Shown here: in pieces, positions 1-64,000 of the stretch
Layout of the letters: each line of letters starts with the position of its first letter
Numbering within the stretch: position 1 is the stretch's first letter
Assembly: GCA_973895155.1 (NCBI GenBank)
Contig: OZ316898.1
Location: forward strand, 622,751 to 686,750
Source: Marsupella aquatica
Lineage: Eukaryota > Plantae > Marchantiophyta
DNA: 64,000 nt
Direction: 5' to 3'
Notes under the pieces: generated by a model
The model's input: the letters and a program-made list of their open reading frames with translations, nothing else
Told to the model about the DNA's origin: nothing
Database searches by the model: none
Made by a program: the position numbers and the translations under genes

Positions 1-2455
1 TAATCGAGGAAACCCTTCACAAAGAGGGTTCACCACTACACACCTTGCTTGGTGCCCTACCACGGAATTATCAAAAGCATCAATAATATTGTTGAACCCA
101 ACTTCTCCTTCACCCACAAAAATCTCCCCACCAACTTCACAGATATGGTCGTTTTTCCGTCCACAAAACCCAAGGAGGGTATCATGTTTGCAAGCCATCT
201 GCAAACACATGGCAGATGAGCCAAGTGTAAGGCCATGATGTCTATGTAACTCTTTAGCATAGACATGAAAGTGAGTACAAGATGCAGTTTTACAAGTCAT
301 GGCACTAGTAGTACCTGACTGTTCGCTTGACACAAGTCTCATCCTCTGCTAAATAGCACGGAATAGGCCCTGATATGTTAAGACGAGTTTTGATTTGCGA
401 GTAAACCTCTGCAATAAACACAAATTGCTCTGCATGGATCCCTGCTCTGAACACTTGCATTCCTCTCCTGTCTCGTTGAAGGGTGTTTAAACTCGGCCCA
501 ATTATGTTGCTTGCCAAACAATCAACAACTCGCCTGCCCCCATGTAGGAACAATGTTTGACAAAGAAGCTTTGTTCCTGCCTTATACCTGTATCCCTCTT
601 TTGTAGTATTGAGGTTTGAAGCTATATCCGACAGCATATCCCAAAGAGCACCTCTCCCACCAAACGCTCTTGTTCTGTGAGCCAAAACTATGGATTGGCA
701 TAGCTTAACCACCGACACCTTGTTTGGTCCGGGCTCATAGTCCAAGCAAACCTCTTTGATGCTTGGGACTCGGGACTTCAACATTAGGAGTTTATGACTT
801 AAATATCTGGTCAGCCGACGCTCTCTGATAATGGAATTTCTGTAAATTTTGGCCTGCCTCTGAATCTCTGGACAAGTCAGGTAATCTAAGCGCCTACCAT
901 TGCCAGTGGTCCTTTCCCCTCTTTTCTCAAGGGCCCTATCTTCTCTGAGTACCCTCAACCGAAAGTCATCTAGTGTTTTTATGGAAAAACACTTGGAACA
1001 TGTCAAGTCTTCAAACCCTCCCCCTAGTTCGGACACTCTCCTACATTCCCTATGTCTAAATAGACCAGCGATGTAATAGGTTTGTTCACAAGTTAAAGAC
1101 CAAACCTCTTCCCTGACCAGGGGCTCTGCATACCAGACACCACCCATTTTAAGCTGGTCGCTTAAGACTCCCTTGATAGGCCTGGATTCTGAACCATACT
1201 GTACCTCATCCCGCCAAAGACCCCAACACAACAACGACAAGTTATCAAATGTACCTCTCTCATTATCGGCTGTGGACACCCGAGATGAACTAGTGGAAGC
1301 ACCTCCAGCCGATTTCTTAGTCAAGAACCCTTGGATTGTCCTCTGTTTGACATCCCTCCCATCCACACTACGGGGTCGTCCTGGGCCCCCAGTCCTGACA
1401 GGCTCATTGCGAGCCGGTCTCTGAGATCTGGCCACATAATCAAGGTGGATGAGGCCAGTACAATGGGCTATCAGGTTGGCTTCAAGGTTCCATTGTTTTG
1501 GAATCAATGTTAAGTGGTGCAGACAGAAATTGCAGAAGAGTTTAAGTGTGTGTAGCTCCACTGGCTCCTTATGCACATCACCCTTAACTACAAATGTGGT
1601 ACGACCAACAGTCTGTGATTCGTTGACCTTTTCTACAATCCGCATATGTAGCTCTAGTATGCCTCTATCACTTAGGGTATTAGCTGAAGCCCTCCTCGCA
1701 ATCTCTTGGGCCTCAACTCTCTCACCCCTATTTGATGCCACACGACCTGCATGCTTCAGAGAACGCAGGTGCAAGTTTTTGAAATTGGTGAATGTATTAT
1801 TGATAGATGATCGATCCATCAATACACCTTTGGCTACTGCTTCAAAATGCCTATCACACTTGCAACACTCAATATGCCCCCATGGCAAATTATCCTTGTC
1901 CCAGGTCTTCACTCTCCACTTGTGGTCCCCATATTTAAAGTCCTCCATGTGAATCTTCAACTTATCAACAGACTGGGACCACACTCTCTTTAGATCATTG
2001 CTCATCACTTGAGACGTAAAGCTGACTTGGAGTTCAACCACTTGCGATGGGTCAGCACAATCTGGACCTTCCTCGAGCACAGGTTCTTCCATAATGGGAG
2101 AAGCTGGATGGACATCACTTTCTGTGCAAGACGGTCCATTTGAGGCATTGCTACTTTGGATGACTTGCTGCAACCCGATTTGGCAATTCTGTTCAGGCAC
2201 AATGGCAGGCTCCAGTTCATTCTTGCGGATGATAACAATGTTTCCACCCCAATCTTCGACAAGATTATAAATCTCCCATTTTGGGGGCATCCGAGTGCCA
2301 AGACTGACATCGATGAAGTGGAAGTCAAAATCAAACTGAGACTCCAACTTGAGTCGAGCATCAGCAAAGGATTCACCTATCTTGTAACTATACGACGAAA
2401 TAGGTTTCCTTTCCCCACATTCTGTGTCTACTTGAAACAATGTTGCAGGCGGCAT
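1..2455 (-). CDS. P-element/THAP9-like DDE transposase, 3' end outside the window. Exon 2455-315, intron 314-199, exon 198 to <1, with a probable 1-bp frameshift near 187-190
   Basis: The 716-aa ORF has two Cx2C...Hx5H zinc fingers (IECCKC...HLRSLKH; LFCNFC...HCTGLIH). It then has GGRRVVDCLASNIIGPSLNTLQR (like the P-type 'Y..LR....LPS..TL.R' segment) and CYLAEDETCVKRTVR (like the first catalytic 'DEM.I' strand). After the GT-AG intron comes WLA, then in a shifted frame HDTLLGFCGRKNDHIC...FNNIIDAF...ARCVVVNPLCEGFPRL, open to the window edge. Confidence 0.6.
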
Positions 2456-4235
2456 TCTCTCACTACCTCCACTTATACCCTATTATCCAAAAATGGGCCG
2501 CCAAAATTAATGATACATGTAATGAGACTGACATGCAGCCTTCCAGTGCTCTTCTAAAGCACTCAAACGTCTGATTGGATCTCCAACATTGCTTGTTGAA
2601 ACCAGGTCATTTTGTGTGAGTGAAAGAGGTATTTTGAGCGTAACTATAAATTGTTTAATTTGTGTATCTAGCAATACAGAACTTCAGCAAAACAAGGTTG
2701 CGAGATTTGAGTCTATAATATGATTGAGACTTAGTGCTTCCCAACAGTGGAGACCGCATCCACTGGACCAATCCCATGAGAGCCTTGCCCCATCCCGGCC
2801 ATTTCTCATGGTGATTGGCTTTTGCAAGATCCTTTGCTGCTTTCTCCGACATTTCGGGTGGGAAGGGTCGTACCCTTTGCATGCAAGGACTCCAGTTTCA
2901 GCGTAAGCATAAGAGGGACAGGGATCTGCACATGGCCACTTTAGCTTGTCCCCATTCTAGCTTGTCCCGGTTCAGCTTGTCCCATGTGCTTGGTCCATGT
3001 ACAGTCGGGGCAAAGCCCACACTCCAATCCCTCTCCTCCACATCTCATTTGGGCCGCATATGCTCAATCAGCAATGACTTTAAGACAAAGTAGGAGACTT
3101 GACAACATTGAACAACCCTACACAGATAACCACCCAGACCCTAAGGACTGGCTCTAATCACTCAATCCTCATCGGGCTACCTGCTTCAAATTTAACAAGG
3201 AACGCTAGACTGCCGGCGATGAAATCCAGCAGTCTCCAATGGGGGCATGACTTCCCCATGGGTTCCTTGCATTCGACGGGCCCTGCAAACAAGTCCAATG
3301 TCTAGAGCAGAAATTCACAATACAAAAAGATTGAAACTTATCGAGAACCACACAAAGCCCTGTACGTTAGTCTTTTGAAGTAGAACTGGACAAGACTATG
3401 ACACAATTCTTCACAATCAATGAGGCAATGCAAAGTTACATGGCCATACCTTGGATAGAAAGAACAACAATGAAGAATGTCCCGACTCTCCCTTGTCGTC
3501 CACAAGTCCTTCAGTTCAAATATTGAGAGCAATGTCCCGACTGATACAAGAAAACCCACATAAATTAGTCTCTTGCAGTCGCACTGGAAAACACCAAAAA
3601 TTTTCAATCTCACCTTACAATGGATGAAGCAAAGTAGAACTCCTTGGCCATACCTTGTCCAAAGACGGGAAGATACAAAGACAATCGGGAATGTCAAATG
3701 TCCCGACGCTCTCCATGCATTTGCCCTGATTACCAACAACATAGCATGGTGAGAGCTATGGGGATAGCATGAACTAGGTGGACATATTTTGTTGTGCGCA
3801 AACAACCAACACCTTTGAGCAAATTTAAGCAATAACGCACCTAGCTATATATCTCCAAGTTAGCCTCAGGTGCTCAATTGCGTGCAACCCTAAACTGAAC
3901 GCCTCCTTGTCCAAAGGTTCTTCAATTAATTCATTGAGTGCACTGTCCCAACTGACAGAAGAAAACCCGTGTTAGTTTTCAACCAGGCAAAGCGCAGCAG
4001 CATACATCAATTATTACTATGATGCCTTTGATTTCAATGGCAGGATTGCCATCATTGTTTCTATTGTAAGAAACTCAGACTACCAAGGCCAAGGATGACA
4101 TACTAATTTTGATACTGATGTTTATACAAAAATATGCGTTGGCAAAAACATGAACGCATTGTACAAAATGACCGCACTGGTCATTTGAGATGCAAGCCTA
4201 AAACCCTGCCTAACAACCAAGAGCTATGTACATAC

Positions 4236-4634
4236 CTACTCGCCGTCTAGCAACTCTACCTCGCCTAATACAAACGGGTCGGTGTTCCAAAGCTGACACA
4301 CTTTCCAGGCACGCTTTTGTAAAAACACCTCATTGTGCTTTACATCTGCATCCGGATGAACATTGCATGTTGGGCACCTAGCAGTCAAAGGATGGATGCA
4401 ACCAGCACCAATAGCATACTCTACACCACGTATTGTACACGAGAACATGATTGATGTGGGGTCCATAAATTTCTCCCACACAGATTGTCGAGTCATCCGA
4501 GATGGAGGAGCAGAACCAAAGAGGAAAACAATGGGCACGTTCCCCTTAAGCATGCCTAAAGCCTTCAACTTATGGCGCAACCTGACTCCCTTCTCATACA
4601 GAAGACCTATAGAACGGCTTCGGGTGGTTACCAT
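4236..4634 (-). CDS. Hypothetical 132-aa protein with a CxH-x5-CPTC cluster, possibly a passenger ORF of the left-hand element
   Basis: ATG-started ORF with protein-like composition; no family recognised. Confidence 0.25.
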   Translation of the reverse strand: MVTTRSRSIGLLYEKGVRLRHKLKALGMLKGNVPIVFLFGSAPPSRMTRQSVWEKFMDPTSIMFSCTIRGVEYAIGAGCIHPLTARCPTCNVHPDADVKHNEVFLQKRAWKVCQLWNTDPFVLGEVELLDGE

Positions 4635-5799
4635 TGCTCTACCCCCGACGTGTTACCTTGGCGTGAAATGTGCAAACTGCTAGACCCCAAAGGACAATAG
4701 ACACACAAAGAAATGTACCTGCAAACATCACATCTAATTTTTTAGTAATCGAAGTGCAAAAGAAGGCATGTCTGGATTCAAATGCAAGCAAATTCAAGCT
4801 AGTGAAAGGCATGGCAGATGTAGGCAATTCAATGCAATCGGGAATGCAATGGAGGACAAAGGTTAGAAGAACTTACTTGCTTGTTGGTTGCGTCTGTTGG
4901 CACGACACCTGGACACTGCTCTCCCGGGCCGCTCTCCTAGCTCGGACAAACTATAATAAACTTCTGTAGAAGCATAAACATAGACTTATGGTCATGACAG
5001 TAACATTTTGGGAAATTTAGCAACTAGCAACTCGGAAACTTCACCTCAGTAAATAAAAAGGCACAATGAACGGGGCTCACCGTTAACTCCTCCTTCAAAT
5101 GATTGGGTCACCACTCCTTCAATAACATTAATTTCCACTGGCAGTGAATTGTTTATATCTGCACATTTGCCAGACATTTGAGTGTGAGTCCAGAGTGTGA
5201 GTTCACTGTGATACAAAGGGTAAAATAAAAATCCAATACATGGAATTCACACTCCTTTACAAAACCGTGAGACAGACCAAGGCAGAAATAGACGCAATGG
5301 AGGGAACAGATGCAAACCAAAACCTTTGCATCCATAGACAAAACATAAATGGAACTAAAGAAGAAGAAAAAAGACATAGCATATGAAAAATGAAGCAGGA
5401 AACAATTTATCGAGGTACATAAAAGCAATGCAAGCGGGAACGTAGGCAGGACGCAACATACTGATTGTTGAAGATGGATCCTGAACAACCTAGCGTGTCC
5501 TCTGATCTTTGTTCACTTCTCTCTATGGCAACTCAACATGCTCCAAAATGTTTCCCGCACTGCCGGCCCTCCAATTGACTTGTGCCCCAAAAATATGAAA
5601 TGCTCCTCTACAACTTAGAAGCACTGGCGAGTCCTGCAAGGAAATCATAAGCACAGTAAGAGACAAGCAAAATTGGATAACTTAGTAACTGTGGCGGTCA
5701 GGGCCAAGATACTCACACTAACGGATATGGTTGTACAAGACCAGGACAAGGCGACGAGTACTCCCGCAAGTACTAGTGCAATGAGAGCTTCACCGATGG

Positions 5800-6570
5800 C
5801 CCCGACGATGGCTTCAAACAAGAGCAGCAAACCTGAGCACTAGCAAAATAGGCAAGAAAGTCAAATCATAAGCCCGAAATGAAACCAACAAAATTATAAG
5901 AGAAAGTAGATGCGAAGGTCAAGGCCAAGGTACTTACAATGGCATTCAGTGGAACCTCGGACAATGTTTCTGAAAAACCGGGATGAGGCACTAGGTACTA
6001 GGGCAATGACGATACCTGCAAGAAGATGGGCCTGGCAATGGCTATTCACAACAGAGCAACCACAACACTGAGAGATAGTCAAAGTGAAGCACTGCTAATC
6101 CAGGGATGCAGAGGAATGTACGTGACCAAATGCAAGGAGGACTTGGCAGGGAACAAGCTAGGCGGGGAACTTGGACGCACTGTCAAACCATTGAGAAAGT
6201 CCCGGAGAAAGTAGCTGCAAAGGTTAGGGAAGAGGTACTTACACTGGCATTGCAGCAGAGAAACACTAGATTGAAAAGCTTTTGAAAACCTGGATGAGGC
6301 AGTCGGTGCTAGGGCTCCGGCGACAGCTTCAAATGAGAGCAACAAAATTGTAGCAAAGAATGCGCACTACCACATGAGATAGCAAAGAGCTCTGAACCAA
6401 AGAAAGACAAACAACCCCAAAGCATCAAACGGATTCAAACAACGAGCGAGACACCCAGGAGGACGAGAGAGAGCCAAGCGCAACAAGCATGAGCGGCTAT
6501 GAGATGGGACAATGAGCATCAGGTGAGCTTGAGGGCAAAGGCACTTACAATGGCGTTTGCTGCAAGACCG
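5800..6570 (-). repeat. Degenerate ~305-bp repeated units, each carrying a minus-strand GTAAGT splice donor
   Basis: ggtacttacaatggcatt (~5929), ggtacttacactggcatt (~6234) and gcacttacaatggcgttt (~6541). Shared blocks tgaaaa(a)ccNggatgaggca and gcttcaaa...gagcaNcaaa. Confidence 0.5.
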
Positions 6571-7152
6571 TCACCAGGCCAAGGCGAATACTATCAACCG
6601 GGGAATCAACTATGGCAATGGCTTCAATGACGAGCTTCAATCGGGGCTTTAGTGATGGCCACCAATGCCGACACGGGTGCGGACAGCTTGAAAATCAACT
6701 GCGATAGCTTCAGCGATGGCCACCAATGCAGACAATAGCAAGGGAAGAGCCTGGGAGGTAGCTGCGACGAGCTAGAGCCTGGGAGATTGATGCGACAAGA
6801 GCTTGGGAGACATGCGGGCAAGGCAGGGGACCTTGGTTGCGAGGCTCTCTCCATTCGACATTTGGGCCCGCATTCGGGCAACGCACGGGAGAGCAAATGA
6901 GGAGGGAAACCTGAGACCGGGATGGTCTGGGCCCCAGAACCTTCGCACTCCAACCGGGACTCAAACCCGGTGACAATCAAACCCTAAAACCTTAAAGCGC
7001 GCATACCCTGGGCATACTTGGGCCACAGATCGATAATTGGAGGGCCCCGATCTTCCCTCCCTCGGATCCAATGGGCAGGGATTGGCCCCATGTGTTTCCT
7101 CATGGGGCACTTCAAAAAACCACCCTAAACCCCTCAATATACCCTACCCTAG

Positions 7153-10100
7153 TGTGACACGGGTAACGTGTCACTTGACCGAACCCAGGTCGTAGATTAG
7201 GACTTATACGGTCATTAGGACCGTAGCCATAGCGTAGAATAGCACGTATAGCCGTCAAGTTGCCATTATGATTAGATTAGGAGTAGGTTAAGATAACCAA
7301 ATAATTACGAGTTCAGGAAAGGGATTATTACGCACGACCGAGGTACGGTGGCGGCAGCAGAGTAAAAATCAGTTAGAAGAATCACGCTTGGACCGAGGCG
7401 CCGACTTCAGCTCGTTATCAATGACCAAACGGCCTGACCTTCTCACGCTCGGGCTCGTCCTGGCACCCCCATAAGAGAGGAGCCGATGGCACTGCGGGCC
7501 ATTTGCTCATGTTTACCTTTGTGGAATTCACGGACGCTGCCATCCACTCGCCTTCTTGATTGAATCCAGTCGACCTTTACGAGGAGATTATCGAGGGAGA
7601 AGAGCGGAATGTGGTGAGATTTAGTCAGGACGAGCGAGGCCTCCGCGAAAAAGGACCAGCCAGGTGGGAACGTGGACGCAACGAACCGGACTACGAGGTT
7701 AGTATGACCCTCACAGCCTTGGGATTTTGGACCTTGTTTGGCGAGGTAGGTGCTAAGTTCTCCGAGACTTACTGGTACTCTTGCCCCGAGAAAGCCGCTT
7801 ACGAACGAAGGTACGCGAAGCTGGTAACCAAGGTAGCACTGGTTAATTGCGAAAGGACAGCCATCACCAGGGATTCTAGCTACAACGAGCTGCGAGACTA
7901 CATCACCGAACTATATCTCAGCGAGGAAGGGCTTAGATCGGTAGCAGAGGCGATTCTTGAGGTTCCAGCTAAGTTCTTTAAGCTGAAGGGAAACCAACGG
8001 CTTACTCAAGCGGAGTTTGACAACATTCTGGGGTACCTAGACCAGCAGATCGCAGCCGAAAAGTGCCAGGAAGACATCAGCAGACAACGGGAAGCGGCGC
8101 GTAATCTCACGTTCCTCGGGGAAAGCTCCAACGCCTTCAACTGGGATATGGCTACCCGAGTGCCTCAACCGATGACCACCGGAGTACCGACGAACCAGTC
8201 CCAAGTCCGTCCAGTAATCAACACGGAGTGTTCTTCGGGTTCCGAGTGAGCTAGTCCGCAACTCGAACAGCGTCCTCGTAAGCGGCCAAGGACTACGACG
8301 GCCCCCGAATCAACACAGACCGACGCCGCGCCTGCACCTGCCCCGGCAAACCCCCCGACCAACCAGACCCGACGGCCCCCGGATAACCCGAAGTCCAACT
8401 TATTACAGGTAATCCGCGTCCCCGAGGTAGTCTGGATCGCGATCAAGAAACTCGAACATGCGGACTATCTCAAGGAGCATCAGTTGGAGCGGTTCGCCCA
8501 CTTGCTATGGAGGCCGTGCGCCGCCGGGCCGAAGGAGATTTGTGAGTTCATCTCCAATTTCGACACTGATGCGTCAACCACCAAGGTTTCGGGGCAGGCC
8601 TTATCACTCACGGAGCATCGGTTAACGCAAATTTTCTGCCTACCAACCGGGCCGGTGCCGGTGGAAATCCGAATTCGGGATAGGGAGTATACACCGCGGC
8701 ACTTCAAACCCGAGGGTAAGACGGACAACGGATACAAGCAGGGGGCGTGCACCAACTTAACCTGTATGGAGCGGCTTAACTTCATACGGACTACCCTACA
8801 CATGATTGAGCCACGATCCGAGATTTCCCTCTGCACGATCGTGCAGGTGGAACAGTACAAACGATGAAACTGGGCCCAATTCTTCTACCAAAGATTCTCA
8901 GGGGAGCTGAAGCGGGCTCAGGGTGGTATGGCTATTGGAGGGAAGACTTACTTGGGAAGTCATATCGCCATTATCCTCGCCTGGTACAAGGCACGGCGGG
9001 AGGCCAGAGGAAAGAATATGGCCACCTCAGCCCCGGGTAATGTCACCCCCGCCCCAGAGGAGGCAACCCCGACTACGCGGACTACCGTCCCTCGGGCAAA
9101 CCCCGAGCCGGAAGCCCCGACTAATACTCCACAACCGCCCCCTGTGGAAATTCCACCGCCTCCTTCCGTTGAGCCTCCGCTACCTACAGTACAACCACCC
9201 CCAATCCCTCCACCACCTGAAGAAACCTTCCCCTCCCCAGCACTGACTACGGAGGAGCTCATTGCCCCTACCGAGGAACCACCGGTACCCGAGAGGATGG
9301 AGGACTACCAAGTAGCCCCGGGGACCATGGCCTACGACCTGGTCCAGAAGTTTAGCCAGACTATGTCTGGGGAGCTGGCGACATACATCGAACAACAAGT
9401 CTTGACGTACTTTCAGCCAGCCTTCTTCATGTTAGAGCACCAACCATGGATCGTCAGCCGCTTGGAAGAAGAACTCATGGCGAAGGGGAATGAGATCGAG
9501 CGTCTCCAGATGCTGGTAGAGCACCTCGAGGAGGAGGCAACGACCCACCGCGAGAATTTAGTCTGCACTGTCGAACAGAGGGACGGACTAACCCAGGAGT
9601 TAAGCAGAGCGCAGGCCGAACTCAAGAAGCTGGACGACACCGTGCTTCAATTACGCTCAGAATCTTCGGCTCGGGTTACCAGCCTGACCGACCTCAACAA
9701 ACAATTCCTGTAGGCAGCACAGCAGGTGGCTGGTCTCTCCGCCGAACGAGATAAATTGCTAGCGCAGGACCAGGTCCATCGCGACGCCATCGACCAGCTC
9801 AACTTGGAGGTGGCGCGGCTCCAGACTGAAGCCGATGAAGCTGCAAACGAGGCGGAGGAAGCAGTACGGGACAACAAGGCTTTGCAGGACCGCGTCACCC
9901 TGCTCGTCCTCCAGCGGGGAAAACCTGGGCCCACCTCTGATCAAGGCGGCTCGAGGTCTCACCCCGACAAGGGGACCAGCCCTGGTCCAACCACTGCACA
10001 CACATAAGGGGTGGTTAGCAAAGGGTAGAAGCAGGCGCCCCGCGAGGCGGTTAAGTCAGCGGCATCTTTTGGTTAGGCGTAACGACAGAATGACTATCAT

Positions 10101-10990
10101 TAGGCGCCGATTAGCGGCAGTAGGAAGAATTAGGGCCCGTCAGTTAGGATCAGCCAACGTAGGATGGAGTCCATCAACGGACTAGAGTTTGTCAGTAGGC
10201 TTGGCCGCTGCCATTCCGGTTGGCACACTCGTAGTTGACGGTCAACCGGTCAGTGCAGCGTGACCAGTAGTCAGCAGATAGTTAGTCAGTAGGTAGTATC
10301 CCGGAAGGTAGTATCCTCCGGTTCTCTTCCGCAATGGTAGTATTTAGGCTTCCCCTTCCGCGATGGGAGGGGGGAGAAGGCTTAGTTATATCAGCAGAAG
10401 AAAGGTGAGGCACGGGGAGTCCCGGCCTGAGTAGGGTCAGAGCGCACCAAGGAGTGAGAGCCAGAGTCAAGCTTGCTGGGCAAGGGCGAGGCAGGGCCTC
10501 GTAGAGACTGGGCATCGACTGCCGTTGGGCCTGCTGACCCCCTTTGAAGTCGAGTCAACCATGTAAACTGATGCTTCGCTGAGTAAATGTAGTCTTTTCC
10601 CCCTAATGTTTCTGAGAGTAACTGGTGTTGTGTGTATGCTTTGTCTGGGCAAAGGCGCCATTTTAAGGGACGTACCGGGTGCGAACTAATGTTAGGGATT
10701 GCCCCTCATTGCATGTCACAAGGTCCTCTCACGTCGATGGCTTGAAAAGCCCCAAGTCGGGAGTTAGTCCGCGTCACTAACTGAGGGAATATTCCAGCGG
10801 TGGAAAATAAATATACCTATGTCAAGTACGAATTATGCGAGTGTTATACCAGTAAGTATATCGGCTTAGCCCGACTTAGGGCTATTGAAGGTCACTACAC
10901 ACCTCCTTGCCCGAACCCTCACCCCTACTGGTGGTCGAGGTCGCACCACGACACTAACCTGGATTTAAGGCCCAGGTTAGGGGTGCGACA
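7153..10990 (+). mobile_element. 3.8-kb solo-LTR-like element (TGTGACAC...GTGCGACA) with 5-bp TSD CCTAG
   Basis: CCTAG at 7148-7152 and 10991-10995. TG...CA termini with 6/8 inverted identity. No internal LTR pair and no RT or integrase seen. Confidence 0.7.
7509..10007 (+). pseudogene. Single ~830-codon ORF (Pro-rich linkers, NWAQFF segment, C-terminal coiled coil) broken by four in-frame stops; retrotransposon accessory-type protein
   Basis: Track ORFs at 7560, 8484, 8928 and 9726 share one frame. Internal stops are TGA 7557, TGA 8247, TGA 8865 and TAG 9711, with no frameshift. In-frame ATG at 7509. Confidence 0.7.
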
Positions 10991-11257
10991 CCTAGACCCC
11001 GCGCTAAACCCCACAACCACGTCCACAACTAACAATGGCATACCAAAGGACATAGACACGTGTACCTATAGGATGATGCCATGTGTACCACTAAGATGAT
11101 GCCGCGTGGCAGAGATGATTATATACCCCCTTCCCCAAAAAAAATTGGAGCCAAATATGAAGTGCCCTTCCTTATTTAGAAAGTGACATTTGTATAAAAG
11201 GGCGGGTTGCTTAGTTACAAGTCAATTCTAAAAATTACTTCAATATGAATTAAATCG

Positions 11258-11312
11258 ACCCTTGAATCGTTCTCACGTCCGACCCGTTTTACCTAAGAGT
11301 GGGGGCCCAGGG
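11258..11312 (+). mobile_element. Orphan right-type terminus of the CCCTGGG-TIR family
   Basis: ACCCTTG-aatc-GTTCTCACGT, then 34 bp ending TAAGAGTGGGGGCCCAGGG. Same architecture as the ends at 13847 and 14593. No partner TIR found in the window. Confidence 0.65.
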
Positions 11313-12160
11313 GGCTGTTGTTTTGATAGGATTTGGCAAGCGAGCGAGATAGCCCCTGCAAACCCTGAAAACCCATGGCATCCCTAGACCCAGATGAGCT
11401 CAAAAGGATGTAGTCCTCCTTGAGAGCTCTCCACTGCACCCAAGAAGTCTTTGAATGGATTCCTCATTGGGAAGATATTGTCATTTTTGTTTGGCGCTTT
11501 CCCTTAGTGTTGCTACCGCCGTGGCTGACGACTTTGGTTTGCCCTTAACCCCCAGGGAGACACCAATCCCCTCATATATGCTTCTGGAAACATGCCACCC
11601 CTGGACCTACTTTGGTCCCCAAACTTTGGCTCCCTACCTGGACACCAACCCGCATGTTTGGGCACGCCACCAACTGACAATGCCCATAACTTTTTAGTTA
11701 GGCGTCCGTAAGCGGAGTGCCTTAGCTTGCTGTGATTGGGCCAACCCAGTGCTCATGCCTAGGCCCTCAGATCCCATCATCACCTAGGACCCTTGATTGG
11801 CCCAACCCAAATCGGGCCTAACTTGTGCCCCAAGTGTCCATCGCCCATGGAGTAAACTCCATTGGCCTTGGGCCCAAGAGGAGCTTTCACTCAAGCCCTC
11901 AGAACTTAAAGTCTATGAGGGGGTCCGGATGGTCAATCTTGAGCCCAACCCTTTTTCCTTGATCTGACCAGCCCTCAGCTAGTCTAAGTCCTTAGTGTGT
12001 GTCACCAGCTTAGCGCCTTGCCTTTGTCACTGCCACGTCCCATTGCCCATAAGTCTCCCCATGCTAAGTCCTCCCTGGATGGCCATTTTGGGCTTGAACC
12101 ATAAGGGAACTTGGGGTCAGAGTCAGCGACGCCGGAGCTAAGTGTTAAGGTATTTGAGTT
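11313..12160 (+). repeat. Dispersed ~850-bp non-coding repeat, copy 1
   Basis: Colinear with 56261-57114, from ggctgYt...aggatttg.caagcg.gcgagatagcccc to gctaagtgttaaggta.ttgagtt. Confidence 0.9.
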
Positions 12161-12164
12161 CCAT

Positions 12165-12556
12165 GACTAGTATGCACATTGGTCAAATGTAGAGTAATAC
12201 CTTCATGCTCACAATAGAGGTTGAATTCATTGGAAATATACTCACTGCCATTGTCTGAGCGGAGATACTTCACCTTCTTTCCCGTTTGTGTCTCAACCTA
12301 TGTTTTCCACTTCTTGAAGATTGGAAACACCTTCAACTTCTCACGCATGAAATAAATCCAAATTATGTGTGAATAGTCATCAATAAATGAGACATAGTTT
12401 TTATGCCTGAAATTGAAAGAACTAGGGATTCCCACACATCAAAAGGAATATAATCAAGTGTATCCTTGGAGGTATGATGAGCAATGTTAAAACTGAAACA
12501 ATGTTGTTTGCCAAGAATACAATGCTGACAAAACTCCAGCTCACAAGACTTTGCAC
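12165..12556 (-). pseudogene. Ty1/copia GAG-pre-integrase/integrase fragment
   Basis: Minus-strand translation gives GAKSCELEFCQHCILGKQH...YVSFIDDYS..IWIYFM...KKVKYLRSDNGSEY, with stops. Confidence 0.85.
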
Positions 12557-13847
12557 CCCTGGGCCCTCACTCTTGCTATATTAAGTGAACCCCCCTGAGA
12601 ACAGACACCCCCCGTGTACCCCTTCTTAATATTTTTGTTCACAAAAAAAATCCCTTGTTAATGTAAAAACATTATTTTTTCCTATAAAAATTTATCCTTT
12701 TGTAAATTATAACAGAGTTTTTCAAGGAATTAAAAAAACCCTTGAATTTTTAAAAATTGTAAATATCATAGTGAAACATAAAAGATTCTATTTTGCATAG
12801 GGGAATATTATGTTACGCTGATGTTCATGGTACATATTTTATATAGATCATAACAAAATTAGTACTAAAGATTTATAGTTCTTCCTAGAGTATAGGACTA
12901 TAACTCAGGCAACTTGTAGACCTCATAGAGATAAACTGAACTAGTACAAAGGCATTATTATACTATGCTATATCCTTGGAGGAATAATTGCATATATACT
13001 ACTTATGTAAACTCCAATTGCTAAATTATTCTATCTTGACTAAGAATAGTATGACATCAACCATTAACACCAAATGATAAGTAGAGTTTTTGGCAACTTC
13101 TTTCATGCAACCTGACACATCAAACCACACATTAATCATATATATTCTAGACACAAAGTACTAATAATACAAAAAATGACTACTGAAAATTGTGGAGAGT
13201 AATACCATCAAATCTCCTTTGGCTGAAATTGTTACTTAGACATGGTGGGTAATTTTCCTGCCATCTCTGCAATCAAACAACTGTGAGCATCGGGTACCCC
13301 CCCCAACCCAATGATCAAGGGAGTACACCACCCCACACACAAACACACCTGGCCTCATACCTGGCCATTTGATTGGAGGGAATTCAAAAGTAATCTTGTT
13401 TGTCTATGTGGGATTGATTCATGGGTCCCCATCAATCCCAGAACCCCAAACGAGTTGGGCCCCCAAATCCTGGCCCAACATTTACTTAACTCCCAACTTA
13501 ACACATGCGGGTAAACAAGTCTACCATGCAAGCCCATGAAACCAAACGTGCCTTAAGAGGATAAATAATTAAATATCTAATTTACTATATGGACATGTGT
13601 GCCAATGAAGTGATAACATGTGTGCCAACCATATAGTGACACGTGTCCTTGGCATTTTAGGTACCCTTGCATAAGATTATTGTGACATGTATTTGAGAAG
13701 AGCCTTATTACTAATATTGTGATGAATGTATATACATGGATGTTGCCTACTTTAAAAAATATTATAAAAATTAGTTTGCATTACATTAAAAATACCCTTG
13801 CGTTGTTCGCACGTTCTCCCTGCATTAGTAACGCTGAGGGCCCAGGG
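12557..13847. mobile_element. 1.3-kb non-autonomous TIR element (CCCTGGGCCCTCA...TGAGGGCCCAGGG), AT-rich
   Basis: Perfect 13-bp TIR and the subterminal ACCCTTG....GTTCGCACGT motif. Flanks differ (CTTTGCAC / GTTTAAAT), and the host copia lacks the zinc knuckle and protease at this site. Confidence 0.8.
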
Positions 13848-14650
13848 GTTTAAATCGACTCTTGGTTACTGATAAAGCAGAAGAGGAAGCATGAGAGGTT
13901 ACATGCATTTTCTTCCTACTATCATCTGCAAGAAGAGTGCTTACCGTAGGAAATCTGATCCTTACCATAGAGTATGGTCTGATTCAAATGCTCATACAAT
14001 TTTGGCAAGGAGATAAGAAGAAACAAAGATTTCTTCTTGTCTTCAACTTTTTCATTAACAGTGGCCAACTCAGACACTATCAAGTTAAAGGTATCAATAT
14101 GATTGGCAAGTTTTGTACCTTCTATCATGTGCAGTGTCATCAACTTCAAGGTTATGTATAAACAAGTTGCCAATTCTTTTGGTACATCTGTTTAAGTTGT
14201 TCCCACAATTTTATCAGTGAATCCTCAGTCACACTTGGAGTAGAACATTAGATGCCAAGTGTAACCGGATTAAGTTGAGAGCTTGTGCATAGATGTCATC
14301 TCAATCCTCCTCAAACATTGCTGATGGCTAACTTTTCAATGATGCGCCCAAACCTTGCAAAACTAACACATCTTGCATTCGAACTTGCCCCCTGGGCCCT
14401 CACTCCGTGTAAAAGAAGTGGACCCCCTACGACCAGGCCCTTTTCCTGTTTACCCCTTGTTATTTCCATTTTACTATTAAAAGTTTCCTTATTACCGGTA
14501 ATAATTATAATTATCAATTCAAAATTAATAAAAAAACCACCCTTTGAGCGTTCACACGTCTTCCACATATTAGTTAAGACTGAGGACCCAGGGAACTTGC
14601 CATAACATGAAATTATTATGACCGGTAAACTTCTCCACCTCATATTTTGC
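13848..14650 (-). pseudogene. Decayed Ty1/copia gag (UBN2-type), interrupted by a MITE
   Basis: KYEVEKFTGHNNFMLWQV|RMQDVLVLQGL; ...HIDTFNLIVSELATVNEKVEDKKKSLFLLISLPKLYEHL. Confidence 0.85.
14390..14593. mobile_element. 204-bp MITE with CCCTGGG TIR and 8-bp TSD AACTTGCC
   Basis: CCCTGGGCCCTCA...TGAGGACCCAGGG. AACTTGCC at 14382-14389 and 14594-14601. Removing the element plus one TSD restores the gag frame WQVRMQD. Confidence 0.9.
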
Positions 14651-15599
14651 ACTAGTAACTTTTGATGGAACCATTGTACACCTCTAGAACCTTGAAGTGC
14701 CAAAAATCATTTTACAGCTTCTCAATTTCACACAAATTTGCACATCAGCCTACGACAACACGACATCATTAGCCACAAAATTACCAAAAATGAAAATTGT
14801 TGAAATTGAAATCCAAGAGCACTCATAGGTACCCTAGAAGGTATTGGATTTTGTCCCAAAATTTGTTTGCCAAAAACATATCTCAGTTGAGATATTTTTA
14901 CTGCCGAGTAAGGGGGGTTAAAACGTCAAAATTGGACCCCCAAGGAGAATCAATTCACTCAAATTTGCAAGCAAAGTTGTTTGACAAATTGTTTGCACTG
15001 GCCCCTACTCAACTCCCTTAAGTATGCCCTTGAAAAATATTGTGTCAATACAACATCGGATGATTTGCCAAAAATCCAATTCCGTCCCCAAAACGAGCTT
15101 GCTGGAAAAATATATTTTCCTTAAATTCCCGCAACCCTTGTGCAGGCCTTGTAGAAGTTTTTTCAGAGCTGCCCAGAGGCTGCCACATGTGCCCTAGGCC
15201 CCCTTGAACCCCCTGTCACCCCCCTCAACCCTTTTTCCACGTCCGCGCGTCACCTTGCATGAGTAAATACTTGCGGCAGACTTACCCCCCAATGTCCAGG
15301 GACCAGTTTCAAGTAGTGTGAAACTTGTGTTTTAAGTTTTAGGGACTTAGCACTTTTGTCGTATTTTAATGAATTATTTAATCTTCATTTGATCCATTTC
15401 AAATCTCATTTCTAAATTCAAATTAACACTAATCCTTTGTCATCAAATTTTTTCAAGCTTCTTTCTTATTCATTCACAACTCAAAGTAGTCATAGAAAAT
15501 ACTCAAGCACTGTTTTCATTGTTATACAATCCATTGCAATGACAACAAAGGTGCCCCAAAACAACTTAACTCTTGTCTTATTTAAATAGAAATTCATGT

Positions 15600-17700
15600 T
15601 TGAGGTTACGAAAGGTTTTCATCGGCTGGCCATTTTCTAGCTCAAGAGTTCCATGGTCATTTCAGATCAGGTCTTTGTATCAGGTCAGGTCTTGGTCTCA
15701 AATTAGGTCTCGGTCTCAAGGTCGTCAATGGTCTCTTCCAGGCATTTTGAACATAGCTTCAATCTCTGTTGAGCTTCCTTCACATCCTCGTTCCTCTTGC
15801 TCTCTTCCTCTTGCCCTTTCTTCCTTCTCTTCTTGATCTTCCAATCCCATAACATGAAGAATCTTTGACCAGAAGTTTCAAAACTCATGACAACGAATAG
15901 TTCCTAACTTAAATATTGTTTCAATTACTGGATTCCACTTTCTAAAGAATGTAACTTAATCAGCTTGTAATCTTCCTTAAAGCGGGCCTTAAAACTCCAC
16001 AATATCAAATGTAAAAATGTACAAGTAACCCATACTTCCAACTGGAACTTCCTAATTAATCGCATGAAAAAGTTCCTCTGTCATTTTGGTCCAAGACAAA
16101 TAAATTAAAGCTCATTCTTCCAACTTCAGATAAATCAGTCCATCGCTGTTCACGGTCGGTTTTTGTTCCTCGGCGCCCAACTTCTACCATTCCCTTTTCT
16201 CCTGAATTCCAATGACGTGCTCCATAAGAATATTCAAGCTGCCCTCTCGCTTTTGTGATAGCGCTTTATCCACAACCAACATTGCGGACGCTCATCTCCA
16301 TAGATTCGTTCTTTTAGCCAAATGATTTCCCAATCAGCCTCTGCGTTGTATCCTTCCATTCTTTCTTTTCAGATTCTTTGTCTCTTTCTCTCTTACACCA
16401 ATTAAATTACTCCTAGTATCTCCGGGAGTATCTCCTATCTCTGCTTTATCGTTCGTTGCATCCAAACCACATTACAGCAAGCTTCGTTCAGTCTGATCAC
16501 TCTTAAAACCTTCATCGTCTTTCTTCCCTTCCTTGCACTAACCTCTGTGCGTAATATCCATAGTGTTTCTCTTGAAATCCTCATCACTGCACCTCCATGG
16601 ACTCTTATCCATGTTCTTTATTCCCACCATTCCCTCTACTTTTCAACACCCAACCAACTCAAACTCTCATGCCCTCTCAGTCGTTGAATTCACAACCTTA
16701 GCTTTCTTCTCCTTTGAACTTTGATAATGCATTCCTCAGCCACCTGAAGTCATCACTTCCTTTCACTTTACATCAACCGATCTATCTATGTATTTTCTTT
16801 CAATCTTTGTTTAGCCAAAAATCCTTCTCCGGAGCTTCCCTTGGATGTGATGCTTTTTCCAAAAAATCTCAATCCTGTGTTAGAACTTCTCATTCTTCTC
16901 CTCACTCCCTTGCATTTCATTCTTCACCTGCAATCTCCTTCCACAATTCAATCGCCCATCGCTCCTTGTCGTTCTTCATAGCCCTCGACTCTCCCTGAGC
17001 ATCCTTCAGAAATTCTTAGTCACCATAGAATCCCGCTATTGAACTTCTTGCAGCCTTCGATCCAATTCGCGCTCCCCCTTTCTCAGGTTTCCTTAACTTC
17101 AATTCCATCCCCACAATCTTTCTTCATCTCGATCCCCTCCTCTTTTTTCCGTTGCCCATTCCCTCCAGCCAATTTCAGCTCACAAAGAGTTCACAACGAG
17201 CAGGAGTTATTATTTCCCTTCACTCTTCATTAGCCAATCCTTTCCGCAGCACCTCATTCCTCATTCCTCAGTCTGAACTCTTCATTCATTCATTCTCAAT
17301 TTTGACTAGCCAAAAGTCCTTTTCTCCAATTTCAGCCGTGTCTTTATCCTCTTCCCTGGAATGTCCATAACATCATGGCCTTCCTCTTCCACCCCTTATT
17401 CCTCCGAACAAAATTCCACAACAATCTAGATGCGCTCCTTGCTGCCTATGATTTCCTCCTTCCACACTGTCCACTATATTCAACTCCATATCTCCATCTT
17501 CTCCAAAACTTTCCTCAAACAATAATAACGATCCTGCAACTAGAGTTCCTTCCCAGTCCTTAGCTTCTTGTTTGCCTCACCTCGTTCAACCGAAAGGCCA
17601 AAAATCCAATAACAACACCTCACCATCGGCTGTTTCTCCCTCTTTTACCCAAACTTCAATCGTGTGCCTCTACCTTTGAAAAATACCCTTATAAATTTTT
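15600..17700 (-). pseudogene. Degenerate purine-rich, E/K-rich coding-like tract in the leader of the decayed copia
   Basis: Strong GAA/GAG bias on the minus strand with many stops; fragments such as FFMRLIRKFQLEVWVTCTFLHLILWSFKARFKEDYKL. Confidence 0.3.
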
Positions 17701-18494
17701 CAAATCCTTCAAGCCGCCATGTGTTGCTAACACAATAATTTGCCTTAAAATCCATTTAGCCTAAGCTAAATACTTCTTCCTTTATTTCTCTTTTGTCCTA
17801 TTGTTGTTCTTTTCAAACAAAATCCATTCTCAGAAACACAAACCACCTTCAAGCATCTCCAACTCAGAAACAAGACATTTCCTTTCCCTCCGTCCTTATC
17901 CGACCCGACAACACCGGCGGGATATCTAAGATATCTCTTTGGGGTTTTAACTAAAAACAAAACCAATTTCAGATTCTGAAACTAGATTTCAAGGTGCTTC
18001 AAATAAACATAAGAAACTCTAAAAATGGTGAAGAATTGAGGGAGATAAAATTTGGAGAAGATAGTTGATTTTGACCTATCCACCATAGTCGGGATTTCGA
18101 GCTCAATTCGTGAGGATTCAATCCAAAAGTTCTTGGCGACAACTCAATGAAACACATTGATTTCTTCACCTTCATATTTCATAGCAACAACACTCGCACC
18201 AATCTTCCTTCAATGATCACTAATGTCTTACAAGAAACCAAAATCATATCACGGAAGCCACGTTTCCCTTGGTAATCAAGTTGGGACCTCAAAAACCATC
18301 GGAAAATTGTCTAGTATGAAAATTGAAATTGCTTAGCCATATGTGAACAATCTCTCAACTAAATGTGCAAGTTTCTACTTCATAGACCTCATTATCCGAT
18401 CACCACTTCGTATGTCAACGTTCACACTTCCACCCCAAAAAACTGTCAATCAATCACAATAAATTGTTAAGACATCAGCTGATCTCAAACCAAA

Positions 18495-18836
18495 GCTTTG
18501 ATACCAATTGTATGATTGAAATGGACAACATGATGTCTCATAATCATCACTTCATACAACACTCAAGTACATCAACACAAAGATACGTGGTTCACCTCGT
18601 CAGGGCTACGTCCACGGTCACACCAAGAGCTTCACTATAAACAAAAAAAATACATATCATCATAGTTCCATAATCCAAGTTCTCTCTCTCTCTCTTACAC
18701 AAAGTTCTCAACTAAGTGCTCTCCCTCCATGGGATACAAAGAGGGTTATCCCTTCATGAAGAGTCTAGTCAACAAATGTTAACTTAAGTTTACTTACTCT
18801 AGTTAATCTAGCCAAGGTTGAGTCAAAACCCCAACA
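18495..18836 (-). mobile_element. 5' LTR (18509-18836) and Met-tRNA PBS (18495-18506) of the decayed copia
   Basis: TG...CA, 328 bp. PBS TGGTATCAAAGC. Shares agatacgtggttcacctc...ggctacgtccacgg with the LTRs at 46905 and 53008. Confidence 0.85.
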
Positions 18837-20393
18837 CTTTTCAAGTCATGCAATTGTAGCGAGCAATGTCTCTTGTGCAGGCAACACTTTGTAAGGGTAT
18901 GTGAGGCCAAAACAATATTTTGTAATGGATTTTGTTTAATTGATGTTATTGTCAAATGTTTGGTGTGGATGTTTAGACTTCAGGTATTTTCTCCGTTGTT
19001 ACAAAATCTGTTGAATTGGAAACCTATATGGTGGGACACCTTCTCCCTATTTTGTCTTATTAAAAGAGATGGTCAAGTATTTATATATATATATGGCCTA
19101 GTATATTTTAGCTATTTCTCATACCCCTCTAATTTTTCAAATCCTTAGGTTTGACTGATATGCTAGAAATTTATATTGATATACTATATTTTAGTTTTTT
19201 TGGTTTAATAATTTATTCTAAGATTCTTCATTATCAGGTGACAAGGTTCACCTAAGCAGGTTGGCAGAACATGGACTCAGGTTACAACCCGAACATGCAT
19301 TGTAATTTAGATATCCATTGGTAAAAAATGTCAAATGTTTATGGTTTATACATTAATAGGTGTCACCTAATAGAGAGAGACCGTCAAACTAGAATCTAAA
19401 ACTAGAATACAAAATTAGTGTATTCCTTTTTCATTCAGAAATACTATACTCCTAAGGTACATTGATTTATTCATTATAATGTACTTGTCTGTCTTCCAAA
19501 AAGTATAGTACCTCTCCTCACTTTAAAGGTGTGCATTTTTTTATTACTTTTTTGGAATCTGTTTAAATACATTTGAATACCATGGGATAGCTTTTATTTC
19601 ATAAGCCAGTTAAACTTATCAGTGTTCTAAATAGAGTACAATGTAATTTATTGTCAATAAGTTAAAATAACATTTTTTTTGAGAGGGCCAGCTTTATAGA
19701 CAGGAGGGCAAGCTGCGTCAGAAGGTAGAGAATGGGGTCCTCAGTAACGTTGGTGCAGCATCTTTTGAGCAGCAAAAACTCACTAGATCCCAGCTCTCTA
19801 CAAGGTCTTGGTCACTTTTGGCAAAATTTAGGTCAGTTTTTCTTTTCTGATTAGCCAAATTTCCACTTAGCCATAGTCCCCATTAGTCAGAATCTAAAAG
19901 ACCCACCAGGTTTCTAACCATAGGACCGTAATGGCTGGTATAATTGGTGGTATAAATAGTGCTAGAGTTAACTGCGCAGAATGAGGCCATTGAGGTGGGT
20001 GGGCTTTTGGCCATTATGGCTTTTACATGGTCACTGAGGCCATCCCTGTAGCTGTCATTGCTAGCTGCAACAGCCAACAGGACAGGCCTGAGACACGGTT
20101 CAAATAAAACAAAGTGTTCAGGATACACTAGTATCTCTCCATATCACATTCCCCCATGGGCGACCGATCATTTCATTGTACTGTGATTCATAATTAAAGT
20201 TAGGGGTGAGTGTAAGTTTACCCGCCAGAGTGCCATTAGTGAGTGTGATCTTTGCTAAATCGTGACGCTAAGGCTTGAAAGAGACATTTGTTTGACAAGT
20301 TTTCCACAGCAGGCGTTAGAAGGTTCCCTTCCTTCAATCATCTTTAGCCATGAGAAAAACCAGGTTTCACTATAAATAGTATCTTTTACTGAA

Positions 20394-21071
20394 TTTGTGG
20401 AGCAATATGGAATTTGTGGAGCAATATGGAAGGGAGAGGGTAAAAGAATTTTTGGAGCAATATGGAACTGGAGAGGAGAAGAATGAGAGTAAAATGAGAA
20501 AGGAGAAGTCTTAGACAATTCCTCTTTTATATGGCTGGGAAAGGAGAAGAATGAGAGTAAAATGAGAAAGGAGAAGTCCTCTTTTATATGGCTACTACTT
20601 CACATTTATCATCAGATTCGTCAACAGTCTGCTTTCTTGGTGTTTCATCAAATATATCTTGGTTGCCCAATTTTTGATAGATTAGGTTTGTAAACTGAAT
20701 GATCTTTACAATTGTTACCGGGACCCTCTAGTTTGTAGCTCAGTGCTCTTTTGGGTTCTTGTGCATTCTGCAGAGTGCTCAATTGTGAGTTGACCAGTCC
20801 CACAATCACCTATTTTATTGTTCAATACTGTGTGTGGGTTCTTCTGGATTCTGCAGAGTTCAATTGTGAGTTCAACAGCCCTAAATTGTGTGTAGGTTCT
20901 TCTAGATTCTGCAAAGTGCTCAATCGTGAGTTCAACAGCCCTAAATTTAATATTACCGAAGTAGGTCAGACCATGTCAATCTCTGCCAGAGATACATCGA
21001 TCCATGCCACATAATTTCAACATCGATCCATGCCACATAATTTCAACATCGATCCATGACACACAATTTCT
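20394..21071. repeat. Cluster of short direct and tandem repeats
   Basis: GGAGCAATATGGAA x3; GGAGAAGAATGAGAGTAAAATGAGAAAGGAGAAGTC x2; ATTCTGCA...GTGAGTT block x3; 26-bp ACATCGATCCATGCCACATAATTTCA x3 (20994-21071). Confidence 0.85.
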
Positions 21072-22668
21072 TCAAAGAGCAAGTGAGGCACCGAACTTTT
21101 AAACTGATGCATCCGTTAGACCCTTCCCCAAGGTGAAAAATATGCCGGACAAAATCCCCACACATATGGAGAAGGAACTGACTGACAAAGACGCTTCAAC
21201 GCCCTACAATTTTCAGACATATTTCTGAACTCTACATTTTGAAGGTGTACCTAAACGTTTATTATTCTGAAAAGGTCAGTGGAAAAGCACAACACCCTTA
21301 GCTAAGTTGTGATGCATATATTACGTTCAATCCGAAGAGCATGGCCGAAAGCATATGCAGGTGCCACATTATAGGGGTTCATGTTTCATCAGATTGATTT
21401 TGGGTGTCTAGGATCTGTTCCGTCCACCTACAGTAGGCTGCCAAAAGTTCTGCTTAGAATTGCTCCAAATTGCAGCCGACAAGTAGAGAGAATTAGATAT
21501 TTCGGCTCAGAATTGCCTCACATTAGAAGCAGCAAGAGCAGGGAATGAGGACCAGTGCGAGAGACACAAGGGCTCAAAGCTCCAAACAAAAGCTCTCAAG
21601 ATCAGCCAACGAGCTAAACTGAAGGCGGTTGGACATAAATTCATTAGAGACTTGGAAATGAACAAACCCCTATTTAGAGAAGGATCACAGCACTTCATGA
21701 GTAGCAATTCAGATACTTCAAGAGTTGTTTCTAAGATCATATTGCTCTGGGTAAATGGCGAACTGATGGTGCGATTTCACAAATGACTCACGGTCACTCC
21801 GAACTGATTTTTCTGTGTGCATGAATGCCGCAGAGCTGAGAAGGATGAACTGTACATTCCAAATTCTGCATGAATCATAAGGTGCTTCACCATGCTTCTG
21901 AAAGAAGCCCGCACACCGAATGAACAACAGACTCAACTGCGGCACACGAGCGTTAATCTCATGCAATAAAATGTATGAAAGGATGATCCAAGACAGGCTT
22001 CAATTTCTTAAAAAATGTCCTAAGTCATAGCTATAATGGTTGCCAGGAATACCAGGTACTCACATCCACCTCACAGAGATGATTCTATTCTTGACTACCT
22101 TGAATGTGAACCTGCAGGCAAAAAAAAGATTGCTAAATTAGCTCAATCCGAGCTTGCTACCGAGTTGAACAAACAGGTTGATAAGCACCACACCAGTTTT
22201 GAATTGCTGGTACCTGGCCAGGGAGAATTGTTAAGCTAGGTAAGTCAAGCATCCAACGATCTCCCGTCTTAGTGTACAACCCGCGGAGGCGACTAATGTC
22301 AGTCCTACGGCAACTTCGGCCAAATTCAGAATGCACGTCGTAAAGCGGACCGAATCCCCATCTAAGAATGTTTTTCCACAATATTGATCTAAAACGCAAT
22401 TCGCGCCACGAAATAAATACAACGAAGCTACATTCGAGGTTGCAAACAAGGGAGATGAGAAAATCCAACTTTTCCGAGTTTTCCTCCGCCTTCTCCCGTT
22501 TCCTCGAGGGGGCAGCTACCTATAGTTTCGGTAACAAGGTAATCAGATGTGGGCACATAGAAAACTACTGGCAGCCATAAAATATCTCCTGTCAATTGGA
22601 CAAGGTCGGCGACCAGGTGATGACCTTAAGCTGAGAGAGCTTGGCATGCGTGCATTTAAAAACCAAAA

Positions 22669-23457
22669 TCACTCTGCCTTGCGACTGGTATCACGACCTC
22701 GAGATGACGACGAGGCAGAAGGACTAAGCGTAGACGGAGGAGAAGGAGGAGATGGAGAGGATAGGAGTAGCCTATAAACACCAGCAGCGAACAGAGCTCC
22801 GATGTAAGGCGTCACCCAATACACATAGATATGCTCGGTCGAAGTATGTCGGCCGTTGAAGTAAGCCCAACCGAACGCGTCCGAGGGATTCATAGCTGGA
22901 CCAGTGAGCCCTCCCGCAAACCGAACGAGAGTGAGAGCACAGGTGACGATGATGGGGGTCTGCAGAAACCTATTCTTGGTGCCACGCAGCACAGTGTACA
23001 AGACAATCAACGTGAGCACGAATGTAAGCACTCCTTCCGCGAGAGCTCCCTGGTGGAGATCTACTTTCAAATTAGGGCCCGGGCCCAGAGTGTGCTTGTA
23101 TGCTCCCGGCATCAACTCATGCACCGCCCAAACGCCTCCGGCAGCTCCGATTGCCATGGATGGCATCCTCAGCGCCAGGCTGAAGAGGGTATCGTCCCCT
23201 ACGCCGGACACGTAGAATGCCATTGGCGCAGTGGGGTTCCATGCAGCCCCGCCAGCCGCCACAGCCAATTCCACAAAGACGAGATTCACAACCAAAATTA
23301 TGGCGTACAGTATGGGAGTCCTGTCACCCTGCCAATCAAGATAATCACCTAGCACCAGTGATGCTGCGCCCAAGCCCGATGTCACCACTGTCCACGCAAA
23401 CGTAAGAATGCCATCTGCCAAAGCCAATTTCACAGCCTTCCCTGCAGCCATCTCCAT
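22669..23457 (-). CDS. SIP1: SIP-subfamily aquaporin (small basic intrinsic protein), 262 aa, single coding exon
   Basis: MIP-like hydrophobic helices; GGAAWNPT and GPAMNPSDAFGWAY; SIP hallmarks LKVDLHQGALAEGVLTF and HIYVYWVTPYIGA. Confidence 0.93.
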   Translation of the reverse strand: MEMAAGKAVKLALADGILTFAWTVVTSGLGAASLVLGDYLDWQGDRTPILYAIILVVNLVFVELAVAAGGAAWNPTAPMAFYVSGVGDDTLFSLALRMPSMAIGAAGGVWAVHELMPGAYKHTLGPGPNLKVDLHQGALAEGVLTFVLTLIVLYTVLRGTKNRFLQTPIIVTCALTLVRFAGGLTGPAMNPSDAFGWAYFNGRHTSTEHIYVYWVTPYIGALFAAGVYRLLLSSPSPPSPPSTLSPSASSSSRGRDTSRKAE

Positions 23458-25693
23458 TAGCTTCTTCTCTCAATCCCCCAGCCGTCGAGAATATCTCTAT
23501 TTAAGCTGGGTAGTGAAATCGGACCGCAACTTATACGAAATCTTCCCTTCAAACAACTGCGGGAGATCAGACAGGACCACGTCTCTGGGAATTCCTGTTC
23601 ACGCTTCGTCGTGAAATCGACCCGCGCCAAGGTATTCTTCTTCAAGCTGCGTCTTGAAGAAAAGGACCGCCCCTAATTGTGCGATATCTTCAAAGAGGAT
23701 CGATAAAACGCGATACCGACTTGAATTGAAGCTTAGGAGCAGTTCAAAGTTGACATCTCTTCGTTGCCTTCCGTGTCGCTCTTTCCATCGAAGGATGACC
23801 AAAGTTCAGAAGAGTTCCTTCCCGATTGGCTGGGAAAATTACGCACTATTCCTAATCCGAGGAGCTTATTTCGAAGACGAGAAGCGCATCTGCACATGCA
23901 GAAGGTGGTCGGAATGCTCAGGATTATCAGGTAAGCAGAAACGATTTCGTGGGGTGGATCAACCTGAGAGCAACAACGAAGGAGGATGAAATTCTGTACC
24001 TTTGCTCGAGCGATTCCCGAGCCAAGGAGCTCTACAGGACCGGAATTCTTGTGGTCCTGTCGATGCCGAAGGTGTGATGAACAGATCCCGCAAATTCCGC
24101 CTGACTCCGGACGATTCTTCGACCTGTCTACTTACAATCCCTTGCCAGCGTTCGACCGCTTGAGAGCCTCGGGGTTTAAATAATAAAAAATTACGAAAGA
24201 AAGCTCGACCGACGTTCAAAGATACCCTCATCGAAGTGGGCCCGACTTTCTCGCCAACCATCATTGTCTCCCCTTTCAACACTTGTCTCCCCTCCATTGG
24301 TTCCAGTGTCGCAACCTCATTAGTCTGGGAAGAATCCGCCAGACTGAATCGTGTCCTTCATACTTGTGCGCTTTCTTGGGGAAAACTTGCCAATGGTCAA
24401 ATAGGGCACGTCAGAATTGGAGTGGACGGGTGATGATGACCGGGTGCCCATTGATAGAACGGGATGGACTACTGTGGTAGCGCTAATCACGGGCAATGAC
24501 AATCAACTCTCATAAAACACAAGCCCCTGACTGTGAAGCCATCGCCTCCCGTCCCCATGCTTGGCCCACGACCTTGGGTGCGTGAGGCGGCCATACATGC
24601 GGGCTTTGGTACACCGCTTATTATCTCATAGGTGGATGAAAGTATTGCTCAAGGATAAGTTTGCTGGGTTCTGCACAAACCAAAATGAAGATCTCCATGA
24701 CAATTGCAAAATAAGTGAGCTTACGAGGATAGAGTAGGATCTCAATGGCTTGGACCCAATGAGATCTTTTTTTATTATAGTGGCTGTTATGATTGGAGTG
24801 GACAATATCGGAGTTCTTGATTGTGATATACTTGTTTGCCAATTCTTCAGCTCCTTTTCATGTTTCCTTGTAAGTATGGCATGTGCAAACCGGATCCACT
24901 GATACGATTCGCACCTATCCTTGAACTCCCGGTCCACTTAATTTTGCTGCAAGGAAGTGTGAATGCAAATTGACGTAAAGACTCTATGGAGATGGAAGCC
25001 GCTGCACGCATTCCAGAGAATTGAACTTCGAGTACACGACTTGAAAGTCTCCAGAAATTTCCGCACTTAAGCGCAACAAAAACCTGCTATTCGTGTCATT
25101 GGTGCACAAATATGCGACCTTCTTGCCACATTCGGGTCCACTTCCCTTCTTAGGGTCAGACAAGAAACGACTAATCAGTTCAAAATGACTAATCAGTTCA
25201 AAATGCCACCAATCAAACCTTTGGCAAATAATTTAGGACTGAACTCCGGGTCGTGCTATTCAATAAATCGTGTGAGTTGTCAATGACTTTTCGTAATTCT
25301 TTCGAACTGGAACGTGAATTTGGCCATGTACAATGTCTCACCTTGTCTCACCTTATTCAGGTCAAGGAGAATCACCCCTTTTGCTTTCGTCGAAAAGAAA
25401 TAAGATTCCGCTTTTGTAACAAATTCTCGCGGCAAAATTGCTCCACGGCTTCGGTCTCAAAAACCGCAAGGTCGTGATCACTACTAACACTGCACAAAGT
25501 GCATGTACATGGAGGTGCACAGCCTCGGAAGCACCTATTTTGACATAATTTGGAGCTCTACAAAACGAAGCAGTTGCTGTCAGAGTCACTCTCACATGCC
25601 TCCGTGATCTAGCTTGCCTCCATGATCTAGCTGTCAATTATTCCTGAACCAGAAGACCGAGGGTCTTGGTGCTTTAGTGAAAATAGATTGCAC

Positions 25694-28600
25694 TCAATCA
25701 CTGATCTCAGCCAACTCCATTTGGCGAACCCACATCCTCTCGTAGAAAGGACCATCATATCGCTGCAATGAATCAGGGTCCTCGGCGAAACAGACATAAT
25801 AAGTGGCTACTGCGCTCTCCACAACGGCCATGGTGATATAAGCCTGCAAACGTGCAGATTGACCGAGGCAACGATCAGAGCCATGCCGGTCAGAAGAGAG
25901 AACAGGTACATATTGCGTAAGGCTAAAAGATGGAATTACCAAGTGGATGCACTAGACATCACTTCTCTAGTCGGTTCTCTCATGAATTTACACGGCTATT
26001 GGCGGTACTTGCTTGGGTTTGGATACACAAAAATAGAACTTGAAGGATTAGGGAAGTACTTACAAGCAGAGAACCAATTAAGAACGAGACGACAGTGATG
26101 GTAATGGTGAGACTCTTGTGAGCCAAGAAAGTATAAATGCCTCCCACCAGCGCACTTAGGGAACCACCAACTCCACAAGCCAACATGAGAATGGTACTAG
26201 TAAGATCGTCATCGACAAGAACATCAACTTTTTGCACTCGAAGCATATCCCAGGTGTCCTTGGATGCTCTTAGAAATGGCTTCCCATAAATAGCAACCTG
26301 CCACAAACATAAGATTTCGTAAGTAGCAGATACTGAAGCCTGGGAAAGGCATCTCCATGCCAAAACGGTCCGCACTTGCTGCATCACAGTCCTTGAATGC
26401 TAATCAAATCTGTCTAGAATTCATTTTACGTCCACAAGGTATCAAGAGAGTTGCTGCAGTAAATCCCCATTCAAGTTAATACACAGGAAGAGCTTTAGTT
26501 GCAACAAGAGAAACTGCCGTCCGTTAGAAAGTCTAGCAATACGAAACAGAGAAAAACTATACCTGAATGTAACCCAATTTGTTGAAGTAACGAATCAGAT
26601 TTTCGTATATAGCTAAAAAGCACACCACACACGAAAACAGAAATTCGCTGGCTCCTGCGTGCGAATTAATGCGTCGTAACTACATCATGGCAAACACCGG
26701 TGTGAGACGTCTTCGTTTGGCTTAAGAGATGTAGTTGCAGGTTGGGAGTACATTCCTTGCAAACCGAACAAACAAACAGATGCCTGTTTCTCGCCAAATC
26801 TGAGGCCAAAATTGATACGCTTGGATCTCAAGGTGCATATCGTTAATGTATACGTCTCTCTGGGTGATAACAATGTGACTGGATACAGGTTTAAATAGAA
26901 CGGTGTGAACATCTTCCTGTTTATGTAACTCAGCCTGAGTTCAATTTGGGAAGGTCTTGTGCACATTACCAAATCTTAACTTGCAAAAAGTATTCCCAGA
27001 CAGATAAAAGCCTGCTTCCTGAAGATGCCTAAAACTCACCGCATGACATGGAGCCTCGACAAGTGGAACCAAGAGAGATCCAAAACAAATGCTCCCCAGT
27101 GATGTAGTGCAGGCTCGAAGAAGGGCGATAGGAGTTGTCATGCGTGACATGTTTTTTTCCTGGAAGTAAAACAACCCCACGGTCCCTGCAACAGTGACAC
27201 GGACTATGTTGCGGAAAACTTGCATGGTCCAGACCAGGCTTGCTACAAGTCCAGCCATAATCAGAGCATGCCGGGGCCGAATGCCAGAACCTGAGAAACC
27301 AAATATCCAGATAGCCACCCAACCGAGAGACACCAGTAGAAAGCTGTATGATACACCGTAGGTGGATGGGTGCGCGTTGCAAACTGAGATGACTTTCTTC
27401 AGCATTATACCTGCGAAAGGAATCCTGGAACCATGAAAGGAAAGTGTCGGTACTGGAAGAAGGACCACTTCCGCAAGTATTGGCACTCATCCTCAGTAGG
27501 TGCACACAAGAATAACGTTAGGACATCGTTGAAGTAGGTCACTGCATTCAGAAAGCACCTCGACTCAACAACTTACACCAAGCAGATAATATTCATTTCT
27601 CTGTAATTGTTTTTGATCCTTGTCCAGACCGTAAAAGTAGAAAACTCTCATACGGTTTTGATCCCGTTGTCCTGGAGTACTATTTCATACCAAGAATAAA
27701 TATTTATCAAGAAGAGCAGAATCATGGAGCGCAATGGACGATTAAAGAACAAGAATTTGCTAAGAAGAAGTCCTGTGCCTGCATCATGAAGTAGAAGAAT
27801 GAATATAGAGGTCCGTCAGACATGTTCCCACCTTTCACGGACAACAAATGCGTAGAGGGCTTGACAGAGGCCTGTAAAGAAGAAAGCGATTCCTATGAGC
27901 CCTGCACTCTTTCCAGTTGCTATCAGAACAATGCCGACCAGAATCATGAGCGCCGATCCTGTCCAAACTGTAAGGAGGATCATGGGCTCAGGGGCCATCC
28001 TTATAGCGTTTTGCCACAGGATGGCAAAAGCTGCCCCAGTGACAGCTGCTGAACCAAGCTGGGGCAACCAGTCATCGATATGGAACGTATTCGGGTCACG
28101 GTAGTGCTGTATAGTATGTGTCAAACCCTGCAAGCCGAAAATGATACACAGAGCTGTAATGCCTCCAATCTGAAGAAGGAAGAACAATCCAGCCCACACA
28201 TCCGTCCATGCACCACCAGTTGCACTCCCAGGGTTACCTCGGTGAGGTGCAACCTCCTGCGAATGGCATCCACATGATCACATCATCATACACATGATGT
28301 GAAAGAGTTCCTAGTCTATATGTATGAAGAGCTAGCTACATGTAAAAAGTGCTAACAAATTTTTAGTGATAAATGCGTACAAATTAATCAGACTCGTTTC
28401 TGTCAGCAACAATACGCACGCATACAAAGCATTCAAGGTAGTAAAAGGTTAGAGCAAGACGAATCTACACTGTTAATTCTTTGTCGTGTTCATTAAACTA
28501 CTAACCACATTAAAGTTAACATCTTAGTGTACGATGCTCTCTTTCAAGTTTCGTAGCGTAGTTCACAGTTCTGATCATGGCCTTGTGCTGGGTTTTTTTT

Positions 28601-30893
28601 TTCATAGCTGACTAGTTCTAGAATTCAGCGGTTTAATAATTCACTTAGGAGTCTCCTGGGTTTTAAAGTACGGTTAGACAATACATCGTCCGTTAATCTT
28701 CGAATCCCAGCTCACGTCTCTAAAGCTCAACCCAGAGCATGATTTCTTTGCTGGCAGGAAAGGGGTTTCCTATTAGGCTTCGTGGTGTGTTATCTCCTAT
28801 CTCATGCGTTCTGCAATGTCCTACGGGTTAAATGTCCTATCCTTCAAGAAGAAACATAGGAAACCTCATTCGGGCCGCTACTGAAATTGCTACATTCCGC
28901 ACAGCATTTCTAAGCAAGCAGACCTTAATTGTCTTGTAAGTCAGATTTCCAACGCTCCTGGGGTAATGCCGTAGACTTTACAAAGACAGAATTGGACTTG
29001 TCGAACTAGGCGTCAGTTTGGACAATTTGCCCATTCCTGGTACCTAAAATGCCAAACAAACAGGTTAACATCGTTACGCAAGGTTGGCAGGCCAAAGAGG
29101 AAACCAACCTTCAGCTTCTCGTCTAGCTCGATGGGCATAACGTTTGCGGTGAAGATGGCGTCATGTTCCAGACCAGGACGACGTGGCGGTGGTTCTTGAG
29201 GACTATGAGCCGTGTATCCACTCGGCTGCTTCTTTTGAGGACGATAAAATAGACATTCAGGAACAGGAGGAGAGCCCCCACGACCACCCGCGCCTTCAGG
29301 AACCCGCTGAGTAATGGCATACCGGGGGGGGACACCAAGAAGAGGAGCATCTCTTCGCTCCAGGCCTGTCGGAGGGGGCAGTGCTCCATAGACATCAGGA
29401 GAAGGCTCGAATCTACCACCTAAACCTTTATAACGTGGGGAAGTAGACCCGAGAGGACCCCACGGACCACCAAATCTATCGGGAGGGGAGCCATCTCGAG
29501 TTTGGGGTGGAGCTGGGTTAGCCCCAGAATATGTAATTAGCTCTAGTGGGGATGAACCTGCCAAGAATACTCTGCCAGGAGAATGCGGGCGAGCTGGTGC
29601 TCCTGCGAAAACGTAAGGAGGAAACCGAGGCAATCCAGGATCAGCACCAGGAGGTGGAGCGCCGGGGGGAAATATTTCTGGTTGTTGTGGAAGAGGTGTG
29701 CCAACGTCCATGTATCCTGGAGGGCCTGGAGGAGGGCCGCCAAGAAATTGACTGGGACGACCGAATCCTGGCGTTCCAGGTTCTGGAGGAGGTCCATCCG
29801 GACCTTGCTTTTGAGTAATATCCTCTGCATACCCTGCAAGACCAGCTCCAGCAGCACCTTCCACTGCTGCTGCTGCAAGTTGTCGAGGTTCTGCTCCCAA
29901 TCTGCCTGGAAGATTTTCTTTGTAGCCTGGTGGACCTGAGGGCCCTGGAGCATCTTGAGGACGTTTGGGAGAGGTAGCTGTAAATTGTCGAGGAGGAAGT
30001 GCACCACTTTCAAATCTTGGTGGAGGAGAGCTGTCCGCTCGATCATATACCTCTCTAGGACCACCACATGGAGCACTCGGAGGAGAGCCTCGTCTAGGAG
30101 AACCTCCGAATCTCGTTGGAGCATCGTCAGCATACCGCGGAGGAGAATCATCACGGACTTGATGAGGAGAGCCTCTAAATCTACGAGGCTGGTCTTCTGC
30201 AAAGCCTGCACTTGGAGGAGACCCGTCATATGGTTGTTGAGAAACGGCATCTCCGAATCTTCGAGGAACCTCCTCCGCAAATCGTTTTGGAGGTGATTCA
30301 TCATATACATATCGTCTGAATTGCCGAGGGGAGTCCCCAAATCTACGAGGGGATTCATTTACAATTCCACTGGGAGGTGGAGGAGGGCGAAAATATCCTG
30401 GGGGAGGGCTAGGACTTTCGCTTTCTGAATGGTATGTCTTCTGAGCCCCTGAAGGCCCAGCGGATCCGGGAGGAGTTTCTTCCAGAAATCCAGGGTGGCC
30501 ACGGTCATCAATGTCATCTGGAAGAGGTGCATCTTCGGAGAAAGGACGTGAGAAAGGGCCTCCTACATGATGACTGCGTGGTCCTTCGTGAGAATATCTA
30601 TATGGAGGGCTGTCCTCTGGCGATAAATGAGGTGGAAGGTTTGATCTTCTACTTGCGAATCTGCGTGGAGGGCTCTCTCGGTAACCTGCAGGAGGCCGTT
30701 CCGGAGGGCTATCACCTACGAATCTTGGAGGTGAAGGGAAGCCACCACGAGGAGGGCTCTCTAAATACCCAGGTCGATCATCAAAGTGTGTTGTCCTGCG
30801 AGGGCCAACCGGAGGAGGACGTCCAGGGGGAGTCTTCATGGGTGGTGCTCGAATCACCGGGTAATCGTCAGGAGGAGGGCCTCTCCATAATGC
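25694..30893 (-). CDS. Choline-transporter-like (CTL/SLC44, PNS1-type) protein with long Pro-rich N-terminus. Exons 30893-29109, 28256-27832, 27424-27040, 26679-26563, 26297-26064, 25843-25694
   Basis: All junctions are GT-AG and phase-compatible. Motifs: WTDVWAGLFFL, RIPFA, VTVAGTVG..YF, TTSLGSICFGSL, YFNKLGYIQ|VAIYGKPF..ASKDTW, ESAV.TYYVCFAEDP. The start codon is uncertain (first in-frame ATG at 30839, or in an upstream exon). Confidence 0.88.
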
Positions 30894-33800
30894 CTGTCAG
30901 ACAAACTAGGCACAAGAGAGTCAATTGTGAACATCAGTAAGGAATCCATTTAGCCTATAACATGGTCGATCACCCATGTGCGGTACTACAAAAGAATGCA
31001 GTTCGTCTGGCTTGCTGGGCTTTGACATCAGTAGAACAAAGGTTCTCAAGCAAAGATTTCAACATACAGTCTCAATCTTGATTTGACAGCGATATCGAGG
31101 TTTTGCAATTTGTAAACTTAAGACCTTCGTCGAGGACTCCATTAACTGATGGACAGCAACAATCCTGAAGCTCACTATCCACACCCTGGATTCCATGATT
31201 GGATTCGTGAACTGCGAAAATCTCTCAAAGGCTGCATCAAACATTTTCAAGAGTTGATTTAACTCAGCCCCGTACCTTTCCTCGACCGGAATGCAATACG
31301 AAACCTTTAGGATACAGGGCTCGATCAGGCAATCACCATTATTCAGCTATCAAATCGCAATCACCTCCCGTTGTCGCAGCTCACGTGTAAGGTCACATTC
31401 CACCATGTTTCCGCAGTTCATTCAGATGCCTTACATGATGCCGTTCAGTCCATTCCTGCCGAAATTCGATTTTCTGACCTTAACAGCTGCGAGCCCACGG
31501 AACCAAATTGAAGGTCCATAAGACAAACTCGTAGTTCACACTGACAGGTTCATTCAATTTATGAAGCTCAATGTCACTAAACTCTGTTGGCGGAATTCAT
31601 GAAAGCACACATTCGCCTCCATAAACTAGGAGAAGCCACATCCCACTGGAAACCTCCATTCTCGAGATCATCGTGAGTAAGCAAACATTGCCGTATCTCT
31701 GCGCAGCAACTTCCACATGAAACCTCTCCATTTTCCAACAATCTACACTCGAACAAGATTTCGGAGCGTAAGCTGTAAGAGGCCCGCCTGCCCTCCTCCT
31801 CGAGGGCTTCTCGCGTACTAAGTCCAAACTCCACGTGGTATAAAAAAACAAACCAGACATCTAAATGCCTGGATTTCACGGGGTCTCAGTACAAGCAAAG
31901 GAGAGTTGAAGGAATTGACTTCCGCCCGCGGCCATTTTTCCGAAGCTGGTGGACAGAACTGTGTGTAAGTCTGATTGATACAGGTTTGAAAACGAAGATG
32001 GGGCAAGCTGTTGTCCTCGATTTTGTTGAACTGTTCCAATCGTCCTTGTTCATGACGGATATCTTATTGTACGAACATTTCATGGAGTCCATGACTAACA
32101 ACGTCTTCTTATGTGGCAACGGCGTGAAAGGTTGAGAGACAGTGCTCATTCGCGCAGCACAGCACAGTCTGTCAAATAGTCCTCAACCGTTGAACTACTC
32201 CTGATATGCTATTTTCCTTAATAGCGAATTTCGGATTCTGATTTGACCTTGACCAAAAACAGACGTTCTCGAAACCAATGTGGGGTGTGGGGAGAGGCGG
32301 TGCGAGGGACGAGCAATGCACAAAAATCTCATGTACTTCGACATTCCAACTCCTCTAATTATGGGCAGCTGGATTCATAGTCCACTCTGATTCGCTCCAT
32401 CTTGGATCTGCTTGTACTCCAAGGGCTACTTCAGCTCCTGCTGTCGTGTCAGTAGATCATCAAGGCCCCCGTGTTTCTCTCTAGCAAATTCTCTCACCGC
32501 TACGTCGATTCACAAATGCTTACGACAGTTTCTGCAATGCACTTCAATCTCAGTCGAAACAAGTTGAAATTCTTCCGAGTGCACACGCATATTCTTACCT
32601 CATTCGCTCGCCTGGTACTCACGCGCGCTTGCAGCACATAATCACCGAGTCCCGCCTGCGCACCACCACTCGCAGCGCTCCTGCTGTCACTACTACTGTA
32701 GACGACCTGAGCTCTTGGAAATGAGCCAGCGTCATCATCGAATCAAGGGAGAAAATCCCATTTTCCTCGACCTGCATATCGCGATGTCCTCGTCTTCGTC
32801 ATCGTGGCGAAAAGTGTTACTGGCTGACAGGTCCGTTGTCCCAACGTCATCGCCTCACCTCTCCTCTGCTCTCCTCCCGTTTCTTCGTAGGACTCTACCA
32901 GGACAGAACGGGACAGCCACCGCATCATCCAACTGCAAATTCTCTGCATATTACAGAATTAATTTACTAGTTTTTCTTGATGGGTCGACGCGAAATTTCT
33001 TTAATTTCAGGCGAAACGACGACAATCATCTCTGTACGTCGCTTTGCGTGTTATCTGTGTCTCTGCCCTCCGTAGTCGCGCGCTTTCCTTGGACGCTCGA
33101 TTGGACTACGGTACACAGTACACTCTCTCTTCAGGACCGACCGACGACTGATCAAGTAGTCTGTGATCAGTACAATAGAGTGTGCAGAGAACGACCAAGG
33201 AATAGGGAGCGCAGCATTGCAGCGGATACGATACGAGGCAAGCCGAGGAAGTAGAATAATAGAAGGAACCAGGATACACCGAGTTGCAATTATGCTGTCC
33301 TTTTTTGACTAAACAACATTGGTTTGCGTATAATTGTACGTAGTAGCGCAATTAAGCAAGTCAGGTGTCCGTTGCCTGACTTGCCTCCTCGACATTTGCT
33401 TCTGACATTTCCGAGTTAGCGCAGGCGTTGTTGCGTAAATTAATAATGTGCTCGAGGAAACGGCGTACCTTAAATTGGTGGGGATTGATGAGCGCGGTAA
33501 ATCTAGCAGGTGGTACTGTACATCATTTTGCCAACTACCGGACACGAAGAAGAGGTCCGGTTTCGTACCAAATCGAAGTGTGGAAAAACATGGGTCCCCC
33601 CAAAACGAACATTACTTTATAGTAATACACACACAAGGTGCTGTGTTCGAGAATCAGTAAAAGAGGGTGGTGTTCGTTAAAGATAACTAGCCTATTACCC
33701 GTTCATAAATAGAAATGAAGAAGGAAAACAACAAATTGCAAAACAATGTTATTATTCATTGTTGCCTCCATCCCTCTTTTTTTTTTAACTCACTTCTACT

Positions 33801-35119
33801 TGTCTTTATTGAGGGTCACTTTTAGTTTTGTTCGTGTAGCTGGCTATACAAGAACTAGAGGGCCCATTCAGGTATGGTGTATACCATTCAACATGGCAAG
33901 CAATGGGCCCTAGGAAACTGTTGAATGTGCAAAGCTTCTTTAGTCTAGAATTTCAGAACACCTCAAGAGATAGTCCAAACATTGGTTCAAGAGATTTGCC
34001 TTCATTAAAGTCGGTGTCACAAGATCAAAAAATTGAAGTTGATGTTTAGAATAGGAAGTGGCTCTTTTGATAGGCAGTTGGCGAAACTCAGGACAGGTGG
34101 GTTCCATTGGACCACCATTATCCGTTTTGACAATCCACTTCTGTCATTGGATTTCAAGTAGGTTACAGCATGCTCAAGTTTGAGCAATCTATCATAAATC
34201 TCTAGCTGTTACTTGTGTGCTTTGTAGAGGCTTACCCTTGGCTTAGAGTACATTCATGTTCCACTTACAGATTTAGTTGTGACACTAGATGTGTAACATT
34301 AGCTAATGGTAGATCATTTCCATGTTTTTCGTGCCCCCCCCCCCTCCCTAGATTTTTGGCATTTCCCTTTGCACACTTCTTTTGAGTTTTGCCTTTATCT
34401 TCATTTGCACCCTTCTTTTGAGTTTGGTGTTGTCTGCTTTGGACCTCTTTTGTTTTTTCCGCACCACACTTTGTTTGACCCTTTTCTGTAAATAAACTTA
34501 ATGTGTATATATTCCAGTTTTCTTTGGTGAAAAAAATCACAAGTGCCGCCAACGTAAAGCCACCCGGAATGCAGGGTCCTCTTATAGGATTTGTGTTTGA
34601 GTCAAGAGCCTTGTTACATTGTCCAAGCATGTAATCTTTGCTTTCTATTTAACCAGACAAAACAGGCTTTTGACTCAACTGAGAAGCTCTATCTCAAACA
34701 CAAGGCCCTACTTGATTCTAGCTTGTCACAATTTTCTGTTCAAATACTCTTTACGGACCCCCATAAGAGGTCTCTTGCAAATTCCCTGCCACGAGGTTGC
34801 GCCACATCATCACAACCAGCCACAAACAAGAATGATCCTATTTTTAACAATAACAAACATGCACATTCCTGTTTGTGACAAAAGCAACGTAATTTTTGGG
34901 GCGCCATGCCGTAAATATTGAACGTAAAAAAAACCAAAATACAAAGGGAGATATGTCATATAGTAAAATAAAGTTACCATTTTGATGTTTGTCAAAGATA
35001 TATTAGTGTTTTATATTAAAATACTTGTATTTTTTAATTGTTTGCAAGCTTGAAAAAACCAACCAATAGAAATGTACATAGTTAAAACCCCTTTGGCTTC
35101 ACATTGTAAAACTAATAAA

Positions 35120-35620
35120 TAATCAATCTCCTTAGTACTTGATAAAATCTGTCAATGTTTGATTCATTTAAAAAATCAAGATTTAGAAACTCGTGACCTC
35201 TTTAGTATTGTCTTGATAAAATCTTTCAATGTCACACTCATTGGAAAGCTAAAGTAAAATTAAAAACTCATCATCTCCTTAGTACTTGACAAAATCTATC
35301 AATGTTAGGTTCATAGGAAAGCTAGAGAAATTCAGATATTCATGATCTCTCTAATTCTTGACGAATAATCTCAATGTCACACATTAGAAAGCTAGAGAGA
35401 TTGAAAACCTCATGATCTCTTTAGTATCGTGACAAAATCTGACGTAAAATTTGTCAATGTCGAACTCAATGTTGGAAAGCTAAAAGAATTCATGGACTCA
35501 TGATCAAAATTTCTTATACCCACACTCATTGGAAAGGCAAAGAAATTCAAAAAGTCATTTGGAACTTGACAAAATTTGTCAATCTGAGGCTCATTGGAAA
35601 CCCTTTCTCGATTAAGAAAT
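35120..35620. repeat. Degenerate AT-rich tandem repeat, ~70-75-bp unit, about 6-7 copies
   Basis: Recurring atctcYttagtaYttgaYaaaatct.tcaatgt...cattggaaagcta. Confidence 0.7.
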
Positions 35621-36961
35621 ATCACAATCTCATCACCATCACATATTTAGCCGTTGAAAATTGATTTCTTTGATTACGTCGTCATCCCTTGTCCACAATG
35701 CTTGCCTCCCGGGTTGAATTTTTTGCATTTCTCTAGTTTTCAACTGAAGCTCACTCTGAACACAAGTTGACGCCAAATGCAACCTTTATGTCAAAGAAAC
35801 AATCGTTGGTCTCCCCCTCACACCATAGCTTTCTTAAATAAAAAAACTACGAATCTTTCATGTGAAGCGATGACTCGTTTGTTTTGTGTGTTCTTCCCAC
35901 CGAATCGACAAGAGCTCTTTTGCCAATAGCTAAGTGTTGTCCTCCAGTCTGTCTTGTGGCGATAATGTTCAATGTAACTCACAAACAATCAATCATGAAT
36001 GATAGAAACACGATTTCTGCAATGTGTAAGCAGAAACCGTCAAAAAACTCAATTCCTCCATATTCAACCTTCCGTTGATAAATCTCCTCTATCTTTTGAG
36101 CTTTTTCTTTTGTACGAGCACACACCAAGACCATCAGGAGACTCAAAACCGTCGATTACCGCCTTGTTGAAAATTGATTTCACTTCATCAAACACACCTT
36201 GGATGAACATGGGGGTCCACGGATTAATTGTATGAATAGTATGCTCCCCTGGGTGCCCAGAGAGGCATGGTTGTGTGGTAGCTCACTTGAGTTGAGACTC
36301 GTAGGTCTAGAGTTCAAATGTTGACTTGTTCTCTTTCTCTGGGGTTTCAAACTTTTTTAGAATTTATTTATTTTTAAGTATGCTCCTCTGGGCACACTAT
36401 GAGATTAGAAGGCCATAGGAAGGCAAACAAAGTACATTGATTGTAGACATTGCTCTATGGGGGTGTAAACTAAGGCACTTTACATAACCCTAGCCATCTA
36501 AAAACCAAATACAACCCCAACCCCAAATGAGGAGATTATTGTGTCAATTATAGAAGCCAAACCAAGTTTTCTTTACATGTTTCACCTCGCCCTTAAAACA
36601 AGGATGTATTCTCACAAAACCACATCTGCATGTGGTCTAGAAAATACACTTGGGCAACCATCATACTTAGGATTTTTTGTGGCCTCACTTGTATCCAATG
36701 TAGGATAGGGAGTCCAGTTCTTCCCAGTCACGACTACAAAGGAGACACTAAAATTTTGTGTATTCTTTCCAAGCTCTGTCCTCTGGTCTGCAATGATTAA
36801 GCTCCAGGCTTCTATCCTAACATAGAAAAGCTACTAGATACGGATTAGTTGGCTAGTGTCTTAAGATATATTTTATACAGGCCAAAGGCAATCACTGACT
36901 TTTTGAGCAATTTCTTCTAGTGGAAGTTAGACTCGCTGATAAGGCTTTGAAACAGTTCAAT

Positions 36962-36987
36962 TCTCTCTCTCTCTCTCTCTCTCTCTC
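36962..36987. repeat. (CT)n microsatellite
   Basis: Direct inspection. Confidence 0.9.
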
Positions 36988-38212
36988 AAATAAGAAAAGC
37001 CAAAGATAAGCTACCAGCTTCCATCGTTAGACTCCTTATACGTACTACAAGGGGGCAACAAGAATCATACGGTATAAGTGAAAAATACTACACAAACAGT
37101 ATTTTCATTATAAATACTTATCACTGCACACATTATGGAGCCCACTAAGGGCACTAGATATTCCAACCCAAAAGACTCGGCTTCCCGCTACATTGCCATG
37201 GCCCATAGAGCTATTGATTTCATCACCTTGTATCTAGACCGTCTATGGATCAGCCACCTAAAGCTGTTGCCCTAAAACAGGGCCTAAGGTAGCGGCGCTG
37301 CCAGGAGCAACCCAACAGCCAACTTGGCTCTACTATCACTTGACATTGGGCACATCCAAGAGAGCCACGAGGATCTAGCAAAGCAGAACACATGACACTG
37401 ACATGACAGAGTGAGCATCAGACACCCTGAGATAAGCAGCTCGTGAGAAGCACACCTTGTAAGGAGTGGGAGCTATAGCAGACATTCGTGGACAGCTGAG
37501 ATTCCTCAGCAATACGACACTCGAACCAACATGGGATCAAATCAGGCTCAAGTTTTCACTGTTCCTGATATTTATGTTTCTGTCTATTCATGTTATTACA
37601 GGCAATGTTGAAAACTGGAAAATGTAATGTTTGAATAAAGCTGATATGACTACTCTATCTCTGGTCCATGTCTCCCCGCAGCCGTTTGGACAATGCTGCA
37701 GAAACATGGGACCAAACATTATATTTCCTAAGACTAATGTTGATCTAGTGGTGGGGGCTGAACGAAGACACTGGATAAGTGAATGGATATAGTCCGTCCA
37801 TTCCCGGGAATAGATTACGGCCTATGCTTGAAGTAACACCGTCACCCAACATTGAAGTAACACTGTCACCCAGCATACACCCAGTAAGGTGCTAAGCAGT
37901 GCTGCGTGATAATATAAAACTGTCTATATTTTCTATACTTCATAAAAACAGAGTCCAACAAGAGTCGTCATGATCAACATGGATGGGAAATATATTGATG
38001 GTAAACAGTAGCATTTGGTTTCTACTAAATAGAGCTGTCTCTGACATGCATATGGCACATCTGTATCCTGAATGTATGAAACAATCCTGAATGTATGAAA
38101 CAAAACAGCGGATGCTATGTTTATGATGAACTATGAATCAATGCGCAGTGCTTAAGTGGCAATACGACCTGAAATATCTCAAGATGTGATACATCTATGT
38201 ATGTATAAAATG

Positions 38213-38214
<2 letters not shown>

Positions 38215-38243
<29 letters not shown>
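38215..38243. repeat. (CT)n microsatellite downstream of the WSD stop codon
   Basis: Direct inspection. Confidence 0.9.
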
Positions 38244-38246
<3 letters not shown>

Positions 38247-38702
38247 CAAGCTCTTCTTTCAATGTGCTCTTCTTTGCTGGCCCACCAATTCTAGTGTTTC
38301 CCTTTCTCGGTCTGTAGCGGCCATAAAGATTACCTTCGTAAATGTAGAGTTTCTCCATATTGTTTGTTAAAAATTGGCCGCTAATAATGAGATGAGAGAG
38401 ACATCCTGCTCTACTTTGCACATCCCAATGATGACAAAAGACTGTCAAAGGAGGGCTACTTTCAATTTTGATACAAGCTGGGAAAAAGGTGATTTGACTG
38501 TAGGGTTGTCAAGGCCTTTGTCAAATAGAGAAACTTTGGCTGGATCGTAACTCCCATATTTGGTCATGCTTGTGACCAAGAGATCAATGAAGCAGGGCCG
38601 GGGGACCGGGGGGGGGGGGGGTGGGGGAGCTTTTCTCATAGTTCTCGTCGCAAGATAAATCTTCACACCAAAGAAGTGGAGTTGATTACATCAATCTTCA
38701 AA

Positions 38703-41700
38703 TCATTTCTTCCCTGCTCGTTCGACTGCATTCTTAATTTCTTCGAGCCCCTCTACACAGAGCTCCAAAAGATGCTCTGGATCTGGCATCAGCTTCTCCG
38801 TTGACATTGCTATGAGAGCTATTTCTCCACCATAGCTTTGCAAATGCAGTGTTAAGCTCTGCCATAACAAAACGAGACAGCCCCGGGTCAATATTGCAGA
38901 TAAGTTATATCATCCAACTATATTTGCAAGAAAGCGAGTAGTACACATCTGTCTAATTCACGTACTATCAACAAGAGAGATTTCTTTTGTTACTAAAGTT
39001 TGTGAGTTACAATCACATTAAACACCATCTTCTTCAGGCCATCCAGATCGTTCACCATACAGACCGTCCCATTCAAACCTGAGTGATTCTTCATTTTCAG
39101 CCAAGAAGAGAGCAACAAGATCTTGGCTTGTGAGACATCGAGTAATGATGATGGCGAGTAACTTACTTAACACGCAGTTAATAATCCACTCGCCAGATCT
39201 TGGGCACAGACATGGCCATAGGTTGCTATAGATGAAAGAACTACTTACATGAGGGTGCCCAATAACCGAGGGTATGATGTGTACGATGGGATTGTCTGCA
39301 AGCATGACATGTTCTGTTGGTCCCCTGACATTTGAAATTGACATGCTTGTCTGCAATACCAGCCTTGTCACAACAGCTGCAGCCATCTGGAACAAGGACC
39401 GCAAGTCATGAATGCCGAGCATGCAAATGAGGTTCACGTGATAGTAATGTTATTAAACGCTAAACTTGACCAAAGACGAAAAGACAAGCTATTGTGCCAT
39501 TACTGCATTTTCTGAACTAAGTGACCGCAGAATAAGGGAAGAAAAATTGTCATTAAATGCCCAAGCCCACATATAGTAAGGAGCACATCATAGACACCAC
39601 AGACCTTTTGACCAAATATATTCATCACCGCATTTCCAGAGGCATAGCTGAAAGCTCCCTCCATAGAAGACTTCTTGCTAGTTCCAATGGCCTTCATCTT
39701 TCGAAGAAGCTCCAGCGGATCACTATATCGCCTCATGGGCAAAGGAAAGAGCAGATAACCCATGTGATTCCCCCAGCGTGCTTGTGAATCTTGCCCCTTC
39801 ATCATTTCAGATAGTTCCTAATATCCACCACGCCAGGTTGTAAATTTCCTGCCATACTTACTCATAGCGTGGAGCAACATGGTAACAATTGAAATGCATG
39901 CATTCAGAATTCCAAGTTTCTGATACAAGTTCCAAAAGCAAATCAGAGCTCCTGTGTACCTGCAAACCTGGGGCTGCCCTCATGTTTATAAGCGTAAGAG
40001 CCCGAATTCTGAGATTGTCCAGTTTCTTCTGTAAGCCATCAGGTTCCAAACCCTTGGAGACACGCTTCTGTGCCTCATTCGTCGTTGTTTTGCTATCGTT
40101 GACTTGCTTCTGATTTGCGCCAATGACTTCTGATAACCGAATCTCACTGAGCATTAGAATCAAAATTAATTTATAGAGGCAACTTCAACAGCAAGGAAAG
40201 TGTTGAAGCAGTCCTATCCCTTTGTTCGCTCCCGTAATACTGCGGCTGGTCTTTTTTGTTACACCAAGCAAGGAAAATTTGCTAGGCTCTGAAATCACCT
40301 CCGTTATCGACGTCTTGTTCTGCACGTTCCTGTAAATAGCGTCTCACTCCACGGGCGGCCATTGCCATAAACACATCATTGATAGTCTGCCACAACACAT
40401 GCCTCAAATATTCAATAGTATCCCATTGCTTTGATATCACTATTGAACTTAAAACTGGCATGCAAGTGACGACTCTAATAAGCACTTTGACTAGGAAAAA
40501 CGCAACAGCTATTTTGAGCTAGCTTTCAGTGCCGATGAATTCAAACCGAGTTATCTACTTACCACGCCCATTGCTTTGCTGACAACCTTTAATTCGTCAA
40601 CACTGAGAGTAATAAACCGGTACTTTCGGGGTAAATCGACCATGTCAGCAAAGCCTGACAATACTGTACGACTATCCTTCATCCAGATGAGTGACGCACT
40701 AGCTTTTCCAATCTCGATCACAGAGTACCAGAATACCAGTAGATAGTACCACATGCCGGTGAGAACTTTTGACATGAAACCAGTCTTGTCCACTGGCGAG
40801 GGGCCGGCCCTTTTTTTGTCTTCATTGGGTGTTGTAAATGTTGGCAGCATATCGGGCTTATCAACGCTGCGTGTACAGGCCATAAGCAGTGAAATGAGAG
40901 AAGTCCCATCTCCTAACGAATGGTGAATTCTGAGTATGCAACAGCCTTCTGCTTTTCCAAGCTTGGCGTCCACCAAATGCACATCCCAGAGGGGTCTCGA
41001 TCGATCAAATGGTTTTGGCAAAACAACATCTGTCGTGTAATTCAGGACACAATTCCTGTCTTCTTTCTGTTCTGGTGTAAATTCAACCTCAAAAACATGG
41101 TTGTCGACGCTTGTCTTCACCTGTGTCCACCATGGCCTTCCTTTCCTGACATCCTGTCACGTTAGAAGACCACAGCAGAAGTTTCAGTCACACCAATCAT
41201 CAAATGTCGTGCAGAGAAAATGCAGGACACATCGATTGATACTTCGGAACAATCCCTGAATGAGACTTGAGCATGATTGTTACCGTTGTGGCGTCTTTCA
41301 GACAGACGTCTCCTTAATTTTTGTATCTCACAATAGACCGCGCACCACTTCCGAAGCTCTTACTTACAGAGCAGACCGAGTATACAGAACCGAGATAGTA
41401 CCCACACGACTAAACCAATAAACACAGAAATTCGTCTTCCAAATATTGAATGGTTTCTAGAGACAGAACTAACTTGCAGTACTTCTTGGGCATTGCTGCC
41501 ATAAGCTACTGAGAAAGGCTACTCGTCATGCAGCATCTGTGGAGCCACAAATTGGCGTCCAACTCCTAACAGAGTGAATCTAAGACAAAATGGGACACAG
41601 GAAAAATGGTGAAAGTGTGCCGCAAATAAACCCCTCACAGACTAGAAAACAAGGAAGTTTAATTGAACGGACGTGCATCGTATTAAATTGAATCGAATTA

Positions 41701-42081
41701 AAATTAGGAAAGCATGTTAGCTATGTTGCGAGGGAAGCAGGGAGGCAGGGAGGGAGAGCACACCACTCGGCTGGAGAAGCGCTTGTGTTTCATGAGAGTC
41801 AATTCGAGGTGCGATTTGAATTTCTGGGGATCAATTGGATTCTTGAATCCCAAGATACAAACGCATACAAAGGTGGAGCACATCTCTGTGAAAATACGAC
41901 CTGCTGGAGTCATCGGCTCATCGTCCCAGGTTTCTTCAAGGTAACTATTGCTAGTAATACCATGCTCAGATCTATCTCCACTCTCCCCTTCTCGATTAAC
42001 CTTCAACGGCCGCAGCCTCAGTCCACTCGGCACTGCGGACACCACTGTTGAAGCCACCGGTGATTCCTCTGTTTCCCCCAT
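38703..42081 (-). CDS. WSD1: Wax ester synthase/diacylglycerol acyltransferase (WSD1-like), ~557 aa. Exons 42081-41764, 41153-40563, 40386-40299, 40129-39960, 39817-39605, 39386-39249, 38858-38703
   Basis: EPMTPAGRIF, HKRFSS, RPLWDVHL, catalytic RIHHSLGDGTSL, TINDV, RWGN, SNVRGP, LHLQSY, PDP. All introns are GT-AG and phase-consistent. Confidence 0.93.
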
Positions 42082-44110
42082 CTCAAGCTGGGGACCGCAC
42101 AGTTACTCGGCCCCCAATGTCTGTACGAATAGGCCCTACGACGAACAGAGAAAGACCTCTCCCTTCTAGATAACGATCGCTCCCAATGGAGCCGAAGAAA
42201 GAGACTCACGCCTTTGACATTAAACTGAAAAGCTCATCAACTGCTGCATTCCGCACTTCTCTCTGTTCTTTGATCGATGTCCAGCCTTCTAGCCACACCG
42301 ACTTCGCAGTCATCTTCTAGAAAACTACTCTACTGTAGTTGACTGATCACTGGCCGTGCGGTCCCCTTCGTACGTCCCACGTCTACTGTAGATGTTCTCT
42401 AATCTCCACGCCTTCTCCCTACCCTACCTTCTTCTGCGAGTGTGGCAGGGTATATTTGAAAAGGTGGGGATCCCACCGATCGATGAATGATTATTTATCA
42501 AAAGCAGGGGCGCCCAGCTGCGGTCATGCGGACCATCTTTCTTATTACAGCCACAGTTCTGCTGTAAGATGACATGAAAGTTTCCACACGGCTCTCTCGA
42601 AATTCATCGGCATTCTTGACGGGAGAATAGCGATGCCGCCATAGCTCCGCCGGCCTACGGCTGTTTCTGACAGAAATTGCATCGGCATAATGATGTCATC
42701 CCCTACTCGCCACTCGGAGCCCCCCTCCGGCCCTGCGACACGTTCTGCATCTCCTCAGCTCCTCCTTTATCCCATGATCCAGCTCTGATTGCAAACGGGA
42801 GGGATCACGGCCCAGCAAGTCTCACACATCGTGAGCTACACAACAGGGCGAGACAATTGGCAACCCCGTTGGAGGCATGGCAACAATCCTACAGTGTGTT
42901 ACACTGCATTTAGTACTCAAGAGGATACTGTACTACCAACAGGATCCAAGGGACCCAATACGGGACACAAAAGGAAAGGAAAAAAAAAAACAGGAATACA
43001 ATAGGGCCCATAAGTTCAACAGTCATACTCTTTTCTTCATTTTAGGAGGAGGGTGCCAGGGGATTGGTTTGAGGCCAATCCAATCATATTTCAGAGACTA
43101 TGTGTTCTAAGGACTTTTAGGAGGAGGGCACAAGGAGGTTAGTTTCAGGCCAATCCAATCATATCTCATATGAGTATGTGTTCTACTGGGTTTAGCCATG
43201 CCTCTTGGCATGAGGTTATCACATGCACTTATTGTGGGTCACCTAGTTCATTGACATGTGGGAAGTCTTGTGATGATACAAAGATCCAAATTCTTGGGTG
43301 TAGTACATGCAAAGAGATTATAGTCATTCATGATGACAATATCTACCTTCTTCAGTGGAGTACAAGTGGAGAGACCATAGTTCTCAGAAACACCATGAGG
43401 GGGGCTAGTGCTGATTCTTCAGTGTAGTACAAGTGGAGATAGTAATTGTCCACTAGCCCAGACTACACTTTCTTTGAACCCAAATAACAGGGAGTACAAT
43501 AAAAATATCACCAAAATATATTTCTTATTCACATTTTTTGAAGGTTACTGAAATGATTAAAAAAATCATGCATGTCATCATTTTAATAATTATACATAAC
43601 ATGCCATACTCCTTTCTATTCACATCCCTTTTTCTATGTACATGTGTTATGGTGTGGCCATAGAGCTCATTTTGTAATATAAATCTACTAGTGTAATAAC
43701 TGATCCTGCCAGTTTTCGTCCATAGTCATGTTACAAAAGTGAAAAAGGAAACAATGCTCAACCATGAGATATTTTCTAGAATTATTTAAGGCTCTTGGAT
43801 TGAGTAAGATGGGTATCTAAGATTGGTTTAAGTTATAGTACAAGGTGAGTCTACTATGTCATAGAGTATTTGCATGTGTTATTGTAATTATTTTGTAGCT
43901 TGCTTATAGTACTTTTTGGCATGGAGCATTAAATATAGCTTTTAACTACATTGCCACTAAAGATGTGACAATTAACAATACTGCCCCTGTTTCTTTGGCA
44001 TTAATAAATCTGCCACAGTTTTAGTATATGGTTAACGTAGGACGGAAAAGGGTGAACCATGGGTCAGTCTCCATCCAATTGCATACACGCGTCACTTTTA
44101 GGTCTATTCC

Positions 44111-46150
44111 GTTCCAAACCACCATGAGCCCTTAATATCGACTGCGTAAGGTCCTATGTGTTGCTCCAGAATTTCAAAATAGCTGACAGCACGGGCTTCA
44201 CAGTCGAGAAGGGCTGAAGTGCTACATTCACTGGAGACATTGAGGAATGAAGGCCATGGCCATACCGTGAGGAGAAGACAGAAAAAGTTGTGAGCAGCTC
44301 CTATAACTATCCATAACTACCAGAGAGGTCAGCGCATTTCATGATAGCTAGAAAATGACATTCATTTGTCCACTAAGATTGAAGGCACAGAGCTGCTGGC
44401 TCTCAACCCTGACATCAACATTGAACTTCACGCTGTATACCGAGGGCAACGAAGCTGAGCATACTACTCAGAGATTTCAAGCCAGTTTCACAGGACTGGT
44501 AAGTGCTCGCACTACAGAAATCTTTGTTGTTCTTGTAATGCACAAACACAATGCTTTGACTTCCACTTTGCCTAGTGGCTTCACATACAGTTTATGCAGT
44601 AGAAAAGTAATTTTTAAACAACAGACCCCAAAAGAGACTTCACAAAAGAGAGGGCAATGTCCAAAGAGAGGGTCATGTCCTTCTCGGGTGTTGAAAACCC
44701 GACTCTTTGTCCCTTATTGTCCTCTTTTGCACTTAGTCCTCATTCCTTGGCCAGGGGAAGTGCGAACTCAATTTTACTCAGTCTATGGTCATACATACAA
44801 GCTCATATGTCCATTTGAATAGTTGACCAAGCTCCGAGCTGAATTTCTGAAGCTTTGGCAGAGTGTAAGAATGGGAACATACATGCAAACTTGTTTGGTC
44901 AAACACATAGAGGATTATGCTGCCTATTCAAATTGTGTGATGCTATTGGTGGCCACAGTTTTAGATGCCAACAAGAGTGTTATGATATTGTTGTATTGCA
45001 TGGTTCTATCAAAAAATGAACAATACTGGTAGACATTTCTGAAGTTGTTGCATGTTCAAAGCAATCCCAGAGTTGTCTACTACTGGTACTGTTTTCATCT
45101 CTAACAGAGAAAAGGTTCTTCAGAATGTTGTGGATGAGGTAATCCCTAGAGCATTCCATGCGTTTTGCACATGGCACTTGAGAAAGAATTTACAATGTCA
45201 TTCCAACAAGGCAGCCAGGAAAGCATTCGATGGACTAGTTTATGCTGCCAATGAAGACCAGTTTGTGAGGAGGTTAGACAATATTGCTTATGAGTACCCA
45301 TCAGCACATGAGTACATTGTCAAGACTGCTGATCCAGCTCATTATTCCGGAGCTTTTATGCCTTATCCCAGGTACACATGGCAATTACATACCCTTCTTG
45401 CTTTATTCAATGTACTAGAACCAGTAGAACATGATCTGTGAGACCAGTGAAGGACCAACAATTTTACTATTGTTGCTATAGTATATAGGTGGGGACATGA
45501 GACATCTCAATAGGCAGAGAGTACCAATCGAGCATTGAAGGCAGAATGCCAAGAAGTAGCTTTCAAGCAGTCAAATCTCATTTGGGACTACATGATGAAG
45601 CACTACTATGAGAAGAGGATGCTAGCTGAGTCCCTAAGCACACCATTTCCTTAAAATATAATGGCTATATTGAGAGATCGACATGAGGAAGCCTTCCAAC
45701 TTGTTCCAGACCCCTCAAGCCCTACAAAGGTAAGAATTTCAGATTTCATACGCACAGACATAATTTCTTGGTCGTGACTTTAGACCCTGTGAAGGAATGT
45801 TCTTGTGAAGATTGGGAGGATGTGGGCATTCCATGTATTCATGCTTGGAGAGCCATTACAAGGTTGCACCTTTGTCATTATGATTTTGTGTCAAAGTTTT
45901 ATTCTACAGAATCATTCAGACTACAATATAGTGCTAGTATTCCTGCTATTTTGAAGGATGACCTACAACCTGATACATGGTGTGGCCCGCCCTTGGAGAG
46001 ACAAAAGCAAGCCAGGACGTTCGACTGAACTAAGGCTTAGGTTCATAGACGAAGATGGAGTCCGGTTGCCTTGTGCTTGTGGATTTTGCAAGGAAGAGGC
46101 CTCGATGAACATACCTGCTTGCTTTGGAAAGACCACCTTGGAACTCAGCA
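44111..46150 (+). pseudogene. Decayed MULE/Mutator transposase (DNA-binding domain, MULE domain, SWIM finger)
   Basis: CPLRLKA; VFISNREK.L...HAFCTWHLRKNL; R|WGHETSQ*AESTN; SWIM CSCEDWEDVGIPCIHA. Several stops and frameshifts. Confidence 0.85.
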
Positions 46151-47449
46151 AGCCAGGCAAGGACATATCACCCTATTCATTAAAAGTGTATTCTCTTTTG
46201 TTCACTTTTAGGCCTCTAAATGTTCACTTTTTGGTCTCTAAATGTACACTTTTTAACCCCAAAAGGTACACTATAGTACAATACTCTTCACCCAAATGGT
46301 TAATTGTAAACTTAAGGGGACAAAAATGATCTTTACTAGAGGGAGTCTCATCCTAGTTCATTTACAAAGGATGAACATGGTGGTACATCTGATGGCCTTC
46401 ACCTTTATATCTTGCCCAAATGTACACTTTTTGAAAGCCAAATGTACACTTCTATTGCCCAAATGTTCATAAATTGAATAATAATACACTTTTAATGAAT
46501 AGATTGGTACATGCAAAATACTGTACAGGAGGTAGACAACAGAATTGAGTCTGAGGATGAGGATGATAGAATTGAGTATGTTGTAGATATTCAGCAGTCA
46601 GCCCCTTTTATAGATGATTCTGAAGACTGTGGCCCATCATTAACCTGTCCATTTGAAATGGGTACCTTCACATCTCTTCTGGCCAGTTGTTTTGGCACAT
46701 TTCAACTGCAACCTTCGGCTAATGAAGACTACTATTGTAAGCACTCCCCATGGAATTGAGAGGTTTCTTTTTCGTAATTGGTAAAGGGATGTTTTTTATC
46801 ACCGTGCCCTATGTACTGGTTGACATTGTAAAGACATTTTTGGAAGATGCCTAAATGTCACATAAAAGCACATGTTGTGTGCAAGTTCCCTTTTGCATCA
46901 TCACTGTTGAGCATAGACGACATTCGTAACGGCAAGCCCATGAACCATCCAACGCACAAGAGTCGACACAGAGAGATACGTGGTTCACCTCCACATGAGG
47001 CTACGTCCACGGGAACACACAAGAGCTTTACTGCACTCTAGGCTGACCGGCCATACCAAGCATCCACAGCACAAGCTCTCCCTATCTCTCAACTAGCTCC
47101 GTAACAATGAGCCTAAGTTCCACCAAGGTCTGGCATCAGCCCTGGCTATATGCACAACAACACTACTGCTAACATTAGCTAAGTCCTAACCCAAGTTAGA
47201 CTAATTGTGGTTAGCTCATGAGTCACAAGACTAGAGCAATATCTAACAAACTCCCCCTTGACTCTTGACTTGGGGACTGGACTAAATGCTACCATATGGA
47301 TTCCTCAGCGGGAAGTTCTAGACAATCACCAAACCAGGTCTCCCCCTAAAAACCACAAGGGTTAACTAAGGGTTAATTAGAACTAAGCCGTAGCCAAACA
47401 GGAATGAGTAATCCATATACAAATAGTCACACATTGCTAAATAACTCTA

Positions 47450-50400
47450 CTTGCACTACAACTGCAAAAGCTGCAAAGTAGCACGGTGTCTTGAGAAACT
47501 CTCCAAAGGAATCACTTTCGTAAAGGCATCAGCGGGATTGAACTTTCCATCAATCTTGACTAGCTCAAAAGTTTTATCAGACACTGCTTGCCTGATAAAA
47601 TGGTACCTGATATCAATTGCTTCACCCTGTTATCCATCACCTGGTTAGCAGCCAAGTGAAGAGCACTCTGACTATCACAGTTTAGAGTCATTTTTCCATG
47701 CTCTAAACCCATCTCTGCGATCAACTTGTCCAACCAAATTGCTTCCTTTGCTGCTTCTACTGCTGCAACATACTCTGCTTCTGTAGTAGACTGAGATGTG
47801 CACTTCTGCAAGGTAGATTTCCAACTGATACATCCTCCTCCAAGAGTGTATACAAATCCAGTTGTAGACCTCCTTGGGTCCAGACAGCCTCCATAGTTAG
47901 AATCTACATAGCCAACCAACGTTCTATCTGATCTGTTATCAAATAGTAATCCATAGTCTTGTGTTCCCTTCAGATACCTGAGAATCCATTTCACAGCTTC
48001 CCAATGTACCTTCCCTGGATTTGACATGAATCTGCTGACCTTGCCCATCGCTAGGGCCAAGTTAGACCTAGTACAAGTCATCAAATACATCAGACTGCCT
48101 ATTGCCTTCTCATAAGGAATCTTAGCCATCAGACCTTTCTCCACAGCATCCGTAGGAGAGAAAGCCGATGATAACTTGAAATGTGAAGCTAAAGGAATAC
48201 TCATTGGCTTACAGTTCTCCATGTTGAATCGTGCAAGTACTTTCCTCGCATACTGGCCTTGACTCAAGCACAATTGTCCAGTCTCAGAGTTCCTAAAAAT
48301 CTCCATCCCTAAGATCCTCTTGGCCTTACCAAGATCCTTCATCCTGAATTCAACACTCAATTTCGCCTTGAGACTGTCAACCTCAGATTGATCTTTAGCC
48401 ACAATTAGCATGTCATCCACATAGATCACCAGAATGATGAAACCAAATACATCATTCTTGACTGATTTTGTATACACACAAGGATCATACACCATCCTTG
48501 TAAAACCTTGAGCAAGCATGAAATCATCAAACCGCTTGTTCCACTGTCTGGGAGATTGCTTCAATCCATACAAGGACTTGAGCAATCTGCAAACTAAGTT
48601 CTCTTGGCCCTTCTTCATAAAGCCTAGTGGCTGTCTCATGAAGATCATCTCTTCCAAGTTTCCATAGAGAAAAGTAGTAACAACATCCATCTGATCCATC
48701 ACCAGATTAAAAAACACAACAAGCTGACACAAGATCCGAATTATGGAATACTTAGCCACCGGTGAAAAGGCCTCATTGTAATCCACTCCTTTCTCCCGAG
48801 TGAATCCCTTGGCAACAAGCCTTGCCTTGTAGATCTTATCTCCACCCTCTGAAGGGCTGTCCTTCAACTTGTAAATCCACTTGTTGTCCACCACTTGCTG
48901 ACCTTTTGGAAGCTCCACCAGCTCCCATGTCTTGTTGTCACTCAAAGATTGCAACTCCCTCTGCATTGCTGCATTCCACTCATGCTTCTGCTATGAAGCA
49001 CAAGCCTCATTGTACGAAGAAGGCTCTCCTTCTTAATTCCAAGATCAAAGCCATATCATCTTCATCAGGTGCAATGTCAATATCATCTAACTTAGATGAG
49101 TCTGCCCATTGACCATACCTGGTAGGAGCTCTAGTAGAACGACTGGAAGTTCTTCTAGTAGATGACTCAGGTTGATCTGCTGCAGCTGCTATTGGCTGAA
49201 TTTGAGGTACCCCAACAACAATCTGCTCCTCTTGTTCCATCAAAGGAACCAGCTCCAAGCCGGAGCTTCTCCATCTCTCCCGTCATGAACATCATCATGA
49301 CTAATCTCCCCCTCAACCTGGTCCGGGATGGGAGATTTCCCCTTGTCAGTATGGGAGTCTTGAGAACTCTCCCCCTCCTTTGATGATCTGGACTCATTAA
49401 AGGACACATCTCTACTAACAATTAGCTTACAGGTTACTGGATCCCATAACCTATAACCCTTCACACCTTTCTGATATCCAAGGAAAATGCACTTCTTCGA
49501 CTTGGACTCCAACTTGGATCGAAGCTGAGAAGGTGTAAGCACATAAGCATCACATCCAAAAATCCTCAGATGTGAGTAATCTGCTGGACGCCCGTACCTC
49601 ATTTCAAATGGCGTCTTGAATCCAATAGAACTGGATGGAGAAAAATTTACCAAATAAGCTGCAGTGTTGACAGCTTTAGCCCAAAACTCATGTGGTAAGC
49701 ATGATTGACTCAACATACTCCTCGAGCGATCCAATAGTGTTCGGTTGAGTCTCTCAGAAACACCATTCTGCTGAAGAATATAACTTGTTGTGAGATGGCG
49801 GGTAATCCCCTGCTTCTTACAATACGTTCCAAATTTCCCGGAACTGTATTCACCGCCGTTATCCGATCGAAGATATCTCACCTTATTACTAGTCTGATTC
49901 TGAACTTGGGCTTTCCACTCCTTAAAAGTGTCAAAAACATCAGACTTATTGTGTAGAAAGTATATCCACACATACCTTGAGTAATCGTCTATGAACGTGA
50001 CATAGTATAACCGTCCAGAATGTGAGGGAGTAGGGGCTGGACCCCACACATCACTATGTACATACTCAAGTACCTCCTTGCTGGTGTGAGTTCCAACTCC
50101 GAAGGGTTTCTTGTGTTGCTTCCCTAGCACACAGTGCTCACAAAATTCCAACTTACAAGATTGCAAATTAGAAAGTAATCCTTTCTTTTGAAGAATAACC
50201 AAACCTTTTTCACTCATGTGGCCCAAACGGAAGTGCCACAGCCGGGCCGTCTCCTCATGAGATAAGGTTACATTGGCTTGATCACAGACTACACTGCCCT
50301 CCAAAACGTATAGATTGCTATGTCTCTTTCCCTTCAATACAACTTTAGTACCAGTTGAAACCCGAAGGACACCATTAGCAGAACTCCACTGATGGCCATT

Positions 50401-50680
50401 TGCCTCTAAAACTCCAAGTGAAATGAGATTTTTCATCATGCTGGGAATATGTCTCACATTCCTTAACGTTCTTACAACACCATCAAACATCTGAAATCTT
50501 ACAGATCCAAGTCCAATAGCTTGGACATGGGATGCCATTTTCCATCAACACTGACCCGTTGGAAACCGTGTAAGAACTGAAAAAATCTCTCCTAGAGCAA
50601 ATGTGAAAAGTACATGCACTATCTAGAATCCAGTCATCACTACCTAGATTAGACACTACGTTGAGAGCAAAACCTTGACA
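47450..50680 (-). pseudogene. Copia pol (PR-INT-RT-RNaseH) with frameshifts near 50530, 49250, 49020 and 47615 and a TAG at ~48992
   Basis: WILDSACTFH; LWHFRLGHMS; VHSDVWGP; LRSDNGGEY; QNGVSER; YGLKQSPRQW; YVDDML; STTEAEY. Confidence 0.93.
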
Positions 50681-51607
50681 TCACAATATGTCATCATCAT
50701 CGAGTAAATCTACCTCATGCGAGCTCGATGCCACGTTAGCAGAGGCAGTAGGGACCTTTACTCGACAATCCCTTTTCATGTGGCCAGGCTTGCCACAATT
50801 CCAACATGCAAGAGGTTTTCTCTCTTGCGATTTCCCTCTGGATTTAGATCTCCCCCGTGATGTAGATCTAAACCTATTCTGTCCATTTGTGCGTTGCGCT
50901 GCTCTTCCCCTGTTCACATTGAGCGCAGTCCCAGAAGAAGATGCTGTCTGTGATTGACCCAACTTCTTCTGAGCATCATCAGACAGTAAAGAGCTCACCA
51001 CCTCATTATACGAAATGGATTTCAGATCTCTGTACAAGAGCACCTGTTTCAAGCCCTGATATGACGGCGGTAAGGAGCTTAGCAGAAGCAAGGCCTTATC
51101 CTCATCTTCAACTCCTTTTCCCAGGTTTGACAGATCCACCGCTAGACTATCAAATTCATCTAGGTGATCCTGCATCTTGCTCCCTTCCTTGAGCCTGAGG
51201 CTCATCAAGAGAGACTTCTTGTACAGCCGGTCTGATGCATCTTCCCGGTAGTACTTCTCTCTAAGAGCCTTAAACAGTGACGCGCAATCCGCATAATCAT
51301 CCAGCTGCTTGATGATGTGCAGCTTGAGATATAGCATTACTGCATTGACAGCAATCACCTGCTCCTGTCTCCACTGTCTCACAAAAATTTCCTCCTCTCC
51401 ATCATACTGCTCTCGCGAAGAGAGCAGATGAGCTAAGCCCATGGCCCGTAGAACACCCTTCACTTGCTTCTCCCACAACAAGTAATCAGTACGACCATCG
51501 TACTTTTCCACCTCAAACTTCACTCCTCCAAATCTAGCCATCTCCCTCTTCTTCCCCACTACCAACAGCTCTGGTAGTAACACAGCTTCCTCCACTGCAC
51601 GCCGCAC
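50681..51607 (-). CDS. Copia gag (UBN2 domain and CCHC knuckle)
   Basis: KFEVEKYDGRTDYLLW; LLLSSLPPSY; CWNCGKPGHMKRDC. Confidence 0.93.
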   Translation of the reverse strand: MRRAVEEAVLLPELLVVGKKREMARFGGVKFEVEKYDGRTDYLLWEKQVKGVLRAMGLAHLLSSREQYDGEEEIFVRQWRQEQVIAVNAVMLYLKLHIIKQLDDYADCASLFKALREKYYREDASDRLYKKSLLMSLRLKEGSKMQDHLDEFDSLAVDLSNLGKGVEDEDKALLLLSSLPPSYQGLKQVLLYRDLKSISYNEVVSSLLSDDAQKKLGQSQTASSSGTALNVNRGRAAQRTNGQNRFRSTSRGRSKSRGKSQERKPLACWNCGKPGHMKRDCRVKVPTASANVASSSHEVDLLDDDDIL

Positions 51608-54096
51608 CGGTGATTATACCGGTGTCACAAGTTCTTCCTCAAACGGGAGCAGCTCCTCCTCAGACTCTCCGTCTGATCGTCGCAATCCTGAAGCTCCACC
51701 GACGCCAATTCTTCCAGTATCCTTTGAGTCACTCATATGAAACAATCACGAAAACGTCTTTTTTCAAAACTTCTCATAAAACTCAAAACTCAACACCGCT
51801 GCGTAGCCCACGAAGCTAGGAGTCCAATACTGAAAGCCGAAATCAAAATCGAAATTCAACGGAAAAGTTATTCAAATTTCGGTCGGGGTGGGTAAAACCT
51901 TGGAAAACTCCCCCGTTTTGACCACCTCGGAGAATAACCAAAATACCAAGTACAACCCGTCGTCGAAATCGCGATGTGATCGGTGCGCCGCGTTGCTAAC
52001 TCCAGTGGCAGGGCGCAGGCAGGGTCGCGGCTGGCGCCGGCGGGGTGCGAGCCGGTAAGGAGGGCACGGGGGTTCGTGAGGGCAGGGCCGTTCCAAAGGA
52101 GTAAACGGGGCCTTAAGAGGGGGGGCGAGGCGTGAAAAAAAACATGCAAATAGCGCCGACCGGCGCTGCGTGAGGTGCCGGTGTGCTTGGAGTGCAGGGG
52201 GGAAACGAACGTGTATACGGTGGGGGTATACGGGTGTATGCACCTTGTGTGTGTGTATACACAGACAAGAAAGTGCCCTAAACCCCCCCAAAGGCCAAAA
52301 AACTCCCTTAAGTTAAATGGAGATAACTCACATCAAATGCCGCTGTTTGAAACGAGAAAAGTGAACGCCGTCGACAGAAAAAGTTGCCAAATTTCACCGG
52401 CACTATCTGCTGCTCCAGCAGAGTAAATTATTGTCGCCGCGTCGCCTTCACTCTGCGTCAAGTAACAATCCCGGGCTCAAAATGACCGCCTCGCCGTGAT
52501 CAAACCGTTGAGCCGTGGCACTTCGTGTTTCTTCCACCGAGTTGGACGTCACGAAGAGAAACCCGGTTCAGATGAGAACAAGCTCCATAGCTTGTGAAAA
52601 AACCTGAACGCCTCCGTCACTCGTCACGTCGCACTCGGTAACACCTCGGCAACAATCCAGCTACCGAAACGATCAGCTCGCTTCAACCTTCAACTTGAGC
52701 TATAATGTGCGATCGCCCGAACACCGCACAGCTCACACCTTTGAAAAATGTGAACTCTGGTCTCTCCCCCGAAAAGCCGTCGAACACGAATAAAACCTGA
52801 ACGACGCAAACTTCAATTTCTCCGCACCACGGATACCGATCAGCAAGTTCTAACCACCGTTAGAACGCCCTCTCACTAACCTATCCGCTTAGCCACACAC
52901 ATTCGAGTTTCATGCGATGAAACTCCGAATGTCTCATCGATAATGAACGTTGGAAAAACCTATCACGAAAAAACCTCGTCACTTCCCAGGCATGCTCTGA
53001 TACCACTTGTTGAGCATAGACAACATTCGTAACGGCAAACCCATGAACCATCCAACGCACAAGAGTCGACACAGAGAGATACGTGGTTCACCTCCACATG
53101 AGGCTACGTCCACGGGAACACACAAGAGCTTTACTGCACTCTAGGCCGACCGGCCATACCAAGCATCCACAGCACAAGCTCTCCCTATCTCTCAACTAGC
53201 TCCATAACAATGAGCCTAAGTTCCACCAGGGTCTGGCATCAGCCCTGGCTATATGCACAACAGCACTACCGCTAACATTAGCTAAGTCCTAACCCGAGTT
53301 AGACTAATTGTGGTTAGCTCATGAGTCACAAGACTAGAGCAATATCTAACAATCACGTCTCCCTTTTGTTTTCATTCTATATTTAGCCTGAACATTGTGT
53401 TTTAAAGGATGTGTACAAATATTTTCTTTGCCTTTCTGGATTCCCTCCACTTTCTGGAGTTGAATAAACAAAAGAATTCTCTTTGTCAAGCCTAAGTAAT
53501 CTATTTGCGTAGTTTGAATAAAGTGATTCACCAGGACAGAATGTGACAAAATAAATGGCCCATGAAGGAGATGAATTGACTTCTTCATTGTGAATTCTTC
53601 TCCTTGTGGGCCACCCTTAGAAAGAGATGTGGATTGGTCCCTATCAGCCGTGGGTTGAAACGGACTTTCAAAAGCATATGTAGCCCATGGAGGTGGGTTT
53701 AAAATTGATTCCGAGTCCCTACAATTCATTCATTGAAAGTATGTGCACAAGGTCATAAGGGACCAAAGTCATTACTTTTATTAACAAAATTGAAAAAACA
53801 AGTTTGGAAGCTTTGAGTGAGGAAAACTTTGCCGCAAAATGTGATCCTCCAAGCCTGCTAGGTATTTATGGTACACCTGAGGCACTACAAGTTGAGTTCT
53901 AAGCTTCAACTCAGCAACTGGCACAAAATCAGACTATCCACTTCTAAGCCTAGTCACTATTTGCTATACACCATGCTCCCAGGCTACTCGTGAGAGTATG
54001 ACACAGCAAGGAGATTCTCAATAGTGGTCTTCCACTCGTTCACATTACAGGGCACCCACTTATGAGTGTCGTACAAAACAAGTTACCCACTCTTTT

Positions 54097-54459
54097 TGTT
54101 GAGCATTAATGACATTCACAACGGCAAGTCCATTACCATCCAACGATTAAGTAGTCAACATATAGACTGAGATATGTGGTTCACCTCCACATGAGGCTAC
54201 ATTCACGGGAGCACACAAGAGTTGTATTGCATTCTAGGCCGACCAGGCATACCAAGCATCCACAACACAAGCTCTCCCTATCTCTCAACTGGCTCCGTAA
54301 CAATGAACCTGAGTTCCCACTATTCAAGCAACACCATTTGGGTATAGTATGTGCACAACATGCACAACTAACCCGGGGACTAACCTAACCTAGGCTGCGA
54401 CTAAGGTTAGCCCTAATTGTGGTCAATTGTAACTCTAGACCTAAGAGTTAATCCTAACA
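54097..54459. mobile_element. Solo LTR related to the adjacent copia, near-TSD CTTTT/CTTTC
   Basis: TGTTGAGCAT...CCTAACA. The first ~220 bp are colinear with the 53008 LTR; the rest diverges. Confidence 0.88.
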
Positions 54460-54699
54460 CTTTCCACTAATAAAGTGTCCAGGTAGAAGAGTTCTGTCAC
54501 TACCAGACAATCACTCTTTTCTAGAAAACAATAGCACAGCTCTCCATAGATCTGAATTTTTTGTGATCTCCTAGAATTTCAGCTGGATTTTCTAACTAGA
54601 TTCTCTACTGCTAACCAAAATCACAATCCTCAAAACAAAAACCATATGTTCGGGCAATGTTGTCATTGTTCTCCACGTTCCAAAATTTAAACTGAGTGC

Positions 54700-55385
54700 A
54701 TGCACCATATCCATGCCATGTCCATATCTAGCCTAGTGGAAGATACAAGCTGGAACTTCCACTTTGCATTGGTGACGAAGGTGTGGTATTCGTGAGGTAC
54801 AACCATCGATCAATGTGCAAGTTGACTCGGTTCCTCACAATCACAACAAACCTACAATGTCCATGTTGTAAACCAAAGGTTCTCCATTGCCCGCATTTGA
54901 ACTTTGAAGCGCAACATATTGTGTACAGTCACTCTTGAATGAGTGTCGACTAACTTCAAGGATAACAACCGCAAAGGCCAATTGAAACTTACAGAAAGGA
55001 CTGAGATGCTGTTGAATTTCCTACTGACAATGATGGTAACATTGTAAGCACTGACCTGTGAAAGCTCTGAGTAGTACGCTTTGCTTTGTCGCCTTCAATC
55101 TTAGTCGACATTTTGAACTTCTATTGTGATTTGCGCCAACCTCTCCGGAAGTTATCGATGCTTGTAGGACTTGCTCATGACTTTTTCTAGTCACCACAAA
55201 CCTTGTGTACGCATCCCTTCTTTGCCTCACGGTATGGCTACGGCCTTCATTCCTCAATGTCTCCAATGAATGTAGCACTTCAGCCTTCTTGACTGTGAAG
55301 CCCACACTGTCAGCTATTTTGAAATTCTGGAGCAACACTTAGGACCCTTTGCAGTCAACGTTAAGGGCTCATGGTGGTTTGGAAC
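54700..55385 (-). pseudogene. Second MULE transposase relic (N-terminal part), inverted relative to the one at 44111
   Basis: 55083-55385 is the reverse-complement homolog of 44111-44393 and encodes CRLRLKA. Confidence 0.7.
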
Positions 55386-56260
55386 CCCGACACGATTGCC
55401 ACCCCTTTCATCAGTTTCAACACCTAGGGACGTAAATGCTAGTGAATTGTTGTAGCCACAAATGTTCTTCTAGAATGCTATAGCTGTGGCATTGGTACCA
55501 ATCAGCAAGCCTCAAACCCAGTCTTGTAAAGAGCCATCAATGAGCCATCCCTTGTCAAAGACATCTACATGTTGTGACACAATGTTGGTTATGGGCTCGC
55601 ACGGTGGGGGAATGGAAAATACCTCCGGAGGCTGGTCAACCTTACATGCATCCAAGGCACCATCAATGAGCTAACCTTCATCAAACATGGGAGGGTCAGA
55701 TGAATTGCTCACAGGCGTCACTTCACGGCTGGATATTGCACTTGGGGCAACCTCTCAGCTGTTATTGATAGCAATGGATCTGGCCAAGGTTTGTTGAGTA
55801 GCCCTAGCTTCACGGCGAAGCTTCCTTCCACTATTTGTGCGACTAGAGGCCAGAGTTGATCCTAAACTTGCCCCTGCAAGGGAGAGCAATGGTCTCGCCA
55901 ATGGTCTTGTTGGAGTTTGTCATGGTGCCCTGGCTTTGCGCCGTAGTTGTTGACCACTAACTCTGTGGGCAAGTGGCACAGCTGGGCACATCATTCACCT
56001 AAACCACTTGGTTGTGGTGCCAAAAGTGCCACACTTGGTTCCGGCACCGAAGAACCCATAGTTGGTGTGGCACTTGGTTGTGGCACCGCATAGACTCTTG
56101 CAATCATCGCTGAGTATATTGTTGCCAACGCCTTGCATTTATTGCTTCCTTATTTTGGGCATGAAACTCTCAAAACCAGTCCATCATGTGCATCCAACCC
56201 ACACAACTTATGAGAATTTTTTATGCACCCCCAATCAAGCTCAACAAATGAATGTGGTTT

Positions 56261-57114
56261 GGCTGCTATTTCGACAGGATTTGCCAAGCGGGCGAGATAG
56301 CCCCCGCAAACCCCAAGAACCTATGGCACCCCCAGACCCAACTGAGCTTAGGAGGACGTAGTATTCCTTGAGAGCTTTCCAACGCACCCAAGAAGTCCTC
56401 CAACGGACTCCCGTTGGGAAGTTATCGTCATTTTTGTTTGGCGTTTTCCCTTAGTGTCACGACTGCCACGGCTCAGGACTTTGGCTTGCCTTTAGCCCCC
56501 AGGGAGACACCACTCCCCTCATATATGCTTCTGGAAACTTGCCACCCGTGGACCAACTTGGTCCCCAAATTTTGGCCCCCCACCTAGACCCCAACCCGCA
56601 AGTCTAGGCATGCCACCAATTGACAATGCCCATAACTTTCTAGTTAGGTATCCGTAAGGGGAGTGCCTTAGTTAGCCCATTGTGATCGGGCCAACACAGT
56701 GCTCATGCCTAGGCCCTCGGATCACATCGTTGCCTAGGAACTCCAATCAACCAAACCTGGATCAGGCCCAAACTTGTGCCCCAAGCGTCCGTTGCCCATG
56801 GGGTCAACTCCATTGGCCTTGGGCCCAAGAGGAGATCTCACTCAAGCCCTCATAACTCAAACTAAGTCCGTCCGGGGGTCCAAACGGTTGACCTTGAGCT
56901 CGGCCCTTTCCCCTTTACCCAACCAGCCCTCGGCTAGTCTAAGTCCTTAGTGTGTGCCACCAGCTCAGCGCCTTGCCTTTACCAGTGCCACGCCCCATTG
57001 CCCACAAGCCTCCCCATGCTAAGTCCTCCCCGGATGGCCGTTCTGGGCCTGGACCATAGGGGAGCTCGGTGTCAAAGTCAGTGACATCAAAGCTAAGTGT
57101 TAAGGTAGTTGAGT
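56261..57114 (+). repeat. Dispersed ~850-bp repeat, copy 2
   Basis: Colinear with 11313-12160. Confidence 0.9.
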
Positions 57115-57815
57115 TATGCGATTGGCTGGCTGGGTCCAGGCACGCATGGGAGTGGAGGGGAGTGTCGTGGCAAGAGGACTGGCTCGCATGAGGAGGGCAG
57201 GGCTGGCAAGGTGCTGCAAGGGCTGTTGGGGCGACCCAGGCAAGGGCAGCCCAGGCGAGGCAGGAGGCCTTGACTGCTGCAGAGGGCAGACACAATGCCG
57301 TAGGGGCTGGCCGTGGCCGTGGCAGGGCAAGGAGATCCAGGCGCGGGATGTGGCAGGCAAGCACGATAGTGAGCGGGGTGCGGTGGAGGACCACTGTGCC
57401 GCAGGGTGGCCGTGGCAGGGCATACGATCAATGGCAGGAGGGCCGAGCCAAGTGAGAGAGGGAGAGCGAGGGGCTGGTAGGGCGATCAAGGCACGGGGTG
57501 GCAAGGCAAGTAGCACGGCTGCCACAGGGCGGAGGGTGATCTAGGCGCTGGGTGCCATGGGACGCAACGGGGCAGGCCCGCACGGGCCACAATGGTGGTG
57601 GGGTGCGGTTGGGAGAGCCAAGGGGTTTTCGGATCCGGGGCTGGCCACGCCTGGACTGGGGAGGGAGGGAAAACCAGGGAGGGTTGCGGTGGGGCAGAGG
57701 CGAGGGGTGCTCGTGAGGGGGCCGTTGTAGGCAAGCACAATAGGGGCAGAGAGGGCAGGTTCAGGGCGAGGGGGCCAATCCAGGTGCGGGGGCAGGGAGG
57801 GCCGATGCAGGGCTA

Positions 57816-58848
57816 CTGTCGTCCCCCGAACACAAGGCCCGGGCGATATATTCAAATATAGCGCCGTGTTCAAGTCTGAAGTCAATGTTTTCATTTTTTG
57901 GATTTGTGACGCGCGCTATGTTCGAAATGTGGCGTTGTGTTCAAAATGCGGCATTGTGTTCAAATTTAAGGTAATGTGCTTGAATTTTGGCATTGTGAGA
58001 TACATGTAGGGTGTAAGTAGGAACGGTAGACATATAAGTTATGTGTATTAGAGAGGAGTGTGTTCAAGTTTAGGGTTTTTTACTTCCCAACAATATATGC
58101 TCAATGAAAGGATGTGTAGCTAAATAATTGAACCACTGAAATTACACAAAGGAGAAATCAAATTTGCAATAGAAAACAAAACCTGACAAACCATACGTAC
58201 CAAGTGTACTATTATCACTTAGTAAAACATATTAGTCCACTTTTCACATTTGTTCGATTGATTGTGGCCAATTTGCTTGTTTCTATTATTTAATCTTTCT
58301 TCATGCAATCTAGAATGTTCATGAGACTGCTTTGTTTCTATTGGAGTGCCTCGATCTTGAGGGCAATTAATATATGGAAAATTGGAAATAGAGAAAGTGA
58401 GTCATCAGACCTAATTATGCATGTAGGTACTATGGGTTTCTTTGACGAGATGCCGTGGCGTCAGTTAGAGGTTGATGTGAAAGTCTGTCAAAAGTTCACA
58501 CAACAAAACAATATATCGATACTTCCGGAATGCTGCTTAATATTTTGGAAACAGCGTACACTTCTACGAGAATGAAGGATTTGGAAATTAGCTTACATTT
58601 CTTAAGGATGATGGATTTCGTAAGTTGAAAGAGCGGATGTGTCGGACAATTTTAAGTAACGTATTGTAGTAAGTTGCAACCCGGTTACCTTTCTCCTATA
58701 GTCACTTGTGCACATTTTTGAACACAAAGTCAATTTCAAACACAGCACCCGGGCGTTGTGTTAATATGGTTCTGTGTTTGAGTGAAAATGTCTTATTTGC
58801 CTAAAGTCCCTGTTTTGACAATATTCGAACACGTTCTGGGGAAGACAG
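57816..58848. mobile_element. 1033-bp Tc1/mariner-type non-autonomous element with TA TSD
   Basis: TA|CTGTCGTCCCCCGAAC...GTTCTGGGGAAGACAG|TA. AT-rich island in a GC-rich tract. The reconstructed empty site gcagggcTAgccac matches the uninterrupted copy at ~59329. Confidence 0.85.
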
Positions 58849-58934
58849 TAGCCACAGAGAGAGGCAGGAGGGGCGTGCGAGGCAGCAGGGTGAGGGGGCA
58901 GTGGCAAGCCTGGCAGCTGGTGCAGGCGTGCATG

Positions 58935-59214
58935 GGGTAATTGTAATGTGCGAGCAAACAGTAAATATTTTCCTCACACGAGCAAAAACAATTCTTGCAT
59001 GACCCCTATTTTTCTACATGCAACTGCCTCGCTATCAACTACCTGGTTGGTAACATCCCTTTTGGGGACTCCCTTTTAGCTAGTGAGCTCGCTAGCCATC
59101 TTGAGTCTTTAGAAAAACACAAAAAATATAAAAGGCACCAAAAAGCAGCTGAAATTTGGAGTCATTATTGTCTCGCTATCAAAATCTCCGGTTTGCTCGC
59201 AACATAGAATACCT
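58935..59214. mobile_element. Probable 280-bp MULE-type MITE
   Basis: Imperfect TIR GGGTA...TGTGCGAGCAAAC / GTTTGCTCGCAACAT...TACCT. Flanks GGCGTGCATG and AGCATGCATG (10 bp, two G/A differences). Confidence 0.55.
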
Positions 59215-60211
59215 AGCATGCATGGGAGGGAGGCACCCCAATGGCAGACCCTCACAGCAGCCGATGGCGAGGGAGGGCAGCCCAAGCAGCAGTCAATGGC
59301 CAAGGATGGCAGGGGCAGGAAGGGCAAAGCAGGGCTAGCCACGGCGAGAGGCAGGAGGGAGGGCTAGCCACGGAGAGAGGCAGGAGGGGCATGCGAGGCA
59401 GGCAGAACGGAAGGGCGCCGGGGCAGAAGGGGCGTGCGAGGCTGCCAGGCTTTGTACTCCTCGCCTGGAATTTGATGCGAGGAACGGCCCTTAATAAACG
59501 GGAAATAATCCAACGGCCACAGATGACTCCCGCCCTCAGCTCATTTCGTAAACAGATGAAAGGTGAAAAAAGGCTGCATCTGTTATTATAGTGTTAGACT
59601 GGATCTTCACATTATTATGACAAAGTCTTGTGCTTGAACAGGGCTTTATGGGATTTATTGGATCTTAAACTTGCAAGGGGGAAACATTGCAATCAGTGCC
59701 TTGCCCGATCAATTTGATTGGGAGAATTGGATCGTCAACTAGCAACACACTGTCGTACAGGACAAGAGTGAGTTTGAGCGATTGGATGCATTGGGAGAAT
59801 CAAAAGGAAGAAAAGAATGAGTGGATATTATCTAGCTGCAAATGAAGGAAACGAGCTTGAGGTCATTTCTTTTGGCCGGAGTACATTGATGTTCTCAAAT
59901 GTGGTCGTAATCTGTCGACCACTGACCGCCAGTCTGCCTTGAGTTGCTCTTAGAACATAGCTCTTAGAATACGCCAGCCCGTATAACGCCCCATTTACTC
60001 TTTCACTGCTCCTCATTCCTGTCCTGTGGTGGATAGCGTCCCACCATAAAAGGTGGAGCTCAAAGTACATTGCTCTCACCACCTTTTGTGGAGCTCAAAG
60101 TACATTGCTGAACCTGTGCACTTCACAATGAAAGCGACACCTGTAGCTACTCATAGGGCAGCATTGGACTTCTGATTGCGTGCACGAACACACTTTCGAG
60201 CACGCAGTGTA

Positions 60212-60290
60212 GGAGACACTATTGAAATCTGGAGACACTATTGAAATCTGGAGACACTTTGAAATCTGGAGACACTTTGAAATCTGGAGA
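60212..60290. repeat. Minisatellite GGAGACACT(A)TTGAAATCT x4
   Basis: Two 19-bp and two 18-bp units plus a partial unit. Confidence 0.9.
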
Positions 60291-61240
60291 TCTCCACTGA
60301 GAGATGATCATGGTGAAAACTAACAATTTAGTATGAGATTGAAGCTTATACGAGAACGATAAAACCGTCGACTGGCGGAAAGTGCTATAGTTTTCAAATA
60401 GAGTACAGAAGTAGCCAAGAATTGAAGCACGTACGTCCAGTCTCAAGATCTCAAGAGCACGCAATAGGACGTCAAAACGGAGACGGAAAGCTCAAGCCTG
60501 TACACGGTACCTTAAGAAAAGAAAGCCATGATTGCAAATACTGTATGATTTGCCACCTCCACACGCATTTACTTTTCACCAAGATTTGACCTACGTTGAG
60601 AATATCTGGGCAGCGTACTGACGGTACTATCTAACTGAAAGATGAGGGTACAAGATCGCGACTGCAATAATTTGGGGGAGGCATTGAGGACAAGCAACGA
60701 GGATTGAGGATCTCAAGCACATCCCGAAAATGCTGGGGATGTACATTCCAACGATTACCTTCGCTGGGGTTCAGTAACTAGTTGGTACGAATTCAACATA
60801 AAGTACGTCAAAAATTGAAGGAACGTCAGCAGACGGCGGTCTCTATTGTTCTCAAAACCGAAGGAGGTTCGGCTCTAAACGAAAAGGTTACCCGAATGAT
60901 GAATAAGCTAGACATTCAGTCCAGATCTGGTCGGAATAGACCGAGGAAGGGACCTTCGAAGCAGTGCACACTGTTTTAGAAAGCTTCCCTTCATCTGGAG
61001 CATTCATGAACCGTGTTCGATGAATCTATCATTTCAATCCTGTCAAGCTATTAGAGTACGTTATTTCCTCCTCTCGTGGTGGAAAAAGCTGGTCTCTACT
61101 CCTTCAGGCCTCTGCAACTTATGAGCGGCAAGCCCTTATCGATTCCAGCTGGGCTACTTTGGAATCTACTTGCGGCAGCTTGATCGATCATAAATAAAAC
61201 TCCCACTAACGAAATCTGACGCGGACCTTCATAAGACGCC

Positions 61241-61458
61241 CCCAACGTCAAAACGGTCCACCACAGCTCGGGTGCCTGCGGAAAGAAATGCACCTCGCCT
61301 AAGACCTGCTCTGGTGGCAAATGCGTGTCTTTGTGGACATAAGAAACAACTGTAAAAAGTGCGGCTGGACGACCCCCGCCAAAGCGTGTGAGTACAGAGT
61401 TTGCCAGTACAACACCGGCGGGCTTAGATTTTATTACGGTGAAGAGACAATGGACTGA
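61241..61458 (+). pseudogene. STIG1-like cysteine-rich peptide pseudogene
   Basis: PNVKTVHHSSGACGKKCTSPKTCSGGKCVSLWT, a frameshift at ~61340, then RNNCKKCGWTTPAKACEYRVCQYN. This resembles the STIG1 pattern NCG.CG.KC....CC.GKCV....D..NCG.C...C...C.YG.C.Y. Confidence 0.6.
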
Positions 61459-62703
61459 AGACATAGTAACACGGACTGGACGAGGGACCACATTATGGAC
61501 AATGGTGACTTCTATATACATTAGGAGAACGAAAAACTCATATGATTTCCAAGCTTTGAATATAACAATATGAGTGTAAGTAATATATATCTATGTGAAG
61601 TAGTACTGTCATTAGATGTAGAGCGAACGATCGACACCGATCTGGATGTGCTACTATTTATTCAACCTGGTGAATGATATATGGTTCCATTCGACACTAT
61701 CGATTGCAAGCGAGGGACCACTTTGCTGCTACCTGCGTAAATAGATACAGTAGATATATCGTCGGCCGCAGTAGATAGATATTTCCTCGATCTAGCGCAA
61801 GTGAGCAAGGGATCCAAAGTAGTCCTGGTAGAGCTGTGGAACATTCAGAATTCCAGCAGATTAAGGTTGCTCCTTCTATTTCAGATCTTAGCCAATCTGC
61901 TTTCGTCCATCAAAAAAAATAATGTAAGAGAACGCCTTCCTGCGCCTTTGAAGAACCTTGAAAGTTGTTCAGAATTGCAACTGCGGCTGATGCTTCCTAT
62001 CTTGCTTTTCTAACACTTCAGTTCTACGCACGCGTGTTGCAGTTAATTATGAGTGCTTTGATAATGAAGGAACATTTTTGTCTTCAAGTAGTCTCATTAT
62101 GTGCAACGGGTCTATACATGTTCCAAAATGCTGGGAAAACCTCCACTGATTTTGCCATTGCAAGACTCCTGTGATGTTAGGAATCCAGAGCTAAACTGTC
62201 TGGGGAATGAGATGTTCCTCAGTGATTTTCTCTTAGACTCCTGGCTATCCCATGTCGAGGTTCATTCACAGTAGTACCAGACATACAAGCCGAAGTTGTA
62301 ATTCATTTGGAGAAAAAGGAGTTTCGCCTGGGACTGAACGAATGAGTTACCAGGGAACCCAATGTGCCACTTGGCTGCTCGTGCAGACAGTTTCATCGGT
62401 TTAATGGTGCAGATTCAGTTCCCAGTAGCACAAATATTATTATATCAACGCTCTCTGTCAGCCCTACTATTGTAAATGGGACAACGACAATACTAGGGCT
62501 GGAATGGTTTTTGCCCTGAAATTCAACTTTAATACGTAAAGGACAGTATACAGAGAAAATTGTTCACATTTGTTACCTCTAATCCAGTATTGGTCCTGCA
62601 TGTTTGACCAGGAGGTGATTTAGTATTAAGATATACCTTTAATTAAGACAATCGGGTCGTTCTTCCCTTTAGCTCGCTTCAGCATTTTATCTTTACGAGG
62701 TAT

Positions 62704-64000
62704 TCAAAACACTACAAAAATTCCAAAGTTGCTGATTCTCTCTTCTTTTGCCTCGGTGTAAGTTTCACGAGTTGTAGCAGGATGCTCCTGCTTCAGAAAG
62801 CCCGACTCCCAAGACCCAACATGGTCAAACATTCGAAGCCTCTGTTCTGTTGTAGGTCTGTCTTCCGAGCCAAGTCTACCATTTCTAGCAGGATCATTTT
62901 GCTCCAGAAAATCCGACACCGAAGATCCACCGTCCGCAGAACTTTCAGGGCTCTCTTCTAGACAAGTTTTTGCTATTGATCTAACTTCACAGCTTCCAGC
63001 AGGTTTGTCTAGCTCGAGGAAGTTCGATTCCCAAGGTTTAAGATCATCTTCAAAGCTTTCAAACCTCCTTTCAAAAGAACTCTTATCGGCTAAACCAATT
63101 TTACGGCTTCCAATAGGATTTTCCTGCATCACAAAGCCTGAATCCCAATATCCACCAACTTCAAAACTGATGAGACTGTCTTCTGAACCTACTCTTCCTT
63201 CAGAGCCATCAAGAATGGTTCCAACAGTATCATTCTGTTCCAGAAAGTTTGGACTTCTAGATCCAGAAAATTCTTCGAAACTTGCTAGCCTCTCTCCTGA
63301 ACGCTCTGTTGACCTGGAGGTAATTTCAAAGGTTCCAGCAGGGTTAACCTGCTTCAGAACGTCTGAGTCCCAGAATTCTAAATCTTCAAGAATTGTAAAG
63401 CCCTCACCTGGAATGGTCCCTCCCTTTGCACCGCGTTCAAAGGTTCCAAGAGGATATTCCTGCTCCCGAAAGTTTGAGTCCCAGGATCCAATATTATCTT
63501 CAAAACTGGAAAGAGGCTCTTCTGAAATGGATGCCTTACTACCGAATTGACAGGAATGAACAGGATTGTCAACCTCCAGAAAGTCTGAACCCCAGGACTG
63601 ACCGCCTTCAAGATTTGGGCACATCTGTGCGGAAGATTGGCAGCGGCTCAAATCAGTACCGTCGAGACCATCCAAAGATATGAATCTTATATTGGCCGTG
63701 ACCGGCACGTTCCAGCTCGTTTCCAGGAAGCATTCGGGGGAATTAGTAGCTCCGTTTTGAGAAGAAGTGTTCAAGTTTCCACTGTCAGGTTTCCGTGGAA
63801 TTGTATCTTGCATTCGCATGAAGTCCAATGTTGGAGAGGCAATTCGCTTAGGATTTTCTTGTGAGGCTAACCGCCAGCTGGCATTAGAAACCATTGGAGA
63901 ACTACACGAATAGTTTCTCTGCAGTCGGCAGGAAACGTTATTTTCCGATCTGGCAGGACCAAAAAGAGTACCCAAAAATGAACTGGATTCGCGTAGCTTC
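62704..64000 (-). CDS. Unknown acidic Ser-rich protein with ~8 tandem 37-38 aa repeats; 5' end outside the window
   Basis: Frame is open to the window edge. Repeat core [SF]W[DE]SxFLxQxxPxG[TS]. Confidence 0.6.
   Translation of the reverse strand, partial: KLRESSSFLGTLFGPARSENNVSCRLQRNYSCSSPMVSNASWRLASQENPKRIASPTLDFMRMQDTIPRKPDSGNLNTSSQNGATNSPECFLETSWNVPVTANIRFISLDGLDGTDLSRCQSSAQMCPNLEGGQSWGSDFLEVDNPVHSCQFGSKASISEEPLSSFEDNIGSWDSNFREQEYPLGTFERGAKGGTIPGEGFTILEDLEFWDSDVLKQVNPAGTFEITSRSTERSGERLASFEEFSGSRSPNFLEQNDTVGTILDGSEGRVGSEDSLISFEVGGYWDSGFVMQENPIGSRKIGLADKSSFERRFESFEDDLKPWESNFLELDKPAGSCEVRSIAKTCLEESPESSADGGSSVSDFLEQNDPARNGRLGSEDRPTTEQRLRMFDHVGSWESGFLKQEHPATTRETYTEAKEERISNFGIFVVF

Follow-up and report, generated by a model that had tools for sequence, protein, structure and literature searches.

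We consider it highly probable that positions 1–11312 of the window, the 64,000-nucleotide stretch of Marsupella aquatica DNA analysed here, belong to a decayed autonomous copy of a cut-and-paste transposon family and make up its 5′ two-thirds, and that the transposase of this family is a deeply divergent member or a sister of the P element/THAP9 superfamily. As the large element is cut by the window edge, the rest of its transposase gene and its 3′ terminus would lie left of base 1. The following features of this copy are discussed below, together with complete elements from elsewhere (L001, L002 and L004).

1–11312, minus strand: 5′ portion of a large element of autonomous type, its layout collinear with that of L002, which is complete at 9.3 kb
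1–198, minus strand: start of transposase exon 2 (KHDTLLGFCG onward), leaving the window at base 1
199–314, minus strand: GT..AG intron of 116 nt, predicted from sequence comparison, at a position common to L002 and L001
315–2455, minus strand: transposase exon 1, about 713–716 codons (713 codons plus 2 nt as spliced), in an open reading frame spanning 305–2455
4236–4634, minus strand: conserved Cys/His-rich open reading frame of 132 aa, upstream of the transposase gene and on the same strand, 61% identical to L002:1971–2372
7153–10990, no strand assigned: nested 3.8-kb insertion resembling a solo LTR, with TG..CA ends and a 5-bp duplication CCTAG, foreign to the element
11258–11279, plus strand: subterminal motif of 5′-type ends (ACCCTTG, four variable bases, GTTCNCACGTC), 33–55 nt inside the tip
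11297–11312, plus strand: terminal inverted repeat of 5′ type, GAGTGGGGGCCCAGGG, aligning with the 5′ ends of L002, L001 and L004
11313–11320, no strand assigned: 8 bp next to the terminus, GGCTGTTG, where the right copy of the target duplication is expected; the other copy and the left terminus would lie outside the window

Terminal repeats recur in the window and enclose homologous transposases elsewhere

The terminal sequence TGRGGRCCCAGGG has five exact matches in the window, at 11300–11312, 13835–13847 and 14581–14593 on the plus strand and at 12557–12569 and 14390–14402 on the minus strand, where 0.22 would be expected by chance. A total of seven matches (these five and two with one mismatch) was reached in none of 100 shuffles. 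The left ends at 12557 and 14390 have the identical reading CCCTGGGCCCTCACTC. These positions bear out the initial annotation, which had described three right-type ends (11312, 13847 and 14593), two of them with matching left ends, and had found the end at 11312 to be without a partner. The sole other left-type match in the window, at 1379–1394, carries three mismatches and was rejected as a terminus, lying within the coding sequence of a conserved GGPGRPR motif; a terminus-like match at 36247, also set aside, appears to belong to a different small repeat.

Elements with the same termini, enclosing homologous transposase genes between CCCTGGGCCCTCAC ends, were found outside the window. Two are from Calypogeia fissa: L001, whose element spans 3136–15995 and is flanked by a perfect 8-bp duplication TCCTCAAT, and L004, whose element spans 5750–15856, is flanked by the perfect 8-bp duplication TGTACAAG and contains an intact open reading frame of 1529 aa. 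The third, L002, occupies positions 35–9332 of a 9.3-kb public contig, its end coinciding with the contig end. The CCC termini therefore belong with transposases of the window type, a link that the initial annotation had left unproven while suggesting a look inside long CCCTGGG elements elsewhere; all three of those contain the homologous transposase. A relative in Riccia (L003) has different termini and likewise an 8-bp duplication, CTAGTTAC. At an Amphiura locus (L005), no clear termini were found among many internal inverted repeats. The Calypogeia copy with the 1529-aa frame and a perfect duplication may, judging from its sequence, still be active.

Overall, the termini of the family are 15–16 nt long (CCCTGGGCCCTCAC ... 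GTGAGGGCCCAGGG), and the conserved subterminal motifs differ between the two ends. The motif ACCCTTG-N4-GTTCNCACGTC is present in all six 5′ ends, from three genomes, at the same distance from the tip (alignment A5), and was not found in the 3′ ends (alignment A6), which have subterminal motifs of their own, ACCCCCCTGTGAAC and TACCCCTT (alignment A6). The copy of the 5′ motif at 11258–11279 is probably a transposase binding site. Perfect 8-bp duplications flank all four elements that have both ends intact, namely a 204-bp element in the window, L001, L004 and L003. The duplications seen are all 8 bp long, with differing sequences, and the insertions lie in a copia element, in a further copy of this transposon and in an abundant repeat.

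The large element contains a split and probably inactivated transposase gene

The product of exon 1, judged with the help of a structure model, comprises an N-terminal ubiquitin-like domain, zinc modules, a coiled coil, an HTH region and the first catalytic Asp (AEDET); it is 67% identical to P0001 and 44% identical to the Calypogeia protein P0002. The intron that follows is missing in the intronless Calypogeia copy L004. Beyond it, residues 736–798 of P0169 match window positions 189–1 by tblastn, and alignment with L002 and L004 (alignment A7) shows an apparent 1-nt deletion in exon 2 near 190–194; given splicing at the conserved sites, this produces a frameshift. The initial annotation had reported a P/THAP9-like transposase leaving the window edge, and this agrees with a gene whose exon 2 runs off base 1 and whose product is P-like by the modelled fold of a full-length relative and by the neighbours found in an embedding search.

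Collinearity with L002 extends over the transposase gene (L002 3565–5715 and 5843–6041 match window 2463–310 and 203–6, respectively) and into the region upstream of it (L002 1950–2357 and 2966–3096 match 4658–4251 and 3312–3182), and it includes the 5′ end. The 132-aa reading frame occupies the same relative position in L002 as in the window and is possibly an accessory gene; a Pfam search with it gave no match. It was not found in the Calypogeia or Riccia elements, so it is not a family-wide gene.

The nested insertion at 7153–10990 has a GC content of 52–58%, compared with 43–46% around it. Because of this insertion and the frameshift after the intron, the large copy is probably dead; the description ‘formerly autonomous’ in the initial annotation fits both the insertion and the apparent frameshift near 192. 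The site into which the large element inserted is an abundant repeat, with another copy at 56261–57115, and homology between the two begins exactly at 11313.

Two short elements belong to separate non-autonomous subfamilies

Two short, non-coding elements with family ends lie to the right of the large one.

12557–13847, minus strand: non-autonomous element of 1,291 bp, with a 3′-type end at 12557 and a 5′-type end at 13847, oriented as the large element
14390–14593, minus strand: MITE of 204 bp with both end types and an 8-bp duplication AACTTGCC at 14382–14389 and 14594–14601

The ends of the 1,291-bp element match those of L002 over 87–114 nt (alignments A5 and A6). Its flanks, CTTTGCAC and GTTTAAAT, form no target duplication. 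They consist of copia integrase at 12145–12556 and copia gag at 13922–14173, and the duplication is absent because about 1.1 kb of the host copia between these parts is missing. Four sequencing runs were compared with the window, all in the form of contigs, and at 12557 and 13847 these show loose ends beyond which the host repeat continues differently. The element may owe the loss of its duplication to recombination involving two insertions separated by about 1.1 kb of a single copia, or to an adjacent deletion.

The 204-bp MITE has a perfect AACTTGCC duplication, in keeping with the one clean 8-bp duplication claimed for it earlier. One contig of run X2 passes directly from 14380 to 14593 and lacks 212 nt (204 + 8), with 9 letters at the joint that fit either side; it represents a paralogous host-repeat copy in which the MITE site is precisely empty. 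The summed contig depth in the MITE bin (14384–14517) exceeds that in the neighbouring left-flank bin about 30-fold.

Over their terminal 100–120 nt, the short elements are 62–68% identical to the large copy and to each other, and 66–74% identical to elements of other species, so that the large copy is no closer. What the short elements share with the large copy is limited to the 16-nt tips and short subterminal motifs, which makes them two separate non-autonomous subfamilies of the same family. We therefore reject their derivation from the large copy, and the initial claim that it ‘mobilised the 204-bp and 1.3-kb derivatives’ is not demonstrable from ends this dissimilar.

In a working model, the non-THAP zinc, coiled-coil and HTH modules of the transposase would recognise the subterminal motifs, and the enzyme would pair one 5′ end with one 3′ end. 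Cutting would occur at the GGG-3′ tips, followed by insertion with an 8-bp stagger, and short elements keeping about 100 nt of each end would have moved in trans.

Among solved structures, the modelled fold of a relative is closest to the P element transposase

The window protein was searched as exon 1, and the catalytic core was studied through full-length relatives from databases. Pfam searches gave no match for the window open reading frames, including exon 1, or for nine long relatives, and searching the PDB by sequence, with a single protein and with a family profile, found no transposase, that of the P element included. A confident model of the full-length relative P0119 (pLDDT 82.4) has the P element transposase, 6p5a, as its best Foldseek match (E 2.6e-11, TM 0.68), and aligns with 6P5A (VIA) at Z 21.4 over 409/442 residues, model residues 145–643 lying on chain residues 131–566 at about 15% identity. 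Other structures score lower, with Transib at Z 11.1, RAG1 at 9.9 or less and Hermes at 8.3 (four listed Hermes entries give Z 7.0–8.3 over 284–299 residues, rmsd 7.3–8.2). To our knowledge, no structure has been solved for a Kolobok, Dada or Novosib transposase, and being closest to P among solved structures therefore does not by fold alone set the family apart from these three.

The language-model neighbours point the same way, as all ten of the ten best named neighbours in the Atlas carry TNP-like Pfam families (P/THAP9), with scores of 0.89–0.95. Across 38 full-length relatives, D249, D369 and E606 (P0119 numbering) are invariant, and D422, H425 and D603 nearly so. They outline an RNase H-type DDE core with the motifs AEDET, SDGD and a DxxE that supplies the Glu, the first of which ends window exon 1. 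A DxxH motif, together with a helical insertion domain that separates the second Asp from the Glu, is laid out as in the P element transposase, where this domain is the GTP-binding domain (GBD); the likeness is one of fold. The near-invariant D603 precedes the catalytic Glu by three residues, the spacing that the P element shows between D528, which contacts GTP, and E531 (PMC7776569).

In searches of the same 38 relatives with the Pfam TNP-like models (PF21787, PF21788, PF21789 and PF12017), none matched an RNase H or GBD model at E 0.01 or better, and PF21788 gave a best E of 0.13, in one relative. The P-element HTH family PF12017 is matched at the expected position by P0256 (24.7 bits against a 23-bit cutoff), the only relative of the 38 to pass, with one more weak match. 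By Pfam, neither a THAP domain, nor a hAT dimerisation domain, nor a BED finger was found in the window exon or in the relatives examined, and the zinc modules in the models are non-THAP. A THAP domain is typical of the P superfamily and is not universally required. Tudor/chromo-like barrels occupy the C-terminal part of the P0119 model (residues 836–966).

Alternative placements and origins

A family standing outside the P superfamily proper, as an unnamed sister superfamily or as Novosib, would have only ancestry and fold in common with P. We think this unlikely; in its favour are the lack of a significant Pfam TNP-like RNase H or GBD match in the 38 relatives, the missing THAP domain, termini that begin CCC and not CA, and the extra C-terminal barrels; moreover, the cores of Novosib, Kolobok and Dada are themselves without Pfam similarity, and the RNase H domain of Novosib is uncertain (PMC5751038). 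Against it, the alignment to the P element transposase spans HTH, RNase H core and insertion domain at about twice the Z-score of any other superfamily, every one of the best named Atlas neighbours is TNP-like, P0256 passes PF12017, and the DxxH and DxxE motifs fit P. Elements of the hAT superfamily, like P elements, typically make 8-bp duplications, which together with short termini could indicate a hAT element; we give this reading almost no credence and reject it, as the structural match is much weaker than that to P (Hermes Z 7.0–8.3 against 21.4), no relative has a hAT dimerisation or BED domain, the motif is DxxH and not CxxH, and the terminal sequences are off the hAT pattern. Kolobok makes TTAA duplications, and Dada makes duplications of 6–7 bp and inserts into small-RNA genes; membership of either was rejected, every duplication here being 8 bp and varied in sequence, with varied targets.

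A different doubt concerns the end at 11312, which might come from an unrelated truncated or non-autonomous copy lying upstream, the gene's own 5′ terminus being lost or elsewhere. The distance from terminus to ATG, 8.9 kb (5.0 kb without the nested insertion), does exceed the 3.5 kb of L002, and 4700–7152 and 10991–11200 have no match in L002, L001 or L004. We regard such an origin as improbable: the end is of 5′ type, upstream of the gene and correctly oriented, no second terminus was found between 2455 and 11312, and the complete elements L002, L004 and L001 span 3.5 to 6.7 kb from terminus to ATG, a range that includes 5.0 kb. With about 2.7 kb between 4700 and 11200 lacking an L002 counterpart, the assignment of 11312 as the 5′ terminus of the large, once-autonomous element, as proposed in the initial annotation, rests on orientation, end type and collinearity with L002.

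Significance of a probable P-type family in liverworts

Tentatively, and at a little below an even chance in our estimate, the family may represent a deeply branching clade, not described before, that lies in the P superfamily or is sister to it and reaches from cnidarians and echinoderms to liverworts; in this clade THAP would have been swapped for other zinc modules, with a gain of C-terminal Tudor/chromo-like barrels and, in liverworts, of a ubiquitin-like N-terminus. It would then be the first P-type cut-and-paste element documented from land plants together with MITEs of its own. Land-plant transposon catalogues comprise hAT, CACTA, PIF/Harbinger, Mutator and Tc1/mariner, and P-type elements are, as far as we know, not among the usual entries. 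Literature searches on P elements in bryophytes or land plants, and on the features of Novosib, found nothing relevant. Standard annotation would misfile a liverwort P-type family as hAT because of its 8-bp duplication, or leave it unclassified.

Public data contain hundreds of relatives of the family, yet Pfam has no model of it, and the annotation of bryophytes and marine invertebrates would gain from a dedicated profile. With its defined ends, the intact liverwort copy also offers a testable system for asking how old the unusual chemistry of the P element is, which requires GTP as a cofactor and cleaves the ends with a long stagger of 17 nt. The same copy could become a new transposon tool for work on bryophytes.

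Comparison with known transposon systems

Transib/RAG1 is the second-best structural match (Z 9–11) and has the same general architecture of a DDE core with an insertion domain, but the match is about half as strong as that to P, and Transib differs in its 5-bp duplications and CACAGTG-type ends. The hAT elements Ac and Hermes are alike in their 8-bp duplications, RNase H core with insertion domain and C/DxxH-type motif, whereas the liverwort family lacks the hAT dimerisation domain and BED finger, has other terminal sequences and scores Z 8.3. Novosib, like the liverwort family, makes 8-bp duplications. Its core is not detectable with Pfam (PMC5751038), a further likeness, and it has been reported from ‘lower plants’ and green algae (PMC3964958).

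Unlike the P element, the liverwort family has no THAP domain and uses different zinc modules, carries a ubiquitin-like N-terminal domain in the liverwort clade and C-terminal Tudor/chromo-like barrels, encodes proteins of 1000–1530 aa, has termini reading CCCTGGG instead of CATG, and lives in a land-plant host; the Pfam TNP-like models for the catalytic domain and the GBD give no significant match, and in the structural alignment identity is about 15%. As in the P element and THAP9 (6P5A, 6PE2; zebrafish Pdre), however, insertion produces an 8-bp duplication and the short inverted termini end in G-3′. In the P element, subterminal transposase sites are arranged differently at the two ends (PMC7776569), and the same holds for the predicted sites of the liverwort ends. 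The two systems also share internally deleted non-autonomous copies, the DxxH motif, an Asp three residues before the catalytic Glu, and one domain order, in which a zinc module, a coiled coil and an HTH precede an RNase H core that a helical insertion domain interrupts.

A transposase gene enclosed by conserved termini

The 13-mer TGRGGRCCCAGGG has five exact matches in the window: those ending at 11312, 13847 and 14593 lie on the plus strand, and those starting at 12557 and 14390 on the minus strand. Dinucleotide-preserving shuffles averaged 0.22 and never reached the total of seven (five exact plus two with one mismatch). The terminal inverted repeat proposed in the initial annotation for 11312, 13847 and 14593 is confirmed, and the same five sites stand out when the query is extended to 16 nt. 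Other terminus-like matches were rejected: that at 1379–1394 falls where the transposase gene encodes a conserved GGPGRPR motif, and those at 22929 (three mismatches) and 36247 (one mismatch) look unrelated to the family. A small repeat at 36240–36395, reading GTATGCTCCCCTGGGTGCCCAGAG and recurring ~135 nt on, resembles the terminus only superficially.

Elements elsewhere supply the link between transposase and termini, left unproven in that annotation, since their transposase genes are enclosed by the same termini. On a 9.3-kb public (Logan) contig, L002, these are CCCTGGGCCCTCACT at 35 and AGTGAGGGCCCAGGG at 9332, the exact contig end. In Calypogeia fissa, locus L001 carries the termini at 3136 and 15995, flanked on both sides by TCCTCAAT and inserted into a second copy of this transposase gene, and locus L004 carries them at 5750 and 15856, flanked on both sides by TGTACAAG; the right terminus of L004 has decayed by two transitions, and its element contains an uninterrupted 1529-codon ORF. 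A more distant relative in Riccia sorocarpa (L003) has different, 136-nt inverted ends and the 8-bp duplication CTAGTTAC. Perfect 8-bp duplications thus accompany all four elements with both ends intact (the window MITE, L001, L004 and L003). At L001:15930–16080 we also observed a 66-bp tandem duplication of the right terminus and flank, in which the tip occurs twice, each time followed by TCCTCAATTAATAG.

Structure and decay of the large element

The end at 11312 belongs to the 5' type; it sits, correctly oriented, upstream of the transposase gene, in a region collinear with L002. This agreement at the sequence level supports the earlier proposal that 11312 terminates a large transposase-bearing element (window 1–11312, minus strand), with the following features.

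7153–10990: nested solo-LTR-like insertion of 3.8 kb, with TG..CA ends, 5-bp duplication CCTAG and GC of 52–58%
11258–11279: 5'-type subterminal motif, from the alignment of six 5' ends
4236–4634, minus strand: Cys/His-rich ORF of 132 aa upstream of the transposase, 61% identical to L002:1971–2372
314–199, minus strand: GT..AG intron, common to the window and L002 in the DNA alignment

The nested insertion encodes ORFs of 229 and 261 aa, neither with a match in a Pfam search. Once it is removed, the terminus lies 5.0 kb from the ATG, which is within range, as complete elements span 3.5–6.7 kb. The Cys/His-rich ORF, found in the window and L002 but in neither the Calypogeia nor the Riccia elements, may represent an accessory gene particular to one lineage, and a DNA block conserved across genera 300–550 nt 5' of the transposase ATG (window 2740–3020, L001:9622–9807, L004:9475–9711) probably represents promoter or 5' UTR sequence.

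The transposase gene begins with a minus-strand open frame of 716 codons, extending from 2455 to the stop codon at 305, for which a Pfam search gave no match. Its relatives are P0001 on the 9.3-kb Logan contig (67% identity) and P0002 of Calypogeia fissa (44%), and all three frames end directly after AEDETCVKRTV because the intron sits there, directly 3' of the codons that specify the first catalytic Asp. The L004 copy is intronless and reads through the site (AEDETYVKKTVRWLPKYDTLLGFCG); Calypogeia fissa carries both an intronless copy (L004:10001–14590) and an intron-bearing one. Beyond the intron the window encodes KHDTLLGFCG onward, leaving the window at base 1. A few bases past the acceptor, near 190–194, it is apparently 1 nt short relative to L002 and L004, so that, if the conserved splice sites are used, the transposase frame would be broken.

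The large element is inserted in one of two window copies of a repeat (11313–12160 and 56261–57115, 81–89% identical) that is extremely abundant in sequencing contigs, with a summed contig depth tens of times that of adjoining sequence; in contigs of three runs this repeat family is also joined to another MITE copy. Elsewhere in the window, an inverted repeat of ~168 nt (44111–44278 and 55219–55385, with 11 kb between its arms) may delimit a further large DNA transposon, and within it 300-nt direct repeats (46905–47204 and 53008–53307, 6.1 kb apart, 97% identical) look like an LTR retrotransposon.

Integration and origin of the short elements

Both short elements are hosted by a minus-strand Ty1/copia element (12145–12556 plus 13922–14389). 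The 204-bp element (14390–14593) is flanked on both sides by AACTTGCC, bearing out the clean 8-bp target duplication described initially. When Logan contigs from four public runs were aligned to 10900–14900, one contig joined 14380 to 14593, skipping 212 nt (204 + 8), with 9 letters fitting either side; this joint reveals a precise empty site within a further copy of the host repeat. The family shows 8-bp staggered integration and includes non-autonomous copies reduced to their ends. Summed contig depth in the MITE bin (14384–14517) exceeds that in the neighbouring left-flank bin ~30-fold, and for the 1.3-kb element (12557–13847) the end bins stand well above the interior bins, so the ends are multi-copy.

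No target duplication was found at the flanks of the 1.3-kb element, which lies between two parts of the copia host.

12145–12556, minus strand: copia integrase, left flank
13922–14173: copia gag, right flank

The ~1.1 kb of copia expected between these flanks is missing, and contigs of other copia copies diverge from the window at 12557 and 13847. The missing duplication is most simply explained if two insertions in one copia recombined with each other, or if the transposase induced a deletion next to the element.

Alignment of six 5'-type ends (three from the window, with L002, L001 and L004) revealed a common ACCCTTG, four variable bases and GTTCNCACGTC, 33–55 nt inside the tip, while five 3'-type ends share other motifs: ACCCCCCTGTGAAC at 33–47, TACCCCTTNTTA at ~62–75 and CCTTGTTA near 100. 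Family tips are defined, finishing in G-3'. These alignments show the two kinds of end to be asymmetric and to be conserved between genera. Each short element combines a 3'-type end with a 5'-type end, oriented as in the large element. The initial annotation had derived both from that copy, but over their terminal 100–120 nt the three window elements share only 62–68% identity, which does not exceed their identity to elements from other species (66–74%); on this comparison, the short elements are non-autonomous members of other subfamilies rather than deletion derivatives of the large copy.

Relatives and domains of the transposase

Exon 1 served as the window query, and the catalytic core was analysed through full-length database proteins. 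The exon 1 profile found 551 proteins and a full-length-relative profile 117, with named relatives in liverworts (Calypogeia, Riccia), a brittle star, a coral and a hydrozoan; two of these named relatives bear a captured Ulp1 protease (PF02902), and no other Pfam domain was found on them. Across 38–67 relatives, four motifs are invariant or near-invariant: EDET (first Asp), S-D-G-D-x-R-R (second Asp), D-Q-D-x-x-H-x-x-K-K-x-x-N (DxxH motif) and G-x-D-x-x-E-x-x-x-S (Glu).

The structure model of exon 1 (pLDDT 74.8) confidently places a ubiquitin-like/PB1-type beta-grasp domain at residues 1–80 (window 2216–2455, minus strand), with weak Foldseek matches (E 0.06–0.3, TM 0.5–0.6). Such a modelled N-terminus, seen in the liverwort-clade transposases, is unusual for a transposase. 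Two zinc modules (~140–345), a beta-rich zinc module (~405–510) and a coiled-coil plus HTH region are modelled to follow. At the C-terminus of relatives, Tudor/chromo-like barrels (Z 6.5–6.9; residues 836–966 of the model of P0119, a full-length relative, and the C-terminus of L002:5765–8293) may target chromatin.

Superfamily assignment and comparison with the P element

The AlphaFold model of P0119 (1005 aa; pLDDT 82.4, pTM 0.74) retrieved the Drosophila P element transposase as top Foldseek match (E 2.6e-11, target-normalised TM 0.68), all others having E ≥ 2e-3. In VIA-align the two superpose with Z 21.4 over 409/442 residues (model 145–643, chain 131–566), a stretch spanning the HTH, RNase H core and insertion domain; the runners-up were Transib (11.1), RAG1 (≤ 9.9) and the hAT transposase Hermes (8.3). 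Independently, all of the best ten named ESM-Atlas neighbours carry TNP-like Pfam families (scores 0.89–0.95). The initial reading of a P/THAP9-like transposase is thus upheld by fold and neighbours, and the models point to a DDE core with a P-like fold. By sequence, the relative P0256 has a match to the P-element HTH domain that clears the Pfam cutoff and lies where expected; one further relative is marginal, and one reaches the GBD model at E 0.13. Several results speak against straightforward membership of the P superfamily: Pfam catalytic models gave no significant match to family relatives, the family profile found no P transposase among PDB sequences, the proteins have no THAP domain and the termini begin with CCC.

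Kolobok duplicates TTAA, and Dada, which targets small-RNA genes, duplicates 6–7 bp; both identities are ruled out by the 8-bp duplications seen here. Novosib, which has an 8-bp duplication and no Pfam core, may be a candidate identity. Our superfamily comparison took in P, Transib, RAG1 and hAT. In the literature searched we found no description of P-type elements in land plants, though a Repbase entry may exist; in P-MITE, MITEs of the P and Novosib types are listed from 'lower plants' alone, having been classed by duplication and terminus (PMC3964958).

The conserved subterminal motifs are putative transposase binding sites, which the zinc and HTH modules would read, and MITEs would have moved in trans. 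By analogy with the P element, one 5'-type end would pair with one 3'-type end. In the P element, D528, three residues ahead of E531, contacts GTP (PMC7776569), and this family parallels that pair with a near-invariant Asp at the same spacing ahead of its catalytic Glu.
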